Assembly: GCA_041659945.1 (NCBI GenBank)
Contig: JBAZXH010000002.1
Span: 127,415 to 191,414, forward strand
Origin: Candidatus Pacearchaeota archaeon
Lineage (GTDB): Archaea > Nanobdellota > Nanobdellia > Pacearchaeales > GW2011-AR1
Direction: 5' to 3'
Length of the DNA stretch: 64,000 nt
Under the pieces are notes generated by a model. The model did not search any database. It was given only the letters and a program-made list of their open reading frames with translations, and was not told the DNA's origin. Position numbers and translations under genes: made by a program. Positions 1 through 64,000 of this stretch are shown piece after piece. The stretch's first letter is position 1, and every line of letters starts with the position of its first letter.

Positions 1-1
1 T

Positions 2-151
2 ATTTTGGATTATACTGAAAAGTTAAATATTACTTATATGGGAAAAGATACTGAAAAGGTAATTACCCCTGCAGCTGCACCATATCTTCTTATTTGTGAA
101 AATTTAGGAAAAACTGGAAGTTTAACTCAAATTAATTTTTATATGAGTTAG
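2..151 (+). CDS. 3' end of an upstream gene entering the window (hypothetical, partial)
   Basis: Frame 2 is open from the window edge to TAG 149-151 (...LICENLGKTGSLTQINFYMS*). No recognisable motif. Confidence 0.3.
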   Translation: MLDYTEKLNITYMGKDTEKVITPAAAPYLLICENLGKTGSLTQINFYMS

Positions 152-245
152 TTAAAAGAGAATAACATTCTATAAAACCCCTAAAACTTTCTTAGAAAGT
201 TTTAAATAAACAGTTAGCCATTTAAATTAACTAATAGAGGTGAAA

Positions 246-1778
246 ATGACAAACGATTTATTTATAGATATAGCACCACCAATACCTGCTCTACCCTTGT
301 TGAAAGATAAGACTACTGTTGACATTAGATATTCGGTAACATCTCCTTACACAACAATACATATCTACTGGGACCCGAAGGTTGCAGAATTAAAGTATGA
401 TGTTGAAGAGCCAATATTAACTGATGAGGAAGGGGCTAACTTGGATGAAATTGAAAGGGGTATGACCGAGTTAATAAACATAAATGTTGTTGTTGAAAAA
501 ACACAGGAAGCAATATTAGACTACATTGATAAAACTGCTAAATTGTTAATAAGTGAATTAAATCTCCAGGTTTCTGAATCTTCATATAAGAAGATATTTT
601 ATTATTTGTATAGAGATTTTGTTGGATTTAATGAGACTGATGCTCTAATGAATGATTATTTTATTGAAGATATAGAATGTAATGGGATAAACAGTCCAGT
701 CTATATTGTTCATAGAATATATAGAAACTTAAAGACAAATATCAACTTTAATTCACTTGAGAAACTAGCTAGTTTTGTTGAGAAACTTGCTCAAAGAGCT
801 GGGAGGTATATTTCATATGCTTCTCCAATATTGGATGGCTCGTTACCCGATGGTTCAAGAGTTAATGCAACATACACTACGGACATAAGCAGTAAAGGTC
901 CTACATTTACAATTAGAAAATTCACAACACTGCCTTGGACACCAATACAATTAATTTCATTTAATACTTTAAGTCCAGAGATGTTAGCTTATTTTTGGTT
1001 AATCATTCAGTACAAAGCAAATATCTTGATTGCAGGAGGAACTTCTTCGGGAAAAACGACTTTGCTAAATGCTATCTCATTTTTTATTCCTCCCGAGGCA
1101 AGAGTTGTAAGTATTGAAGATACTCGGGAATTAAATCTACCAAGAGAAAACTGGTTGCCAAGTGTTGCTAGAAGTGCTATTGGTACTGGAACAATTGGAG
1201 AGGTAGATTTATTTAAACTATTAAAAAATTCTTTTAGACAAAATCCGGACTATGTAATTGTTGGAGAAGTAAGAGGTCAAGAAGCTTTCGTATTGTTTCA
1301 GGGAATGGCTTCAGGGCATGCTTCAATAAGTACATTTCATGCAGATTCTGTTGATACGGTAATAAAACGTCTTGAAACTCCTCCGATAGAACTTTCACCA
1401 ACGCTAATAAACACCCTTGATGCGGTTGCGATAATGAATCATGTTATTGTAAAGAAAGAGCATACAAGAAGACTAACTTCAATTGTTGAAATAATTAATG
1501 TTAATTCGGAAGGAATTGCTCTAACAAACACCCCATTTATTTGGAATCCAGCAGAGGATAAATTTTATTTTAAGAAGGATAGCAAAGTTTTTGAAAAGAT
1601 AAAAAAAAGATATGGTTTGACTGATGAAGAGTTACATAAGGAGTTTGCAATAAGAACAAGGTTGTTGTATGAGATGTTTAGAAGAAGAATTTTTGATTTT
1701 AATGAAATTCAAAAGTTGGTTAATGAATATTATAAAAATCCAGAGAGTGTATTACGAAAGTTTGGTATTAGAATCTAA
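246..1778 (+). CDS. Type IV pilus/archaellum-family secretion ATPase (FlaI/ArlI/PilB-GspE superfamily)
   Basis: Walker A AGGTSSGKTTLLNA, Walker B-like DYVIVGEVRGQEA and SGHASISTFHA box are typical of GspE/VirB11/FlaI ATPases. A GAGGTGA SD at 237-243 favours ATG 246 over the GTG 240 of the ORF track. Confidence 0.85.
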   Translation: MTNDLFIDIAPPIPALPLLKDKTTVDIRYSVTSPYTTIHIYWDPKVAELKYDVEEPILTDEEGANLDEIERGMTELININVVVEKTQEAILDYIDKTAKLLISELNLQVSESSYKKIFYYLYRDFVGFNETDALMNDYFIEDIECNGINSPVYIVHRIYRNLKTNINFNSLEKLASFVEKLAQRAGRYISYASPILDGSLPDGSRVNATYTTDISSKGPTFTIRKFTTLPWTPIQLISFNTLSPEMLAYFWLIIQYKANILIAGGTSSGKTTLLNAISFFIPPEARVVSIEDTRELNLPRENWLPSVARSAIGTGTIGEVDLFKLLKNSFRQNPDYVIVGEVRGQEAFVLFQGMASGHASISTFHADSVDTVIKRLETPPIELSPTLINTLDAVAIMNHVIVKKEHTRRLTSIVEIINVNSEGIALTNTPFIWNPAEDKFYFKKDSKVFEKIKKRYGLTDEELHKEFAIRTRLLYEMFRRRIFDFNEIQKLVNEYYKNPESVLRKFGIRI

Positions 1779-1785
1779 AAAGAAA

Positions 1786-1953
1786 ATGATTACAGAAAAA
1801 AATCTATATGTCCTATCACAATTTATAAATGCACTAAATGAAGCATGTAATAAATTAGAAGAGAGTTATGTGAGAAAAGATATAGAAAATTTTGAGAAAT
1901 CAAAAAGATTAATCTTTGAACTTAAATCTAAAATTGATTCTATGTTACAATGA
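1786..1953 (+). CDS. Small helical protein of the pilus-like operon (hypothetical)
   Basis: 55-aa ORF starting at ATG 1786, just after the ATPase stop. Its stop overlaps the next start (ATGA at 1950-1953). The 1669 start in the ORF track overlaps the ATPase and is unlikely. Confidence 0.4.
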   Translation: MITEKNLYVLSQFINALNEACNKLEESYVRKDIENFEKSKRLIFELKSKIDSMLQ

Positions 1954-3302
1954 GTCTACAAGTTTTAAAGGTAAATGCTCTGCAGGAGAAAAAATTGCTT
2001 GACAAATTAAACTTTCTTTTGAGAAAGAATATGATGTCTACTGATCTAAGAGAAAAACGAGTTATAGAAAATGCTATAATTGCTACTCAAAATCAGATGA
2101 GAATTTTAAATAATTCTATTCCACTGTTGTTAAATAATATTTCATTAGCTAGAAGACTTCCTCAACCAGAAAATTTAGTAAGTCTTCCTAAACCAATACA
2201 GCAGGCAACAATAAAAAAAGAGCTTGGAGGAGAATTGATTACTCTTAAACAAGAGCTGGAGGGTTCTGAAACTTTAATTGCCATAGCAAAGAGAGACAAA
2301 AACGAATATTTAAAACAGCTACAGATCACAAATGATTCTTTAAAACATATTAAGAAAAAAGAAGAATTGATAGAATCTTTTGATAATGAGTATAAAAAAC
2401 CTAATGGATATGTTACTGCTGCAAATAAAATTTTTTCTGAATCTTCCAAAAAATACATTGAAGGGGGTTACTTTAATTGGTTAAAAATATCATTAAAAAG
2501 GGGAGGATTTCAGATTTTACCAAGTAGCTATGTTTCAGTTATATTTCTTACAACTTTTTTAGCTTTTTTCATAGGAATTATTTTGACAATAATCTTAGTA
2601 TTCTTTCAGATATCAATTACTCCTCCATTTATAGCACTAAGTCAGGAGATAACTCAAAGGCTTATTAAATTTGGAGGTTTAGTTTTAGGTATTCCTATTT
2701 TAACTTTCCTAGCCCTATACATTTATCCTTCTACAGAAAAATCTTCAATTGAAAAAGATATTGATTATGAACTTCCATTTGCAACAATACAAATGTCTGC
2801 AATAGCAAGTGCAGATATAGAACCAAGTAATATTTTTAGAATAATTGCGCTCAATAAAGAATATCCTTCCATTAGACAGGAGGCAAAGAAAGTAATGAAT
2901 CAAATAAACCTCTATGGGTATGATTTAATAACTGCCTTGAGAAATGTTGCAATGAGTAGCCCGAGTCATAAATGGGCTGATTTACTTAATGGATTTTCAA
3001 CAACAATAAGATCTGGAGGAGACTTGGGAAAATATCTAGGTAAAAAGGCAGAAACTATGCTTTTTGAGTATAAATTAAAAAAAGAAAAATCAACAAAGGC
3101 TGCTGAAACATTTATGAATGTTTACATAAGTATCGTTATTGCTGCACCAATGTTGTTAATGTTAGTTTTAGTCATGCTTAATGTAAGTGGCATAGGATTT
3201 AGTATGCCTATTTCCATCTTGACTCTTGTGGCCGTGGGAGTAGTTTCATTAATAAATGTAGTTTTCATTGCATACTTACATGTAAGCCAAAAAAGAATAT
3301 GA
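1950..3302 (+). CDS. Pilus platform membrane protein, single T2SSF-type domain (FlaJ/TadB-like) with long coiled-coil N-terminus
   Basis: About 170 aa of soluble K/E/L-rich N-terminus, then a TM pair, a soluble helical domain (LPFATIQMSAIASADIEPSNIFRII..., RSGGDLGKYL) and C-terminal TMs. Translationally coupled within the operon. Confidence 0.65.
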   Translation: MSLQVLKVNALQEKKLLDKLNFLLRKNMMSTDLREKRVIENAIIATQNQMRILNNSIPLLLNNISLARRLPQPENLVSLPKPIQQATIKKELGGELITLKQELEGSETLIAIAKRDKNEYLKQLQITNDSLKHIKKKEELIESFDNEYKKPNGYVTAANKIFSESSKKYIEGGYFNWLKISLKRGGFQILPSSYVSVIFLTTFLAFFIGIILTIILVFFQISITPPFIALSQEITQRLIKFGGLVLGIPILTFLALYIYPSTEKSSIEKDIDYELPFATIQMSAIASADIEPSNIFRIIALNKEYPSIRQEAKKVMNQINLYGYDLITALRNVAMSSPSHKWADLLNGFSTTIRSGGDLGKYLGKKAETMLFEYKLKKEKSTKAAETFMNVYISIVIAAPMLLMLVLVMLNVSGIGFSMPISILTLVAVGVVSLINVVFIAYLHVSQKRI

Positions 3303-3392
3303 ACAATAACATAAAATTTTATAAGGTAAAATTTAAACTGCGAGAATTCATGGAATTCTCTGGCACTCGCTTGAAGAGGTCAAGCTCATGAA

Positions 3393-4256
3393 ATGAAAAT
3401 AACAAAAAGTGTTTTGTTGGGGATTTTTTTAGGATTATTAGTTCTAGGCGGGGCAGTGGCTGCTTATTTGATTCCTCAGGAAAAATCAATGAACTTAGTT
3501 TATTTTTTGGTTGGTGCAGGATTTTTAATAATTGTTTTTCCATTTGTTCTAAGCTCAGTTTTTGAAACAAGATCTGAAAGAGAAAAGGATGAAATGTTCT
3601 TGGAGTTTGCTAGATCACTTGTTGAGGCAGTTGATTCGGGTACTCCAATAAGTAAAAGCATTATTAATCTCAAAGCAAAAAGTTTTGGTAGTTTAAGTCC
3701 GTATATAGAGAAATTAGCAAATCAAATAGAAATAGGCATTCCAGTTAAAGATGCACTTGAAACTTTTGCATATGATACTAAGAGTAAAACAATAATTAGA
3801 GCAATAACATTGATTAGAGAAGCAGAAAAAACTGGTGGAAACATTAGTAGTATATTGGACTCGGTAGCAACATCTGTTTCTGACATAGAAAAATTAAAAG
3901 CTGAAAGAAGGTCTGCAATATCTTCGATTGTTATGGAGGGATACATAATCTTCATAGTATTCATAGTTATTATGGTCATAATGGAAATAAAGATTATTCC
4001 AATGACTTCTACAATAAACACCATATCCAATACTGCTTCACAAATGGATATTGCTGGAATTGGTGGGGGAAATGCAATTCCTAGTTCTCAATATTCAATT
4101 GCTTTTTTATCACTTTTAGCAACACAGGGGTTATTTTCAGGGTTGGTAATCGGAAAGTTAGCAGAGGGAACTATAAAGGCAGGAATTAAACACTCTTTTA
4201 TTTCCGTTGCAATGGCATTATTAATCTCAACTGGAGCAAGGATATTTTTAGGATGA
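3393..4256 (+). CDS. Second pilus platform membrane protein, T2SSF-type domain (TadC-like)
   Basis: TM, then a soluble helical domain (GTPISKSIINL..., IREAEKTGGNISSILDSVA), then 3 TM. Same architecture as the preceding gene. Confidence 0.6.
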   Translation: MKITKSVLLGIFLGLLVLGGAVAAYLIPQEKSMNLVYFLVGAGFLIIVFPFVLSSVFETRSEREKDEMFLEFARSLVEAVDSGTPISKSIINLKAKSFGSLSPYIEKLANQIEIGIPVKDALETFAYDTKSKTIIRAITLIREAEKTGGNISSILDSVATSVSDIEKLKAERRSAISSIVMEGYIIFIVFIVIMVIMEIKIIPMTSTINTISNTASQMDIAGIGGGNAIPSSQYSIAFLSLLATQGLFSGLVIGKLAEGTIKAGIKHSFISVAMALLISTGARIFLG

Positions 4257-5032
4257 TTGACTCAATAATCAAAAGGAATAGAAGGGCACAGAGCCATATT
4301 GAGGTAGTTATTGCTTTTGTAATTTTTATAACATTCTTAATATTTATATTTACTTTGTTTAATCCATTTAAAAAACAAATAAATCCTGAATTTGCTAATT
4401 CAGTATTCAATAAAATAAGGGAAAATACTTCGACTATACTGAGTAGTGTGTCAATTAATTTGAATACTAGTAGTATGACTAATGTTACCAGCAATATTCT
4501 AACTTGGAGTTGCATTGCAATACCTCCAATAGAGGGATTTGATTGTAGTGGAACAAAAAAATTAGTCGTGAAAAAGAGTAATGATGAGATTGTATCTGGA
4601 TTTATTGATAGTGTTGATGGAAACAAAATAAAATTTGAACAGGAAAAAGATATAACAAAAACTTTTTATACATTTTATTGTGAAGAAAATTTAACTGAAA
4701 ATCACGGCGGATTTGTTCCAAGTACATGTATGGCTTTAACTAAGGAAAAGAATTATAGTTTGGGAATAGTTGTTAGTAGGGATTTATTTTCTGGAGATAA
4801 GATAAAGGTGTTTAATGATTCATATACTCGGAATTATTTTAATATTAAAAGTACCTTTGTACCCTCAACAAATGATTTTGGGGTTGTTATTGTAACTGAG
4901 AACGAACTTGTATTAAACGCAACAAGAAAGATACCTAGAGGAATAAATGTAGATTCTCAAATAACTCCAATTGATATTGTTGGTAAGGACGCTGAAATTA
5001 AAAAAGCTACAATTAATATATTTGTATGGTAA
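4253..5032 (+). CDS. Prepilin-like protein (class III signal peptide)
   Basis: ATGA start overlap with the upstream gene. The N-terminus KRNRRAQSHIEVVIAFVIFITFLIFIFTLF has a basic patch, a short polar stretch, a Glu and a hydrophobic helix. Confidence 0.5.
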   Translation: MIDSIIKRNRRAQSHIEVVIAFVIFITFLIFIFTLFNPFKKQINPEFANSVFNKIRENTSTILSSVSINLNTSSMTNVTSNILTWSCIAIPPIEGFDCSGTKKLVVKKSNDEIVSGFIDSVDGNKIKFEQEKDITKTFYTFYCEENLTENHGGFVPSTCMALTKEKNYSLGIVVSRDLFSGDKIKVFNDSYTRNYFNIKSTFVPSTNDFGVVIVTENELVLNATRKIPRGINVDSQITPIDIVGKDAEIKKATINIFVW

Positions 5033-5478
5033 CTAAAATGATAAAAGGAAAAAAAGGAATTGTAAGAATCATTGAAGTTTTTATTGCAATAATAATAATT
5101 GCTTCTGTTGCAGTTTTTATTTATACTGCTCAGGTGAAAAAGGTAGACAGATCTGAATCAGTTTATAGATTAGAAACAATTATCCTTGATAGAATTGCTT
5201 CGAATGATACTTTAAGAAATGCAGTTTTAAAATCAGATGAGCCTGATCCAGCAGGAATAGGTAATATAACTTTGATAAATAATACAATAAAAGATGTTGT
5301 TCCTTCGGATTATGTTTTTATGTTTAAGATATGTGGCCTAAATCAAATATGTGGACTAGAACACACTTCAAGTTATTATACTAAAAAAGAGATTTATGCA
5401 CGTGAAATTTCAGTGAGTTCAACATTAAGTGAATATGATCCAAAAAAAATTAGATTGTTTATTTGGTTAAAAGAATAG
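5026..5478 (+). CDS. Prepilin-like protein (class III signal peptide)
   Basis: N-terminus KGKKGIVRIIEVFIAIIIIASVAVFIYTA. Overlaps the upstream gene by 7 nt, so it belongs to the operon. Confidence 0.5.
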   Translation: MVTKMIKGKKGIVRIIEVFIAIIIIASVAVFIYTAQVKKVDRSESVYRLETIILDRIASNDTLRNAVLKSDEPDPAGIGNITLINNTIKDVVPSDYVFMFKICGLNQICGLEHTSSYYTKKEIYAREISVSSTLSEYDPKKIRLFIWLKE

Positions 5479-5550
5479 AAAGTTAGCAAAGGTTTAAAAG
5501 ATAAAAAATACTATAATAACTAACATTTGTTTAACAAAAAGGAGGTGAAA

Positions 5551-5748
5551 ATGGCTAAAAAAAGTGTTCTAGACTGGATTGCTCTAGTTTTAGTGATAAT
5601 AGGTGGTCTTAACTGGGGATTAACTGCTCTTAACTACAATGTGGTTGATATGCTGTTCTCAGGAAGTCTTGCTATTGTTGCTACAATAATTTACGGACTT
5701 GTAGGACTAGCAGCATTGTACATGATTTATTTTGCAATTAAAAAATAA
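5551..5748 (+). CDS. DUF378-type small membrane protein
   Basis: GGLNWGLTALNYNVVDMLF signature and two TM helices. A GGAGGTGA SD at 5541-5548 supports ATG 5551 rather than TTG 5527. Confidence 0.6.
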   Translation: MAKKSVLDWIALVLVIIGGLNWGLTALNYNVVDMLFSGSLAIVATIIYGLVGLAALYMIYFAIKK

Positions 5749-5764
5749 ATTGTTGTTGCCGCGA

Positions 5765-5776
5765 TTTTTTATTTTT
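5765..5776 (+). terminator. Oligo-T tract (T6-A-T5), archaeal-type terminator
   Basis: TTTTTTATTTTT lies 17 nt after the DUF378 stop. Confidence 0.35.
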
Positions 5777-5814
5777 AGGATTAAATATAAATACTAATTC
5801 TTTTATTTTATTAT

Positions 5815-6270
5815 ATGAACTCACAAGTTAAAGAAGGGAAAGGAAAATTTGAATTTTTACCGCATACTGCAGATATAAAGTTTAGAGCATATGGAAAAAA
5901 TCTCAGCAAACTATTTGAAAATTCTGCTTTAGCAATGTTTAATTCGATGTATTCTGGAAAAGTAAAATCCAAGATGAGGAAAAGTTTTTCTATTGTTGGT
6001 AGAGAGAATAATTTAGAAGCTTTACTTTACAGTTTTCTTGAAAAGTTTTTAATACTGCTTGACACAAAAAACTTTTTTGTTGCAAAATTGAAAGTTAAAA
6101 TTATTTTTGTAGACGGGAAGACTAGATTAAATGCAGAGGTTTTTGGAGATAGTGTAAAAAATTATCAAATTGACCTCGATGTAAAAGCAGTTACCTATAA
6201 TGAGATGTTTATCAAAAGAATTAGCAAATCAAATAATTCTTGGGTTTGTCAAGTTGTTTTGGATGTTTGA
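5815..6270 (+). CDS. Archease (RtcB activator/chaperone family)
   Basis: FLPHTADIKFRAYG N-terminal motif and VKAVTYNEM C-terminal motif; about 150 aa. Confidence 0.8.
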   Translation: MNSQVKEGKGKFEFLPHTADIKFRAYGKNLSKLFENSALAMFNSMYSGKVKSKMRKSFSIVGRENNLEALLYSFLEKFLILLDTKNFFVAKLKVKIIFVDGKTRLNAEVFGDSVKNYQIDLDVKAVTYNEMFIKRISKSNNSWVCQVVLDV

Positions 6271-6385
6271 AAATTTTTATGAAAATTTTCAAGTCACAAA
6301 AATCTTTGATTTTTGATGTTTAACTGTAAAAACTTTAAAATATAAATAAGTTTATAAAGTCTAAAAATCAAAATATATTAGGAAA

Positions 6386-9300
6386 ATGAGTATACAAAAG
6401 AGGAAGAGTGGTGGTGAAATCTATGTTTCTGTATTATTTATATTAGCTTTGATGTTAGTTGTTTTATCTTTGAGTTTTGTTAGTGCTGCCAATAAACCAA
6501 TAAAAGCTTGGGATATATATATTACTCTTCAAGAAGAATCAAGTGCTAAATATCTTTCTGTAAATGGTGAGGGAACACCATTAACTGATGGAGTTAATGC
6601 AAACAGAGGCATTGTTGGCAATGAACTAGAACAGTTTTATTTAAGACCAATGTATGCTGATAACACAATTAATTATGCAAGTAGAGGGCAGTCTGTTACA
6701 AGTGGAGAATATGTTAGTTTTGTTTTTATTAAAAAAGATACTGCTTTAATGTACATAGACAGTGGTTGGATTCACGGATCTGGATTAGCAAGTCAAGATG
6801 GTGAGGGAGGTACTGTGCTAAAACTTCAAATATTTAAGGACGGTGGAAATGCTGGTGATGAAATTCTTTGTGGAGATAAAGTTTATTTTAAAGATCCTAA
6901 TGAAAATAAATACTTAGATATTGATTTTGGGCAGTCCCATAATCCGGCTCAGAGAGGTAATGGATTAAACAGATTTTATATTTATGAAGCAGATGGTGGT
7001 TGTTCAAGTACTGAAACTCCAGAAAATGGAATTAAAAGTTGGGATTTAACAGGAGAACCAATACAACATACTCTTTTTGATCAGCTTAGTACGCAGAATA
7101 ATGGAAATGGTGTTGGAAAAATGCATTCATATACTTGTAGTGTTGGATATTTGCCTGTAGGACTTACGCAAAATTATGATGGAGAATATGTTGGTGATGT
7201 TTGTTTAATTTGTGCTAAGTATAATATCGTTAATGGAAAGATTAAGATTGACACTACTGATAAAAAATATATTGGAGGTAACTGTCAGTCTGAAATAAAT
7301 CCTCTTTATTGCCCTATAAAGGGTGGTAAGCAAACAGTAATGGTTGATATTGGAGGAATGGTTGATAAAGCAGGCACAAAACCACTTACTAAATCTATAA
7401 AAGATTACGCAAGAAGCTACAAACCGTATTGTTTACCAATTAATCCAGACACTGGAGAAATTGAAGGAGAAAGAACTGGTGGAGAATGTGAAGTTGGTCA
7501 AGTAATGGTAGGGTTTACTCATGCTGATGGATTAATTTTTGAACAGCAATGCTCTGCTTGGGAATCTGTTTGGTTTGGCTCTGATAAAAAGGACCAGAAA
7601 ATTGTCGATGACAACTGTTGTTTTGATCCATGGAATGACTGTGAGGATAAATCATGTCTTTCACCTAATACTAAATGTGAAAGATGTGGTCCGTTTGGTG
7701 CTATTTGTCGTACTGGTAAGGATCATAGAGATTTTACAACTAACTCAAGAGGAGCTAGTCCAATATGCCAGGCATATGAAGTTAAATCATCTCTTTTAAG
7801 TTGTGGAAATGGTGTTTGTGATGCTAATGAAGACTGTACTTGTATAGATTGTGATAAACAAAAAGCAAAATGTTCTGAAGGACAGGTTTGTGATTATACT
7901 CAAACAAATTGTGTAGATGCAACATGTACTTGTGATTTTGCAGATTCTTGTGGAAAACCAGTTGAAGGAACTAGTTGTGCTGGAACTTGTACTTCTGCAA
8001 ATGGAGGAAAATGTTCTACCGGAACTTGTGATGCTAGTGGTGCTTGTAGTGTAGTTCCTGCTGGAACTTGTCCAAGTGGCTTAGACTCTGAATGTACAGC
8101 AGATTATGCTGGACAACCAAGACACTTTTATACAGTTGATAAAGCTGAAAGAAATAGTGATGCAAGTGGAAGATTTGTTTATGAGGGAATAGCTGGTTAT
8201 GTTTATTCAACAGAAGTTGCTGGAACAGAGAGATTATACAGACAAAAAAATAATGTTACAAAAGATCATTTTTACACAGTAACTACTTCGGGAGTTAGCA
8301 CTGCTGAAGGTCTTGGGTATGTTAATGAAACTCAAGAGGCTTATGTTTTAGCTACGACTGCACAAGTTTGTTGTGAGACTACTTTAGTAACAGATCCTCC
8401 AGTAGTTTCGTATGATTGGGTACATCTTGCTTCTGATTGTGCATTACCTGCAGATTGGGTTGGAGCAAGTAAGAAACTTGTAGATTCTAGTTTATGTTCT
8501 TCTATAGAACAGACAGTTACTCCATTATATAGATTATATAAAGGTGATAGAGGACACTTTTATACTTGGGATGTAGCTGAGAAAGATTCTGCTGTGGCAA
8601 TGGGCTATACTCCTGAAGGAAATGAGGGAAATGTTTTATTAAAACAGATTGATGGAACTGTTCCGTTATACAGGCTTTACTACCCTGGAAAAACTTGTGA
8701 TGCTGTAACTAAAAATTGTGTTTCTAATAAGTATGTAAATCCGTGTACAGTTGATGGCGAACAAACAGCTACAGAAAATTGTGATGATGGCAACTTAATT
8801 AATGATGATGCTTGTTCAAATAATTGTATTTCTAAGGCTTGTGTAGAACCTGGAAAACTTTATCAATGTCCTGACGGAAGTTGTGTTACAAATGCTGCTG
8901 ATTGTCAGCCTATAACTCCTTCTGGATGTACTCCAAATAAGGTTTGTGATTCTGGTGAAAATTGTGATTGTCCAGACTGTCACGGATATAAGGACAGCTG
9001 TAGTGGTGCTGATCAGGTTTGTAGTTTTATCAGCAAAACTTGTGTAACTTGTGAAAGTCTTGGACTAGCTTTCTCTGCTGCATCAGATGCTACAACACCC
9101 TTTTTAGGAACTTGTACATTTGATCCTAGTTATCCTAAGGTAACAATTACAAAACCAGTAAAAAGTGATGATCCTGACAATTGGGAAGAATATAAAGTTG
9201 GAGAAGAAATAACTATTGAAGCTACTATGGACAATAAAAGAAAAGATCTTATGGCTGAATGGGATTTTGGAGATAATAATAAGACTGTGATAACTAATTG

Positions 9301-9829
9301 TTTAACAACAAATGTTGGTAAATGCGCTAAGTTGTATCATACATATAGCACCAAAGGAGCTTATACAATTAAGGTAAATGTTAGTGAAATGGGTGGAGAG
9401 AAATTCGCAGTGGATCATACAAGCGTATTTGCTTATATGGTTGGACCTAATCCAATGGCAATAATAACGCAACCAAAGTTTGGAGATGTAATCCCTGATA
9501 ATAACTCTGTGAAGTTTAATGCAAGCGAAAGTTTTGTGGCTGATTGTGTTTCACCTTACACTACATGTACTGCTCCAAGCTATGAAGTTGGAACTAGTGA
9601 TAAGTTATGTTGTACTAAATTAGCAAATCCTTCAGATGCTACTGCTGGATATAAATTCCACTTTGAATGGACATTTACAGATTTTGGAACTGAAGGTGCT
9701 TCAACTCCGGTAACAATCAAAGGAACTTGGGCTGATGATTATAGTAAAGTTGTTGATTTTAGCTGGGCATTTATAACACCTGGAGTTCACACTGCAAAGC
9801 TAAGAGTAGGTTATGAGAAAATAGTTTAA
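6386..9829 (+). CDS. Giant secreted Cys-rich mosaic surface protein (signal peptide; HFYT/LYR repeats; Cys-rich repeats; PKD-like domains)
   Basis: Signal peptide ...LSLSFVSAANKP. Repeats RHFYTVDKAE...RLYRQ, DHFYTV and PLYRLY..GHFYTWD resemble DUF5648. CDDGNLINDDACSNNC resembles the Myxococcus-type Cys-rich repeat. WDFGDNNKT...YHTYSTKGAYTIKVNV is a PKD signature. No C-terminal TM. Confidence 0.8.
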   Translation: MSIQKRKSGGEIYVSVLFILALMLVVLSLSFVSAANKPIKAWDIYITLQEESSAKYLSVNGEGTPLTDGVNANRGIVGNELEQFYLRPMYADNTINYASRGQSVTSGEYVSFVFIKKDTALMYIDSGWIHGSGLASQDGEGGTVLKLQIFKDGGNAGDEILCGDKVYFKDPNENKYLDIDFGQSHNPAQRGNGLNRFYIYEADGGCSSTETPENGIKSWDLTGEPIQHTLFDQLSTQNNGNGVGKMHSYTCSVGYLPVGLTQNYDGEYVGDVCLICAKYNIVNGKIKIDTTDKKYIGGNCQSEINPLYCPIKGGKQTVMVDIGGMVDKAGTKPLTKSIKDYARSYKPYCLPINPDTGEIEGERTGGECEVGQVMVGFTHADGLIFEQQCSAWESVWFGSDKKDQKIVDDNCCFDPWNDCEDKSCLSPNTKCERCGPFGAICRTGKDHRDFTTNSRGASPICQAYEVKSSLLSCGNGVCDANEDCTCIDCDKQKAKCSEGQVCDYTQTNCVDATCTCDFADSCGKPVEGTSCAGTCTSANGGKCSTGTCDASGACSVVPAGTCPSGLDSECTADYAGQPRHFYTVDKAERNSDASGRFVYEGIAGYVYSTEVAGTERLYRQKNNVTKDHFYTVTTSGVSTAEGLGYVNETQEAYVLATTAQVCCETTLVTDPPVVSYDWVHLASDCALPADWVGASKKLVDSSLCSSIEQTVTPLYRLYKGDRGHFYTWDVAEKDSAVAMGYTPEGNEGNVLLKQIDGTVPLYRLYYPGKTCDAVTKNCVSNKYVNPCTVDGEQTATENCDDGNLINDDACSNNCISKACVEPGKLYQCPDGSCVTNAADCQPITPSGCTPNKVCDSGENCDCPDCHGYKDSCSGADQVCSFISKTCVTCESLGLAFSAASDATTPFLGTCTFDPSYPKVTITKPVKSDDPDNWEEYKVGEEITIEATMDNKRKDLMAEWDFGDNNKTVITNCLTTNVGKCAKLYHTYSTKGAYTIKVNVSEMGGEKFAVDHTSVFAYMVGPNPMAIITQPKFGDVIPDNNSVKFNASESFVADCVSPYTTCTAPSYEVGTSDKLCCTKLANPSDATAGYKFHFEWTFTDFGTEGASTPVTIKGTWADDYSKVVDFSWAFITPGVHTAKLRVGYEKIV

Positions 9830-9854
9830 ATACTAAATAGAATAAAATAATAAA

Positions 9855-10772
9855 ATGGTAACAATTAAAAAAGAGAAGATAGCATTGTTTGCATTGGTAT
9901 TTGTAATTGCTTTAATTCCTTTTGTAGTTGCTGATGTTACATGGTCAGAAGCAAATACCATGTTTCAAACTGGAAGTAATGTTATGTGTAAATTAGAACC
10001 TACAAGTTCTTTTTGGGTTTCATACGCAGTTCCTTCTATATCTGCCATGGACAGTTGTTATAATCCTCATGGCATTGGTGAAGATGGATTAAATAAAACA
10101 ACTTGTTGCCCGACTGGGTGGGATTGTAATTTAGATACAAAGCTGTGTGTTAAAGTTAATGATGAACAAGGAAATTTAACCTGTGGTAGTTATAAAACTG
10201 AAGACGCTTGTAGAATGCATAGTGGAGGAGCAAATTTACCTGAAAATATTAAAAAATATATAGAAGAAAGAAATGCTGATTATATAAGAAGACTTATTCA
10301 AAGTGTTGATTCTAGTTTTGGAAATAATGTAGCAAGATTTTGCCATGAAGACTTTCAAAAGCACTGGGAAAAGAATGGAAAGGGAATAACCTTTAAAGAA
10401 TGTGGATGTGTTTGGAATAGTACTGATTGTTTAGAGACTTTTAAGTATATTAATGAAACTTCTGGAACACCAACCACAACTGTAGTGACTTTTGAATGTC
10501 AGACAAATTCAAAAGAACTTCAAAATAATTGTGATGCTGCAGATGAGACTGATAGAATGATGACTTTGGAATGGACTGCTAAACTAGTTGATAGTAAGGG
10601 AGTAATACATGCTCCAACAGATGCTTGTAAAGATGGAATCAAAGAATTCCCTTGTCCACCAAAAATAGATAATCCTAAAAGTTTACTTCCTTTTTTTGGA
10701 ACTCTTGGATTTATATTAGCTAGTTCAATAATTATCGGAGTTTATGTCTTCTTAAGAAAAAGAAAGGATTAA
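9855..10772 (+). CDS. Cys-rich surface protein with conserved C-terminal module, LLPFF motif, TM anchor and basic tail
   Basis: Signal peptide ALIPFVVADVTW. The C-terminus is ...KSLLPFFGTLGFILASSIIIGVYVFLRKRKD. The C-terminal half aligns with the 537- and 872-aa proteins. Confidence 0.75.
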   Translation: MVTIKKEKIALFALVFVIALIPFVVADVTWSEANTMFQTGSNVMCKLEPTSSFWVSYAVPSISAMDSCYNPHGIGEDGLNKTTCCPTGWDCNLDTKLCVKVNDEQGNLTCGSYKTEDACRMHSGGANLPENIKKYIEERNADYIRRLIQSVDSSFGNNVARFCHEDFQKHWEKNGKGITFKECGCVWNSTDCLETFKYINETSGTPTTTVVTFECQTNSKELQNNCDAADETDRMMTLEWTAKLVDSKGVIHAPTDACKDGIKEFPCPPKIDNPKSLLPFFGTLGFILASSIIIGVYVFLRKRKD

Positions 10773-10789
10773 ATTGGGGTTTATGATTT

Positions 10790-12901
10790 ATGAAAAGGAA
10801 TAAAAAAACAAACTTTAAAAAAACTTTTCTATTTTCTGGAATTGTTATTATTGCTGTTTTAGTTCTTGCATCAATCTTAATTATTGATTTAACAATAAAC
10901 AAAAATAATGTAAGCATTTCTGGTAATGTTATTCAAAGTGGCACATGTGTTGCAAAAACATACTATGTAAATGCAACAACTGGAAATGATGCTAACACTG
11001 GAGAGTCTCCAGGGAAACCTTGGAAAACTTTATCTAAGCTAAGTTCAATGGATTTTTGTTCGGGAGATATAATCCTTCTTGAAAGAGGAAAAACATGGAA
11101 TGAAATTTTATTTCCTAAATATTATATCGCAGGTGCTGCACAAAGTCAAATAACTTTTGGAGCTTATGGTGCTGGTGAAAGGCCAATTGTTAGGGGTATT
11201 GTTCTTGGGGGTGTTAGTTATGTTATTGTTAAAGATATAACATGTGACTTTGGAGGAGATGGAAATTTAGAGGGAAGATGTGTTAATTTGATTTCAACAA
11301 ATAATGTAATTTTGGATAACTTAGTTGTGAAGAATTCTGTATCTGCTGGAATCTTTGTGGGTTCGGAAATTCAGGGAATGTGCCAGAATAATGTAGTTAA
11401 AAATTGTGAGGTTTATAATAGCACGGGTAATAATCCTGAAAATTTAGGTAAAGGTATTTATTTTTGGGGTAATAAAATTTGCAAGGGAAATTCAATATTA
11501 AATAATAAAATTCATAATAATGATGGAGGTGGAATTATAGTTTCAGAATCATCATTTACAAATATAACTAGCAATGAAGTGTATTTGAATGGTGCAGTAG
11601 GAATTGGTCTTGGACCTGCTTCTGTTCTGGCTGGTGGAGAAGAGGCCACATCAGATAATATTATTGAAAAAAATTTAGTGTATAGCAATGGGCAAAAATT
11701 AGATGATATTTTTGGAATTGATTTATATCGTGTTGGAAATAGAAACACTGTGAGATATAATACTGTTCATGATCAACATAATACTGCAACTGATTCAAAG
11801 ATTCTTGCAAGATATGGTGGAAGCTATAAATATGGTACTGGAGGAATAAGGCTTGATGGTAATGTTAATGAGTCCTATGCTGCTAGTGGCAATAAGGTTC
11901 ATCATAATATTATTTACAATGAGTATTCTGGGATTGATGTTATTAGTTTTAATAATACTGAAATTTATAATAATGTTATTTATAATACTACAAATAGGGC
12001 TTTTGCAATAGAATCTTTGAAAAAAGTTTCTAATACTAAGTTTAAGAATAACATAATGCAAAATCCTTCGGCTGGAATTTCTGTGCTGATGGCAAATTCT
12101 TTGTCTAATCAAATTGATTATAATATCTACTATCCATCAAAACCAAACATAAGCGGACAAGATTCTCATTCAAATGTTGTTGATGCAAAATTTGTGAGTG
12201 TTTTAATTAAAGACTTTCATTTGCAATCAAATTCTCCTGCAATAAACACGGGAGTTGACATTGGAATAATAAAAGATTTTGATGGCAATCCAATACCCTA
12301 TGGAAATACTATCCCTGATATTGGAGCTTTTGAATACCAAGGATCTTTAAGCCCTCCTAAAGGAAACTGTACAGATCTTGATAAAGATGGATATAATGTT
12401 TCTCAATCCGGCTGTGGAAGTTTGTTTGATTGCAATGATGCAAATATAAACGTAAACCCAAAAAAAGTTGAAATTTGTAATGGGATTGATGATAACTGCA
12501 ATAGTTTAATTGATGAAAATTTAGGAAACACAACTTGTGGAAGCGGAGATTGTCAAACAAATGTGCAAAATTGTGTGAATGGAAAAGTGCAGACATGTGT
12601 TGCTAAAACAATAACAACTTGGTATTATGATAGTGATAATGATGGTTATGGAATAAGCTCAAACACTAAATCACAATGTTCTCAACCTAGTGGCTATGCT
12701 TCACAAAGCGGAGATTGTAATGATGCCAATGTAGCTATAAAACCGGGAGCAACAGAAATTAAGTGCAATGGAATTGATGAAAATTGTAATGGCGTAGGTG
12801 ATGATACTCAATGTGCAAGTGGATATTCTTGTAGAAGCGGGCAATGTTGTAAAAAAGTGTGTACCTTCTGGATTTTTGGGTGTTCTTATAAATGTATTTA
12901 A
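10790..12901 (+). CDS. Secreted/N-anchored right-handed parallel beta-helix protein with C-terminal MopE-like Cys-rich repeats
   Basis: N-terminal TM. YYVNATTGNDANTGESPGKPWKTL resembles DUF1565. PbH1-like repeats are present (NNVVKNCEVYNS, IHNNDGGGIIV, NIIYNEYSGIDV). Two DxDxDGY...CNDAN..(V/I).P...E.CNGIDxNCN repeats follow. Confidence 0.8.
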   Translation: MKRNKKTNFKKTFLFSGIVIIAVLVLASILIIDLTINKNNVSISGNVIQSGTCVAKTYYVNATTGNDANTGESPGKPWKTLSKLSSMDFCSGDIILLERGKTWNEILFPKYYIAGAAQSQITFGAYGAGERPIVRGIVLGGVSYVIVKDITCDFGGDGNLEGRCVNLISTNNVILDNLVVKNSVSAGIFVGSEIQGMCQNNVVKNCEVYNSTGNNPENLGKGIYFWGNKICKGNSILNNKIHNNDGGGIIVSESSFTNITSNEVYLNGAVGIGLGPASVLAGGEEATSDNIIEKNLVYSNGQKLDDIFGIDLYRVGNRNTVRYNTVHDQHNTATDSKILARYGGSYKYGTGGIRLDGNVNESYAASGNKVHHNIIYNEYSGIDVISFNNTEIYNNVIYNTTNRAFAIESLKKVSNTKFKNNIMQNPSAGISVLMANSLSNQIDYNIYYPSKPNISGQDSHSNVVDAKFVSVLIKDFHLQSNSPAINTGVDIGIIKDFDGNPIPYGNTIPDIGAFEYQGSLSPPKGNCTDLDKDGYNVSQSGCGSLFDCNDANINVNPKKVEICNGIDDNCNSLIDENLGNTTCGSGDCQTNVQNCVNGKVQTCVAKTITTWYYDSDNDGYGISSNTKSQCSQPSGYASQSGDCNDANVAIKPGATEIKCNGIDENCNGVGDDTQCASGYSCRSGQCCKKVCTFWIFGCSYKCI

Positions 12902-12923
12902 ATGAGAGTTTCTTTGGTTTTTG

Positions 12924-14351
12924 ATGACCTATAAATTAGATAAAATATCTGAAAATATCTATGAAATAAAGGCTCACGGAGATATGAATGTACCTGTAAG
13001 GATCTATGCTTCTGAGAAATTATTAAATGATATGAAGAAAGATAACTGCTTTGAACAAATGGTAAATGTAGCTTGCTTGCCTGGAATTGTTAAACATTCA
13101 ATAGTCCTGCCTGATGCACATCAGGGTTATGGTTTTTCTATAGGAGGAGTTGGTGCTTTTGATGTTGATGATGGAATTATCAGTCCGGGAGGAGTTGGTT
13201 TTGATATTAACTGTAGTGTTCGCCTTTTGAGAACAAATTTAGAGAAAAAAGATGTTGAAAGTAGCGATAGGAAAAAGTTAGTGTCTAAAATGATTTTCAA
13301 GGCAATTCCCTCTGGAGTTGGAAAGGGATGCTCTGTTAAGATTAATAAGGAAGAAATAAAGGAGATAATGAAAAACGGTGCGGGTTGGGCTGTGGAAAAG
13401 GGTTATGGTTTTAAGGAGGATGTCGAGTTTACAGAGGAAAATGGTTGTATGAAAGATGCTGATCCATCAAAAGTTTCTGAAACTGCAATTTCAAGGGGCA
13501 TAAACCAATTGGGAAGTCTTGGTTCAGGAAATCATTTTTTAGAATTTCAGTATGTTGATGAAATTTTTGATGAAAAAATTGCTGGAGTTTTTGGTTTAAA
13601 GAAGGATCAAGTATGTATTATGATTCATTGTGGTTCTAGAGGTTTGGGACATCAGGTTGCTTCAGATTACATAAGACTCATGGAAGAAGAATATGGTTTT
13701 GAAAATTTAAAAGATAGGCAGTTGATTAATGCTCCGATTAAATCAAAATTAGGACAGGATTACTATAAAGCTATGTGCTCTGCAGCCAACTTTGCATTTT
13801 GTGATAAGCAGATAATAACTCATTTTATAAGAGAGACATTAAAAAAAGAATTTCCAAAAATTAAAGCGGAGGTTGTTTATGATATTTGCCATAATATTGC
13901 TAAATTTGAAGAACATGAGGTTGATGGAAAGAAAAGAATGCTTTGCGTACATAGAAAGGGAGCAACAAGAAGTTTAGGACCTGGAAGAAAGGAAATTCCT
14001 CAGAAATATAGATCTGTTGGTCAACCAATTATCCTTCCTGGAAGTATGGGAACTTCATCCTATGTGTTGGTAGGAACTAGTAAAGCTGAAGAATTATCTT
14101 TTGCGAGCACAGCTCACGGAGCAGGTAGAGTTATGTCAAGACATGAAACTCTTAGAACTATCAGTCCGGATGAGATAAGAAAAAAAATGTTAGATAAAAA
14201 TATTGAAGTTAATGCTGGGAGTTGGAAAGCTCTAGTTGAAGAATCTCCAGAGGCTTACAAGGATGTTGATGAGGTTGTTAGGGTAAGTCATGAAGTTGGT
14301 ATTGGAAATTTGGTTGCGAGACTTAAACCATTGATTGTAATTAAAGGTTAA
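12924..14351 (+). CDS. rtcB: RNA-splicing ligase RtcB (3'-phosphate/5'-hydroxy RNA ligase)
   Basis: Motifs DAHQGYGFSIGGV, GFDINCSVR, GSGNHFLE, HCGSRGLGHQV, HRKGATR, PGSMGTSSYV and HGAGR. ATG 12924 follows the TTG 12921 used in the ORF track. Confidence 0.95.
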   Translation: MTYKLDKISENIYEIKAHGDMNVPVRIYASEKLLNDMKKDNCFEQMVNVACLPGIVKHSIVLPDAHQGYGFSIGGVGAFDVDDGIISPGGVGFDINCSVRLLRTNLEKKDVESSDRKKLVSKMIFKAIPSGVGKGCSVKINKEEIKEIMKNGAGWAVEKGYGFKEDVEFTEENGCMKDADPSKVSETAISRGINQLGSLGSGNHFLEFQYVDEIFDEKIAGVFGLKKDQVCIMIHCGSRGLGHQVASDYIRLMEEEYGFENLKDRQLINAPIKSKLGQDYYKAMCSAANFAFCDKQIITHFIRETLKKEFPKIKAEVVYDICHNIAKFEEHEVDGKKRMLCVHRKGATRSLGPGRKEIPQKYRSVGQPIILPGSMGTSSYVLVGTSKAEELSFASTAHGAGRVMSRHETLRTISPDEIRKKMLDKNIEVNAGSWKALVEESPEAYKDVDEVVRVSHEVGIGNLVARLKPLIVIKG

Positions 14352-14429
14352 TATATAAATTAACTGTGAAAGATTTATAAATAATAAATATGTAGATTAG
14401 TTATAGTTTTATAATAAAATGGTGATGAA

Positions 14430-16043
14430 ATGAGAGGAAATGCTTATAGTTTTTTGGTTGGAGTGTTGTTGTTAATTCTAGTTGTTTCTTTATGTAATCT
14501 TGTACTTGTTAGGGGGGCCATAATTGGTAATTGCCCTGCTGGAGCTAAAATGATAACTGCTTGTCAAGATATAAATGAACCTGGATACTATTGTTTAAGT
14601 AATGATATTTGGCATGATGGAGGAGTTTATCATTCTACTTGTTTAAATATAAGCACTAGCAATGTAATAATTGATGGTCTTGGAAAAAGAATTTATAATA
14701 TAACTTATTATGGTTCTTCAACAAGTGCTATTGATCATTGTTTTGGCAGTTTTCCACAGGCTCCATATTACCTAAATCATTATGGCTGTGGGGGAAATAT
14801 GAAACTAAATAATATAACAATTAAAAATTTAGTTTTGGATGGTTTAAGCGTAAGAATAGTAAATAGTTTAAACAACTCAATAATAAGCAACAATGAAATA
14901 ATAAATGTAGTAAATATCGCGGCTATAGGCCTATCTTCTGGATCTAATGTTACAATTTCAGGAAATATTATTAAAAATCATAAAGATAATCTTTGTCATG
15001 CTACAATAAGTCTTAATGCAGGAGGTACAGAAGGAAAGATAATCAAAAATGAAATATATAACTCTAGACAGTTTTTTGGAAATTATGGACCACCTTGCTA
15101 TATCATTTCTATGTTCAATGGACTGAATGCATCAATAATTGGAAATAGAATAACTAATCTTGTTGGGGAGGGCGATGCTAGTTACAAACAAATAGCTGGA
15201 ATTGGCCTTGCAAAAAGCAATAACACAAATATTTCATACAATGATTTTTGCAATGGAGGTGTTACTTTTCAAGATTTTCAATGTATTAACATTAATGCCC
15301 CATTTAGCGGGGGATCATTTGGGACTTATGGAACTAATAATAACTTTAGTAAAGTTTCTTGTGGTTTACATATTAATTGTAAAGATAATGGTTGGCCAAT
15401 ATTGGGCGTAAATTATAACCCCTGTGTTAGTAAAACAAATTGCAATAACCGAGTCATTAAAAATTCATGTGAATCTTTGACCACTAAGGAGTGTGAGAAT
15501 TCAAGTTACTGGTCAAATGAGATAAAATCATTAATACAGGAGAATTCTTTAATTGGAAGGAATTTTTGCTTTGATAAATCTGTAACCTTAAAAGAAGAAC
15601 CTCATGACACTTTTATTGATTCTTGTGAAAGTTATATTGAATGTGGATGTAAGTTGGAAACAGATGATCAGGGTATAGAAAATTGTGTAGGGATGACCAG
15701 AAGAGTTTATGAACCTAATATTATGGGCTGTCCTGATAATCCTATTGAAGAGGAATCATGCCAAGTAGAAAGTAGTATTAGTGGAAATTGTGATAACTCA
15801 GATGTTTATGAATATACTGTTAATTGGGTAGGAACCTGGATTGGAAACCAAAGTTCACCTGACAAAGAAAATTGTCAGTCAGGTAGTAGAAATATTCCGT
15901 GCAATGAAAAAAGTTTATTGCCTTTTTTCGATGGAAAAAATCTTTTTTTAAGCCTAATATTAATTGCGGGAATTTATTTTACTTTTACAATTTGTTTAGT
16001 AATTAAAAATGAAGAAAAAAATAGAAGGATTTATAAATACTAA
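14430..16043 (+). CDS. Surface beta-helix (NosD/PbH1-like) protein with conserved Cys-rich C-terminal module, LLPFF motif, TM and basic tail
   Basis: Signal peptide; repeats NNITIKNLVLDG, ISNNEIINV, ISGNIIKNH, IIGNRITN. The C-terminus is ...EKSLLPFFDGKNLFLSLILIAGIYFTFTICLVIKNEEKNRRIYKY. GGTGAT SD at 14421-14426. Confidence 0.8.
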   Translation: MRGNAYSFLVGVLLLILVVSLCNLVLVRGAIIGNCPAGAKMITACQDINEPGYYCLSNDIWHDGGVYHSTCLNISTSNVIIDGLGKRIYNITYYGSSTSAIDHCFGSFPQAPYYLNHYGCGGNMKLNNITIKNLVLDGLSVRIVNSLNNSIISNNEIINVVNIAAIGLSSGSNVTISGNIIKNHKDNLCHATISLNAGGTEGKIIKNEIYNSRQFFGNYGPPCYIISMFNGLNASIIGNRITNLVGEGDASYKQIAGIGLAKSNNTNISYNDFCNGGVTFQDFQCININAPFSGGSFGTYGTNNNFSKVSCGLHINCKDNGWPILGVNYNPCVSKTNCNNRVIKNSCESLTTKECENSSYWSNEIKSLIQENSLIGRNFCFDKSVTLKEEPHDTFIDSCESYIECGCKLETDDQGIENCVGMTRRVYEPNIMGCPDNPIEEESCQVESSISGNCDNSDVYEYTVNWVGTWIGNQSSPDKENCQSGSRNIPCNEKSLLPFFDGKNLFLSLILIAGIYFTFTICLVIKNEEKNRRIYKY

Positions 16044-16082
16044 AATTTTAAGTATATTATTAAAAATTAAGATGGTGATATA

Positions 16083-18701
16083 ATGAAAGAGGGTTATAGA
16101 GTTTCTTTAGCATTAATGATAGTAGCTTCGTTAGTATTTTTATGTTTTGTTTTTGTGAGTGCTGCATGTACTCCTATAACAGCTTGTACAAAAATTAACT
16201 CACCTGGAAATTATTGTCTTGCTGGTAACATTGCTGATACTGTAACTACAGATTATGCATGTATCTATATTAATTCAAGTAATGTTATACTAAACGGCCA
16301 GAATTATGTAATTTTTCATAAATCTCTTCTCAAAAAGGGAGGGTTTAGTTATGCTGCAATGGGAATTGCTAATGGTAATGGCAATGGTTATGGAAAAGCT
16401 GAAATAAAAAATATTACTATTACTAATTTTGATTTGCAGAATTATACTTGGAATGCTATTGGATTATATAATGTAACAGATGCTCATGTGATAAATAATA
16501 AACTCTCATTAAGTCAAAGTGGTTCATCATCGGGCCAGGTTGGGATGGAATTAGTTTATTTAAAGAATTCGGAAGTTTCTGAGAATGAGTTGTTTATCTC
16601 AAGTTTAGGAAGCGGGAATGCGGATTATGGTTTGTATATTACTTATGGAAGTAATACTAATATTTCAAAAAATATCATAAAGAGTGATGTGCTACCAAGA
16701 GTAGTGGGTGGAATTATGATAGGACTTTCTTCTTCAAATATGATAGTTGATGGTAACACTTTAAGCTCTCTTGTGAAGAATAATCAATGGACTGGAATTT
16801 CAGTTGGCAGTAGTACAAATGTTATAGTAAAGAATAATATAATTCCTTGTGACAGCCCGGAGAACCAATTAGGTAAGGATTTTGTTTGTTCTACTTCATC
16901 AATTTCCGGTAGTGGGAATAGTTTTAATTCATCAAAGGTTACTGCCTGTGCTAGTGGATGGCCAGTATTGGGCACAGATTATACTGCTTGTAAACCCTCA
17001 GAATGTTTTGGGGCTATAATGATAACAACCTGTACAAAAATTAACTCGCCTGGAAATTATTGTCTTACTAAAGATATCACTGATACTAATACTACAAGCT
17101 ATGCATGTATTTACATTAATTCAAGTAATGTTGTACTAAACGGTCAGGGATATACAATCTTTCATAAAACTTTTTCTAAATGTGGTAGTTTCTGGTGTGA
17201 TACAATGGGGATTGCTAATGATAATGGCAATGGTTATGGAAAAGCTGAAATGAGAGGTATCACTATTACAAATTTTAATTTGCAGAATTATACTTGGAAT
17301 GCTATTGGATTATATAATGTAACAGATGCTCATGTAACAAAAAATGATATCACAGTAACAAGTGGTTCATCATCGGGCCAGGTTGGGATGGAATTAGTTT
17401 ATTTAAAGAATTCGGAAGTTTCTGAGAATGAATTATCTATTTTGGGGGAATTAGCTGGAAATGCTGCTTATGGTTTGTTTGTTTCTCATGGAATTAATAG
17501 CCTTCTTTTAGACAACAATATAAAAAACAGAATGTCATCAAAAGCAGTTGGTGGTATTTTTGTGGGACTTTCTTCTTCAAAGGTTGTAGTTGATGGTAAC
17601 ACTTTAAGCTCTCTTGTACAAAATAGTCAGTGGGCAGGAATTTCAGTTGGCGGTAGTACAAATATTACAGTAAAGAACAATGTAATTCCTTGTAATAGCC
17701 AAATTGGTAAGGATTTTGTTTGTTCTACTTCATCAATTTCCGGTAGTGGGAATAGTTTTAATTCATCAAAGGTTACTGCCTGTGCTAGTGGATGGCCAGT
17801 ATTGGGCACAGATTACAGTGATTGTGTTAATCAAAAATGTCCTCAGGGAACTATGAGGTGTAAAGATGGTACATGCCAAGCAACTTGTCCTGAAGATCCT
17901 GCTTGTACAGTTAATGGTATTTGTGATAGTGGAGAAAGTTGTAACTGTCCGGATTGTAATGGTTATAATGATGGATGTGTTGAACCATTAGTTTGTTCAT
18001 TACCAACTGAAACTTGCCAACCTTGTACAACTGGAACAACCTATAATCCTGAAACAAAGAAATGTGAAGATACTACTGGACCTCCTAGCGGTGGAGGTGG
18101 AGGAGGAAGTGGAGGAGTGAGAAGCTGTAGCTATTATACAAGCCAAGGTCAGGCTGTTTGTGAAAGCGAATCATCTTGGACTAGTGAAATAAAGTCTCTT
18201 GTTCAAGAAAATCTTTTGATTGGAAGATCTTGCTTTGAAGACTTTAAACCTGTAGCTGGAAAAACTGGATGTAAAACTAAAATACAGTGTGGTTGTAAAT
18301 ATAATACTTCAACAGGAATTTGTAAGGAAGCAAATTGGAAAGTTGATACTCCTGCAGGTTGCGATGGTGCAGGATTGCAGCCATTATGTGAAATGACTAC
18401 AGCAACTCAAGGAGATTGTGCAGCTGAGGGTGTTTATGAATATACTGTTAATTGGACAGGAACTTGGAATGGTGCTCTTGGTGATCCTCAGGAAGCATAC
18501 TGCCTTGGTGGAGAAAGATCAATAGCTTGTCCTGGAAAGACTGCAGTTCCATTCTTTAGCTTACAAAATTTAATAATTGTAATCTTGATTATAGTCATTA
18601 TCTACATTGTTTATTGGATGTTAAAACATTCAAAGAAAGGGAGACATAGTGGCGCTCTAAATCTTGCTAAGCCAAAGGCAAGGAAAAAGAAAAGAATTTA
18701 G
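16083..18701 (+). CDS. Surface protein with two tandem beta-helix modules, Cys-rich linker, Gly linker, conserved C-terminal module, VPFF motif, TM and basic tail
   Basis: Signal peptide; internally duplicated about 280-aa module; CDSGESCNCPDCNGY module; GPPSGGGGGGSGG linker. The C-terminus is ...GKTAVPFFSLQNLIIVILIIVIIYIVYWMLKHSKKGRH...KARKKKRI. GGTGAT SD at 16074-16079. Confidence 0.8.
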   Translation: MKEGYRVSLALMIVASLVFLCFVFVSAACTPITACTKINSPGNYCLAGNIADTVTTDYACIYINSSNVILNGQNYVIFHKSLLKKGGFSYAAMGIANGNGNGYGKAEIKNITITNFDLQNYTWNAIGLYNVTDAHVINNKLSLSQSGSSSGQVGMELVYLKNSEVSENELFISSLGSGNADYGLYITYGSNTNISKNIIKSDVLPRVVGGIMIGLSSSNMIVDGNTLSSLVKNNQWTGISVGSSTNVIVKNNIIPCDSPENQLGKDFVCSTSSISGSGNSFNSSKVTACASGWPVLGTDYTACKPSECFGAIMITTCTKINSPGNYCLTKDITDTNTTSYACIYINSSNVVLNGQGYTIFHKTFSKCGSFWCDTMGIANDNGNGYGKAEMRGITITNFNLQNYTWNAIGLYNVTDAHVTKNDITVTSGSSSGQVGMELVYLKNSEVSENELSILGELAGNAAYGLFVSHGINSLLLDNNIKNRMSSKAVGGIFVGLSSSKVVVDGNTLSSLVQNSQWAGISVGGSTNITVKNNVIPCNSQIGKDFVCSTSSISGSGNSFNSSKVTACASGWPVLGTDYSDCVNQKCPQGTMRCKDGTCQATCPEDPACTVNGICDSGESCNCPDCNGYNDGCVEPLVCSLPTETCQPCTTGTTYNPETKKCEDTTGPPSGGGGGGSGGVRSCSYYTSQGQAVCESESSWTSEIKSLVQENLLIGRSCFEDFKPVAGKTGCKTKIQCGCKYNTSTGICKEANWKVDTPAGCDGAGLQPLCEMTTATQGDCAAEGVYEYTVNWTGTWNGALGDPQEAYCLGGERSIACPGKTAVPFFSLQNLIIVILIIVIIYIVYWMLKHSKKGRHSGALNLAKPKARKKKRI
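16185..17822 (+). repeat. Intragenic tandem duplication, period about 846 nt (two copies)
   Basis: TGTACAAAAATTAACTC occurs at 16185 and 17031. Long identical runs remain, e.g. the two antisense ORFs 16784-16975 and 17627-17809 share an identical 35-aa (105-nt) stretch. Confidence 0.85.
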
Positions 18702-18855
18702 TTTTTCTGTTTGATATGCTACTTTTTTATTTATTAATTATTACTAGGAGTTATAAATATTTCAATAAATGCCGTCGGTAAAGGTTATAACTTAGAAACG
18801 AAGTATTTATAAATTTAGTAGAACTGGTATTTGTATAAGAGGTAAAAATATAATC

Positions 18856-21588
18856 ATGAAAAAATGTTTCTTTAAATTAGTTGTTGTTATGCTTTTTTTC
18901 ATGGTTTTTATGAATCTAATTAGTGCTGATTTTTTACTTGGAAATAAAAGTTATGAAATAAAAGATAAGTATTATATTAATGATGAGATGAGTGGTTGGA
19001 TAAACCTTAGTCTTGTTGATCAAAATTATTCTTCAATGATTTATGATAACCTTGGCAATGGATATACTTTAAAATATCTTTTAGAGAGATTAAAATTAAC
19101 CAATTATTCTTGCACTCCAAATGATTGTATGTCAAATTATGTTTCTAAGGGTATTGGTCTTGAATCAGAAAAGATAAGTTTAGTTAACAACCAGGATACC
19201 ATTAGGGGAATAAGTGTAAAAGGAAAAAGTATTGAGTTTAAAAGAGCGAAGCTATTGGTTTCAAGCAATAGTGGAAGTTCTTGTGACCCTCAGCTGAGCA
19301 TAGATATTGGAAATGATAATAGTTCTGACTGGGGAAACAGTAAATTTATCAATGAACATTGTGGACAGGAGTTAAAGTCCAGTTGTGATGTTGGATATTT
19401 TCCTCTTGGTTTGGTAATTGCTGAACAACCTTATTGTGAGAATATAACCTTGCCAAAAGCTCCGGCCTTTGAAATTAGAGCTATGATTAAAAGAGATGAT
19501 AGCGGAGTTTCTCCGGGTTTTTATGATGGATTATTAAAGGCTTGGGTATATAATAGTAAGGGGGAGCTTGTTGGTAACTGCAATCTGACAAAACCTACAA
19601 ATAGTTGGGGAGTAAGTTCGTGTTTAGTAAAATATGTTTCTAAAGAAAATGTAGGACATTATGTTTGTGTTTCTGGAAGAGAGGGCAGTAAACTAACGGG
19701 GTACTTAATTCAGGGTAAAGATGCGTCGGTTTTTTGTGGGTTTATGGGAGATCCGGCACAGACAAGAGAGTTTACAAAGGATTATAATATTAGGGCCGTG
19801 GCAAAGAAATTTGATACAATCGGAAGTATAAGAATAAATGACAGTACATTTAATGAACAAAACCTTGTAACACTAAGTACATATCTTAATAGTTATATAG
19901 CTAATAAATACCGAGGGGATTGTTCAAAGGAATGCGTTATACCGATTAAATTCTCGGGTATAAATCAGGAGATTGTTTTGGGTAATATAAGCTTTGAATA
20001 TCTGTCTGATGGGGGCATAATATCCTCAAATAGACTATATAACATTGGTAAATCTGAAGTCTTGGTAAAATCTCCCTTTTTCATAATTAATTTAGATAGT
20101 TTAAACTTTTCTATACCAACAAGAGAGGGAAATAGTACTTGGCAGTTTTATGTTGGAGATAAAAAAGCAATAGAAAAGGAAATTAAAGTTAGTAGGGAAA
20201 GTGGGTTGAGAATTTCACAAATTTACCCTACAGATGCAACGGTTTTAACAGATGTTAATTTTTTGGCTATAATTGCCATGGATATTAACCTTAGTGAATC
20301 AGGCATTTACCTTAATTGGGACTATGGTGATGGTAAAATGCAAAGAACTGATGATGTAAGAAGTAGCCATACCTATGAGGCTGTTGGAAATTATACTATC
20401 TCAATAAAAATAATCAATGGAAGCGAAGAGGTTTCGGAGTATTCTACACAAATTAAGATAAATTCTGCAAGAGATCTTGTTGGTAGTATTTTAAGTGATT
20501 ATAAATCTAAATTAAGCTCAATAAGATCTGAAATAAGTATATTACCAAGTGAGTATCAGGATAAAATAAAAGAGAAGTTAAAAATTGATGATATTGAGGC
20601 AATAATTAAAGATGTTGAGGGATCATATGGGCAGTTATCTACAACTGTTGGAACAAAGGACCAGGAGTACACTAGCTTAATGAATCAGTTAAAATCAATA
20701 GACATGCCTCAATTAATCAAATCTGACAGTAAAATTAATAGTATCTTTGTTAATGATGTAAATAATATTGATCTGGATAAGTTGGTTACATTATTTGATG
20801 ATGAGAGTTATAGTGAGGGCCAAGATAGCGAATATAAATGGGAAATTTATAAGTGGTCATTGGAAAATATTCAAACTATGATGAACTATGAATCTTTATC
20901 GGTTTACTATAAAGATCGATATGAAACTCTTTTAAGTAAGTTTAGTATAACTTTCACACCAAAAACAACAATAGACTACCCAGTTTATTTAATAATTAAT
21001 CAAGATATGGAAAATCTTGTATTGGGTGAATCTTATAATGTTTCTGAAGATTTAGGATATATTGGAGTTCTTTTAGACTTGAGTAGTACAAAGACAGTAA
21101 GTTTTGCAACTTTTGAAAAAATTTCTCCATATGAACTACCTATTTTTATAAGTCCAACATTGAGTGTAGTTAATCTTGATGATGAAGGTGGTGGTGGAAC
21201 GATAAATGAAGCAAGTCCAAGGGGCCTCTTAGTTGGCCTGGGTATTGGAGTTCTCTTATTTTTTGCCATAACTGCTTACTTTTTCATGCAAAAATGGTAT
21301 AAAACTAACTATGAAAAAAGTTTGTTTAAAGATAAGAATCAATTGTTTAATCTAATGAATTTTGTATCAAATGCAAAAAGACAGAATATGCCTGAAAAAG
21401 AAATAAGAAAAAGATTAGGGTATCAAAAATGGAAAGCTGAGCAGGTGAATTATGCACTTAAAAAATTTTCAAAACCTAATGTTCATATGAAACCTGGACA
21501 AACCAAACCTAATGCAAAAAAACCTTTATTCTCACTTTTCAAAAAAAAGAGTCTTCCTGAGACGAAAGAGAGAAGAATAGCTTATTAA
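18856..21588 (+). CDS. Large type I membrane surface protein (signal peptide, PKD-like domain, C-proximal TM, about 110-aa basic cytoplasmic tail)
   Basis: Signal peptide FMNLISADF. WDYGDGKMQRTDDVRSSHTYEAVGNYTISIKIIN is a PKD signature. The TM is LLVGLGIGVLLFFAITAYFFM, followed by a K-rich tail. Confidence 0.8.
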   Translation: MKKCFFKLVVVMLFFMVFMNLISADFLLGNKSYEIKDKYYINDEMSGWINLSLVDQNYSSMIYDNLGNGYTLKYLLERLKLTNYSCTPNDCMSNYVSKGIGLESEKISLVNNQDTIRGISVKGKSIEFKRAKLLVSSNSGSSCDPQLSIDIGNDNSSDWGNSKFINEHCGQELKSSCDVGYFPLGLVIAEQPYCENITLPKAPAFEIRAMIKRDDSGVSPGFYDGLLKAWVYNSKGELVGNCNLTKPTNSWGVSSCLVKYVSKENVGHYVCVSGREGSKLTGYLIQGKDASVFCGFMGDPAQTREFTKDYNIRAVAKKFDTIGSIRINDSTFNEQNLVTLSTYLNSYIANKYRGDCSKECVIPIKFSGINQEIVLGNISFEYLSDGGIISSNRLYNIGKSEVLVKSPFFIINLDSLNFSIPTREGNSTWQFYVGDKKAIEKEIKVSRESGLRISQIYPTDATVLTDVNFLAIIAMDINLSESGIYLNWDYGDGKMQRTDDVRSSHTYEAVGNYTISIKIINGSEEVSEYSTQIKINSARDLVGSILSDYKSKLSSIRSEISILPSEYQDKIKEKLKIDDIEAIIKDVEGSYGQLSTTVGTKDQEYTSLMNQLKSIDMPQLIKSDSKINSIFVNDVNNIDLDKLVTLFDDESYSEGQDSEYKWEIYKWSLENIQTMMNYESLSVYYKDRYETLLSKFSITFTPKTTIDYPVYLIINQDMENLVLGESYNVSEDLGYIGVLLDLSSTKTVSFATFEKISPYELPIFISPTLSVVNLDDEGGGGTINEASPRGLLVGLGIGVLLFFAITAYFFMQKWYKTNYEKSLFKDKNQLFNLMNFVSNAKRQNMPEKEIRKRLGYQKWKAEQVNYALKKFSKPNVHMKPGQTKPNAKKPLFSLFKKKSLPETKERRIAY

Positions 21589-21673
21589 TTTAGATAGTTT
21601 ATCGACGGAATAAGAAACAGTTATGATCAAGGATAAAAACCTTTAAAAACAAATTTTGTTATACTAAGTTAAA

Positions 21674-22309
21674 ATGGTGAAATTAAATATATTTAATAAT
21701 TTTTCGAAAATTTTCTTGAGGTTATTTAAAAAGAGAAAAAATGTTAGCTTGGGGTTTTATGGACCACCAAATGCTGGAAAAACTAGTCTTGCAAATAAAA
21801 TATGTAAAGATTGGACAGGAGAGGAAATTGGAATTGTTAGTGCGGTTCCTCATGAAACAAGAAATGTACAGTTTAAGGAAAAGGTTGAAATAGACAATAA
21901 TGGTAAAAAGATGACATTTAAACTTGTTGATACTCCAGGAATTGCTACCAAGATTGATTATGAAGATTTTATTAAATTTGGTATAAAGAAAAAAGATGCT
22001 CAAAAAAGAGCTAAGGAAGCAACTCAGGGAGTAATTGATTCTATAAAATGGATTGAAGATATGGAAGCAGTGGTTGTTGTGCTTGATGCTACAAAAAATC
22101 CGTATTCACAGGTGAACATAACAATTATTGCAAATTTAGTTACTAGAAAAATACCTGTATTGATTGTAGCGAATAAGACAGACATAAAAAAGGCAGATGT
22201 TAAAAGAGTTGCTGATGCTTTCCCAGAATATCCGGTTATAGGAATTAGTGCAAAAACAGGAGAAAATATGGATAAATTTTATAGTGAGTTATTTAAATTA
22301 GTTCGATAA
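21674..22309 (+). CDS. Small GTP-binding protein (archaeal Era/MMR_HSR1-like GTPase)
   Basis: G1 GPPNAGKTS, G3 DTPG, G4 NKTD, G5 SAK. Confidence 0.75.
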   Translation: MVKLNIFNNFSKIFLRLFKKRKNVSLGFYGPPNAGKTSLANKICKDWTGEEIGIVSAVPHETRNVQFKEKVEIDNNGKKMTFKLVDTPGIATKIDYEDFIKFGIKKKDAQKRAKEATQGVIDSIKWIEDMEAVVVVLDATKNPYSQVNITIIANLVTRKIPVLIVANKTDIKKADVKRVADAFPEYPVIGISAKTGENMDKFYSELFKLVR

Positions 22310-22370
22310 ATAATAAAGTTTAAACTTTAAAAAGCATAAAAACATATAGTAAATGTAAAAAAGAGAAAAA

Positions 22371-22763
22371 ATGGCGTCAAAAAAACAAATAAAGGGTCTG
22401 ATGATTGAATTTATTCCCTATTCAGAAATTAGGAGTTTGGATAGTAGTGAGAGGATCAAGAAGATATTATCGCTTGTATTGGCAAATAAGATAATTATTC
22501 TTCAGGGAAAGTTAAAGCCTGAGGAAGAGACTCGATTAATTGAAGATACAATGGCTATGATTGGACATATTAAGAATTTTAAGGGAATTGAGCTAGCAGT
22601 TATTGGAAGTGAGAGAAAAATGGCTCTTTCTAGAAAACTAGCCACTGGAGTTGCCAAAATGCTGATTGGTGAGACGGCTGCAATGACTTTGATAGGTCCG
22701 GCATCAATTGTCAAAGATATTAAGAGAAATCCAAAAAAGATAGAGTTGTTGTTAAAGGGTTAA
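22371..22763 (+). CDS. Conserved archaeal protein, DUF2073-like (recalled partner of the GTPase)
   Basis: 130 aa directly downstream of the GTPase. Pattern ...IIILQGKLKPEEETRLIEDTMAMI...FKGIE. The family assignment is from memory and was not searched. Confidence 0.45.
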   Translation: MASKKQIKGLMIEFIPYSEIRSLDSSERIKKILSLVLANKIIILQGKLKPEEETRLIEDTMAMIGHIKNFKGIELAVIGSERKMALSRKLATGVAKMLIGETAAMTLIGPASIVKDIKRNPKKIELLLKG

Positions 22764-22765
22764 TA

Positions 22766-23161
22766 TTAAGGTTGGTATAACAATCCAGCATCTTCAATTC
22801 GTTTACCAATACCTGGAAAATGCATATCTTCTTCTTTTACAAAAACATAAGCATTTCGGAAACTATGAAGATGCTTAAATCCACCTAAAAATTCTGCAAC
22901 ATCTGGAACTTTTACCACACTATTTCCGGGCATTTGTCCGGTTCTTGCATATCTTCCATCAACTTTTGCAATTCCTGAAAGGTCAACAATTGCCTCACCA
23001 TCTTCAGTAATAGCGAATACTCCTTTTAAAGCGTACAGGTCATACTGGTGAATTGCTCTGCCAATAAAGTGATCTCCGGTAATTGGGATCTCTGATGGAA
23101 ATTGTCCGTGTTGAACTTTATTCCATCCAAACTCATCTAAAATATCCTTTAAGGTTCTCAT
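22766..23161 (-). CDS. Hypothetical protein (orphan, 131 aa)
   Basis: Clean ORF with TATA-like AATCTTTAAAAATA about 25-35 nt upstream on the minus strand. No motif recognised. Confidence 0.55.
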   Translation of the reverse strand: MRTLKDILDEFGWNKVQHGQFPSEIPITGDHFIGRAIHQYDLYALKGVFAITEDGEAIVDLSGIAKVDGRYARTGQMPGNSVVKVPDVAEFLGGFKHLHSFRNAYVFVKEEDMHFPGIGKRIEDAGLLYQP

Positions 23162-23235
23162 AAAAGTATAATTTCTATGTTATTTTTAAAGATTTATATT
23201 ATTTTGTTGATAGATTGAGTTGTTTTATTACAAGA

Positions 23236-23247
23236 AAATATATAAAG
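23236..23247 (+). promoter_or_regulatory. TATA box for the Zn-ribbon gene (leaderless spacing)
   Basis: AAATATATAAAG is centred about 26 nt upstream of ATG 23268. Confidence 0.45.
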
Positions 23248-23267
23248 TCCGCGATTGTTAGGAGATT

Positions 23268-23741
23268 ATGCCACATCAATGCGTTCACTGTTCTAAGATT
23301 TATCCAAATGCTTCTAAAGAGCTGTTGGAAGGTTGTAGCTGTGGCAGCCATTTCTTCTTTTTTATGTCTGATAATGCATTTCAAAATGCTACAATAAGGG
23401 ATGAGATGTCAAGCATCAAAGGGCAGGTTGATCCAAATTCTGAGAATGTTTCTTTTGAAAGACAAAGAGAAAGAGGAAGCCAAAAACCTTCAAGTCCTCT
23501 AGCTATTGAACTAACCCAAGAGGAGAAAAAAGAGATAGAAAAAGAGGTTAGAGAGATAATGGGAATTCATGATGATGAAACTCCGGTTATTCTGGATGTT
23601 GAATCCATAAGAGTTTTGGGTCCTGGAAAGTTTGAACTTGATATAATTAATTTATTTAATAAGAAAAGGCCTTTAATATATAAGCTTGAAGAGGGGAAAT
23701 ATATCATAGATTTAGCTTCTAGTATGAAGATGAATTCTTAG
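23268..23741 (+). CDS. Zn-ribbon protein, DUF2072/COG3364-like
   Basis: N-terminal CVHC...17 aa...CSCGS zinc ribbon, an acidic/K-rich linker and a conserved C-terminal domain. Confidence 0.5.
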   Translation: MPHQCVHCSKIYPNASKELLEGCSCGSHFFFFMSDNAFQNATIRDEMSSIKGQVDPNSENVSFERQRERGSQKPSSPLAIELTQEEKKEIEKEVREIMGIHDDETPVILDVESIRVLGPGKFELDIINLFNKKRPLIYKLEEGKYIIDLASSMKMNS

Positions 23742-23749
23742 GTTTGAAA

Positions 23750-24028
23750 ATGCCACATATTAGAAGAAGTAAAAGATTGTATAGGGGTCCTGAATCTAAA
23801 ATAGAAGCTAGGATAAGAAAAAGAGGTTTTACAGATTTAAAATGGTGTCCTGCAGCTCCAGAAGGTCATTGTTTTGATGATATGGGTTGGATATTATATG
23901 CATGTCCTAAAAATTATAAAGGGCCTTATGAGGATTATAGGGAGGAAGTAGCGTGTTCTATTGTGGATCCTAAACATCAACTTAATGGAACATTAGGATA
24001 TAGATTATTAAGATGGACAAACAATTAA
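23750..24028 (+). CDS. Hypothetical small protein (orphan, about 92 aa)
   Basis: ORF MPHIRRSKRLYRGPES...; ATG 23750 is preferred over TTG 23744. No motif recognised. Confidence 0.45.
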   Translation: MPHIRRSKRLYRGPESKIEARIRKRGFTDLKWCPAAPEGHCFDDMGWILYACPKNYKGPYEDYREEVACSIVDPKHQLNGTLGYRLLRWTNN

Positions 24029-24151
24029 TTCTTATTGTGCATTTTCAAATGCTAAAAGATTATTTATAAAACTTTAAACATAAAAAACCAGAGGTTTTTT
24101 GGCTTAAAGATTCGTGAGAATCTTTAAATAATCTTTTTACTACTTGTTTAT

Positions 24152-25471
24152 ATGACTTTAATTAGTGTATTGGAAGAGGAGATAAAAAGGGTGAAACCAT
24201 CTGTTGCTGAGAAAAAGCGTATAGAACAGATTTCTAAGTTAGTTGTAAACGAACTTGAAAGTAGGATAAAAAGTAAACGAATAAAGGCCAGTGTTTTTAT
24301 TGGTGGGAGCGTTGCAAAGGGAACTCTTGTTAAAAAAGATAAACAGGACATAGATATGTTTGTTAGATTTGATAGTTCATATGATGAAGATGAGCTAAAG
24401 AAGCTGTTTGGAAAGTTATTTTCATTTTTTAAGATAAGAGGACATAAAATTCAAGTTGAGAAACATAAAGGCTCAAGAGATTATATGAGAATCTTATTTA
24501 GGGAAGAAAAAATTATGGTGGAAGTTGTACCTACAATAAAAGTTCTTAATGATAAGGAAGCAAGAAACATAACAGATCTGTCTTTTTTTCATGTTAGTTA
24601 TATAAAACAAAAGATAAAAAAGCAACCTGGACTGGCTGATGAAATAATACTTGCTAAAGCTTTTTGTCACGGACAAAATGTCTATGGAGCTGAATCCTAC
24701 ATAAACGGATTTTCGGGTTATGCTCTGGAATTATTAGTCTGTCATTATGGTAGCTTTGTTAACTTTTTGAAAGAATTGGCCTATTCAAGAGGTGTTGGTA
24801 ATGGAGGAGTTATAATTGATATTGAGAAACTTTATTCTGGTAAAGAAGAAGTTTTAGCTAAGATAAATCCTTCAAAAAAACAATCTCCAATAATTTTAAT
24901 AGACCCGACATTTAAGGAAAGAAATGTTGCAATGGCTCTTTCTCATGAAACATTTCAAAGATTTAAGATAGCTGCTAGAGATTTTTTAGCAAAGCCTAGC
25001 TTGGAATTTTTTGAGGTTAAAAATGTAGATCCGGTAGAAATTGAAGAGCTAGCTGGTAAAAGTCTTGCTTTGTATTTAGCTCTTGAGGTTAGCACAAACA
25101 AACAGGATGGTGATATAGCTGGAACTAAACTGAAAAAGTTTTATAGAGTATTTTTAAACCATGTTAGAAAATCGTTTGATGTTGTTGAGAGTCATTTTGT
25201 TTATGATGATGCTAAAAATGCAAAGTTATATTTTATTTTAAAACGAAAAAAAGAGCTTGAATTTATCGGGCCTCCAACAGAATTAAAAGATGCTGTTGTT
25301 CGCTTTAAAAAAGAACATCCTATTTGGTATGTTAAAAATGGTAAGGTTTGTGCTGCAAAAGATCCTAACATTAAATTGAGTAAATTTATTTCAGATTTTA
25401 AAAGTAAAGATAGAAAGTTGCTAAAGCAGATGTCAATTACAAATCTTACTCTTCTCTCGTCTCGAGGATAG
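24152..25471 (+). CDS. cca: CCA-adding enzyme (archaeal class I tRNA nucleotidyltransferase)
   Basis: GGSVAKGTLVKKDKQDIDMFVRF nucleotidyltransferase motif; about 440 aa, an archaeal CCA-like length and layout. Confidence 0.8.
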   Translation: MTLISVLEEEIKRVKPSVAEKKRIEQISKLVVNELESRIKSKRIKASVFIGGSVAKGTLVKKDKQDIDMFVRFDSSYDEDELKKLFGKLFSFFKIRGHKIQVEKHKGSRDYMRILFREEKIMVEVVPTIKVLNDKEARNITDLSFFHVSYIKQKIKKQPGLADEIILAKAFCHGQNVYGAESYINGFSGYALELLVCHYGSFVNFLKELAYSRGVGNGGVIIDIEKLYSGKEEVLAKINPSKKQSPIILIDPTFKERNVAMALSHETFQRFKIAARDFLAKPSLEFFEVKNVDPVEIEELAGKSLALYLALEVSTNKQDGDIAGTKLKKFYRVFLNHVRKSFDVVESHFVYDDAKNAKLYFILKRKKELEFIGPPTELKDAVVRFKKEHPIWYVKNGKVCAAKDPNIKLSKFISDFKSKDRKLLKQMSITNLTLLSSRG

Positions 25472-25727
25472 CTCTTTTTACTACTTTGGTGGGCTTATAA
25501 ATTCTTGGTGCTTCGGGACATGAGGGTGTGTAATTTCCAGAAGCTTGTGTAGCAAGAGATGTTAATTCAACATACTCTCTAGTGCTAATGTCTCCAAGTC
25601 TTCTAGACTGATCAAGGTCAGGTATTTGTGAAAAACCTGAAAAAAGACTGTCTTTATGAAAATATTGATGAGTGGGTTGTCTGCCATCAGGGTAAATTGT
25701 AGTTACAACTCTAAGATGTCTTTTCAT
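25446..25727 (-). CDS. Small protein, paralog 3 of a tandem trio (M-x-RHL-R/K-VV N-terminus)
   Basis: MKRHLRVVTT...THQYFHKD...ELTSLATQ aligns with the two upstream genes. GGTGA lies about 10-14 nt upstream of the ATG. The 3' end overlaps the cca 3' end by 26 nt. Confidence 0.55.
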   Translation of the reverse strand: MKRHLRVVTTIYPDGRQPTHQYFHKDSLFSGFSQIPDLDQSRRLGDISTREYVELTSLATQASGNYTPSCPEAPRIYKPTKVVKRAILETREE

Positions 25728-25736
25728 TTTAATATT

Positions 25737-26021
25737 TCACCATTTTATATCATCTAGGGGATAATTAAATGTAGCTTTGCTATAAGTTCTGTCTGGAGTA
25801 GTTGAGCCACTTACTGGGGACTGTTGTCTTTGAAGATATGCCTCATTTTGAGTAATTAGGGTACTAAGAAAGACATAAATCGGGCTAGTTGTAATTGCCT
25901 CGTTTGCATCCTGAGGAGGAGAGGGTACTTCATGATATTTTAACCATTCTCTTTCAAAACATTGATGACAAATATTACCTTTTCCATCAATTTTTGAAAC
26001 AACTTTTAGATGTCTTGCCAT
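25737..26021 (-). CDS. Small protein, paralog 2 of the tandem trio
   Basis: MARHLKVVSK...CHQCFERE...FLSTLITQ. Own TATA (ATTTATAAATAAA) upstream. Confidence 0.55.
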   Translation of the reverse strand: MARHLKVVSKIDGKGNICHQCFEREWLKYHEVPSPPQDANEAITTSPIYVFLSTLITQNEAYLQRQQSPVSGSTTPDRTYSKATFNYPLDDIKW

Positions 26022-26069
26022 TTTAATTAGAAATATATTGGCTTTTTAAAGATTTATTTATAAATCTAA

Positions 26070-26378
26070 TTAGTTAATTACTGGTCTATTAATTCTGATA
26101 ACTGCATCACTATGAGCTTCAAAGGCAGCTAAATCCGGAGTATGTGCTTCAAAACATTGTCTAGATAAACCACTAAGAGTTAAAAAGGTAGATTGATATC
26201 TTTCATATTGGCTACTGCTTTGTGAGATTTCTACAAGTTCTACAGGACATTTTGTATCAAGTTTTCCCTCACCAGTACCCATAAGATATTTTTGTACAAT
26301 TCTACGGGTTTCAAAGAAATCTGTTTTAGGAGCATAGCCCGTTACAACCCTAAGATGAACTTTCTTTAATGTTGACAT
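26070..26378 (-). CDS. Small protein, paralog 1 of the tandem trio
   Basis: MSTLKKVHLRVVTG...VQKYLMG...STFLTLSG. Starts 14 nt after the TrmB stop. Confidence 0.55.
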   Translation of the reverse strand: MSTLKKVHLRVVTGYAPKTDFFETRRIVQKYLMGTGEGKLDTKCPVELVEISQSSSQYERYQSTFLTLSGLSRQCFEAHTPDLAAFEAHSDAVIRINRPVIN

Positions 26379-26392
26379 TTTATTATCTCTTT

Positions 26393-27184
26393 TTATTTTG
26401 CAGCTATCTTTTTCATAGCCATTTCAAATAAAGAAGTGAAAGAATTAACAAAGAAGTCAGAGGAAAACCAAACAGCCATTTGCTCTTGGTTTTCTGTTGT
26501 TTCATTGAGCATGAACAAAATTTCTTTTTTATCAGCTACATAGAATGAAGCTGTTATGTCTATCTTTTTTATTTTAATGTTTAATCTATCTGCAATTTGT
26601 TTTATTTCAGCGTCTGCTCCGTTTAGAGCAATAATAAGTTTTATTCCGTTGTCAGAAACTTGTTTTAATAGGGGTTCTAAAAGTTTTATTCTCTTTTTTA
26701 TTTCAGCTACAGAAACACAGATGATTACTTCTTCTCTTGCAAGAGTTAGAACATCTGAAATTTGACTGTTAATATTTGTTCTGCCTCTGATAGTTCCTGA
26801 AAGATCTTGTTTTTTTATGACTTCTGATTTTGAAGAATGAAGTAATTCAAGTTCCTGATATTCTTTTGTGTCTTTTATGTTGGCTAACATGTTTATCTTT
26901 TCATTCATCTCTTCTGTAAGATTTTTCTTAAGTTTTTCAATAACTGCTATTGGTTTAACAGCAAAATACTTAACTGGTTTGCCAATTTTTTGCATTGCAA
27001 ATCCGTTCTTTTCAAGAGATTCTAAAACATCATAGGTTCTTGATCTTGGAACACCAGAAATCTCTGCAATTTCACCTGCAGAAGCTACACCTTTGCTAAG
27101 TAAAGCTAGCCAAACTTTGGTTTCATAGATATTTAACCCAAAATAATCTTTTACTTTATTAACTAAATCCGGTTTTACGACCAT
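26393..27184 (-). CDS. TrmB-family transcriptional regulator
   Basis: N-terminal wHTH LGLNIYETKVWLALLSKGVASAGEIAEISGVPRSRTYDVLESLEKNGF plus a C-terminal TrmB-type domain. Confidence 0.8.
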   Translation of the reverse strand: MVVKPDLVNKVKDYFGLNIYETKVWLALLSKGVASAGEIAEISGVPRSRTYDVLESLEKNGFAMQKIGKPVKYFAVKPIAVIEKLKKNLTEEMNEKINMLANIKDTKEYQELELLHSSKSEVIKKQDLSGTIRGRTNINSQISDVLTLAREEVIICVSVAEIKKRIKLLEPLLKQVSDNGIKLIIALNGADAEIKQIADRLNIKIKKIDITASFYVADKKEILFMLNETTENQEQMAVWFSSDFFVNSFTSLFEMAMKKIAAK

Positions 27185-27343
27185 TTTTATTGTGTTTCTA
27201 ATTATTTATTATCCTTCCCAAAATTGGGCAGATGTATTAACTGAATAGCAGTTGCACCTGTTTATAAACCTTTCGCTAGTGTTACTTTTCTCTAGTAGGC
27301 ACAAAACAGAAAGGCTTATAAATTAGAGATGAAAGAGGTTTTT

Positions 27344-27676
27344 ATGGAAAGATCTATTGGATTTACTGGTTGTGAAAGAGAAGATAAAAAGTCAATATAT
27401 GCGCCACTAGTTGGAGAAATAGTTACTGTTATGCTTCCTGGAGGAAGTATCAATGTGGGAAGATTGACAAGAACAACAGAATTATCTACCGAGTTATGTC
27501 CTTCTATAGTCAGAGAAGACCAATTTCATGGTAATGAAAAAGTAACAGTTTTGAGACTTGAAAGAACTAAACCATGTATTATGACTACAGGAGCTATAGT
27601 GGGTATGAACCCAATGAGTGAAAATTATTTAGACCAATTTAATGGTCACAGAGATTTAGATCATTTGTATCTATAA
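27344..27676 (+). CDS. Hypothetical small protein (orphan)
   Basis: TATA CTTATAAATT (27315-27324) is centred about 25 nt upstream of ATG 27344. The ORF-track start 27329 is too close to the TATA. Confidence 0.5.
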   Translation: MERSIGFTGCEREDKKSIYAPLVGEIVTVMLPGGSINVGRLTRTTELSTELCPSIVREDQFHGNEKVTVLRLERTKPCIMTTGAIVGMNPMSENYLDQFNGHRDLDHLYL

Positions 27677-27732
27677 TTCTTAAACTATGAGTAATATAAA
27701 TATTTATAAATAGTAGGATATGAAGAAGTTAT

Positions 27733-27978
27733 ATGACAGATGAATTATCTACATTGATTGCATCACATAAAGTTGAATGTAGAGGTATAGATAGAGATGG
27801 ACAACCTGCATTTGGAGAAGGAAAGCCATGTACTGCTATAATAAATGTTTATGACAGTGGAAGTACTGTGGTTTTATGTAGATATTTTGATCCTGCAAAT
27901 ACTAGCTGTAACCCTCAATTAAGAAAGGGTTCTCAAAGAGAGGATTTGGGTGACTGCATCTATGAAGTTAGTAATTAA
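27733..27978 (+). CDS. Hypothetical small Cys-containing protein (orphan, 81 aa)
   Basis: TATA TTTATAAATA (27703-27712) lies about 26 nt upstream of the ATG. Confidence 0.5.
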   Translation: MTDELSTLIASHKVECRGIDRDGQPAFGEGKPCTAIINVYDSGSTVVLCRYFDPANTSCNPQLRKGSQREDLGDCIYEVSN

Positions 27979-27991
27979 TTCAAATTAATTC

Positions 27992-28948
27992 TTAAAAAAT
28001 CAAATAAGCCACGCCAATTCCTATTAGTAGACCTGCAGTTAGAAAAGGCATAGCGGGATAGAACTTACCCTTTCTAGCAAAGATAAACAATGCCAAGAGA
28101 GCTAGGGTTGCAAATAGAGTTACTATTAGAGCTGGGATGAGACCTAGAGATCTGAATATAACCCCTGCAGTAATTATTGGGAATACAACGTCTCCTCCGC
28201 CGAGAATCGCTATGTTAACTTTTATGTTTTTGCCTGCTTTTTTATCTTTAGGATTTAGACGAGCTTCTTTTATTGCTTGTCTTTGTTTCTTATTTGCATA
28301 TGGTATAAAGAATCCTGCAAATATCTTCAAAGTATTAATTTGGTATTTTGCCATTTTTTGCATAAAACCCGAATGCCAAACAGCCCACATATCATAGATT
28401 GAAATTATAACCAGAAGTATGATAATTGTTAGGACATTTAGTATTGGAATGAAAACTACTGCAATACCTGGATAGACAAATAATTCTGTAAGATTATGAA
28501 TTAAAAAGTTTCTTTTAAATATCTTAAAAATTGCAAAGGGAATTGCAACTAAAAGAGCAACTAGTTCTGAAAGAGACATTATATTATAGACAGAATAATT
28601 TGGTATTAAATGCATTAAAGCTGCATTAAATGTAACACCAAGAACAAGAACTACAACAATAAAAAACCACCATTTAATAATTTTAGCAGCTTTTAATCTT
28701 GTGAGAAAAAATACCAGTAAAATTGCTAGAACAAATGCAAAAACTATTGAAATTAGAGAAAAATCCTGGCTTATTTGAGGGGGTTCCATTCCATAGGGCA
28801 AAGGATTAGTTGTTATGTTTTGAATTGTTCCGTTTATTACAACCTGCTGTTGAACTGGAGTGTATAGCCAGATAACTCCTAAACCAATTAGTTGAGTTAT
28901 GATAAACATTGATATCAGAATTGCTGTTATTTTTACACTATGTTTCAC
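27992..28948 (-). CDS. Presenilin/signal-peptide-peptidase family intramembrane aspartyl protease (A22, PSH-like)
   Basis: Polytopic membrane protein with the YD motif (ISIYDMW), the GxGD motif (LGGGDVVFP) and a PAL-like motif (YPAMPF). Confidence 0.7.
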   Translation of the reverse strand: MKHSVKITAILISMFIITQLIGLGVIWLYTPVQQQVVINGTIQNITTNPLPYGMEPPQISQDFSLISIVFAFVLAILLVFFLTRLKAAKIIKWWFFIVVVLVLGVTFNAALMHLIPNYSVYNIMSLSELVALLVAIPFAIFKIFKRNFLIHNLTELFVYPGIAVVFIPILNVLTIIILLVIISIYDMWAVWHSGFMQKMAKYQINTLKIFAGFFIPYANKKQRQAIKEARLNPKDKKAGKNIKVNIAILGGGDVVFPIITAGVIFRSLGLIPALIVTLFATLALLALFIFARKGKFYPAMPFLTAGLLIGIGVAYLIF

Positions 28949-29020
28949 TTTGTTTTCCTCTTTTTTATTTATATACTTGAAGAAAAGAATGTTTTTAAAG
29001 GGTTTGGTTATTGAAGGTAA

Positions 29021-29296
29021 ATGGACTATGAAACATTTAGAGATTATTTTGAAAGAGCTTTAGGAAAGAGGGTAGAAACGGGAGAAGAAGAATTAGAAGA
29101 TGAAGGAGAAAACTTTCTTGATAAAGAAGATGCTAGAAGATTTTTTGAGTGTGCTAAACGAACCGGGCTTTTAGGTCATCTAACTGAAGAACATTTTGAG
29201 GTTTTAGCTGGTATTGCTAGAGTAAATTATCACAATGGATGCATGTCTGCTGCTGAAAGTGCTGTGGATGCTTTTGAAAAAAAAGGAAGAAGATGA
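29021..29296 (+). CDS. Hypothetical small acidic protein (orphan, 91 aa)
   Basis: TATA TGTTTTTAAAGG lies about 25 nt upstream of the ATG. Confidence 0.5.
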   Translation: MDYETFRDYFERALGKRVETGEEELEDEGENFLDKEDARRFFECAKRTGLLGHLTEEHFEVLAGIARVNYHNGCMSAAESAVDAFEKKGRR

Positions 29297-29352
29297 AAGA
29301 AGTAATGATTAAGAACAATAATATTTTTAAACTATAAAATATAAAATTTTCT

Positions 29353-29691
29353 ATGGAACAAAATAAGTATGCTGGAACACTTGCCTGGAGATTTGGTGAG
29401 GAAATGTGGGATGAAACAAGGGGAAGCTATTGGGGCACTGGATGTAGGAACGAAAAGATAGTAGTTAGAGCAGCATCAGATAAAGATGCAGCTGCTGCTG
29501 CAATGGAAACAGCAAGACAAAAAATAAATGGGTCAGGATTACCTGGAAGACCGTATCTTGGAACTATACTAGTTATTTTAAGTGATTTAAGATGTGGTAG
29601 AAGAAAAGTTGCTTTTGATCGAGAGGCGAATTTTTTTGAAAGACCTATGTTAGATAGTAGCGAATATAGGCCTCTTCCGTGTCATGGGTAA
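29353..29691 (+). CDS. Hypothetical small protein (orphan, 112 aa)
   Basis: TATA-like TATTTTTAAAC lies about 27 nt upstream of the ATG. Confidence 0.5.
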   Translation: MEQNKYAGTLAWRFGEEMWDETRGSYWGTGCRNEKIVVRAASDKDAAAAAMETARQKINGSGLPGRPYLGTILVILSDLRCGRRKVAFDREANFFERPMLDSSEYRPLPCHG

Positions 29692-29795
29692 TTAGAATAA
29701 TTTATTTATTTCAATAAGATATTTAGCTAAACAATGGAGATGATGATAACTTTACAGTATCTCATTATAAAAAAATATTTAAACCGGATATTTAT

Positions 29796-29933
29796 ATGAA
29801 AAACATGGAAAGAATAGATAATAATTCAACTAATGAGGGCATGATACCTGAAGAAGGATTTGATACTGAATATGTAAAATTAGTTGATTTAGTATTTAAC
29901 TGTATAAACGGATATCAAAAAGTAGAAGACTAA
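29796..29933 (+). CDS. Possible 45-aa small protein (below the ORF-track cutoff)
   Basis: ATG...TAA ORF MKNMERIDNNSTNEGMIPEEGFDTEYVKLVDLVFNCINGYQKVED, with AATATTTAAA about 20-28 nt upstream. Confidence 0.25.
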   Translation: MKNMERIDNNSTNEGMIPEEGFDTEYVKLVDLVFNCINGYQKVED

Positions 29934-29943
29934 GATCTTAAGT

Positions 29944-31818
29944 CTATTTCAATCTAAGAGTTTCTAGATTTCTTGGAACATTTGTTTCAATATGTTCGAT
30001 TTTGTAGATTGTACTTGCTAGATCCAAACACTTTGTGGCTTCACCGTGATTAATTACAACTCTTTTTGGTTTTGGTTTGCAGTTCTTTATGAAGTTTAGC
30101 AGTTCTGTTCTTCCTGCATGTGCTGAGAAACCATCAATTTTATGAACCTCTATAGCGATTGGAATAAGTTCACCGTCTTCAAATTTAACTTCTGAAAGAC
30201 CATCTTGAACACTTCTACCTAAACTTCCAACTCCTTGATAACAAACGAAAAGTATGCTATTTCTTTTATTGCTTGCAAAGTGTCTAAAATATTCTACAGA
30301 AGCTCCACCAACTAACATACCTGATGTTGCAAGAACAACGCAAGGACCACCTTCAATAACTTCTTTTCTTTCCAAAGGAGATCCAACTCTTTTGAAAGTT
30401 TCAGAAACAAACGGATTTTTATCTTGAAAGATTTGGCTCTTTACAGCCTGACTTAGAAAGTCAGGGTATGCTGTATGAATTGCATTAATATCCCAGATCA
30501 TTCCATCAACGTAAACTGGAATTGGTTGAAGTTTTCCTGATTTGATAGCATCATCAATAATTAGCATTGTTTCCTGAGCTCTACCCAATCCTAATTCTGG
30601 AATTAGAACTTTTCCACCACGATCTACTGTTTTCTTAATCATGTCTATCAATATATTTTCTGATTCAATTCTTGGGGGTAGAACATCATTTTTACTTCCA
30701 TAGGTTGATTCAATTATTGTTGTTTCTAATCTTGGGAAGATAGTACTTGCAGGATCTAGTAAACGTGTTTTAGAATATTTCATATCTGCAGTATAAAGTA
30801 GGTTATGTGAACCATTTCCAATATTTATGTGAACCATTGCAGCACCAAGAGCGTGACCAGAGTTGTAAAATGTAACTCTTATGTCTGGTGTAACATCAGT
30901 AACTTCATTAAAATTCAGACAAATGCTATGCTTTACCATTTCCTTAATGTCTGTTGAACTAAATATTGGAGCTGATGCTTGTTTGTATGCAACACCAATA
31001 AAATCCAGAGCTAGAAGTGAAGAAATATCTCGTGTTGGAGCTGTTAAATAAACCGGACCTTCATAACCCATTTTATATAAGTAAGGAACTAGGCCTGAGT
31101 GATCAAGATGTGCGTGACTTAAAATTACTGCATCAATTGATGAAATATCAAATTCTGGAATATCAAAGTATGGAAATCTTTCTGCACCATGGGAAGCTAC
31201 ATCGATTCCACAGTCTAGAAGTATTTTTGAGTTTGGAGTTTGAAGAAGAATACAACTTCTCCCTACCTGACGGCCGCTTCCTAGAATTGTGAGTCTAACC
31301 CATTCTTCTCTTTTTTCATTTGTCCAATCTTTGTAGATTTTTTTACCAATGTTATTTAAGAATTTTCTTCGGTAGTTATCGTTATCATATAGAACTGCTC
31401 TGATATTTTCAGTTATTTTACTTGGAATGGAAGAACTTCTTTGAACCTGTGGAATCCATAGAGTTGTGTCCTTTATTTCTTGCAAAATAGAACCTTGCTT
31501 TCCGATTACTAGGCCGGGTTTTTTTGCTTCAATTACAACTATACTTCTTTGAGAATCAAAGATTATGTTAGTTATTTCTGCTTCTTCTGGAACTAACTTT
31601 TCTATGAATTGTTTTGTTTTTTCCTGTTTTTCAAGAATCTTTTCATCTGCCCTAAGTTCAATTCTTTTTTTGTATTTATTGACTAAATCTTTAATCTGAG
31701 ATTCTCCTTCTTTAAAAAAGGCAGAATTTTCTGTGTATAGAACTATGTTTGCGCCTTCAAAACAAGCGTCAGTAATTACTTTAGGCAAGTCGTCAATTAT
31801 GCTTTTTAGAATGTCCAT
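29944..31818 (-). CDS. aCPSF1: KH-domain beta-CASP metallo-beta-lactamase ribonuclease
   Basis: N-terminal KH region (VIGKQGSILQEI), MBL motif HAHLDHSG, beta-CASP region and C-terminal HGE. About 625 aa, typical of aCPSF1. Confidence 0.9.
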   Translation of the reverse strand: MDILKSIIDDLPKVITDACFEGANIVLYTENSAFFKEGESQIKDLVNKYKKRIELRADEKILEKQEKTKQFIEKLVPEEAEITNIIFDSQRSIVVIEAKKPGLVIGKQGSILQEIKDTTLWIPQVQRSSSIPSKITENIRAVLYDNDNYRRKFLNNIGKKIYKDWTNEKREEWVRLTILGSGRQVGRSCILLQTPNSKILLDCGIDVASHGAERFPYFDIPEFDISSIDAVILSHAHLDHSGLVPYLYKMGYEGPVYLTAPTRDISSLLALDFIGVAYKQASAPIFSSTDIKEMVKHSICLNFNEVTDVTPDIRVTFYNSGHALGAAMVHINIGNGSHNLLYTADMKYSKTRLLDPASTIFPRLETTIIESTYGSKNDVLPPRIESENILIDMIKKTVDRGGKVLIPELGLGRAQETMLIIDDAIKSGKLQPIPVYVDGMIWDINAIHTAYPDFLSQAVKSQIFQDKNPFVSETFKRVGSPLERKEVIEGGPCVVLATSGMLVGGASVEYFRHFASNKRNSILFVCYQGVGSLGRSVQDGLSEVKFEDGELIPIAIEVHKIDGFSAHAGRTELLNFIKNCKPKPKRVVINHGEATKCLDLASTIYKIEHIETNVPRNLETLRLK

Positions 31819-31836
31819 TTTTACAAAAAAATAAAA

Positions 31837-32514
31837 TTATTTAAACACCGATTGGATTTCTTGGCTTACTACTTTCTTAACACCATCCTTAGTTAGGGTA
31901 TAGATGTCTAATCCGTAGCCGCTGCCCATATCTCTTTGGGTTGAGGCTTTAATACATTCAGTTGCTAGTTGAACTCCTTCTTTAACTTTCATATCTTTCT
32001 TATATCCCCTTTCAAGAACTCCTAAAATATAAGGCATACCACTTCCGAAGTTTGCGTCATAATCTTTTATTTCAACAATTGCGCCTGCTGGTTCGATAGA
32101 GAATAATTTTGCTGTTCCGTCTTCGTCAACTCCAGCAACCAGTGTTCCGACGATTGATGGGATCATTGTTGGTTGTCTAATTGATCTAAATGTTAACATT
32201 GATAGTAAACTAGCAGATTCTTTAATTGTTGGAAGTTTTCTGCTCTTTAGTTCCTTAAGCTTTAATTCTGCTGAAACAACTCTTAGTAAGAATTGAGCAT
32301 CTGATACACTTCCAGTTACTGCTGTAAGCATTCTTTCGTTTATTGGCATGATCTTTGCATAGTCTTTTTGAACTACAATGTTGCCTGCACTAACCTGCCT
32401 ATCTGCAGCTAGTATAACACCATCAGAACATACAATACCGACAATACTTGTACCGGTTTTTAATATTGATTTTTTTAATTCGTCATCCATTTTAAATTTA
32501 GATAAAACCCTCAA
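31837..32514 (-). CDS. psmB: Proteasome beta subunit
   Basis: Propeptide followed by LKTG/TSIVGIVCSDGVILAAD (active-site Thr). The true start may be ATG 32490 rather than TTG 32514. Confidence 0.9.
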   Translation of the reverse strand: MRVLSKFKMDDELKKSILKTGTSIVGIVCSDGVILAADRQVSAGNIVVQKDYAKIMPINERMLTAVTGSVSDAQFLLRVVSAELKLKELKSRKLPTIKESASLLSMLTFRSIRQPTMIPSIVGTLVAGVDEDGTAKLFSIEPAGAIVEIKDYDANFGSGMPYILGVLERGYKKDMKVKEGVQLATECIKASTQRDMGSGYGLDIYTLTKDGVKKVVSQEIQSVFK

Positions 32515-32626
32515 AAGAATTTATGACAATATTACATAATTGTTCTTATTTATAAATCTTACGGTGTTTTACTTGTAAGGAGTGATAATAGAAAAGGTAT
32601 TTATATTAGTAAAACAATAAATTTTT

Positions 32627-32812
32627 ATGTTATCTACAAGAGCTTCTAGTGATAGAGTTAGTGGAAGTAGTCAACAGTTACCATTATATGCTGCAATAAC
32701 GACGAGTCCATTAAGTGGGTATATTCCTCCTGCAATAGGAGAAGGATTAATTCAGAAATTGCGGGAATTAAGGGGATTAGAGTACCCGGCAAGTAATATT
32801 AAATCTGATTAG
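32627..32812 (+). CDS. Possible small protein (61 aa, orphan)
   Basis: TATA GTATTTATATTA lies about 24 nt upstream of the ATG. No homology recognised. Confidence 0.35.
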   Translation: MLSTRASSDRVSGSSQQLPLYAAITTSPLSGYIPPAIGEGLIQKLRELRGLEYPASNIKSD

Positions 32813-32822
32813 TTTTCATGAG

Positions 32823-33506
32823 TTAAATCTTGCAAAAACCTTTTTCATAGGATTGTCTAAACGGTTCGTAGAATATTAGTTTTATCCAGCCTAGAAAAGG
32901 AAGCTTAAATCCAACAACTTTTCCTATAATCTGAGATTCTTTTATGTTTGTTTCATCAATGCCTTCTGGATTTGACAATTGACTCATTTGTGGAGCAAAC
33001 TGCCCGTCATTGTGATCTCCTTTTGTCTGTATTGGATCTAGTGAAATAACTCGGTGAATTATTGGTCTTCCTTGACTTCCACTGTTGAATATTATAATAT
33101 CTCCAACTTTGATGTCTGATTTTTTCGCTCCAACTACAAAGAAAATATCGCCCTTTGTAAAGCCATTGGTAAATTTAAATGTTTGAAATTGCTCTTTAGT
33201 TATGTTTCTGTTTGTATACCAGTTTCCTTTTGTTGCCCACCAATTATCAAAGTTTTCACCGTGATACATGCTGCATGATTCAACAATAACAATTGGTAAG
33301 TTAGTACCTGTAACAAAAGATAATGTTGGAAAAAAGATGAATCTTATTACAATAAATGCTACAATCATAAAGGTTACCCAACTCCAGATGCTTTCACCAT
33401 TCCACATGAAGTTCCAAAATCTTTTTAGGTAATTAAAAAAGCCTTTGTCTTTAGGGTCTCGGTACTCTTGAGGTTGATTATGTTGATTATGTTGATTTTC
33501 AGGCAT
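32823..33506 (-). CDS. Signal peptidase I, archaeal/eukaryotic Sec11 type (S26B)
   Basis: N-terminal TM, catalytic Ser box VESCSMYH, GDIIIF box and His box RPIIHRV. Confidence 0.7.
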   Translation of the reverse strand: MPENQHNQHNQPQEYRDPKDKGFFNYLKRFWNFMWNGESIWSWVTFMIVAFIVIRFIFFPTLSFVTGTNLPIVIVESCSMYHGENFDNWWATKGNWYTNRNITKEQFQTFKFTNGFTKGDIFFVVGAKKSDIKVGDIIIFNSGSQGRPIIHRVISLDPIQTKGDHNDGQFAPQMSQLSNPEGIDETNIKESQIIGKVVGFKLPFLGWIKLIFYEPFRQSYEKGFCKI

Positions 33507-33603
33507 TATAGTATATTGTCGAAGAGGTTTTTAAACATTGGGAAAACTCCAGTTTTAGTTGCATTGTAGAAATGTTTAAATAATAATTACTCTGAAAATT
33601 AAT

Positions 33604-34140
33604 ATGGGTGCAGTAGATGTCAGTTTATCAGCGTATATGAGAAGATTAGAGGAGACTAGAAGGTCAAGTGGTGAACGTGTAAAACGTGATTTAGATTCTG
33701 GTTCTTCAGGATATCTTAATCCGAGTGCTGTAGATTTATCAAAAAACGGTAGTGGACAAGTTGTTTTTGAGATTCGTGCAATTCCAGGAGTCAGGTCGGT
33801 TACTAAAGAAAGACCCGTGCCTCTTGCTTTTCCTGGTGATCCAAATGGAAAGTTAGAAGAGTCTTTAGGAAAAGAAGAGATTGCTAGATGTTATGTTGCC
33901 CAAAGAGATAGGAATGCTGAATATAGAATATTTTACCAAGGAGAGGATGTTACTGATGAAGCAGTAGGAATACTTAAGGAAGTAAGTAGAAGAGTTTTAC
34001 CAACAATAATTAGTACAGAAGTAAGTGCAAGAGTTAAAAGACATGAAGAGATAAGACAAGCATCTGTAGGAGCTTATGGTAGAAGAAAAAGCTTAGATGA
34101 TGAAAGATTGGAGTTTAGAAAAAGAATGTATGGTGTGTAA
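33604..34140 (+). CDS. Hypothetical Arg/Glu-rich protein (orphan, 178 aa)
   Basis: TATA GTTTAAATAATA lies about 25 nt upstream of the ATG. Confidence 0.55.
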   Translation: MGAVDVSLSAYMRRLEETRRSSGERVKRDLDSGSSGYLNPSAVDLSKNGSGQVVFEIRAIPGVRSVTKERPVPLAFPGDPNGKLEESLGKEEIARCYVAQRDRNAEYRIFYQGEDVTDEAVGILKEVSRRVLPTIISTEVSARVKRHEEIRQASVGAYGRRKSLDDERLEFRKRMYGV

Positions 34141-34208
34141 GTGATTTTAGTCTTGAGTATTAATTTTACAATACAAATTCTTTTAAACTGATTAAAAATT
34201 AATTTTTA

Positions 34209-34640
34209 ATGGAATGTCAATTAAGAAGATATGCACTTGTTCAAGATAAGGGAATATTTATGGGCCCTGATGAAGATACTCCAAATATTCATGATGTTGC
34301 AGAAGTATTAGATGCAGCATATTCAGAGGGATTAAGAGAAAACCAAAGAGTTCTTCTTTCTGTTTGTTTTAGAGATGATGATTTTGATGTTGATAGTCCT
34401 AGTTGGCAAAGAAGAGGTTTTAGTATGAGTGTCAGAGAATTAAGTGCGTTGTATAGACATATTAGAGGTTATAATTATAAACCAAATAGTAGACTTGTTT
34501 TAAAAAATGTTGTTCCAAGTAGATTACCTAGTGATAATTTTCAATTTGGTAATAATCGAGGAAGATATAGAGAACATCCATTACCAAGAGAGTATAGAAA
34601 AAGAGTTTTTGTTCCGAGAAGATCTGGGAATAGAAGTTAA
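34209..34640 (+). CDS. Hypothetical Arg-rich protein (orphan, 143 aa)
   Basis: TATA CTTTTAAACTGA lies about 24 nt upstream. The C-terminal tail is basic (RKRVFVPRRSGNRS). Confidence 0.55.
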   Translation: MECQLRRYALVQDKGIFMGPDEDTPNIHDVAEVLDAAYSEGLRENQRVLLSVCFRDDDFDVDSPSWQRRGFSMSVRELSALYRHIRGYNYKPNSRLVLKNVVPSRLPSDNFQFGNNRGRYREHPLPREYRKRVFVPRRSGNRS

Positions 34641-34654
34641 ATAATTTATTCAGT

Positions 34655-35176
34655 TTAATCAAATTTTACAACCTTAATATAATCTTTATTTTCGATAAGA
34701 TTTTCAAATGTATTAATCGTGTCGCTTATTTCTTCCATTTCTTTTTTAATTTTAGGAGTTATTAGCTTTTCAACTTCTTTAACATATGACTTAACTTTTA
34801 TTTTAATTTTATCTAATTCTTCTTTATTAGCTTTACTCACTATGGGACAATATTTTATTAGTATCCACCATAGTTCGCCATTAATTTTAAGAAACAATAC
34901 TGGATTTAATCTGCATTCTAATGCTCGGTCGTTATAAACTGTGCAACCAATATTTTTCTTATGAAGACTACAATATCCTTTTTTTAAGAAAGTTACATTG
35001 CCAATTTTTATTAATTTCATGCCGTAGTCTTCAAATCGTTTAACCTCTTCAGGTAGTAGCCAGGACATCCATTGCGGAGCCGCACATGAACTACCACAGG
35101 TTTTGCATTGAGGCATATCTTTGAATATGCTAATCCTACTGAGTAAATCATAAATCTTTTGAATGTCTTTGTCCAT
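34655..35176 (-). CDS. YkgJ/UPF0153-like Cys-cluster (Zn/Fe-chelating) domain protein
   Basis: CKTCGSSC near the N-terminus, and C...CTVYNDRALECRLNP resembling the C.iY..RP..C motif of the family. Confidence 0.45.
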   Translation of the reverse strand: MDKDIQKIYDLLSRISIFKDMPQCKTCGSSCAAPQWMSWLLPEEVKRFEDYGMKLIKIGNVTFLKKGYCSLHKKNIGCTVYNDRALECRLNPVLFLKINGELWWILIKYCPIVSKANKEELDKIKIKVKSYVKEVEKLITPKIKKEMEEISDTINTFENLIENKDYIKVVKFD

Positions 35177-35233
35177 TAGACTTTTATGTCTTAGAAGTAT
35201 AAAAAATTATCTGAATAAACTCCCAGTAATTTT

Positions 35234-35247
35234 ATGCAGCGACCGGG
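35234..35247 (-). repeat. Duplicate of the tRNA-Gly 3' end (att-like direct repeat)
   Basis: ATGCAGCGACCGGG is identical to 36311-36324, which is the 3' acceptor/T-stem of tRNA-Gly plus 1 nt. Confidence 0.5.
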
Positions 35248-35301
35248 CTATCGAGAAATGAAATTTCTCGGATCCTCAAATTCTTACGAATTCGAAATTG
35301 T

Positions 35302-36204
35302 TTAATATTTTATTTTGTTTTCTTGTAATAGTTTAATCATTAATTCAATAAAAGGTCTAAGATCTCCGTTAATTGTAGCCTTATGCAATGTTTCGTAATA
35401 ATCAAACTTTGTTTTACTTTGAATATTAACCATTGGATATTTATTTTTATGAAGTATAAAATTCATTAATAATCTTCCAACCCTTCCGTTTCCATCAACA
35501 AATGGATGGATTGTTTCGAATGCAACATGAAAATAAGAGGCAACAATTAAAGGGTGAAGTTTATTCTTATTTTTTGAGTACCAAGATAAAAGGGATTTCA
35601 TTTCATTTGAAACTTCTTCAGGTTTCGGAGGCATCCATTCTCTGCCCCTTATAAAAACTTGAAGATTTCTATAACATCCCTTTTGCTTGTTTAATTCTTC
35701 TTTTAAAGTATTTTCAACAACAGTCTTATGTAATTCGCAAATAAATTCTTTAGTCAAATCTCCTTGATAGCCAAGCATTTTATCAAATGCCTTTTTATGA
35801 TTGAGGGTTTCATTAATCTCCCTCAAAGATTTTGATTTAGGAACAATATTCTCAAATAGTAAAAATGAAGTTTCCTCTAAAGTTAAAGTATTTCCCTCTA
35901 TTGCAGTTGAGTCATAGGTAAATAAAGAAACAAAAGATTCATACCTATTGTCTTGGGACGTTCTTGGTTCTTTTTGAAAATCTTCCTTTATTTTATTTAG
36001 AGTTTTAATTTCTTCCTTTGATAAAATACTTGATAATACTAAAAGCTCTTTATCTGCATTTTCTTCTTTATTTTTTAATCCTTCTTTTTTTAAGTTAACA
36101 CCCAAATAAATTCTTTTTTTCTTGAATTTCTTATCTTCTCTAGTATTAATAACTCTATAATAATATTTTTTTCCATTTTTCTCTTTTATTTCAGTATATA
36201 CCAT
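35302..36204 (-). CDS. Fic/DOC family protein (AMPylase-type)
   Basis: Canonical Fic motif HPFVDGNGRVGRLLMN. Confidence 0.9.
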   Translation of the reverse strand: MVYTEIKEKNGKKYYYRVINTREDKKFKKKRIYLGVNLKKEGLKNKEENADKELLVLSSILSKEEIKTLNKIKEDFQKEPRTSQDNRYESFVSLFTYDSTAIEGNTLTLEETSFLLFENIVPKSKSLREINETLNHKKAFDKMLGYQGDLTKEFICELHKTVVENTLKEELNKQKGCYRNLQVFIRGREWMPPKPEEVSNEMKSLLSWYSKNKNKLHPLIVASYFHVAFETIHPFVDGNGRVGRLLMNFILHKNKYPMVNIQSKTKFDYYETLHKATINGDLRPFIELMIKLLQENKIKY

Positions 36205-36311
36205 GATATTTATACGGGCACAGATTATTTAAATCTTTCTGATTAGTGCCCGTAATGGTATGGGGGCACAAACAAACAAAATTTTAAGGAGGAGTAGACG
36301 TAATAAGGGAA

Positions 36312-36382
36312 TGCAGCGACCGGGAATTGAACCCGGCTCATGAGCTTGGGAAGCTCACATTCTACCGATAAACTATCGCTGC
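36312..36382 (-). tRNA. tRNA-Gly (CCC)
   Basis: The reverse complement folds as a cloverleaf: acceptor GCAGCGA/TCGCTGC, anticodon stem TGAGC/GCTCA, loop TTCCCAA, T arm CCGGG-TTCAATT-CCCGG, discriminator A. 71 nt; no encoded CCA. Confidence 0.85.
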
Positions 36383-36525
36383 ATTTTAATACAGAGAAAT
36401 AACAATTTATATAATTAATCATATTTAGATATAAAATGAAACTGACAAGGAATCAAGAGATATTTATACTTGTTATATTAGCTTTATGTTTGATAAGTTT
36501 CTTGTTATTGACAAGTTTCTTTTAG

Positions 36526-36572
36526 TGTCAAGAACCAGCGGACTAAAGTCCTGGGCGTGTAGGGGTTCTTGA
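36526..36572. repeat. Dispersed hairpin element, copy A (TGTCAAGAACC...GGTTCTTGA)
   Basis: 41/47 identical to 61597-61643. The terminal arms AAGAACC/GGTTCTT can pair. Further short hairpins follow (36575-36625). Confidence 0.6.
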
Positions 36573-36708
36573 GCATGTTAAGAAGGAACTTCTTGAGCAT
36601 TGTCAGAATTTTCAATTCTGAAACCTAGAGAATTTGACTTGCTTTCTCACGAACTAAAGTAAGGAGCTTGTGCAAAGACAATTCTCTCAGTATCAAATTC
36701 TATTCTCT

Positions 36709-37248
36709 TTACATAAGACTTTTTAATTTTCGTCTTCCATCAGGCGTGCAAAAATCAAAGTCATAAGGTATTTCTAATCTTTCCCTTACAGGCCCGATTT
36801 TTTTGAATAAAGAAAGCTGTTCCTTAGCATTGGACTTGGCTCTTCTCCATTCTTTTTCTGCATGAAGGATATCTTCTCCACCTTCACAAGTAACTGGAAA
36901 GATACCGTCAGTTGGTTGAACTATTACTCCTTCACGAGTTTGCCATCCACTTATTTCTGCATTTTCTTGCCAATCCTTATAATTCCAAGCTAGAAAATCA
37001 ATCATCCTTTCATTTCCAGCAGGATCTCCCCACATTAAGGCTATAGTATGCTTAAACCCTCTTTGCCTTGCTGCTTCAAGTGCAGGACTCCTTACAGTTT
37101 CTCTTAATGTTCTTACTGCATAAACAAGATCAGAGTTGTATGTTTGTTCAAAATTATATGCTGAGATATATGCTCTTCCATCTAATGGCTGTCCGGGTTC
37201 TTCATGAATATCAAACCTTGCTACAATTTTTAATAGTGGTTCTGTCAT
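36709..37248 (-). CDS. Hypothetical protein (orphan, 179 aa)
   Basis: Clean ORF with TATA-like AAAAATATATTAAA about 15-28 nt upstream on the minus strand. Confidence 0.55.
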   Translation of the reverse strand: MTEPLLKIVARFDIHEEPGQPLDGRAYISAYNFEQTYNSDLVYAVRTLRETVRSPALEAARQRGFKHTIALMWGDPAGNERMIDFLAWNYKDWQENAEISGWQTREGVIVQPTDGIFPVTCEGGEDILHAEKEWRRAKSNAKEQLSLFKKIGPVRERLEIPYDFDFCTPDGRRKLKSLM

Positions 37249-37344
37249 ATAACAACAACATTTAATATATTTTTAAGTTTATAGCTTGTGAAAAATATAG
37301 CATATATGAGTTGGATTTATCTTTCAAAAGATTTATAAACCCCT

Positions 37345-37394
37345 GTATACATCGTTATGTGTATACGGAGCTTAGTATACCTAATAAAGTATAC
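37345..37394. promoter_or_regulatory. Array of four GTATAC palindromes (candidate operator array)
   Basis: GTATAC at 37345, 37361, 37375 and 37389 (spacing 16/14/14 nt) in the divergent intergenic region. Confidence 0.4.
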
Positions 37395-37446
37395 AAAACT
37401 CACACAAAATAAAATTAAATCATATTCGATAAAACACCCCTTTCAC

Positions 37447-37472
37447 AATCTGTGTTCACAAGAACACAGATT
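37447..37472. promoter_or_regulatory. Perfect 11-bp inverted repeat abutting the TATA box
   Basis: AATCTGTGTTC-acaa-GAACACAGATT, overlapping by 2 nt TTATATTTAA (37471-37480) and 23 nt upstream of ATG 37495. Confidence 0.45.
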
Positions 37473-37494
37473 ATATTTAACAAAAATAATTAAC

Positions 37495-37884
37495 ATGAGC
37501 GACATATTCGATAACCCGGTACTTTGCAAAGATTGCAATGTAAAAATGCAAAGAATTACTTTTTTAAAAAATGGGTTTGAGTTTAGAGCACTTCAATGTA
37601 TGAAATGTGGTAATAGAATAATTCATCCACAAGATCAGATTGAATATGAACATTACCAAAATTTACGTGGGAAAAGTTATAGTGTTAAATTAAGAATGGT
37701 TGGAAATAGCTATGCTGTATCTATTCCAAGGGAAATAGTCAATTTTATAAATGAACAGGACAAGATTATGGATGAGATGGTGAAATTAAGTTTTGAAAGA
37801 ATGGGAAAATTGTCCTTAATTTTTAATGAAGAGGAACAGGAGAAATATAAAGAGGAAATCAAACAAAAACATGACACAAATTAA
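37495..37884 (+). CDS. Zn-ribbon + AbrB/SpoVT-like (swapped-hairpin) DNA-binding protein
   Basis: CKDC...18 aa...CMKC zinc ribbon, then VKLRMVGNSYAVSIPREIV, typical of AbrB/MazE/SpoVT domains. The ORF-track N-terminal extension (37357) covers the operator region and is unlikely. Confidence 0.6.
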   Translation: MSDIFDNPVLCKDCNVKMQRITFLKNGFEFRALQCMKCGNRIIHPQDQIEYEHYQNLRGKSYSVKLRMVGNSYAVSIPREIVNFINEQDKIMDEMVKLSFERMGKLSLIFNEEEQEKYKEEIKQKHDTN

Positions 37885-40171
37885 TGAAGTTAAATTAAGA
37901 GTTGCAGAGGCTTCACAGGATGATGCTTACAAAGGTATTGCAAGAATTGATTTAGATACAATGAAAAGTTTGGGTTTGAAAAGAGGAGATGTAATTCTAG
38001 TTAGAGGCGCAAAAGAAACTGTTGCTATTGTTGATAGAGCTTATCCAGCAGATGTTGGTGAGGGAATTATAAGAATTGATGGAATTATAAGAAAAAATGC
38101 TAAAACTGGTGTTGGAGAATTTGTAAAAGTAGAAAAAGCTGATATAAAAGAAGCAAAAAAAATAACAATCGCTCCGGTTCAGGAAAATATTATAGTTCAG
38201 GGAGATCCGGAAGTTTTTAGAAGAGGATTACTTGGTCGGGCTATTGTTAAGGGAGATATTGTAGTTCTTGGAGGGGTACAAAGAAGAAAAGATATTATGT
38301 CTGAGGAATTTGGAGATTTTGGAGATATTTTTGGTGAGATTATGAATAATTTTAATGGTTCTAATGGTATGGGTTTTGGAGGATTGCAACAAATTAGATT
38401 TTTAATCGTAAATACAAATCCTGCAAAACCAGTTGTAATTACAGAAAATACTGAAGTTGTTGTTAGTCCAAAGGCCATTGATATGCCTGAGGAAAAAGTA
38501 ATTGATGTGACCTATGAAGATATTGGAGGGTTGAGAGAAGAAGTTAAAAAAGTTAGAGAGATGATTGAACTTCCACTTAAACATCCCGAGATATTTGAAA
38601 AACTTGGAATTGAACCACCTAAGGGAGTGTTGTTACACGGACCACCAGGAACTGGTAAAACATTACTTGCTAAGGCTGTTGCAAATGAATCTGAAGCTAA
38701 TTTTATTTTACTGAACGGACCTGAAATAATGAGTAAGTTCTATGGAGAGTCGGAGAAAAAAATAAGAGATATTTTTAATGAAGCAGAAAAAGCTGCTCCG
38801 GCAATAATTTTTATTGATGAAATTGATGCTGTTGCTCCAAAAAGAGAAGATGTTCAGGGTGAAGTTGAAAGAAGAGTTGTTTCGCAATTGCTAACAATGA
38901 TGGATGGTTTGAAAACTCGTGGTAAGGTTGTTGTGATTGGTGCAACAAACAGACCAAATTCACTTGATCCGGCTTTGAGAAGACCGGGAAGATTTGATAG
39001 AGAAGTGGAAATTAATGCTCCAGATAAGGAGGGCAGACTTGCAATATTAAAAATTCATACTAGAAATATGCCGCTGACAAAAAGTGTTAAGTTAGAGGAT
39101 CTTGCTGCAATAACTCACGGATTTGTTGGTGCTGATTTATCTTCACTAGCTAAAGAAGCTGCAATGAGTGTGTTGAGAAGAGTTTTACCTGAATTAGGAT
39201 TAAAACAGGATGAAGAAATCTCTCAGGAAGTTTTGGAAAAATTAAAAGTAACTGATAAAGATTTTCAAGAAGCTCTAAAGATTGTAAGGCCTTCTGCAAT
39301 GCGTGAAGTTTTAGTTGAAACCCCAAATATTAAATGGGAAGATGTTGGTGGACTTGATAAGGTTAAACAAGAACTAAAGGAAGCTGTTGAATGGCCAATA
39401 AAAAATCCTGAATCATTTAAGAGACTTGGAATTAGACCTCCAAGAGGAATTTTATTGTATGGGCCGCCAGGAACGGGTAAAACATTACTTGCTAAAGCAA
39501 TTGCAAAAGAATCTGAAGCTAATTTTATACAGGTTAAGGGACCATCATTATTGTCCATGTGGGTTGGAAAATCTGAAGAAGGAGTAAGAAAGATATTTGA
39601 AAGAGCTAGGCAGGTTGCACCATGCATAATATTCTTTGATGAAATTGATTCACTAGCTTCAAGAAGAGGCTATGAAAGTGGAACAAGAGTAACTGAAAGA
39701 GTATTGAATCAACTGCTTTCTGAAATGGATGGTTTGGAAGAATTAAAAGACATCACAGTTATTGGTGCAACAAACAGACCAGATATGTTGGATCCGGCTT
39801 TACTAAGACCGGGAAGATTTGATAGAATTCTTTTAGTTCAGGCTCCTACAAAAGAAGGAAGATCACAGGTATTGAAAATTCACACAACAAAGATGCCTCT
39901 TGCAAAGGATGTTAATCTTGATGAAGTTGCAGAAAAAACAGATGGTTTTGTTGGTGCTGATATTGAAAACTTAGTTAGAGAGGCTGCAATGCTTGCTCTT
40001 AGAGAAGACATTAATAATAAACAGGTTTCTAAAAGACATTTTGATGAAGTTCTAAGAAAAGTTAGAGCTTCTGTAACAAAGCAGGATATTGAGGTCTACA
40101 ATAAAATTGAAGAGAATTATTTGAAATCTGCAAAAGCTGCTTTGCCTTCTAAGACAGGATATTTGGGTTAG
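37871..40171 (+). CDS. cdc48: Cdc48/VCP-like AAA+ ATPase (two AAA domains)
   Basis: N-domain [19 protein letters not shown]. Two Walker A motifs ([13 protein letters not shown], twice) and two Walker B motifs ([16 protein letters not shown]). ATG 37871 gives the canonical N-terminus. Confidence 0.95.
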
Positions 40172-40219
40172 AAATTGGTTAATAGAAAGATTTATATAGT
40201 AACTATAGTAAGTATATAA

Positions 40220-40456
40220 ATGGAAAAAACAACTATCCAAATAAACTTGGAAACACTTGAAAGACTTAGAGCTTTAAAGAATTTTGAAAGGCAGTCCTAT
40301 GACGAAGTCTTAAACAATATGATTGATAATTGTGAGGAAGAAAGTTTAAGTGAAGAAGAACTTGATGAAATACAAAAAGGTTTGGAGGATATTAAAAGAG
40401 GAAGAGTTTATCCTATAGAACAGGTTGCAAAAGAATTAGGAATTTCTCTTAAGTAA
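40220..40456 (+). CDS. Putative antitoxin (partner of the RelE/ParE toxin)
   Basis: 78-aa acidic protein. Its stop lies 1 nt before the toxin start. Confidence 0.5.
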   Translation: MEKTTIQINLETLERLRALKNFERQSYDEVLNNMIDNCEEESLSEEELDEIQKGLEDIKRGRVYPIEQVAKELGISLK

Positions 40457-40457
40457 A

Positions 40458-40706
40458 ATGTTTCAAATTGAATTAACTGAAACAGCAAAAAGTTTTCTTA
40501 AGAAATTACAAAAAAATGATGCTGAGCTTGTATTAAATAAATTGGATTCAATTAAAGAAAATCCATATAGGTTTTTAAAAAGATTGCAAGGTGAGAAATT
40601 ATGGAGATTAAGAATTGCTGATTATAGAGCAATTGTTGATGTTATTGTTTCTGCAAACAGAATTATTGTTGTAAGAATTGGTCATAGAAGAAATGTTTAT
40701 AATTAA
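40458..40706 (+). CDS. RelE/ParE-family type II toxin
   Basis: 82 aa; ...NPYRFLKRLQGEKLWRLRIADYRAIVDVIVSANRIIVVRIGHRRNVY matches the RelE/ParE C-terminal pattern. Confidence 0.7.
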   Translation: MFQIELTETAKSFLKKLQKNDAELVLNKLDSIKENPYRFLKRLQGEKLWRLRIADYRAIVDVIVSANRIIVVRIGHRRNVYN

Positions 40707-40783
40707 TTGATAAAAATGTTGGAAATTTAATCATTATAGTTAAGTAATCATAAAGAGGATCAGTTTATTCAATCAAGAGCAAT

Positions 40784-40795
40784 CTTTATAAATAT
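40784..40795 (+). promoter_or_regulatory. TATA box for thrC (leaderless spacing)
   Basis: CTTTATAAATAT is centred about 24 nt upstream of ATG 40814. Confidence 0.45.
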
Positions 40796-40813
40796 TCTTC
40801 AGTATCAGGTTAG

Positions 40814-42250
40814 ATGTTCTACAAAAGCACGCGTGGAGACTTAGAAGTTTCATTTTCAAATAGCGTGCTCTGGGGGCTTACTCCTGAAGGAGGGCTGATT
40901 ATTCCTAAAAACTTCCCACATTATTCTAAAGAGGACTTGGGGGAGATGAGTCTGATGAATTACCAAGAATTAGCTTTTAGAATTATTAAAGACTTTGTTG
41001 ATGACATTCCTTTAGAAGATCTGAAAACTCTTATAGAAAAAAGCTATACAAAAGAACTCTTTGAAACAGAGGAAATAACACCCGTTACTAAAATCGGTGA
41101 AGAAAAATATATTTTAGAGCTATTCAGAGGTCCAACACTTGCATTTAAAGATATTGCACTTCAATTTTTAGGAAATGTTTTTGACTATGTTCTAGATAAA
41201 ATAAACAGCACCACAAATATTTTAACTGCAACATCGGGTGATACTGGATCTGCGGCAATTCATGGAACAAAGGGAAAGAAAAGACTAAGAATATTTGTTT
41301 TAACTCCTGAAGGCAGAATGAGTAAGTTTCAAACAGCCCAAATGTATTCTGTTTTAGATTCTGGAGTTTTTAATATTGCAATTAATGGAACATTTGATGA
41401 CTGTCAAGACATGGTAAAGAAGGTCAGTGAAGATGTAGAATTTAGAGAGAGATATCATTTAGGTTATATGAACTCAATAAATTGGTCAAGGGTTCTAGCA
41501 CAAATTGTATATTATGCCAAAGGAATATTTGCCATACAAAAAATGAATAATTTAGGCTTAAATGATCAAGTAGATGTTGCAGTCCCAACTGGAAATTTTG
41601 GCGATATTCTAGCAGGATATTATGCAAAAAAAATTGGAATTCCAATTGGTAAATTGATTCTTGCAACAAATGAAAATGATGTGTTGGATATCTTCTTTAA
41701 AAGTGGAATTTATAAAATAAGAAAAAAAGAAGATGTAATCATCACGGATAGTCCCTCAATGGATATAACTTCTGCTTCAAATTTTGAAAGGTTTATTTAT
41801 GATATAGTTAACCAAAACCCAGAAGTTGTTAAAGATTTATGGAAACAAATTAAAGAAAATATGTTTTTTGATATTTCTAATACCTCCTTCTTTGAAAATG
41901 TGAAAGAAAGCGAAGTTGTTTCTGGATCAACAACAAAAAAAGACCGTTATGAAATAATAAAAAAGACTTATGATGAAACTGGAATTATAATTGATCCACA
42001 TACTGCGAATGGGGTTTTTTTAGCGGACCAGTATAAAAGAAAGGGAATTCCATTTATGTGTTTAGCAACAGCTAGTCCGATAAAATTTGAGGAATCAATA
42101 AAAGAGGCTCTTGAAGAAGATATAACCTTAGAACGACCTGATCAATTTAAGGAAATTGAAAAAAAGCCTCAAAGGTTTATAAAAATTGAAAGAGGAGATA
42201 CAGAAGCACTAAAAAATTTTATTGCAGAAAATTCAATAAACTTAATCTAA
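40814..42250 (+). CDS. thrC: Threonine synthase (long form)
   Basis: YKSTRG N-terminus, PLP-lysine motif GPTLAFKDIALQFLG and TATSGDTGSAA. Confidence 0.9.
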   Translation: MFYKSTRGDLEVSFSNSVLWGLTPEGGLIIPKNFPHYSKEDLGEMSLMNYQELAFRIIKDFVDDIPLEDLKTLIEKSYTKELFETEEITPVTKIGEEKYILELFRGPTLAFKDIALQFLGNVFDYVLDKINSTTNILTATSGDTGSAAIHGTKGKKRLRIFVLTPEGRMSKFQTAQMYSVLDSGVFNIAINGTFDDCQDMVKKVSEDVEFRERYHLGYMNSINWSRVLAQIVYYAKGIFAIQKMNNLGLNDQVDVAVPTGNFGDILAGYYAKKIGIPIGKLILATNENDVLDIFFKSGIYKIRKKEDVIITDSPSMDITSASNFERFIYDIVNQNPEVVKDLWKQIKENMFFDISNTSFFENVKESEVVSGSTTKKDRYEIIKKTYDETGIIIDPHTANGVFLADQYKRKGIPFMCLATASPIKFEESIKEALEEDITLERPDQFKEIEKKPQRFIKIERGDTEALKNFIAENSINLI

Positions 42251-42251
42251 A

Positions 42252-43229
42252 ATGTTAATACTCAAAGATAATCATCCTGCAAGAGAAAAACTAAAACACT
42301 TAACTGAGATAATCACTCCTAAAGAAGCACAGGTAGCGGATATTCGCGCCCTAAGACTGGGAATATTAAACCTAATGCCAGTAATGGATGAAACAGAAAG
42401 AGACATTTTACAAAGTATTGGACATTCAATTCTCCAAATTGAACCTGTCTGGATAAAGATTGCAACAAGAGAAAAAACTGGCAAAAATACTTCTCTGAGT
42501 CATATAAATGACTTTTATGTTACAATGGAGCAAGCCACAAAGGAAAAGAATCTTGATGGATTAATAATCACTGGTGCCCCCATTGAGTTATTGGATTTTG
42601 AGGAAGTAGAATATTGGGATGAATTTAAAAAGATACTTGACTACGCTAGAAAGAATATTTATTCTACAATGTTTCTATGTTGGGCAGCGATGGCAGCATC
42701 ATACCATTTTTACAAAATTCCTAAGGTTACTTATCCTCAAAAACTAGTTGGATGTTTTACTACAAACAATGTTCAACAGGATAACCATCCTCAAACTAAA
42801 GGTATGAACCCGATTATAGAAATTTGTCAAAGTAGACATACTGGTCTTGACCAAAACAAATTAAATTTATTTGTTTCAAGTGGTCAGATAGTAGAATTGT
42901 TAAAATCCTCTGAAAAACCAAAAGTTCTAAATGGGGATGAGATAGGGGTTATAGCATTTGCTTCAAAAGATCTTAGTGAAATTTATAATCTAGGGCATTT
43001 TGAATACCATGAAAAAACTATTGATCAAGAGGTTAAAAGAGATAAAGAAAAAAATCAACAATTAAACTACCCTATTGAAAACTATTATCTTAATCCAGAA
43101 ATCTTTGAGGGAATCAAACCAATTTCTTGGAGATCAAGTAGGACTATTTTTTATGGGAACTTTTTGAATATTATTTATCAGCTCATGAATAAGAATATTA
43201 AAGCCCATAACCCTTTTGTGTTAGGGTGA
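42252..43229 (+). CDS. metA: Homoserine O-acyltransferase MetA (succinyl/acetyl)
   Basis: LRLGILNLMP, DGLIITGAP and the catalytic Cys context STMFLCWAAMAA align with E. coli MetA as recalled. Confidence 0.9.
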   Translation: MLILKDNHPAREKLKHLTEIITPKEAQVADIRALRLGILNLMPVMDETERDILQSIGHSILQIEPVWIKIATREKTGKNTSLSHINDFYVTMEQATKEKNLDGLIITGAPIELLDFEEVEYWDEFKKILDYARKNIYSTMFLCWAAMAASYHFYKIPKVTYPQKLVGCFTTNNVQQDNHPQTKGMNPIIEICQSRHTGLDQNKLNLFVSSGQIVELLKSSEKPKVLNGDEIGVIAFASKDLSEIYNLGHFEYHEKTIDQEVKRDKEKNQQLNYPIENYYLNPEIFEGIKPISWRSSRTIFYGNFLNIIYQLMNKNIKAHNPFVLG

Positions 43230-43293
43230 TGTTGAAAATATACTTGCAAGATCAAAAGATATGTTTATATAAAAGGAAGAAATATAAATAAGT

Positions 43294-43614
43294 ATGAACA
43301 AAATAATAAAAAGAGCATTTATTGATGCAATTGGAACTGCAGCCTATGTAATTTTAATAGTATCATTTATATTTTCTCTTAAAATATTTTTTCCAAAAAT
43401 AGAGGATACTGTATTTATTCCAATTGCTATGCTTTTGCTTTTTGTCTGTTCAGCGGCCATCACTGGATTTTTAGTTTTTGGAAAGCCGGCAATGCTATAC
43501 ATAGATGGAAAAAAGAAAGAGGCAATTTCATTGTTAGGTTACACTTTTGGAATACTAATCCTGATAACTTTGATAGCATTTACTCTCTTAATAGCCTACT
43601 ATAACTTAGTTTAA
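43294..43614 (+). CDS. Small membrane protein (3 TM, hypothetical)
   Basis: Hydrophobic segments only; no motif. Confidence 0.5.
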   Translation: MNKIIKRAFIDAIGTAAYVILIVSFIFSLKIFFPKIEDTVFIPIAMLLLFVCSAAITGFLVFGKPAMLYIDGKKKEAISLLGYTFGILILITLIAFTLLIAYYNLV

Positions 43615-43666
43615 GCATAATATTTTGTATCTAAGTGTATATAAAGCCCTAAATGACAAGTATTAT

Positions 43667-43828
43667 ATGATGAAAAGTGAATTATTTCAACCGGAAGTGT
43701 TAAAAGAGTGTTTTGGAACAAAGGAGTGGTCAGAAAAGTCAGGTATATGCAGTAATTGTAAGTTAAAGAAAGATTGTGGAAAGTCTAGTAACTCAAGAAA
43801 TAATGTTAATATTGTTACTATAAATTAA
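43667..43828 (+). CDS. Possible 53-aa Cys-containing small protein
   Basis: TATA GTATATAAAG (43637-43646) lies inside the ORF-track N-terminus. ATG 43667 fits leaderless spacing. Confidence 0.3.
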   Translation: MMKSELFQPEVLKECFGTKEWSEKSGICSNCKLKKDCGKSSNSRNNVNIVTIN

Positions 43829-43920
43829 GTTTATTTTCTTTTAATTAGTAGTTAATGCTTAGTATCTTAAGGAAGGATTTGAATAGTTAAATTCTTAAAT
43901 ATGGATTTATTTGTTAAAAC

Positions 43921-44661
43921 ATGGATATAAAGAATAAAGTTGTTTTAATTACTGGAGCTTCACAAGGTATTGGAAAATCTACTGCTATTACTCTGTCTAA
44001 ACAAGGCGCAAATGTGATTATTAATTTTAATTCTGATGATAATTCAGCAAACGAAGTTTTGGAAGAGTGTAATAAACACTCTCAAAAGAATATGATAATT
44101 AAGGCAAACATCACAAATGAAAAAGAAGTAAAAGAGATGTTTGATAAAATTACTAAAGAGTATAATAAATTGGACATATTAATTAACAATGCAGGTATTT
44201 TTGATGAATCAGATAACCCGACTAATCTAAAAGCGTTTGAAAATGTTTTCAATGTCAACTTTCTTGCACAGATAAGAATTACTAAATATGCTTTAGAAAT
44301 TATGAAAACTGGAAAAATAATAAATGTTAGTTCTGTTCATGGTAAAATCGGGCATGGCAGACCTAATGCCATTGCTTATTCTGCTATAAAAGCAGCCTTT
44401 GATAGTTATACTAAAAACCTTGCTAAATACTTGGCTCCAAAGATAATTGTTAATGCAATAGCTCCAGGTAAGACTCTTACACCCATGTGGGGTGAACTAA
44501 AAGAAAAAGATGAAAGAGAACTTGCATCTACTCAGTTAATAAACAGATTTATTCTACCTGAAGAAATAGCTGAAGGAATCAGTTTCTTGATAAAAAATGA
44601 TGCTATTTGTGGTGAAATCTTAGTTATTGATGGTGGGATGAGTTTAAAGACTCTTGATTAA
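43921..44661 (+). CDS. Short-chain dehydrogenase/reductase (FabG-like)
   Basis: TGASQGIGK cofactor motif, NNAG, catalytic S...YSAIKAA. Confidence 0.8.
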   Translation: MDIKNKVVLITGASQGIGKSTAITLSKQGANVIINFNSDDNSANEVLEECNKHSQKNMIIKANITNEKEVKEMFDKITKEYNKLDILINNAGIFDESDNPTNLKAFENVFNVNFLAQIRITKYALEIMKTGKIINVSSVHGKIGHGRPNAIAYSAIKAAFDSYTKNLAKYLAPKIIVNAIAPGKTLTPMWGELKEKDERELASTQLINRFILPEEIAEGISFLIKNDAICGEILVIDGGMSLKTLD

Positions 44662-44731
44662 CATAGACTTCTAAATGTAAAAAGTTTAATTAGAGTCTCG
44701 TTGGATGGTGTTTAGCCTAAGTATTAATATC

Positions 44732-46120
44732 TTACAAAGTGAATGTATCTAAAATTGATGGAACACAGCAAACAAATCCTTTTGCTTCAATTCTTTTTAA
44801 AAAGGCAACACTTTGTTCTTTGTCGCCATGAACTACAAAAACTTTTTTTGGTTTTGGAGAAAAATTATCAAGCCAGTTTATTAGGTCATTATAATCTGCA
44901 TGAGCTGAAAATCCGTCCATGGCTTCAACCTTAGCATTTACCCTAACTTGAACTCCCAATAATCTTACTTTTTTTTCACCTTTTTTAAGCCAATAGCCTA
45001 GTGTGCCCGTAACCTGATATCCCACAAACAAAAGAGTGTTTTTTGGATCTTCAATATTGTTTCTTATGTGGTGTTTTATTCTGCCTCCAGTGCACATTCC
45101 ATTTCCAGCAATAATTATGCAGGGCTTATTAACAAAATTAATTTGTTTTGATTCTTCAACACTTGGAGTGCTAATTAATCCGGGAAAGTTAAATGGATCT
45201 TTTTTCTTTTTTATGCTATTTTGAACATCAGAATTATAATATTTAGAATATTTTGAAAAAACTGCCGTTGCTTTAACTGCCATTGGAGAATCTAGATAAA
45301 CATCCATTTTAGGAATAAGTCCGGCTTGCATAAATTCTCCGAGATAGTAAATAATTTCTTGTGCTCTTTCAATGGCAAATGAAGGTATCAAAAGCTTGCC
45401 ACCTTTTTTATAGGACTCATTAATAATTCTTATAAATTCTTTTTGTCTTTCTTCAACTGGAGGATGTAATCTATCTCCGTAGGTTGATTCAACTAAAACA
45501 TAATCGCCTTTATTTATTGGTTCAGTCTTTTCAACTAGAATGGCATTTGACTGGCCAAGATCACCTGAGAATACAATTAGTTTTGTTTTATCATTTTCTA
45601 TAACTTTTAGCTGAACACTTGCAGAACCAAGAATATGCCCAGCATCATAAAAAACAGCAGTTACATCTTTGGATACTTTTATCTCTTTGTCATATTCGGC
45701 TGTAACAAAAAGTTTCATGGTATTTTTTACATCTATATCGTTATAAATTGGGCTTCTTGGTGGCAGTCCTTGTTCTCTTCTTCTTTTGTTTTCATGTTCA
45801 GTATCTTCTTTGGCTATTTTAGCTGCATCCATTAGAATTATTAAAGCTAAATCTCGTGTAGCCTCTGTTGCAAATATCTTTCCTTTAAATCCGTATTTTA
45901 TTAACTTTGGAAGTCTTCCACAGTGATCTAGATGAGCGTGAGTAAGAATTAGAGTGCTATACTTTTTAGGATCAAAGTCAAAGTTCTCATAGTTTAATCT
46001 TTCCATATCCTTACCTCCCTGAAACATTCCACAGTCAATAAGAATCTGTTCGTTGGAGGTTGTTAGACTATAGCACGAACCAGTAACCTCTCCAGCAGCA
46101 CCAAAAAATTTTAGTTCCAT
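44732..46120 (-). CDS. MBL-fold beta-CASP ribonuclease without KH domains (aCPSF2-like)
   Basis: HAHLDHCG, a beta-CASP region, and C-terminal GFSAHAD and HGD motifs. Confidence 0.8.
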   Translation of the reverse strand: MELKFFGAAGEVTGSCYSLTTSNEQILIDCGMFQGGKDMERLNYENFDFDPKKYSTLILTHAHLDHCGRLPKLIKYGFKGKIFATEATRDLALIILMDAAKIAKEDTEHENKRRREQGLPPRSPIYNDIDVKNTMKLFVTAEYDKEIKVSKDVTAVFYDAGHILGSASVQLKVIENDKTKLIVFSGDLGQSNAILVEKTEPINKGDYVLVESTYGDRLHPPVEERQKEFIRIINESYKKGGKLLIPSFAIERAQEIIYYLGEFMQAGLIPKMDVYLDSPMAVKATAVFSKYSKYYNSDVQNSIKKKKDPFNFPGLISTPSVEESKQINFVNKPCIIIAGNGMCTGGRIKHHIRNNIEDPKNTLLFVGYQVTGTLGYWLKKGEKKVRLLGVQVRVNAKVEAMDGFSAHADYNDLINWLDNFSPKPKKVFVVHGDKEQSVAFLKRIEAKGFVCCVPSILDTFTL

Positions 46121-46214
46121 AATTTCACCTTGTTTTTTATAAAGAAAATAGGCTTTTAATAATTAACTAATTATTGACATTAGTTATAATTGTTAAAGAT
46201 AAATTAAATAAGAA

Positions 46215-46787
46215 CTAACAAAGCACACTTCTTATGACTCCTTTTCTAGAAATTTCCCAGTCTACTGAAATTGTCTTAACCCAGGAAGCTCCTGCTTTCT
46301 TAACTTCTATAATAATTCTTATTGCTCCTTCTGGAGCATCGTCTGGTATTTGCATGGTAACTGTCTTTCTAGCTTCCTTTTGATCTGGACTAATTGAAAT
46401 TGATTCAACTTTATCTGCGATCCAGCTGGTAAATGGAGTATCTTTAGGAATGGTATTACTTAGTGCTTTAATTTCTTTAATTTTTATAGTATATTCTGCG
46501 TTTGTTTTAGAATTAAATCCACAAAAAATATTATTCATTCCAGTGGATACTTTTACTGCATCTGCCTGGCCAATACAATAAACCTCTTCACCAGATTCTG
46601 AGAAAAAATCATTAATTTGTTGGGTTATTTTATCATTTATAGTTCCGGTCATTCCAATTGCAGTACACATAATGCTCCTTATTAAAACAAAACCCATAAT
46701 TAGTAGAGTAAGAGCAAGAACAACTACTACAATTGTAGTCATACTTAATTCTATTGCACCTCTTTTACTCTTTTTTATGCTCTTCAT
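46215..46787 (-). CDS. Archaeal type IV pilin-like protein (class III signal peptide)
   Basis: MKSIKKSKRG/AIELSMTTIVVVVLALTLLIMGFVLI is a classic KRG-A..E + hydrophobic helix prepilin signal. Confidence 0.6.
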   Translation of the reverse strand: MKSIKKSKRGAIELSMTTIVVVVLALTLLIMGFVLIRSIMCTAIGMTGTINDKITQQINDFFSESGEEVYCIGQADAVKVSTGMNNIFCGFNSKTNAEYTIKIKEIKALSNTIPKDTPFTSWIADKVESISISPDQKEARKTVTMQIPDDAPEGAIRIIIEVKKAGASWVKTISVDWEISRKGVIRSVLC

Positions 46788-47020
46788 TTTCTTGTTAGCT
46801 TAAAGTATAATTTCAAAATAAGAATTACTAGAAGATCAAATACAATTATTGAAAGGCCTTCAACCCAACTATACTTCCACATTCTGTAGATTCCGTAAAT
46901 AAATATTGCAACTAGTAAAATATTAATAAATATCCAAAATGCGTAGTTGACTTTTGGATGACGGTCAGCATATCTTTTAGAAGCTTTTGATTTAACAACT
47001 CTTTTTGATTTTCTTGCCAT
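46784..47020 (-). CDS. Small 2-TM membrane protein (hypothetical), coupled to the pilin-like gene
   Basis: ATGA stop/start overlap with the downstream pilin-like gene. Confidence 0.45.
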   Translation of the reverse strand: MARKSKRVVKSKASKRYADRHPKVNYAFWIFINILLVAIFIYGIYRMWKYSWVEGLSIIVFDLLVILILKLYFKLTRK

Positions 47021-47174
47021 ATTACCACTCTCTTTTGATAATAATAATTGTCAAATGCAGTTTATAAAGATTTTCTTTTTTAGATTGTTATTGCATTAAG
47101 AAAATCTTTGAGCTATGGTCTATAACATTTTCATTATGAAAATGTTTTTAAAGGAGGAGTTTATCTGATAAACT

Positions 47175-47459
47175 ATGACATTTGCAACATACACTAAAGT
47201 AAACATTCCTAAGGAGTATACAAGATTAGACAGAGAAAATAATGGCAATCATCTGGAAAGTTATAATGGAAGAAGAGTAATTTTGTTTCATCCATCAGGT
47301 ATGGGAACTGGGTTTGGAGGAGTTTTAGAAATTAGAGAAGAAGTAGCTGACAAAGTATTTCTTGTATCTCCAAATGCTCCTAAAACAGAAGAAGCAAGGC
47401 TAACACTTGGTCTTGAGGGTTTGGAAATTTTTGTTGAGGAAAGAGAAGAAACTGATTGA
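47175..47459 (+). CDS. Hypothetical small protein (orphan, 94 aa)
   Basis: TATA GTTTTTAAAGGA lies about 25 nt upstream of the ATG. Confidence 0.5.
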   Translation: MTFATYTKVNIPKEYTRLDRENNGNHLESYNGRRVILFHPSGMGTGFGGVLEIREEVADKVFLVSPNAPKTEEARLTLGLEGLEIFVEEREETD

Positions 47460-47546
47460 TAGTTTTGTCACTTGCCGTGGATAAAGAAGGTTTATATACA
47501 AGTGAGTTATGCTAATATCGATTATTTAGGTGTGAGAACTATAAAA

Positions 47547-48500
47547 ATGAGGAGTAGAAAAAGAGTATTGACAAAAGTTGTGGCTATGGTAGTCACAGCC
47601 ATGGTTATATTGATAGTTCTTTATTCTGGACCTGCTGAAGCTTATACATTAAGTCTTTCAACTGCAAATACAAATGTTACTGTCGGTGAAAAAGTTAATC
47701 TTAGTGCATCTGTTAAAATAGATAATAGTGAATTATTGAACATAAGCTCACTTGAATTAAAATTAAAGAGCATTAATCCAAGTGTGAATATTAGTTGTAA
47801 ATTTTTACCAAATGGAACGGTTATTAGTGGATGTGCTGGAATGACCATAACACAGGTTGAATCAACACCCTTTGGCTATGGTTATATTAATAATGGTTAT
47901 GGCTATGGTTTTAAACCAGGTACACTAAAATATGACATAGTTCTTAATACGAGTGGCTATGCTCCGGGAAGATATAATACTTATATTAATTTTAGTGTCG
48001 GTAATCAGACATTTGAAAAGACTGGAGATATTATTAATATTAAGAAGGCTCCTAACCATATAAGACGTACAATACCAAACAGCTGTAATTTTAGTGTTGG
48101 TCAATCAATATTTGATAAGAACATAAGAGGAGTATCTGGATCTGGGATACTTGTTGCTAATGGAACTGCATTTGACAATGAAAAATTAATTTTAACTGCT
48201 CGTTCTAAGGGAGCTAATCGTGGAGAGGGAACACTCACAGCTCAAATTAAACAATCAAGATTTACTGTTACAAGGTTTAGCTATACATTTAAGATAAATA
48301 AAGTTGTGGAAAATGACACAACTGCACTACTTTATTTGAAAGGAAATTATAAAACTGGATTCTTTAAAAAACCAATTCCTTTGGAAACTGTGTTAACCTT
48401 AAACAAGCAAACAGGTTTGGTAAGTTTAAGTGGAGATGGTGTTAGTTTGACAGGTATGCAAGTTATCTACAATGGAAAGGGTTGTTCTGCTGGACTTTGA
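47547..48500 (+). CDS. Secreted beta-rich protein (hypothetical)
   Basis: ATG 47547 gives the signal peptide MRSRKRVLTKVVAMVVTAMVILIVLYSGPAEA. The ORF-track extension from 47472 is unlikely. Confidence 0.6.
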   Translation: MRSRKRVLTKVVAMVVTAMVILIVLYSGPAEAYTLSLSTANTNVTVGEKVNLSASVKIDNSELLNISSLELKLKSINPSVNISCKFLPNGTVISGCAGMTITQVESTPFGYGYINNGYGYGFKPGTLKYDIVLNTSGYAPGRYNTYINFSVGNQTFEKTGDIINIKKAPNHIRRTIPNSCNFSVGQSIFDKNIRGVSGSGILVANGTAFDNEKLILTARSKGANRGEGTLTAQIKQSRFTVTRFSYTFKINKVVENDTTALLYLKGNYKTGFFKKPIPLETVLTLNKQTGLVSLSGDGVSLTGMQVIYNGKGCSAGL

Positions 48501-48536
48501 TTCTTTTTGACTTTTGAAAAACTAATTTGAAAACAC

Positions 48537-48693
48537 TTTTGAAAGCATACCATAACTGTTTGTGCTTGTCAGGAACCTTGGATTCTGGTTCTTGATCACT
48601 GTCAAGATGCCAATTCTCAAGCATCTTGAAGTCGCAAAACATCCCTAATTTATCATAGCTTAACTTGCTTATTTAGCTATAACATCATGAAGT
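48537..48693 (+). repeat. Left copy of an about 94-nt inverted repeat (interrupted by a 64-nt insertion)
   Basis: 48537-48566 plus 48631-48693 match the reverse complement of 53105-53198 at about 88-90% identity. Confidence 0.7.
48567..48630 (+). repeat. 64-nt double-hairpin insertion within the left repeat copy (miniature element?)
   Basis: Absent from the right copy. Hairpin 1 is CAGGAACC-ttggattc?-GGTTCTTG (same termini as copies A and B). Hairpin 2 is TCAAGATGC-10 nt-GCATCTTGA. Confidence 0.6.
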
Positions 48694-48771
48694 CTAGCGA
48701 AAGGATTGAGCTATTGTTTTTAGTATCTTTACTATAGAAAAGTATTTATTCTAGTTAGTATTAACAAAAAG

Positions 48772-48948
48772 ATGGCTAGCGAATTTGATAAAGACCTTGA
48801 AGGGTGTGTTGAAGGAGAGACTATTACAGAATCTGCTTCTGGTACTTTTGGAGAATCAGAAACATATTTCATAGTAAGAGTTAGTTCTGATGGTAGAAAA
48901 TATCTTGAGGAAACAGGACATAGTGGTAATTTAGTCGATAATAGATAA
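48772..48948 (+). CDS. Possible 58-aa acidic small protein
   Basis: ORF MASEFDKDLEGCVEGE...; TATA AAAAGTATTTATTC lies about 30 nt upstream. Confidence 0.3.
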   Translation: MASEFDKDLEGCVEGETITESASGTFGESETYFIVRVSSDGRKYLEETGHSGNLVDNR

Positions 48949-48990
48949 GTTTCACTAAATCTATATAAATCTGCATTTTATTGTTATTTT

Positions 48991-50448
48991 ATGGCTATTG
49001 ACAGAAAAAAAATTGGTTATATTATTCTAATTGTAATACTGGTTTTTGCGATCTTTTTAAGGGTTTATTCACTTTCTCATCAAAGTCTTTGGGTTGATGA
49101 GGCTATATCTGCATCAGCTTCAAAGATAATCTTGGAAAAGGGAACTCCGGTTTTTGATTCGGGAGCGTTTTATGGTAGAGCATATGTTTTTCACTATGCT
49201 CAGGCATTCTTTTTACTTTTTGGAGAAAATGATTTTAATGTGAGGATTTTGTCTGTGATTTTAGGTTTGTTGACTGTTGTGTTGGCTTATTTTGTTGGAA
49301 AGGAATATTCAAAGAGTGGAGGAGTGATTTGTGCTTTGTTTATGTCGGTTTTTTATCTGGAAGTATTTTTTTCAAGGCAGGCCAGATTTTACCAGCTGTT
49401 TCAGCTAGCTTTTTTTGCTTGTTTATATTTCTTGTATAAATCAAACCACAGTAAAGAAAAAAGCAAAAAAACCGAAGTAGTTTATTTGATTTTGTCTCTT
49501 GTTGCATTTTTTATTGCCCTTGATTCACAGATTGCTGCACTTGTTTTAGCTCCATTTTTAATTGGCTATATTTTAATTTACAATAAACCAAAATATCTTG
49601 CTATTATTCCGGTGATTCCACTTGTTTGGAAATTAATAGCTGTGTTGGGACTTAGTTCTCAGTCTACAGAATCAGTAATTAATTATGCGACAGGTTATCT
49701 AAATTATGTAAGTAATCTTTACTATCTTTTGATATTTTTTATTCCGGGAGTTATTTGGTCTTTCCTTAAAAAGAAGACATTTACCTTGTTAATTATCTTG
49801 CCCTCACTGGTTCTTTTAGCTGGAGTATTTTTAGTGCAGACCTTTGCTCTGAGATATGGTTACTTTTTTGTTTTTCCACTTGTTGTTTATTCTTCACTAT
49901 TGCTTTGCTATTTATATGAAAAGTATGATAAGATATTTTTAATTGCAATCATTGGTGTTTTGTTGATTCCTTCAAATATCTTTTTTCCTTATACTTTTGT
50001 CAATGTGATAAAACCAATTGATTATAATCATGCTGCTATGGATTATTCAAGCCCCGAAACAAATTATAAAATAATTCCAATGAATGTCCTAAACGAACTA
50101 AAGAATAAAAATAATACATTAATTTCGTTTTTTTCTGCTGATGTTGAATGGTACATAAGAAAACCTGATCTTGTTATTCCGTTTTCCATGGATGGCAGAG
50201 GAGAAGATGAAATATCCTATAACTCAACAGACATAAATAATGTTACAAAAATCGTAGACATTTATAGCGGAGCGCCAATAATTAATTACAGTCAAACTTC
50301 AAAGATTAAAAGACCATACTATGTAACAGCAGATAGCTTTTCATACTTTAAGCTAAAACCTGGCCAATTGGCTAGCTTTAGCAATCTCACAGCCAATTGC
50401 AGTCTGGCTTACTCGGCCGATGATTTGAAGGTATTTGAGTGTAGGTAG
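48991..50448 (+). CDS. GT-C fold glycosyltransferase (PMT_2/ArnT/GT39-like polytopic membrane protein)
   Basis: More than 10 TM. The first-loop motif LSHQSLWVDEAISASAS carries the DE motif typical of ArnT/PMT enzymes. Confidence 0.6.
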   Translation: MAIDRKKIGYIILIVILVFAIFLRVYSLSHQSLWVDEAISASASKIILEKGTPVFDSGAFYGRAYVFHYAQAFFLLFGENDFNVRILSVILGLLTVVLAYFVGKEYSKSGGVICALFMSVFYLEVFFSRQARFYQLFQLAFFACLYFLYKSNHSKEKSKKTEVVYLILSLVAFFIALDSQIAALVLAPFLIGYILIYNKPKYLAIIPVIPLVWKLIAVLGLSSQSTESVINYATGYLNYVSNLYYLLIFFIPGVIWSFLKKKTFTLLIILPSLVLLAGVFLVQTFALRYGYFFVFPLVVYSSLLLCYLYEKYDKIFLIAIIGVLLIPSNIFFPYTFVNVIKPIDYNHAAMDYSSPETNYKIIPMNVLNELKNKNNTLISFFSADVEWYIRKPDLVIPFSMDGRGEDEISYNSTDINNVTKIVDIYSGAPIINYSQTSKIKRPYYVTADSFSYFKLKPGQLASFSNLTANCSLAYSADDLKVFECR

Positions 50449-50491
50449 CTTAGTTAACTGAAGAATAATTAAGAAGATGCAGTCTAGTAGA

Positions 50492-51148
50492 CTATCTTAA
50501 ACAATTTTCCATGATAATATTTCTACCTAACACTAAAAATTTAAAGTTTTCTCTTAGTTCTCTTGAATATCCTTTTGCAAGAGAAACACTAAAAACTTCT
50601 TTTCCATAATTTTGGGAAAGTTTCATAGCTGGAGTAAAATCAGCATCTCCTGAAAAAGTTATCAAAACATTGGATTTGTTTTTAATAGCCGATTCAACTA
50701 AATCAACAGCAAGCATTATGTCAATGCCTTTTTCTTTCATTTTTACATTCCCAATTGTGTCTAATATGTTTTGTTCAACAAGAGGTTTACAATTTTCACA
50801 TAACTCCATAGAATCAATAAGCTCTTGTTTTTCTTTTAATAGTTCTTTAGTTGAGTGAACCTGCAGTTTTCTGGTATGAACAGTAAATTTAGGAATCTTT
50901 CTTAAATCATCAATAAATTTAAGATGAGCAAAATATAAGTCTTTTCCATCTCTTAGTGTTGGCATTGAATTATAATATCTAACTTCTTTTAATTCAACGT
51001 CAAAATGTTTGCAAATAAAATTTACTAATTTTTGAAAATCTAAACTAGATGGCTTAATTTTCATCTGCTTTAGGTTGTGATATAAGTTATTACCATCAAT
51101 AAAGATAATCGCCTCTTTCACCATTTTAAAGAATATAAAGCCCGGCAT
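50492..51148 (-). CDS. NYN/LabA-like (PIN-related) nuclease domain protein
   Basis: AIIFIDGNNLYH N-terminal motif and ...ITFSGDADF are typical of NYN/DUF88. The start could be ATG 51124. Confidence 0.6.
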   Translation of the reverse strand: MPGFIFFKMVKEAIIFIDGNNLYHNLKQMKIKPSSLDFQKLVNFICKHFDVELKEVRYYNSMPTLRDGKDLYFAHLKFIDDLRKIPKFTVHTRKLQVHSTKELLKEKQELIDSMELCENCKPLVEQNILDTIGNVKMKEKGIDIMLAVDLVESAIKNKSNVLITFSGDADFTPAMKLSQNYGKEVFSVSLAKGYSRELRENFKFLVLGRNIIMENCLR

Positions 51149-51243
51149 TGTCCGAAGACCATCCCGGGGACTTAATAATTATTGTAGCCTGATGAAGTAT
51201 TTAAAACTTTCTTTTGTTCTTGAGGTTTCCAGAGTTTAGTGAT

Positions 51244-51296
51244 GACAATTTGCCTGTTTTTCAAGTATAGAAATCTTTAAAGAAGGGCAAATTGTC
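51244..51296. promoter_or_regulatory. 11-bp perfect inverted repeat bracketing the TATA box of the 576-aa gene
   Basis: GACAATTTGCC (51244-51254) and GGCAAATTGTC (51286-51296) flank TCTTTAAAGA (51274-51283). The ATG is at 51306. Confidence 0.45.
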
Positions 51297-51305
51297 TAAG
51301 ACGAG

Positions 51306-53036
51306 ATGGAGAGTAGTGATAAAAAGGATGAACCAAGCGCTCAAAAGTCAAATACTTTTGGCGCCTCAAGTTCTGACGAACTTAAGGAAAAGAGGCCTCT
51401 GAGCTATAGTGAAGCCTATAGAAAAAAGTATGAGGCTTATCTTGCAAGTAAAAACCCTAATTATTCTAGACCAATTATACCTAATCCTCCGGCTAATGCT
51501 GCCTCAAACACGCCTAAACCTGCTAGCTTTACGGATGTTGTCAAGAAGGAGGTAAAGGAAAGCGAAAAAGTAATTGACAGAGAAGTTAAAAAACTGGAAA
51601 AGTTCACAGTAAAAGAAACAGATCATTTTGTTCATCCTAGAAAAGCAAAAAGAGTTGAAAGAGGAATTATTATTGCGGTCTATATTGTGGTTCTTTTGAT
51701 TATTGCATATTTTATCATGGCAAGCTTTTTTCCGCAATATCTTCCGTGGGATACAAATGACTATAAAATTAGTGCAACAGATGTTAATCTTTTTAATTCG
51801 CTAAAAAGCTTTTACATTGAAAATCCGGCTGTTCTTGGAGATGAAATAACTGTAAGCAATATACAAGTAAAGCCGATTATTTCAACAAAGAAGTTTAATT
51901 TGATATTTGTGCCAAAAACAACCGTAGCAAAGGGCACAAATGCCACACTGCAGCTAAATTTAATTTTAAGTTCAACAAATTCAAGTGATATTTACATTAA
52001 CAATAAATTAATGTTTGTAAATCTTGATAATTACAACTTACTAAGCGAAAACAACAGAGATTATATTTATGCAAAAAAAGACATTATGCAATATGTCAGC
52101 AGTAATCTAACAAATTCTGCATCCAGTGAAGAATTTGTTTATCAAAATATTCCGGGGGCAAGTGTCTGGTCAACTAGAACTTTAGATCCGATAAACATAG
52201 CATTGACAGATTATAAACAAGAAGTAACTCTAATCAATGGAACATTTAGAGATAATCTCAAGCTGGCAGTTTATGCAAATGAGAATTTAACTATGTTTTT
52301 CACAAAGCAGGATCTTAATGGCTATGTTGGTCAGGATGAATATACAATTGATGTAACAGACTTTCAGGGTAATTTAATTTATACTGGCCTATTGGAGGAT
52401 GATGGTGATAAGATTGCTTCAAATAAACTCGGAAAGGCACAGACATACATGATAAATCTAAGCGCTATGCCAGAGGGCGTTTATTATGTCACCTTCACCA
52501 AGGATGCTTTCAATGATGCTGCGGATTCAACAATCAAAGACATTAGAATAAATTCAAATAAAGCTGTAATTGTTGGTAATTTTCTGCCAATCTCTCCATT
52601 CAGCTTTTACACCCAGGCAGGTTTGCCAAAGAATATTAGTTTCTATTATTGGCATGGAGGAAAAGATCAGCTTGCAAATATCAACAATAGAACTAATATT
52701 AATCTGAGTAAAGACTGGATGGGTAAAAGATATGACTATAGTTTAATAAAGGGCAGCTATAATATTAAGTTGCCAAAGGGAGATCTTTGGATTTACAATG
52801 ATTTTGCTTCTGTAAATAGGGCCAACTGGTTTGATATTCCAACTAGCACAGATCAAGATACGCAAGTAACTGATCCAAAGGTCCTTATAATAAACAAAGA
52901 TACTTTTGATAGAAGTTCAGGTAAGTTAATACTAAACCAGGATGTTACGTTAAGCGGCAAGTCAAATACTTTCAGTGTATTGGTATTAAATCAAAATAGC
53001 ACATATTTAGATAACATAAGGCTGATTATGAGGTGA
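51306..53036 (+). CDS. Type II membrane protein with a large extracellular domain (hypothetical)
   Basis: About 120-aa S/P/K-rich cytoplasmic N-terminus, a single TM IIIAVYIVVLLIIAYFIMASFF, and an N-glycosylation-sequon-rich ectodomain. Confidence 0.65.
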   Translation: MESSDKKDEPSAQKSNTFGASSSDELKEKRPLSYSEAYRKKYEAYLASKNPNYSRPIIPNPPANAASNTPKPASFTDVVKKEVKESEKVIDREVKKLEKFTVKETDHFVHPRKAKRVERGIIIAVYIVVLLIIAYFIMASFFPQYLPWDTNDYKISATDVNLFNSLKSFYIENPAVLGDEITVSNIQVKPIISTKKFNLIFVPKTTVAKGTNATLQLNLILSSTNSSDIYINNKLMFVNLDNYNLLSENNRDYIYAKKDIMQYVSSNLTNSASSEEFVYQNIPGASVWSTRTLDPINIALTDYKQEVTLINGTFRDNLKLAVYANENLTMFFTKQDLNGYVGQDEYTIDVTDFQGNLIYTGLLEDDGDKIASNKLGKAQTYMINLSAMPEGVYYVTFTKDAFNDAADSTIKDIRINSNKAVIVGNFLPISPFSFYTQAGLPKNISFYYWHGGKDQLANINNRTNINLSKDWMGKRYDYSLIKGSYNIKLPKGDLWIYNDFASVNRANWFDIPTSTDQDTQVTDPKVLIINKDTFDRSSGKLILNQDVTLSGKSNTFSVLVLNQNSTYLDNIRLIMR

Positions 53037-53104
53037 TGTTAAAACTACGATGTTTGAAAGCACGTCTGAAAATGTATAGACAATTGTTCACATCCGTTCA
53101 CATT

Positions 53105-53198
53105 ACTTCATGAGGTTAAAGCTAAATAAGCAGGTTAAATTATGATAAATTCGGGATGTTTTGCGACAGCACAAACAATTATGGTAAGCTTTTCAAAA
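53105..53198 (-). repeat. Right copy of the about 94-nt inverted repeat
   Basis: Its reverse complement aligns with 48537-48566 plus 48631-48693. Confidence 0.7.
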
Positions 53199-53230
53199 CT
53201 TCAAAACTAAATGAACAAAAATAAGTTAAA

Positions 53231-55114
53231 ATGAATATAAGAAAAATAGTTGGAGGTGTTGCAATTCCTGCCAATATTCTCCTTATTATAACAATTATCC
53301 TGAATATTATGGGAATTCTCCCAACTTTTTGGAAAACAGTTTATGTTTTTTACATAGTTTTGGCAATTGATACAGCTTATCTTGCCCTCAAATTAAACAG
53401 ACTTCCAGAGCATGAAAGAAGTCATTCATCTATTGCATATTTATCAAAGTATTTTTTCCTGCTTGGCCTAGTCGTTTTGGCAGTTAATCAATTCCTGAAG
53501 CGACAGATAATAAACGATTATCTGCCTTACATAATTGGTGTAATAATTGCGTTGGGCTTTCTCACTTTCTTTGCCAGTAGAGAGCGAGTTGAAAAAGAAC
53601 TCGATGATGAAAAGACAAAAGAGGAAAATGCAGAGCAAAAAAGAAAATCTGAATTTAAGGATAAATATCCAAGAATAAACAGAATTCCTCTTTTGAGAGG
53701 AATTGTCAGGTGGATGTATAAAGAGGGTTGGTGGTATTCTGTTGGGTTGATTGCTATTGTTGTTTTGGGGTTTGTGCTGAGGATTTGGAATTTAGGAGCT
53801 GTACCTTTTTGGTATGATGAGTTGTTACATATCTCACAAATACAAACAATAAATTCTTTAACTGAGCTGGGAAATATTCATTTTACATATACTAGAACTC
53901 TTCCGATTACATTTTTAGCCCTTATTGGCAAACTACTTTTTAAGGCTACTAGTGAGTTTACAATGAGGTTCCCAATTGTTATTTTATCTCTAATTTCTAT
54001 GCCATTAGTTTATTTATTGACAAAAAGATTTATTTCAAAAAGATATTCGATTTTAGCTTCGTTCTTTGTATGTATAAATCCAGTTTGTATAATTATATCA
54101 CAAGAAGTTAGATATTATGTACTTTTAAGTATCCTTATTTTACTATTTTATATTTGTTTATACTCTAAGATTAATTTAAAGTTAAAAGTTGTTTTTCTTA
54201 TTTTATTGTCGTATTTTTGCCTTGATTGTTCTTTAATTGCCTTCCCATTTATTATAATTTGTATTGTATTCTTCTTCTTAGATTTTAAAAATAAGCAAGA
54301 GGCTTTTAAGTTTATTAAAAAGAATAGGAATTTAATAATTTTTATAGTAATAGTATTAGTCTCATTCTTTATTTACAAAATACCCCATATTATTAATAAT
54401 AATTATTTCAACATAAACGATCTATTTGAGTTTAAAATTGATTTTTTTACTTTTGTTGGTATCCCTTTGCTTATACTATTCATCTTATCTATACTGGTTT
54501 TATATTTTAGGTCATTTAATAGACTAAAACATATTACTTTAACTATCTTAGTTTTCATTTTCATTTTTGCATTAGTTAATACTCGATTTAAGGATGCTGT
54601 TAGATACGTTACTTTTTTGGCTCCTATAATAATCCTAATTAGTACTGTTACTATTTTTTCGATATCAAAGATTTATATAAAGCTTAGTAAAATTGTATTT
54701 ATTCTTGTAATAATTTTAATGATTCTTTTACAAACTTCAGTATATTTTACGGAGAACAATGCTTTTTTAACAAAACAACAAGTTACTTGGGCTAGACCAG
54801 ATTATCGTGCTTGGTCTTCATTAAACATCTCTCCAGAAGCAATAGTAATATCTAATGTTCCCCATATAGCTAAATATTATGTTGGAAGAGTAGATTATTC
54901 TTTGGATATTACTTCTACTAGTGAGTTTGATCCTATATCAAAAACCCCCCTAATTAAGGATTATGCTATTTTAAATAAATCCTGTTCATACATTTTTTCT
55001 GATTATAGAACAAGTTATATGTGGGATAAAACAATTCAAGATCTTGTTGATAAAGAATTTAAAATAATTTTGGTTACTAGACAAACTAAAGTTTACGAAT
55101 CTAACTATTGCTGA
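53231..55114 (+). CDS. GT-C fold glycosyltransferase-like polytopic membrane protein with an extra N-terminal TM domain
   Basis: LRIWNLGAVPFWYDELLHIS (DE motif) after an about 170-aa N-terminal extension. Many TM; very AT-rich. Confidence 0.55.
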   Translation: MNIRKIVGGVAIPANILLIITIILNIMGILPTFWKTVYVFYIVLAIDTAYLALKLNRLPEHERSHSSIAYLSKYFFLLGLVVLAVNQFLKRQIINDYLPYIIGVIIALGFLTFFASRERVEKELDDEKTKEENAEQKRKSEFKDKYPRINRIPLLRGIVRWMYKEGWWYSVGLIAIVVLGFVLRIWNLGAVPFWYDELLHISQIQTINSLTELGNIHFTYTRTLPITFLALIGKLLFKATSEFTMRFPIVILSLISMPLVYLLTKRFISKRYSILASFFVCINPVCIIISQEVRYYVLLSILILLFYICLYSKINLKLKVVFLILLSYFCLDCSLIAFPFIIICIVFFFLDFKNKQEAFKFIKKNRNLIIFIVIVLVSFFIYKIPHIINNNYFNINDLFEFKIDFFTFVGIPLLILFILSILVLYFRSFNRLKHITLTILVFIFIFALVNTRFKDAVRYVTFLAPIIILISTVTIFSISKIYIKLSKIVFILVIILMILLQTSVYFTENNAFLTKQQVTWARPDYRAWSSLNISPEAIVISNVPHIAKYYVGRVDYSLDITSTSEFDPISKTPLIKDYAILNKSCSYIFSDYRTSYMWDKTIQDLVDKEFKIILVTRQTKVYESNYC

Positions 55115-56363
55115 CCTTTTTTCTTATTTTATAAAAATAAATAAGTCTCAGTCCTATGGCCATCAAAACACTAGATATTGTAAATGCATAGATTATTCCA
55201 ATATATCCAAAGAGGTGAAGGAGAATAAAACTTAGTATTACTCCTAAAACACCAAGTATTAAGTAGAACTTAGCCATGAGACTTGCATAACCTGTTGGAA
55301 CAGTTATTCCAAAATCAATTGTAGCAGACCAAACATTTGTGACAAAGATTATTACTGTAAATATAAATATTTCAAAGAATAGATTATTGTAGTAATTTGC
55401 AAAAAATATCCTGATAAGAATGGGGCCTAAAAAATAAGCTAATAATCCTAAGATTATTCCGGCAGCTAAAAATATCAAAGTATACTTCTTTAGCTTTTGG
55501 TATATTTTAGCATAATCTTTTTTTGCAGCTAATATTGTAAAGTTTGGAGCAATAACTTGCCCCAACATAGAAAAGGGTAACACTAATGCCATGAATATTT
55601 TGTTTAATAATTCGTAAACTGCGATTTGATCTATATAATTATAATGCCCTAAGATGAGTATGCCAAATCTCATGAATAGATAATTCCCTACCACAGCAAT
55701 TCCATAAACAAAAGAGTACTTTCCCACTTCTTTCATAACTGTTTTATTCCATTTGAAATTAAACTCTTTGTAACCAATAGCTAAACCTATCAAGAGAATT
55801 AAATAAAATAAGTTTTGAGCTATTAAAGCACCAATTAGTCCATATTGTTTAACTAAAAAATAAACAAAAATTATGGAAATAAAACTCGCTATTACTGAGA
55901 TTATTGCTAGTTTTTTGAATTTTTTTAACCCCCGGTATATTCCATCATACAAAGAAGTCATTGGAGTTAAGAAAATTAGTGGGAGAAGATATAGAACATA
56001 AGCGTATTTATCTTTTAGATAACTTGGACCAATTATCAATGTTAATGCAGTAATTAATAATGTTAGCCCTAAGATTAGTATTCCGGAGTTAAAAAGTACT
56101 GCTTTTAATTTTTCCTTATCAATTAAGCTATATTCAGTAACATACTTTGATGTTGCTGTTGAAATACCAAAGTCTCCAAAAATTACTAAGAAAAAGATTA
56201 TTGCCAAAACATAGTTATAAATTCCAAAATCATAAGGGACCAAAATTTTTGCACATAAAATAAAAATAATAAAGATAATTCCTTGTTTAGAACCTAACTG
56301 TAAAACTCTCCAAATAAAGTTGTCTACTGTTTCTTTGTGTTGATGATATTTATCTTTTAACAT
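55101..56363 (-). CDS. Wzx-like polysaccharide/oligosaccharide flippase (MOP superfamily)
   Basis: 420 aa, about 12 TM, within the glycosyltransferase operon. Confidence 0.6.
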   Translation of the reverse strand: MLKDKYHQHKETVDNFIWRVLQLGSKQGIIFIIFILCAKILVPYDFGIYNYVLAIIFFLVIFGDFGISTATSKYVTEYSLIDKEKLKAVLFNSGILILGLTLLITALTLIIGPSYLKDKYAYVLYLLPLIFLTPMTSLYDGIYRGLKKFKKLAIISVIASFISIIFVYFLVKQYGLIGALIAQNLFYLILLIGLAIGYKEFNFKWNKTVMKEVGKYSFVYGIAVVGNYLFMRFGILILGHYNYIDQIAVYELLNKIFMALVLPFSMLGQVIAPNFTILAAKKDYAKIYQKLKKYTLIFLAAGIILGLLAYFLGPILIRIFFANYYNNLFFEIFIFTVIIFVTNVWSATIDFGITVPTGYASLMAKFYLILGVLGVILSFILLHLFGYIGIIYAFTISSVLMAIGLRLIYFYKIRKKVSNS

Positions 56364-56370
56364 ATTTATT

Positions 56371-57339
56371 TTATTTTGGTGGATTTATCTTTAAGAAAAT
56401 ATCATCCTTAATAACTCTTCTTAATTGGATTTCTTTTCTTTTTTTTAACGCTATTGATAAATTTTTTATAAATAAATAATATCCTTGAAAGAAAGCGATG
56501 AACGGTCCTAATTTTAAACGAAACATTGACTGTTTGATAGACTTAAGAAAATTAAAAATCGATATCCCTATAATTGTGTATATCATGTTATATAAACTAT
56601 AGTTTTTTACAACAGTGTACATATGTGCATAAAACATTTTCTTGAGTTTTATAGAGTACTTTTTATTATCTTTTCTTTCTGGTAAACCTATATGAATCTG
56701 TAATGTTTTAGAATAAAGATAATTTTTATATCCTTGAGTCCAAGATTTTATTCCTAAATCAGTATCATCACCCCCAAATACTAAATCTTCATCATATCCC
56801 CAAATTTCTTCCCATACTTTTTTTTTAATAAAAACTGCTGCCCCATGGGGAAAACCTATGGTAATGTTATCTTTCTTTATTATTTCAGATAGCTCTAAAC
56901 TTTTATTTTCTTTAATAAAATAATATCCTAAAAACCCTCCATAGTATTTTGATTTAGCTTCTCCTTCATTATAAAATGAAAGGCTATATAAACCAAAATT
57001 ATTCAAATTTGTAGCTCCCAGTATTAAATCATATATAACTTGATTATTTTGTATTAATAGATCATTATCTAACAAAAGAATATACTCTCCCTTTGCTTGT
57101 TCTACTGCATAATTGCAAGCAAAATTCTTTTCTCCAACTCTTGGACTTTTTATTAGCTTAACTTTTTTTAAGTTGTTTATAAACTCAATACTTCCATCTG
57201 TTGATCCATTATCAATTATTATAACTTCATAATCTGGATAGTCTAAGTTTAATATCCGTGGAACAGTTCTTTTTAGGTAGTTTAAACCATTATAATTTAA
57301 CATTACAACAGTAACTTTTGGCAAGTTTTTATTTTTCAT
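56371..57339 (-). CDS. Family 2 glycosyltransferase
   Basis: VTVVMLNYNGLNYL...YEVIIIDNGSTDGS and LLLDNDLL (DxD). Confidence 0.8.
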   Translation of the reverse strand: MKNKNLPKVTVVMLNYNGLNYLKRTVPRILNLDYPDYEVIIIDNGSTDGSIEFINNLKKVKLIKSPRVGEKNFACNYAVEQAKGEYILLLDNDLLIQNNQVIYDLILGATNLNNFGLYSLSFYNEGEAKSKYYGGFLGYYFIKENKSLELSEIIKKDNITIGFPHGAAVFIKKKVWEEIWGYDEDLVFGGDDTDLGIKSWTQGYKNYLYSKTLQIHIGLPERKDNKKYSIKLKKMFYAHMYTVVKNYSLYNMIYTIIGISIFNFLKSIKQSMFRLKLGPFIAFFQGYYLFIKNLSIALKKRKEIQLRRVIKDDIFLKINPPK

Positions 57340-58409
57340 TTGTATACTTCTTCGTAAACCTTCATAGTCTCTTTAGCACATTTATCCCAAGAGAATCTTT
57401 TAACATTTTTATATCCCTCTTTAATTAAGCTATTTCTCAGCTTTTTATCTCTTATGATTCTTTCCATTGACCTTGCAATTTCATCAACATCATAAGGGTC
57501 TACTAATATAGCTCCATTTCCTGAAACCTCTGGCATAGAACTTATATTTGATGTAATAACCGGACATCCACAGGCTTGAGCCTCTAGAATAGGCAATCCG
57601 AAACCCTCATATAATGAGGGGTAAACATAAACTTTTGCTAGGTTGTATAATGAAACTAGATCTTCCTTAGGGACTAATCCCAAGACCTTTATCCGGCTAT
57701 TATTGCTTATCATCTCTGTTTCATGCTTACTTTTCCAAATAGTACCGCCTGTGATAATTAGGTCATAATCAATTTTACTCTGAATTTGTTGAAAAGCTTC
57801 TATAACTCTTTTTAAGTTTTTTCTTGGATTTATACTCCCAGAATAAAAAATAAAGTTATTACTAAGTGAATATTTTTCCTTTATTTTATCTAAAACCCCT
57901 TTATTCTTAATGGGCTTGTAAATTTCATCTTGAGCTAATAAAATTACATTTATCTTTTCCTCTGAAACTTTTAGTAATTTCATTAAGTCTTTCTTTGTAT
58001 TTTCTGAAGAAGTTATTATTCTATCAACTTTTCTAATATACTGTGGAAAAATAACCCTCCAATAAAAAAGATCTTTTGATTTAAATTGTTCGGGATAAAT
58101 CAGGGGGATTATATCATGAATGGTAACAATTTTTTTAAATTTCCCAAAAATGGGGGCTACACCCTTTAAACCATGAAATATATTGATATTATTTTTTTTT
58201 ATTAGCTTTGGTAATGTGACATTTTCGTAATATAATCTTAGAATACTATTATTCTTTATTTTTGATGGAATACAATTAAATCCATCAAATTTATCAACAC
58301 CAAATAAAATAAAATCGCCTTTATCTTTTATATTAGACAATAAATTGACTGCATAAACTTTTGATCCGCCCTCAACTCTAAGAGCTCGCGCATCTATCCC
58401 CACTTTCAT
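57336..58409 (-). CDS. Family 4 (GT-B, group 1) glycosyltransferase
   Basis: EGFGLPILEAQACGCPVITSN motif. 4-nt overlaps with both neighbours. Confidence 0.8.
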   Translation of the reverse strand: MKVGIDARALRVEGGSKVYAVNLLSNIKDKGDFILFGVDKFDGFNCIPSKIKNNSILRLYYENVTLPKLIKKNNINIFHGLKGVAPIFGKFKKIVTIHDIIPLIYPEQFKSKDLFYWRVIFPQYIRKVDRIITSSENTKKDLMKLLKVSEEKINVILLAQDEIYKPIKNKGVLDKIKEKYSLSNNFIFYSGSINPRKNLKRVIEAFQQIQSKIDYDLIITGGTIWKSKHETEMISNNSRIKVLGLVPKEDLVSLYNLAKVYVYPSLYEGFGLPILEAQACGCPVITSNISSMPEVSGNGAILVDPYDVDEIARSMERIIRDKKLRNSLIKEGYKNVKRFSWDKCAKETMKVYEEVYK

Positions 58410-59542
58410 CTCACTAGCTCCAGATAATCATTTATGATCTTATTTATATTGAACTGATTTATAGACTCTTTGTTATTGGCTGAAAGCCTTCTTTTTAGGC
58501 TTTTATCTTTCATTAGGAGGTTTATTTTATCACCTAATCCTGCAACGTCTCCGAAGTTTACGAGGAAACCATTTTCTCCTTCCTTGACAATGTCTGTCTG
58601 GCCTCCGTTGTTTGTTGACAGGATTGGAAGGCCAACTTGCATGGCCTCCTGGAGAACAACTCCGAGACCTTCATGAACTGATGAGAGAATGTAGATATCT
58701 GAATTTGAAAGATACTGGAACTTTTTTTCCTCTGGGAGAAAGCCCAGCAGATGAACATTATCTTGGATATTGAGCTGCTTGGCAAGACTGATGAGATTTT
58801 CTTTTTCTGGACCATCGCCAACAATCAAAGCATGAATATTCTTATCATCTAGGCTGGCAAGGGCTCTTATTAGAAAATCAAAACCCTTTCTTTTAACAAG
58901 ACGGCCAACGCTAACTAAATAAGTTAGGTTATTATCTAAACCTAGTTCTTTTCTTGAAGCGGGTTTAAATTTGATTGGTTCATAGGGTAGGGATATAACT
59001 TTGACATCTCTATTAATATTATAATGCTCTTGCAATTTATTCTTTAGATCGGTAGACTCTACAACAAGTTTATTTGAGTTTTTTATTACATTCTTAACTG
59101 CAGTTTTGAAGATGGGATTTTTATGTGGTGATATCTTTTTTGTGGGGTCATAAATATCCCCTCCATACATTGTCAGGATGTTATTTATTTTAAATTTTTT
59201 AGAAATTCTAGTTCCCAATGGCCCGGTTGGAACAGCAAAAAAAGTCATCATAAAAGAATAATCATTATTTTTACACAGTTCTTTTGTTTTTTTATAGGCA
59301 AAAAATGGAAATGATAGCAAGGAGGGCATTGATGCGGTAGCAAGATCCTTTCTTTTGATTACTTTAATTCTATGGACATTAATCCCATTAACATCTTCAT
59401 ATTCTTTTAATCCTTTAAACCATGTTGTGACATAATCTACCTGATAGCCTTTTTTAACAAATCCCTCCGCAAGTTTCTTTGAGGCTACACCACCTCCGCC
59501 GCCAAGCGGCGGAAATTCATAGTTTAGCATTAGTATTTTCAT
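58406..59542 (-). CDS. Family 4 (GT-B, group 1) glycosyltransferase
   Basis: EGLGVVLQEAMQVGLPILSTNNGGQTDIV motif. Confidence 0.8.
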   Translation of the reverse strand: MKILMLNYEFPPLGGGGGVASKKLAEGFVKKGYQVDYVTTWFKGLKEYEDVNGINVHRIKVIKRKDLATASMPSLLSFPFFAYKKTKELCKNNDYSFMMTFFAVPTGPLGTRISKKFKINNILTMYGGDIYDPTKKISPHKNPIFKTAVKNVIKNSNKLVVESTDLKNKLQEHYNINRDVKVISLPYEPIKFKPASRKELGLDNNLTYLVSVGRLVKRKGFDFLIRALASLDDKNIHALIVGDGPEKENLISLAKQLNIQDNVHLLGFLPEEKKFQYLSNSDIYILSSVHEGLGVVLQEAMQVGLPILSTNNGGQTDIVKEGENGFLVNFGDVAGLGDKINLLMKDKSLKRRLSANNKESINQFNINKIINDYLELVR

Positions 59543-59579
59543 TGTCTCTTTTTATTATTTTAAGTATATTTGATTATAA

Positions 59580-60527
59580 TCAGGTTACAATTACGTCCCT
59601 TATATAATACCTCTTTTCAACGTCTGAAATATTTAACTGCATTCTGATGAGAAGATCCATGATAAGGCCGAACGAGAAAAACAAAACTGCTGCGGTTATT
59701 CCGGCTATGGCCAGGAAGAACCAGCCGTTTCTATTTAGGCTAAGTCCTTGGAAAATTCTTTGATATAATGACCACAAACCTGAGATTATTCCGGCTATGA
59801 ATAGGAAAAATGAAAGATAGCCAAAAATATGCAACGGTCTTGAGGAATATTTTTGAATAAACCAAATGTATAACAGATCAATAAAACCTCTTGTGGCTTT
59901 TCCATAGCCATACTTTGTTTTTCCGGCTGTTCTTTCTCTGTGATTTACTTCAAGTTCACCAATTGTAAAACCTTTCCATTTTAGTAGAGCAAGAATATAG
60001 CGATGCATATCTCCCCAAAGATCTAAACTTTTTGCAGCTTCTTTTTTGTAAACTCTTAGAGTGCATCCGGTATCGTGCACCGGATCTTGAATCAAGCTTT
60101 TTCTTAGAAAATGACCAAATCTTGAAAGAAGTTTTATTCCGCCCTTATCTTTTCTGTTTTTTCTCCAGCCTGCAACAACATCAAGATTTTTTTCTTTTAG
60201 TTCGTTTAACAACCTGGGAATATCTTTTGGATCGTTTTGAAGATCTCCATCAAGAGTGATTATTATATCTCCCTTAGCTTCTTTAAAACCGGCATCGGTT
60301 GCAATGGCCTGACCATAGTTTCTATTAAAATTAATTATTTTTACTTTTTTTAGTTTTTTCAATTCAGCTAGAGTATTATCTCTGGAGCCATCATTAACAT
60401 AAATTATTTCATAGCTGCCAAGCTTTGACATTACTTCTTTTATTTCCATATCCAGTTGTGGAATATTGCCAGCTTCATCCTTCATTGGCACAACAACTGA
60501 ATAAACTAGTCCTCTTTGAGTCACCAT
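59580..60527 (-). CDS. Family 2 glycosyltransferase, polyprenyl/dolichyl-phosphate sugar synthase type (GtrB/DPM1-like with C-terminal TMs)
   Basis: VVVPMKDEAGNI, YVNDGSRDNT, LDGDLQNDP and two C-terminal TM helices. ATG 60527 lies about 25 nt downstream of CTTTAAAA; the ORF-track GTG is at 60542. Confidence 0.75.
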   Translation of the reverse strand: MVTQRGLVYSVVVPMKDEAGNIPQLDMEIKEVMSKLGSYEIIYVNDGSRDNTLAELKKLKKVKIINFNRNYGQAIATDAGFKEAKGDIIITLDGDLQNDPKDIPRLLNELKEKNLDVVAGWRKNRKDKGGIKLLSRFGHFLRKSLIQDPVHDTGCTLRVYKKEAAKSLDLWGDMHRYILALLKWKGFTIGELEVNHRERTAGKTKYGYGKATRGFIDLLYIWFIQKYSSRPLHIFGYLSFFLFIAGIISGLWSLYQRIFQGLSLNRNGWFFLAIAGITAAVLFFSFGLIMDLLIRMQLNISDVEKRYYIRDVIVT

Positions 60528-60619
60528 AAAAGTAGCCACCAAGAAGGAGGTTTTAAAGATTATTGTATGAGAATTAAGGAATATAAATTACCACTGGTGA
60601 TTGATAAATAATAATTGGA

Positions 60620-61309
60620 TTAATCAAACTCAAGCCCGGCTAATAATAACTTCTTTTCTGGTAAATCTAATCCTATTTTTTTAAGTGCTGGATGCCCTGT
60701 TGCTACCACATCACATGCTCTTACTAGAAGAATTGAACCGGGTTGATAATCTGTATTTCCTACTGGAGCTCGAATTCTTAATGCGCTAGGTATACTTAAC
60801 TCAACAGCCCTAACTAAAGGCCATAAAGTTGTTAAGAATTGTTTAGTACCTTCTAAATATTCGTCAATTGAAAGATAAGCTTTGAAATTCATTGGAGCGG
60901 GTTCGTAGTGATGATGATCACCTAAAATATGACTAGCTTGAAATACTAGATGTGATTCTGTCCCATTGGCACCAATTATTTTAACTAAACCCCTATATCT
61001 TTCAACATTTCCTTCGTGTTTTTCGTGTATGGGTGGAGCTGAAGCTTCAATTCCAAATACTTTTAATGGAAATGATTCTCTAGCAATTCTTTCTACCTCT
61101 CTAGAAGCTTGAAAAAATGCTTGAGGTAATTCTTGTTGAGAATAGTCGGCAGTCGGATTAAGATAACCCTCTAAAAAAAGATGATCTAGAGATAATTTTG
61201 GACTTTCTGTTGGGAGCCCTCTTGCTAGTTCTGATAACTCACGAAAATTGCCTATTGTTTCCATTTTAAATTTTCTCAGAATGAGTTTCTGAGGTACTTT
61301 TACCTTCAC
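60620..61309 (-). CDS. Hypothetical protein (orphan, about 214-229 aa)
   Basis: Clean ORF. The start is either GTG 61309 or ATG 61264. No motif recognised. Confidence 0.5.
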   Translation of the reverse strand: MKVKVPQKLILRKFKMETIGNFRELSELARGLPTESPKLSLDHLFLEGYLNPTADYSQQELPQAFFQASREVERIARESFPLKVFGIEASAPPIHEKHEGNVERYRGLVKIIGANGTESHLVFQASHILGDHHHYEPAPMNFKAYLSIDEYLEGTKQFLTTLWPLVRAVELSIPSALRIRAPVGNTDYQPGSILLVRACDVVATGHPALKKIGLDLPEKKLLLAGLEFD

Positions 61310-61370
61310 CTCAAAAAAACGATAAGACCCAACTTTTTAATCTTTTCTATGTTAATTTTTATTACTGCTT

Positions 61371-61556
61371 TTACTTCTTGCATTTACCTATTTTAGCTCT
61401 TTCATAGAAGCCAGATATTGCAAAATTAAGAACTCCTATGATAAGGGACGAAGTCCAATCAAGTTCTTTGGAAACTAGATAGATTATACCAAAGGCTGCC
61501 AAGAATGTTACAATTCCGTACATGGCTTGAACTTTTAGATTAAAACAGTATTTCAT
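61371..61556 (-). CDS. Small 2-TM membrane protein (hypothetical)
   Basis: 61 aa with two hydrophobic helices. Confidence 0.4.
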   Translation of the reverse strand: MKYCFNLKVQAMYGIVTFLAAFGIIYLVSKELDWTSSLIIGVLNFAISGFYERAKIGKCKK

Positions 61557-61596
61557 TTTTTTAACTAAGCATAATATTAACTAAAGGTTTATGTTT

Positions 61597-61643
61597 TGTC
61601 AAGAACCAGAGGACCAAAGTCAAGGGTGTGTAGGGGTTCTTAA
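61597..61643. repeat. Dispersed hairpin element, copy B
   Basis: TGTCAAGAACCAGAGGACCAAAGTCAAGGGTGTGTAGGGGTTCTTAA is 41/47 identical to 36526-36572. Confidence 0.6.
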
Positions 61644-61661
61644 TACATTCATTGAAATCCA

Positions 61662-62168
61662 TTATAGTTTTAACCTACTTTGAAGCACATAACCATTTAT
61701 TATATTGGTTGCTAATTCTTTTTTTATATCTTCTATTGAATCAAAAAAGAATAATTGGATCTTTCTTTTTAGATTATCTTCAAAACTTTTAAGATGAAGC
61801 TCTTTTTTATGGCTGATAATACATAAATCTATATCTGAATCATTTTTTGTTTCTGCTTTGGAAAGAGAACCAAATAAAATTACTGTGGGATTTGTAAGAT
61901 TTTTATCTAAAAATTTAACTAATTGGTCTAGTCTAATTTTCCAATAAATCCTTGATAAGTCTATAAATACTCTGTCTGTTTTATTAGCATAATAAAATAT
62001 ATAATTTCTATCTTTTTCTGTTAATAATAACCCTTCTTTATTAAACTCAGAAAGAATCTTTGAAGCTGTTGGAGGGGAGATCTTCATTAACCTAGAATAC
62101 TCTCTAACATTAATTCTTCTATAGCAATCCTCAAAAAATGGTTTTAGATTGTTAATAATATTTAACAT
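61662..62168 (-). CDS. wHTH + minimal nucleotidyltransferase (Pol-beta superfamily, MNT-like) protein
   Basis: N-terminal HTH-like YSRLMKISPPTASKILSEFNKEGLL, and the NTase motif LFGSLSKAETKNDSDIDLCII. Confidence 0.65.
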   Translation of the reverse strand: MLNIINNLKPFFEDCYRRINVREYSRLMKISPPTASKILSEFNKEGLLLTEKDRNYIFYYANKTDRVFIDLSRIYWKIRLDQLVKFLDKNLTNPTVILFGSLSKAETKNDSDIDLCIISHKKELHLKSFEDNLKRKIQLFFFDSIEDIKKELATNIINGYVLQSRLKL

Positions 62169-62217
62169 GTGTTAATAATAATTAACACTAGTTTATAAAT
62201 CTTTTCATTAAAATAAA

Positions 62218-62352
62218 TGGGGATCCCGTGAATCGAACACGGTACACCTTGATCGCTGAGTATCTCACGTCCGGTTAAGGAAGGTGATGCTTGAGGAAAC
62301 CTTGGTTTCCTAAGCTCTTCAGTCAAGTGCTCTCCCAATGAGCTAGATCCCC
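62218..62352 (-). tRNA. tRNA-Phe (GAA) with a 63-nt intron at the canonical 37/38 position
   Basis: Reverse complement: acceptor GGGGATC/GATCCCC, D arm GCTC-ATTGGGA-GAGC, anticodon stem CTTGA/TCAAG, loop CTGAAG|intron|A, T arm CCGTG-TTCGATT-CACGG, discriminator A. 72 nt after splicing. Confidence 0.85.
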
Positions 62353-62404
62353 GTAAAAGAGCTAGGAATGTCAGTTTTTTAAACCTTATTAGCTTGGATA
62401 TTTG

Positions 62405-63196
62405 ATGGAAAAGGACAGTGAACAAAAGAGGTCCATTTCAAAAGCAAAATTATATCTGTTAATCTTACTACTGATAGGCTTGATAGGGGGTTATGTTTAT
62501 CTGCATTCTATTGGAATTAATGCCTCTATTCTTGAAAGATTTGGCAAAAATCAATACGCTCCAATAGTCTATATTGCTCTATTTGTTACAACTTCATTTA
62601 TACCAGTAATCTATGCTCCACTAACGTTTCTTGGAGCTGCAACTTTTCCATTTCATCTAGCTTTTATTTATGCTTTTATTGGAAATATATTACTTTCAAC
62701 AGTAATGTTTTACTTAACAAGATGGTTGGGAAGGGATTATTTTAGTAGATGGGAAAAGAAAAATAAAAAAGTGGAAGAACTTGATATAAAATTTAAAGAA
62801 AATGCTTTTAGAGATGTATTCTTACTAAGATTGTTCTTTATAATACCTGGAGAGGTGATAAATATTGTTGCAGGCATTTCTAAAGTTAGATATAGAGATT
62901 TTATATTTGCATCAGCAATTGGTTTTTCTCCGGTGTTGTTAGCATCAATATTTCTAGTTAAAAGTAAAATTGAAGCAAATCTAATGTTTTTTATTTTGTC
63001 TGTAACTGTTGCTGCAATTATCTTAATAATACCTCTTATTTATCTTTCATCTTTGAGACTTTTTATAGTTGAGAAATATAATCAAATTAAAGGGATGTTT
63101 AGTAAAAATGCTAATGTTAGCCCGGTTTTTTTATACATAGATAAATTTGTCTATACTGTTACTGGAAAACCAGCTTCTGAAAAGACTAAAGAATAA
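62405..63196 (+). CDS. TVP38/TMEM64 (DedA-related) family membrane protein
   Basis: LTRWLGRDYF...FLLRLFFIIPGEVINIVAGISKV pattern of the family. ATG 62405 follows TTG 62402. Confidence 0.7.
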   Translation: MEKDSEQKRSISKAKLYLLILLLIGLIGGYVYLHSIGINASILERFGKNQYAPIVYIALFVTTSFIPVIYAPLTFLGAATFPFHLAFIYAFIGNILLSTVMFYLTRWLGRDYFSRWEKKNKKVEELDIKFKENAFRDVFLLRLFFIIPGEVINIVAGISKVRYRDFIFASAIGFSPVLLASIFLVKSKIEANLMFFILSVTVAAIILIIPLIYLSSLRLFIVEKYNQIKGMFSKNANVSPVFLYIDKFVYTVTGKPASEKTKE

Positions 63197-63198
63197 AA

Positions 63199-63492
63199 GG
63201 CGAGTCAGAAATAGGCCACATTCTGTTGTTTGTCCTTTCATAAAGATAGGAATCAAACATGCTAACATCCTACTATGCGGCTTAAAGCCTTGCACAAGCC
63301 AAGATGCTCGTTCCAGCTGTTTCTCCCTAATTGCTTAGGAGAGTGTCCCGTTTCTATACCAGAGCTCGTCCTCACGAACGTCCATTTGCATGGATGGCTA
63401 CATATAGTGTGTGGACCTTCCTCAGAATAATTTCGATTTATGACGAAATTTGTTGATTTAACAACAACCCCGAAGTTAGCTATCCAACTCGC
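63199..63492 (-). ncRNA. rnpB: RNase P RNA
   Basis: On the minus strand, P1 is GCGAGU...ACUCGC. CR-I is CUGAGGAAGGUCCACAC. CR-V is ACAGAAUGUGGCCUAU. The two strands form P4 (AGG-U-CCAC / GUGG-CCU) with the conserved bulged U. About 294 nt, with locally elevated GC. Confidence 0.75.
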
Positions 63493-63565
63493 TTTAAAAT
63501 AGATAAAGTTTGGATTTATAAACCTTCACAAAGGCTTTTAAAGCCTGAAAATAGAGGAAAAGAAC

Positions 63566-63886
63566 ATGATAGAAGGTTATTCACCAACAAGAACAGAAGC
63601 TAAAGAACATCTGGAAAGAATTAGACGGCAATATGAAGAGAGTGTAATTCCCCAGATTGATAGTGGTAATTTTGGTTCTGCTGAGTCTACCTTAAAAAAT
63701 TACCTAACCCTTCTTGAAACTCATGGTGTTAGAATGATTCATGAAGAAAAGGGAGTCTTTTTAGTTAGTGCTATAAATAATCTACATGTGATATTGGATG
63801 AATTAAGAAGGCCAACAAATGGAAGACTGAGAGGAAGCTCAGAAATGTTAAGAGAAGATTTGGCTGAATTATGCAAGGTTGCTTAA
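63566..63886 (+). CDS. Hypothetical helical protein (orphan, 106 aa)
   Basis: Palindromic TATA AGGCTTTTAAAGCCT (63532-63546) lies about 27 nt upstream of the ATG. Confidence 0.5.
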   Translation: MIEGYSPTRTEAKEHLERIRRQYEESVIPQIDSGNFGSAESTLKNYLTLLETHGVRMIHEEKGVFLVSAINNLHVILDELRRPTNGRLRGSSEMLREDLAELCKVA

Positions 63887-63960
63887 AATTATACTTTTTA
63901 CTACCCTAAAATTGCTTGTTCCTACTTTAAAATTGTGTGTTGTAATTGCTTAATTGTGCG

Positions 63961-63970
63961 CTATATAAAC
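63961..63970 (+). promoter_or_regulatory. TATA box for a gene starting at ATG 63991 and running off the window
   Basis: CTATATAAAC is centred about 25 nt upstream of ATG 63991. Confidence 0.3.
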
Positions 63971-64000
63971 AAACTTGTTGAAAGAAAGATATGATTGTTT

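What the first reader, a model, noticed from the sequence alone, without database searches (positions are those of the whole stretch)
10182..18701. Shared Cys-rich C-terminal module ending in [LV]PFF + TM helix + basic tail in three surface proteins: candidate new sorting/anchoring signal
The last about 190 aa of the 305-aa (nt 10182-10772), 537-aa (15468-16043) and 872-aa (18126-18701) proteins align with conserved Cys spacing, although their N-terminal parts differ. Shared landmarks are C..x..C near the start, (E/N)IK(S/K)(L/Y)(I/V)(Q/E)E, (E/Q)CGC(K/V), (G/N)(D/N)C, (Y/L)E(Y/W)T...W and C..G...I(A/P)C. The module then ends SLLPFF, SLLPFF or TAVPFF (PFF codons at 10689-10697, 15921-15929 and 18549-18557). 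A hydrophobic helix of about 20 residues and a Lys/Arg tail follow (RKRKD; KNEEKNRRIYKY; KHSKKGRH...KARKKKRI). A short motif + TM + basic cluster at the extreme C-terminus is the tripartite layout of processed sorting signals (LPXTG/sortase, PEP-CTERM/exosortase, PGF-CTERM/archaeosortase A). I do not recognise a PFF-type signal or this Cys-rich module as a named family. No sortase- or archaeosortase-like gene lies in this window.
Basis: partly seen in the sequence, partly recalled or inferred. Interest (0 to 1): 0.7.

Follow-up and report, generated by a model that had tools for sequence, protein, structure and literature searches.

The report
Conserved membrane-anchor domain of Pacearchaeota surface proteins
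Three surface proteins of this tiny symbiotic-type archaeon end in the same cysteine-rich "pedestal" plus an unusually conserved membrane helix; this turns out to be a large, so far unnamed protein family of Woese-/Pacearchaeota that sits in a fixed operon with another big membrane protein, and there is no evidence yet that it is a cleaved sorting signal.

Summary
The last ~190 aa of the 305-, 537- and 872-aa proteins are homologous (E 1e-29 and 7e-5), and the coordinates are correct.

The module is not confined to three paralogues. An exhaustive profile search found 621 clusters (50% identity). In all 150 best hits the module lies at the extreme C-terminus, in proteins of 94-1319 aa.

The signature keeps a fixed register: CxxGx5CPx4[LVI]PFFx3Nx7IxxIY, then a Lys/Arg tail. 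FF and Y are about 98-99% conserved.

It matches no Pfam or NCBIfam model, no PDB sequence and no PDB or viral fold. AlphaFold gives three short helices, a five-strand sheet and a TM helix (pLDDT 82).

In GTDB genomes it occurs only in MAGs labelled Woese-, Pace- or Nanoarchaeota. The gene lies directly upstream of a conserved ~880-aa PKD membrane protein (window 18856-21588), within archease-RtcB-[module gene(s)]-[880-aa protein]-GTPase-OapB-like.

This lineage has a curated archaeosortase, pacearchaeosortase (NF033505). Its curated target (NF033506) has a different tail. The enzyme is near a module gene in only 1 of 77 and 1 of 34 loci.

Best reading: a permanent, partner-specific membrane anchor. 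A new "PFF-CTERM" sorting signal remains possible (about 0.3).

The parts
9855..10772 (+). 305-aa short-form family member: signal peptide, small Cys-rich head, then the C-terminal module (10182-10772; PFF codons 10689-10697; TM about 10698-10754; tail RKRKD)
   Evidence: P0001, module aa 110-300
14430..16043 (+). 537-aa member: signal peptide, one beta-helix-like unit, then the module (15468-16043; C(-8)...IY signature 15900-15977; PFF 15921-15929; TM about 15948-16004)
   Evidence: (P0003)
16083..18701 (+). 872-aa member: signal peptide, two tandem beta-helix units (aa 28-300 and 312-590), Cys-rich linker, then the module (18126-18701; signature 18528-18605; PFF 18549-18557; TM about 18567-18623). 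It lies immediately upstream of the conserved partner gene.
   Evidence: Beta_helix; P0002; AF2 model
18856..21588 (+). 'BIG910': a conserved ~880-aa type I membrane protein with signal peptide, Cys-containing ectodomain with one PKD domain, a conserved TM ending ...Y(I/L)(I/V)(L/M)QEWYK, and a ~100-aa conserved cytoplasmic tail. It is the operon partner of the module gene.
   Evidence: (47 of 53 homologues have a module gene upstream on the same strand, 41 within 341 nt; median gap over all 47 is 70 nt)
6386..9829 (+). 1147-aa secreted Cys-rich protein (DUF5648, PKD) with no C-terminal anchor, encoded 25 nt upstream of the 305-aa member
10790..12901 (+). 703-aa beta-helix/MopE-repeat protein with an N-terminal TM only. 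It belongs to the same surface-protein cluster but lacks the module.
5815..6270 (+). Archease; upstream boundary of the conserved syntenic slot
12921..14351 (+). RtcB RNA ligase; a conserved syntenic neighbour directly upstream of the module gene in many genomes
21674..23741 (+). GTPase (21674-22309), PF09846 OapB-like protein (22371-22763) and Zn-ribbon protein (23268-23741); the conserved downstream flank of the BIG910 gene
27992..28948 (-). Presenilin/SPP-type intramembrane aspartyl protease (PSH). It is the only intramembrane protease in the window and is not specifically linked to the module.
   Evidence: also in L083/L110

Best explanation
The three tails are copies of a lineage-specific, previously unnamed C-terminal anchoring domain of Woese-/Pacearchaeota surface proteins.

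The proteins are exported through an N-terminal signal peptide. The ~130-aa module, with about 12 conserved cysteines (probably six disulfides), folds outside the cell as a compact pedestal sitting directly on the membrane. Only six residues separate its last Cys from LPFF.

The helix that follows is a stop-transfer anchor that stays in the membrane, with the Lys/Arg tail in the cytoplasm. The near-invariant FF at the outer interface, Asn five residues in, and Tyr 17 residues (about 25 A) further at the inner interface are not a cleavage site. I read them as a specific intramembrane and interfacial recognition surface.

Through that surface, variable heads (beta-helix, lectin-like, PKD) would be docked to a common partner. 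The most likely partner is the co-operonic ~880-aa membrane protein (window 18856-21588), and/or other copies of the module.

Shown: homology, distribution, register conservation, predicted fold, synteny. Inferred: topology, disulfides, persistence of the helix, the partner.
For: - Family size and position: 621 clusters at 50% identity. In all 150 best hits no more than 12 residues follow the module match.
- Register: C(-8) 130/146, P(-1) 112/146, FF 146/146 by anchoring (98-99% of all 150), N(+5) 99/146, I(+13) 112/146, Y(+17) 143/146.
- The tail never occurs without the Cys-rich module in about 1 Mb of archaeal loci.
- AF2 model at pLDDT 81.6: helices, a 5-strand sheet and TM helix 149-175, with TM pLDDT 95.
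- An N-terminal hydrophobic segment is present in 107 of 132 complete proteins, and tails are 67% K/R.
- Synteny: the gene order archease-RtcB-module gene(s)-BIG910-GTPase-OapB-like-Zn ribbon-CCA enzyme recurs across the 77 GTDB blocks. 47 of 53 BIG910 genes have a module gene upstream on the same strand within 3 kb, 41 of them within 341 nt; the median gap over all 47 is 70 nt.
- BIG910 has an equally conserved TM with an invariant Tyr about 4-5 residues from the cytoplasmic boundary, the same depth as the module's Tyr.
- Heads vary even for the copy next to BIG910, from 159 to 1214 aa. They include Beta_helix, Laminin_G_3, PKD and DUF4215.
- No sortase linkage was found.
Against: - No direct evidence exists that the helix is retained. 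The layout (Pro-aromatic motif at the helix start, ~20 hydrophobic residues, short basic tail with a median of 8 aa) is exactly that of archaeosortase/exosortase signals.
- The module-BIG910 adjacency lies inside a block of vertically conserved housekeeping synteny. It may therefore reflect inheritance rather than function.
- A test for a single conserved helix face was not significant (conservation moment p=0.14).
- The window genome probably carries a pacearchaeosortase about 17 kb beyond the right end, judged from synteny. An enzyme is therefore not excluded.
Confidence: 0.45

Rival explanations
1. A new archaeosortase-type sorting signal ('PFF-CTERM'). After export, a polytopic transpeptidase (the lineage's pacearchaeosortase or an unidentified enzyme) recognises LPFF plus the helix, removes helix and tail, and attaches the new C-terminus to a membrane lipid, as ArtA does with PGF-CTERM.
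For: - Tripartite layout at the extreme C-terminus in all 150 best hits.
- The Pro-aromatic motif resembles PGF/PEF.
- Several copies occur per genome: 3 here and at least 6 in UBA9966.
- Heads are diverse.
- An exosortase/archaeosortase-family enzyme exists in this lineage, with conserved Cys/Arg/His, and is abundant (551 metagenome matches).
- In one genome it lies 1.7 kb from a module gene (L014/L121).
- The synteny of the window's right flank (FKBP) suggests this genome has the enzyme too.
Against: - The curated target of pacearchaeosortase is the adjacent NF033506 protein, whose tail is different and has no Pro.
- Only 1 of 34 enzyme loci of at least 8 kb, and 1 of 77 module loci, show proximity.
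- The tail is never found apart from the 130-aa module.
- The strongest constraints are FF and a Tyr deep in the helix near the cytoplasmic side, not the Pro (77%).
- The folded domain ends only 6 residues before the motif, with no flexible linker.
- No NCBIfam CTERM model matches.
Confidence: 0.3
2. An ordinary inherited type I membrane anchor. The conservation reflects only common descent of a stalk-plus-helix unit and generic membrane biophysics: a Pro N-cap and aromatic belts at both interfaces about 25 A apart. There is no specific partner and no processing.
For: - The F0/F1 to Y(+17) spacing fits a bilayer-spanning helix.
- The helical-face test was not significant.
- The synteny with BIG910 is embedded in conserved housekeeping synteny.
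- C-terminal TM anchors on pectin-lyase-like and lectin-like surface proteins are described in cultivated DPANN (bioRxiv 10.1101/2023.10.27.564410).
Against: - FF and Y are 98-99% invariant at about 25-30% overall identity, and I(+13) is fixed at about 77% (FF/Y). That puts FF and Y on a par with, or above, the disulfide cysteines. A buried Asn is kept at 68%. Generic anchors, and the PACE-CTERM helices in the same lineage, tolerate far more variation.
- Immediate co-directional adjacency to BIG910 with a median 70-nt gap persists while heads and copy number vary.
Confidence: 0.2

Closest known systems
PGF-CTERM / PEF-CTERM archaeosortase sorting signals (ArtA, ArtC; Haft et al. 2012; reviewed in PMC6098224)
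   Same: Both sit at the extreme C-terminus. Both have a Pro-x-Phe-type motif at the start of a ~20-residue helix, a short basic tail, several carriers per genome and Sec-exported surface proteins.
   Different: No HMM match. The PFF tail is always fused to a 130-aa disulfide-rich domain rather than a Thr/Ser-rich linker. It has an invariant Tyr and a conserved Asn inside the helix. No cognate enzyme is identified. The known systems are described only in a subset of Euryarchaeota.
Pacearchaeosortase (NCBIfam NF033505) with its PACE-CTERM protein (NF033506, 'putative S-layer protein')
   Same: Same lineage. Both are surface proteins with a C-terminal helix plus basic tail, and both helices carry an Asn in the first turns.
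   Different: A different protein family (no NF033506 hit) and a different tail, G[ED]NWYLWxIGxLNVIL..VAVRIARR, with no Pro-Phe-Phe and no Tyr. The PACE protein is always directly upstream of the enzyme. Module genes are not, with one exception.
SlaB-type and other C-terminally TM-anchored stalk proteins of archaeal envelopes (Sulfolobales SlaB; Nanobdella MJ1_0707 and pectin-lyase-like proteins, bioRxiv 10.1101/2023.10.27.564410)
   Same: Type I topology, a membrane-proximal stalk, a retained helix, beta-helix or lectin-like heads, and an operon with a second large envelope protein.
   Different: No sequence or fold similarity was detected. The module is much smaller, Cys-rich and far more conserved in the helix. 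BIG910 is itself membrane-anchored, unlike SlaA.
LPXTG cell-wall anchor (TIGR01167)
   Same: Tripartite C-terminal layout.
   Different: Only a sub-threshold hit to the helix part (E=0.37, 11.6 bits against a cutoff of 15.9). There is no LPXTG motif, no sortase A-F family gene and no peptidoglycan.

Membership tests
Archaeosortase/exosortase-type C-terminal sorting signal (PGF-, PEF-, PEP-CTERM class) | Tripartite signal at the extreme C-terminus: short signature motif, hydrophobic helix, basic cluster | tested here: met
   In all 150 best hits no more than 12 residues follow the module match. The pattern is [LVI]PFF, about 20 hydrophobic residues, then a K/R tail with a median of 8 aa.
Archaeosortase/exosortase-type C-terminal sorting signal (PGF-, PEF-, PEP-CTERM class) | Match to a curated CTERM model | tested here: not met
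   NCBIfam scans of the three tails at E<=10 and of 47 modules at E<=0.1 gave no CTERM model. The only related hit is LPXTG_anchor at E=0.37, below its cutoff. Pfam gave none.
Archaeosortase/exosortase-type C-terminal sorting signal (PGF-, PEF-, PEP-CTERM class) | Cognate sortase encoded in every genome that has the signal (phylogenetic profile) | not testable with these tools
   Whole genomes cannot be read. There is none in the 64-kb window or its 10-kb flanks. One module-bearing genome has a pacearchaeosortase.
Archaeosortase/exosortase-type C-terminal sorting signal (PGF-, PEF-, PEP-CTERM class) | Signal is portable: found on otherwise unrelated proteins without another shared domain | tested here: not met
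   The tail pattern was matched 80 times in the GTDB locus ORFs, each time in an ORF with the Cys-rich module, plus the window and L121/L122 copies. The only module-less matches were 3 in bacterial loci and 1 short window ORF, all chance.
Archaeosortase/exosortase-type C-terminal sorting signal (PGF-, PEF-, PEP-CTERM class) | C-terminal cleavage and lipid attachment of the mature protein | not testable with these tools
   Needs proteomics or biochemistry.
Pacearchaeosortase system (NF033505 enzyme + NF033506 PACE-CTERM protein) | Target protein matches NF033506 and carries the G[ED]NWYLW...LNVIL tail | tested here: not met
   The module protein of L121 and the window proteins give no NF033506 hit. 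The tails differ.
Pacearchaeosortase system (NF033505 enzyme + NF033506 PACE-CTERM protein) | Target gene adjacent to the enzyme gene | tested here: not met
   The enzyme is absent from 76 of 77 module loci and from the window. A module is present in 1 of 34 enzyme loci of at least 8 kb.
Generic type I (signal peptide + C-terminal stop-transfer) membrane-anchored surface protein | N-terminal signal peptide, one C-terminal helix, positive-inside tail | tested here: met
   All three window proteins. 107 of 132 complete family members have an N-terminal hydrophobic segment, and tails are 67% K/R. These come from hydropathy heuristics, not a dedicated predictor.
Any named protein domain or solved fold for the Cys-rich module | Significant sequence or structure match | tested here: not met
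   Pfam and NCBIfam: none. PDB sequence profile: best E=0.043. Foldseek PDB best E=0.42, BFVD best E=0.12.

The most novel reading that the evidence does not exclude
LPFF-helix-Lys/Arg is a genuine new class of archaeosortase-type sorting signal ('PFF-CTERM'). It would be used by Woese-/Pacearchaeota to lipid-anchor a repertoire of host-interaction proteins, processed by pacearchaeosortase (giving that enzyme a second, multi-member substrate class) or by an undiscovered enzyme. BIG910 would act as the assembly platform.
Probability: 0.27. Interest if true: 0.75.

Novelty: new variant of a known kind. Interest (0 to 1): 0.55.

Why it matters
Woese- and Pacearchaeota are abundant, uncultivated, probably host-dependent archaea whose cell surface is essentially uncharacterised.

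This family gives a sequence handle (one HMM, or the signature C-x2-G-x5-C-P-x4-LPFF-x3-N-x7-I-x2-IY) that picks out the membrane-anchored surface repertoire of these organisms. That repertoire includes beta-helix and lectin-like heads that are candidates for host attachment.

The fixed operon with a second unannotated, highly conserved membrane protein defines a two-component envelope module at a constant chromosomal position.

If the tail proves to be processed, it would extend archaeosortase-type sorting to DPANN with a new motif. If it is retained, it is a rare case of a single-pass helix conserved almost to the residue across a whole class, which points to a specific intramembrane partner.

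Tried and rejected
- Word-indexed homologue searches with the three modules and with 47 modules returned essentially only self. The exhaustive HMM search was needed.
I replaced it with a degenerate DNA pattern for C-x6-PFF-x3-N-x7-I-x2-[IV]Y. 42 of 119 matches were chance hits (bacteria, Micrarchaeota, Aenigmatarchaeota) and were removed by HMM.
- Presenilin-type protease PSH as a dedicated processing enzyme: it lies 9 kb away in the window and recurs in a few loci, but it belongs to the conserved backbone synteny and is not specifically linked.
- Pacearchaeosortase as partner: tested by neighbourhood analysis in both directions, with negative results except for one genome.
- One-sided helix conservation: moment at 100 degrees = 4.88, permutation p = 0.14, not significant.
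- Walking the contig: two look-ups were lost to wrong start codons. The 10-kb flanks show no further module gene and no sortase.
- Cluster look-ups for accession-based genome matching gave no usable labels.
- Literature: no paper mentions LPFF with archaea, pacearchaeosortase or PACE-CTERM.


Full report
**1. The observation**

The three ORFs are as described: 9855-10772 (305 aa), 14430-16043 (537 aa) and 16083-18701 (872 aa), all on the + strand. Each has an N-terminal hydrophobic signal-like segment and one C-terminal hydrophobic helix followed by a Lys/Arg tail.

Their last ~190 residues align with 26 invariant columns, including 10 Cys, PFF, and an Ile and a Tyr inside the helix. Pairwise BLASTP gives E=1e-29 (537 vs 872, 41% identity) and E=7e-5 (305 vs 872, 27%). 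A profile of the three finds only these three ORFs among all six-frame ORFs of the window. The coordinates of the PFF codons are right.

One detail needs correcting. The N-terminal parts of the 537- and 872-aa proteins are homologous: they share a beta-helix unit (E=2e-11), which is duplicated in tandem in the 872-aa protein (72% identity). Only the 305-aa protein has a different head.

**2. It is a large family, not three paralogues**

An exhaustive HMMER search of 1.84 billion cluster representatives gave 621 proteins at E<=1e-3 and 78 at E<=1e-10. The best 150 are listed, with lengths of 94-1319 aa. In all 150 the match ends within 12 residues of the C-terminus.

I anchored the tails on FF, which worked for 146 of 150. 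This shows an ungapped register:
- C(-17)-x2-G(-14)-x5-C(-8, 130/146)-P(-7)-x4-[LVI](-2)-P(-1, 112/146)-F-F
- x3-N(+5, 99/146)-x7-I(+13, 112/146)-x2-I(+16)-Y(+17, 143/146)
- three or four more hydrophobic residues, then a K/R run

The commonest forms are LPFF (81), VPFF (18) and IPFF (9). Upstream, about 12 Cys and a WTAxW motif are conserved. Tails have a median of 8 residues and are 67% K/R. 107 of 132 complete proteins have an N-terminal hydrophobic segment.

Heads are diverse and mostly unannotated. They include Beta_helix, Laminin_G_3, PKD and DUF4215.

**3. It is unnamed**

- Pfam and NCBIfam give nothing for the window proteins, for the isolated tails at E<=10, or for 47 diverse modules. 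The only sorting-type hit is LPXTG_anchor at E=0.37, below its cutoff.
- A profile search of PDB sequences gives E=0.043 at best.
- AlphaFold2 with a 47-sequence alignment gives a confident model: mean pLDDT 81.6, three short helices, a five-stranded sheet and a TM helix at 149-175.
- Foldseek finds no similar fold in the PDB (best E=0.42) or in BFVD (best E=0.12).
- No paper in the library mentions LPFF with archaea.

**4. Distribution**

Names attached to cluster members are Pacearchaeota, Nanoarchaeia and 'uncultured archaeon'. The window itself is from a Candidatus Pacearchaeota MAG.

A degenerate DNA pattern for the signature was scanned over one genome per GTDB species. HMM confirmation left 77 blocks, labelled as follows:

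| Label | Blocks |
|---|---|
| Woesearchaeota | 31 |
| Pacearchaeota | 23 |
| Nanoarchaeota | 14 |
| Nanoarchaeia | 4 |
| unspecified archaeon | 3 |
| small, probably mis-binned contigs | 2 |

All 42 other pattern matches (38 bacterial, 1 Micrarchaeota, 3 Aenigmatarchaeota) lack the module and are chance hits. Copy number ranges from one to at least six per genome (UBA9966: L013, L059, L083, L106). Some long proteins carry extra internal partial copies of the Cys-rich part.

**5. Genomic context: the main new result**

I clustered all ORFs of the 77 blocks. This shows a conserved array:

T2SSF - pilin-like - small TM protein - archease - RtcB - module gene(s) - a ~880-aa protein homologous to window 18856-21588 ('BIG910') - GTPase - PF09846 OapB-like - Zn-ribbon protein - CCA-adding enzyme.

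This is the order found in the window.

- BIG910 homologues are present in 53 of the 77 blocks, although the blocks are arbitrary 8-kb cuts.
- 47 of the 53 have a module gene upstream on the same strand within 3 kb, 41 of them within 341 nt. The median gap over all 47 is 70 nt.
- The head of that upstream copy varies from 159 to 1214 aa. The constant element next to BIG910 is therefore the module.

BIG910 is a type I membrane protein. It has:
- a conserved ectodomain with invariant Cys and one PKD domain
- a conserved helix ending ...Y(I/L)(I/V)(L/M)QEWYK
- a conserved ~100-aa cytoplasmic tail

It has no other Pfam, NCBIfam or PDB relative.

**6. Is there a sortase?**

The window has none. Its polytopic ORFs are two T2SSF, a presenilin-type PSH protease (27992-28948), a PMT_2 glycosyltransferase, a Wzx-like flippase, a DedA/VTT protein and one unannotated 16-TM protein. 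There is also an archaeal signal peptidase I at 32823-33506.

Screening multi-TM neighbours in the 77 blocks turned up one hit. L014:5113-5646 matches NCBIfam NF033505 'pacearchaeosortase' at E=8e-42, and it also matches the exosortase/archaeosortase signature TIGR04178. The lineage therefore has its own curated archaeosortase, with invariant Cys, Arg and His.

Its neighbourhood is different, however:

SepF - ... - a 530-620-aa protein - enzyme, flanked by an Sm_multidrug_ex protein, two small proteins and an S_layer_C protein.

The protein directly upstream matches NF033506 'PACE-CTERM-PROT, putative S-layer protein' at E down to 1e-118. Its tail in 33 loci is ...G[ED]NWYLWxIGxLNVILxxIIIVAVRIARR. 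It has no Pro-Phe-Phe and no Tyr at the module's position.

- Of 34 enzyme loci of at least 8 kb, only the L014 contig has a module gene within 10 kb.
- None of the other 76 module blocks, nor the window with its 10-kb flanks, has the enzyme.

In L014/L121 the proximity arises because a variant arrangement (BIG910 - GTPase - OapB - short module protein) abuts the enzyme locus.

The window's right flank runs into FKBP. In enzyme loci FKBP lies about 9 kb upstream of the enzyme. This genome may therefore encode the enzyme about 17 kb beyond the window. I could not reach that region.

**7. Interpretation**

Even so, several points argue against a cleaved, portable signal:
- The tail is never separated from the 130-aa domain.
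- The folded domain ends six residues before LPFF, with no linker.
- The most invariant positions are FF and a Tyr near the cytoplasmic end of the helix, rather than the Pro.
- The only lineage-specific sortase has a different curated target and no linkage to the module.

The positive linkage is to BIG910, whose own helix is conserved in a comparable way.

I therefore favour a retained anchor whose pedestal and helix form a specific docking unit, with BIG910 and/or with itself. It would display variable heads of the kinds proposed for host interaction in cultivated DPANN: pectin-lyase-like and lectin-like proteins with C-terminal helices (bioRxiv 10.1101/2023.10.27.564410).

The F/F to Y spacing (17 residues, about 25 A) fits residues sitting at the two membrane interfaces. 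A buried Asn is a classical driver of helix association; this rests on established knowledge and was not tested here. My test for a single conserved helix face was not significant (p=0.14), so the partner idea rests mainly on synteny.

Probabilities:
- partner-specific retained anchor: 0.45
- new sorting signal: 0.30
- plain inherited anchor: 0.20

**8. Novelty and verdict**

The family, its fold, its signature and the module-BIG910 operon are absent from Pfam, NCBIfam, the PDB and the searched literature. The kind of thing, a C-terminal anchoring or sorting domain of archaeal surface proteins, is known. I rate it a new variant of a known kind, with interest 0.55. It would rise to about 0.75 if processing were shown.

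Noticed in passing
window 18856-21588 (+): A ~880-aa type I membrane protein family ('BIG910'), conserved across Woese-/Pacearchaeota and unannotated except for one PKD domain. Its TM helix is near-invariant (...Y..QEWYK) and it has a conserved ~100-aa cytoplasmic tail (YExYLF...GWxSEQxxYxxKYxGKRTGM).
   Followed up: partly
window 16164-16982 and 17016-17852 (+): Recent tandem duplication of a ~275-aa beta-helix unit inside the 872-aa protein (72% identity, E=5e-129). The 537-aa protein carries one diverged copy (28% identity).
   Followed up: yes
window 21674-23741 (+): A GTPase, a PF09846 (OapB-like) protein and a Zn-ribbon protein form a triad, followed by the CCA-adding enzyme (24152-25471). 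This block is conserved downstream of BIG910 in many genomes. From memory, it resembles the origin-associated oapABC cluster of haloarchaea; I did not check the literature for this.
   Followed up: partly
window 27992-28948 (-): Presenilin/SPP-type intramembrane aspartyl protease (PF06550 E=5e-11; NF041679 E=5e-13, below its cutoff). Homologues lie within 5 kb of module genes in L083 and L110. This probably reflects backbone synteny.
   Followed up: partly
window 240-5478 (+): Type IV pilus-like cluster: a T2SSE ATPase, two T2SSF platform proteins, and two small proteins with N-terminal TM helices (one pilin-like by a class III signal-peptide-like N-terminus in a homologue; no family match). 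It is conserved upstream of archease-RtcB in many of the related loci.
   Followed up: partly
L121 8109-10537; L123, L126, L129 equivalents: The pacearchaeosortase (NF033505) plus PACE-CTERM protein (NF033506) pair has a fixed neighbourhood: SepF upstream, and Sm_multidrug_ex, two small N-terminal-TM proteins and an S_layer_C protein downstream. The PACE tail consensus is G[ED]NWYLWxIGxLNVIL..VAVRIARR.
   Followed up: yes
window 53231-55114 (+): A 627-aa protein with about 16 predicted TM helices and no Pfam or NCBIfam match. It lies next to a Wzx-like flippase and four glycosyltransferases, so it may be a polymerase or GT-C-like enzyme.
   Followed up: no
L010 1425-5042 (-), L044, L045, L081 and others: Long family members carry additional internal, partial copies of the Cys-rich part of the module (profile positions ~15-130) without a helix. 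The pedestal fold is therefore also used as an internal repeat.
   Followed up: no
window 6386-9829 and 10790-12901 (+): Two large secreted Cys-rich proteins (DUF5648/PKD; beta-helix plus MopE repeats) lie interleaved with the anchored proteins but lack any C-terminal anchor. The 1147-aa gene ends 25 nt before the 305-aa anchored protein, which suggests a secreted-plus-anchor pair.
   Followed up: no
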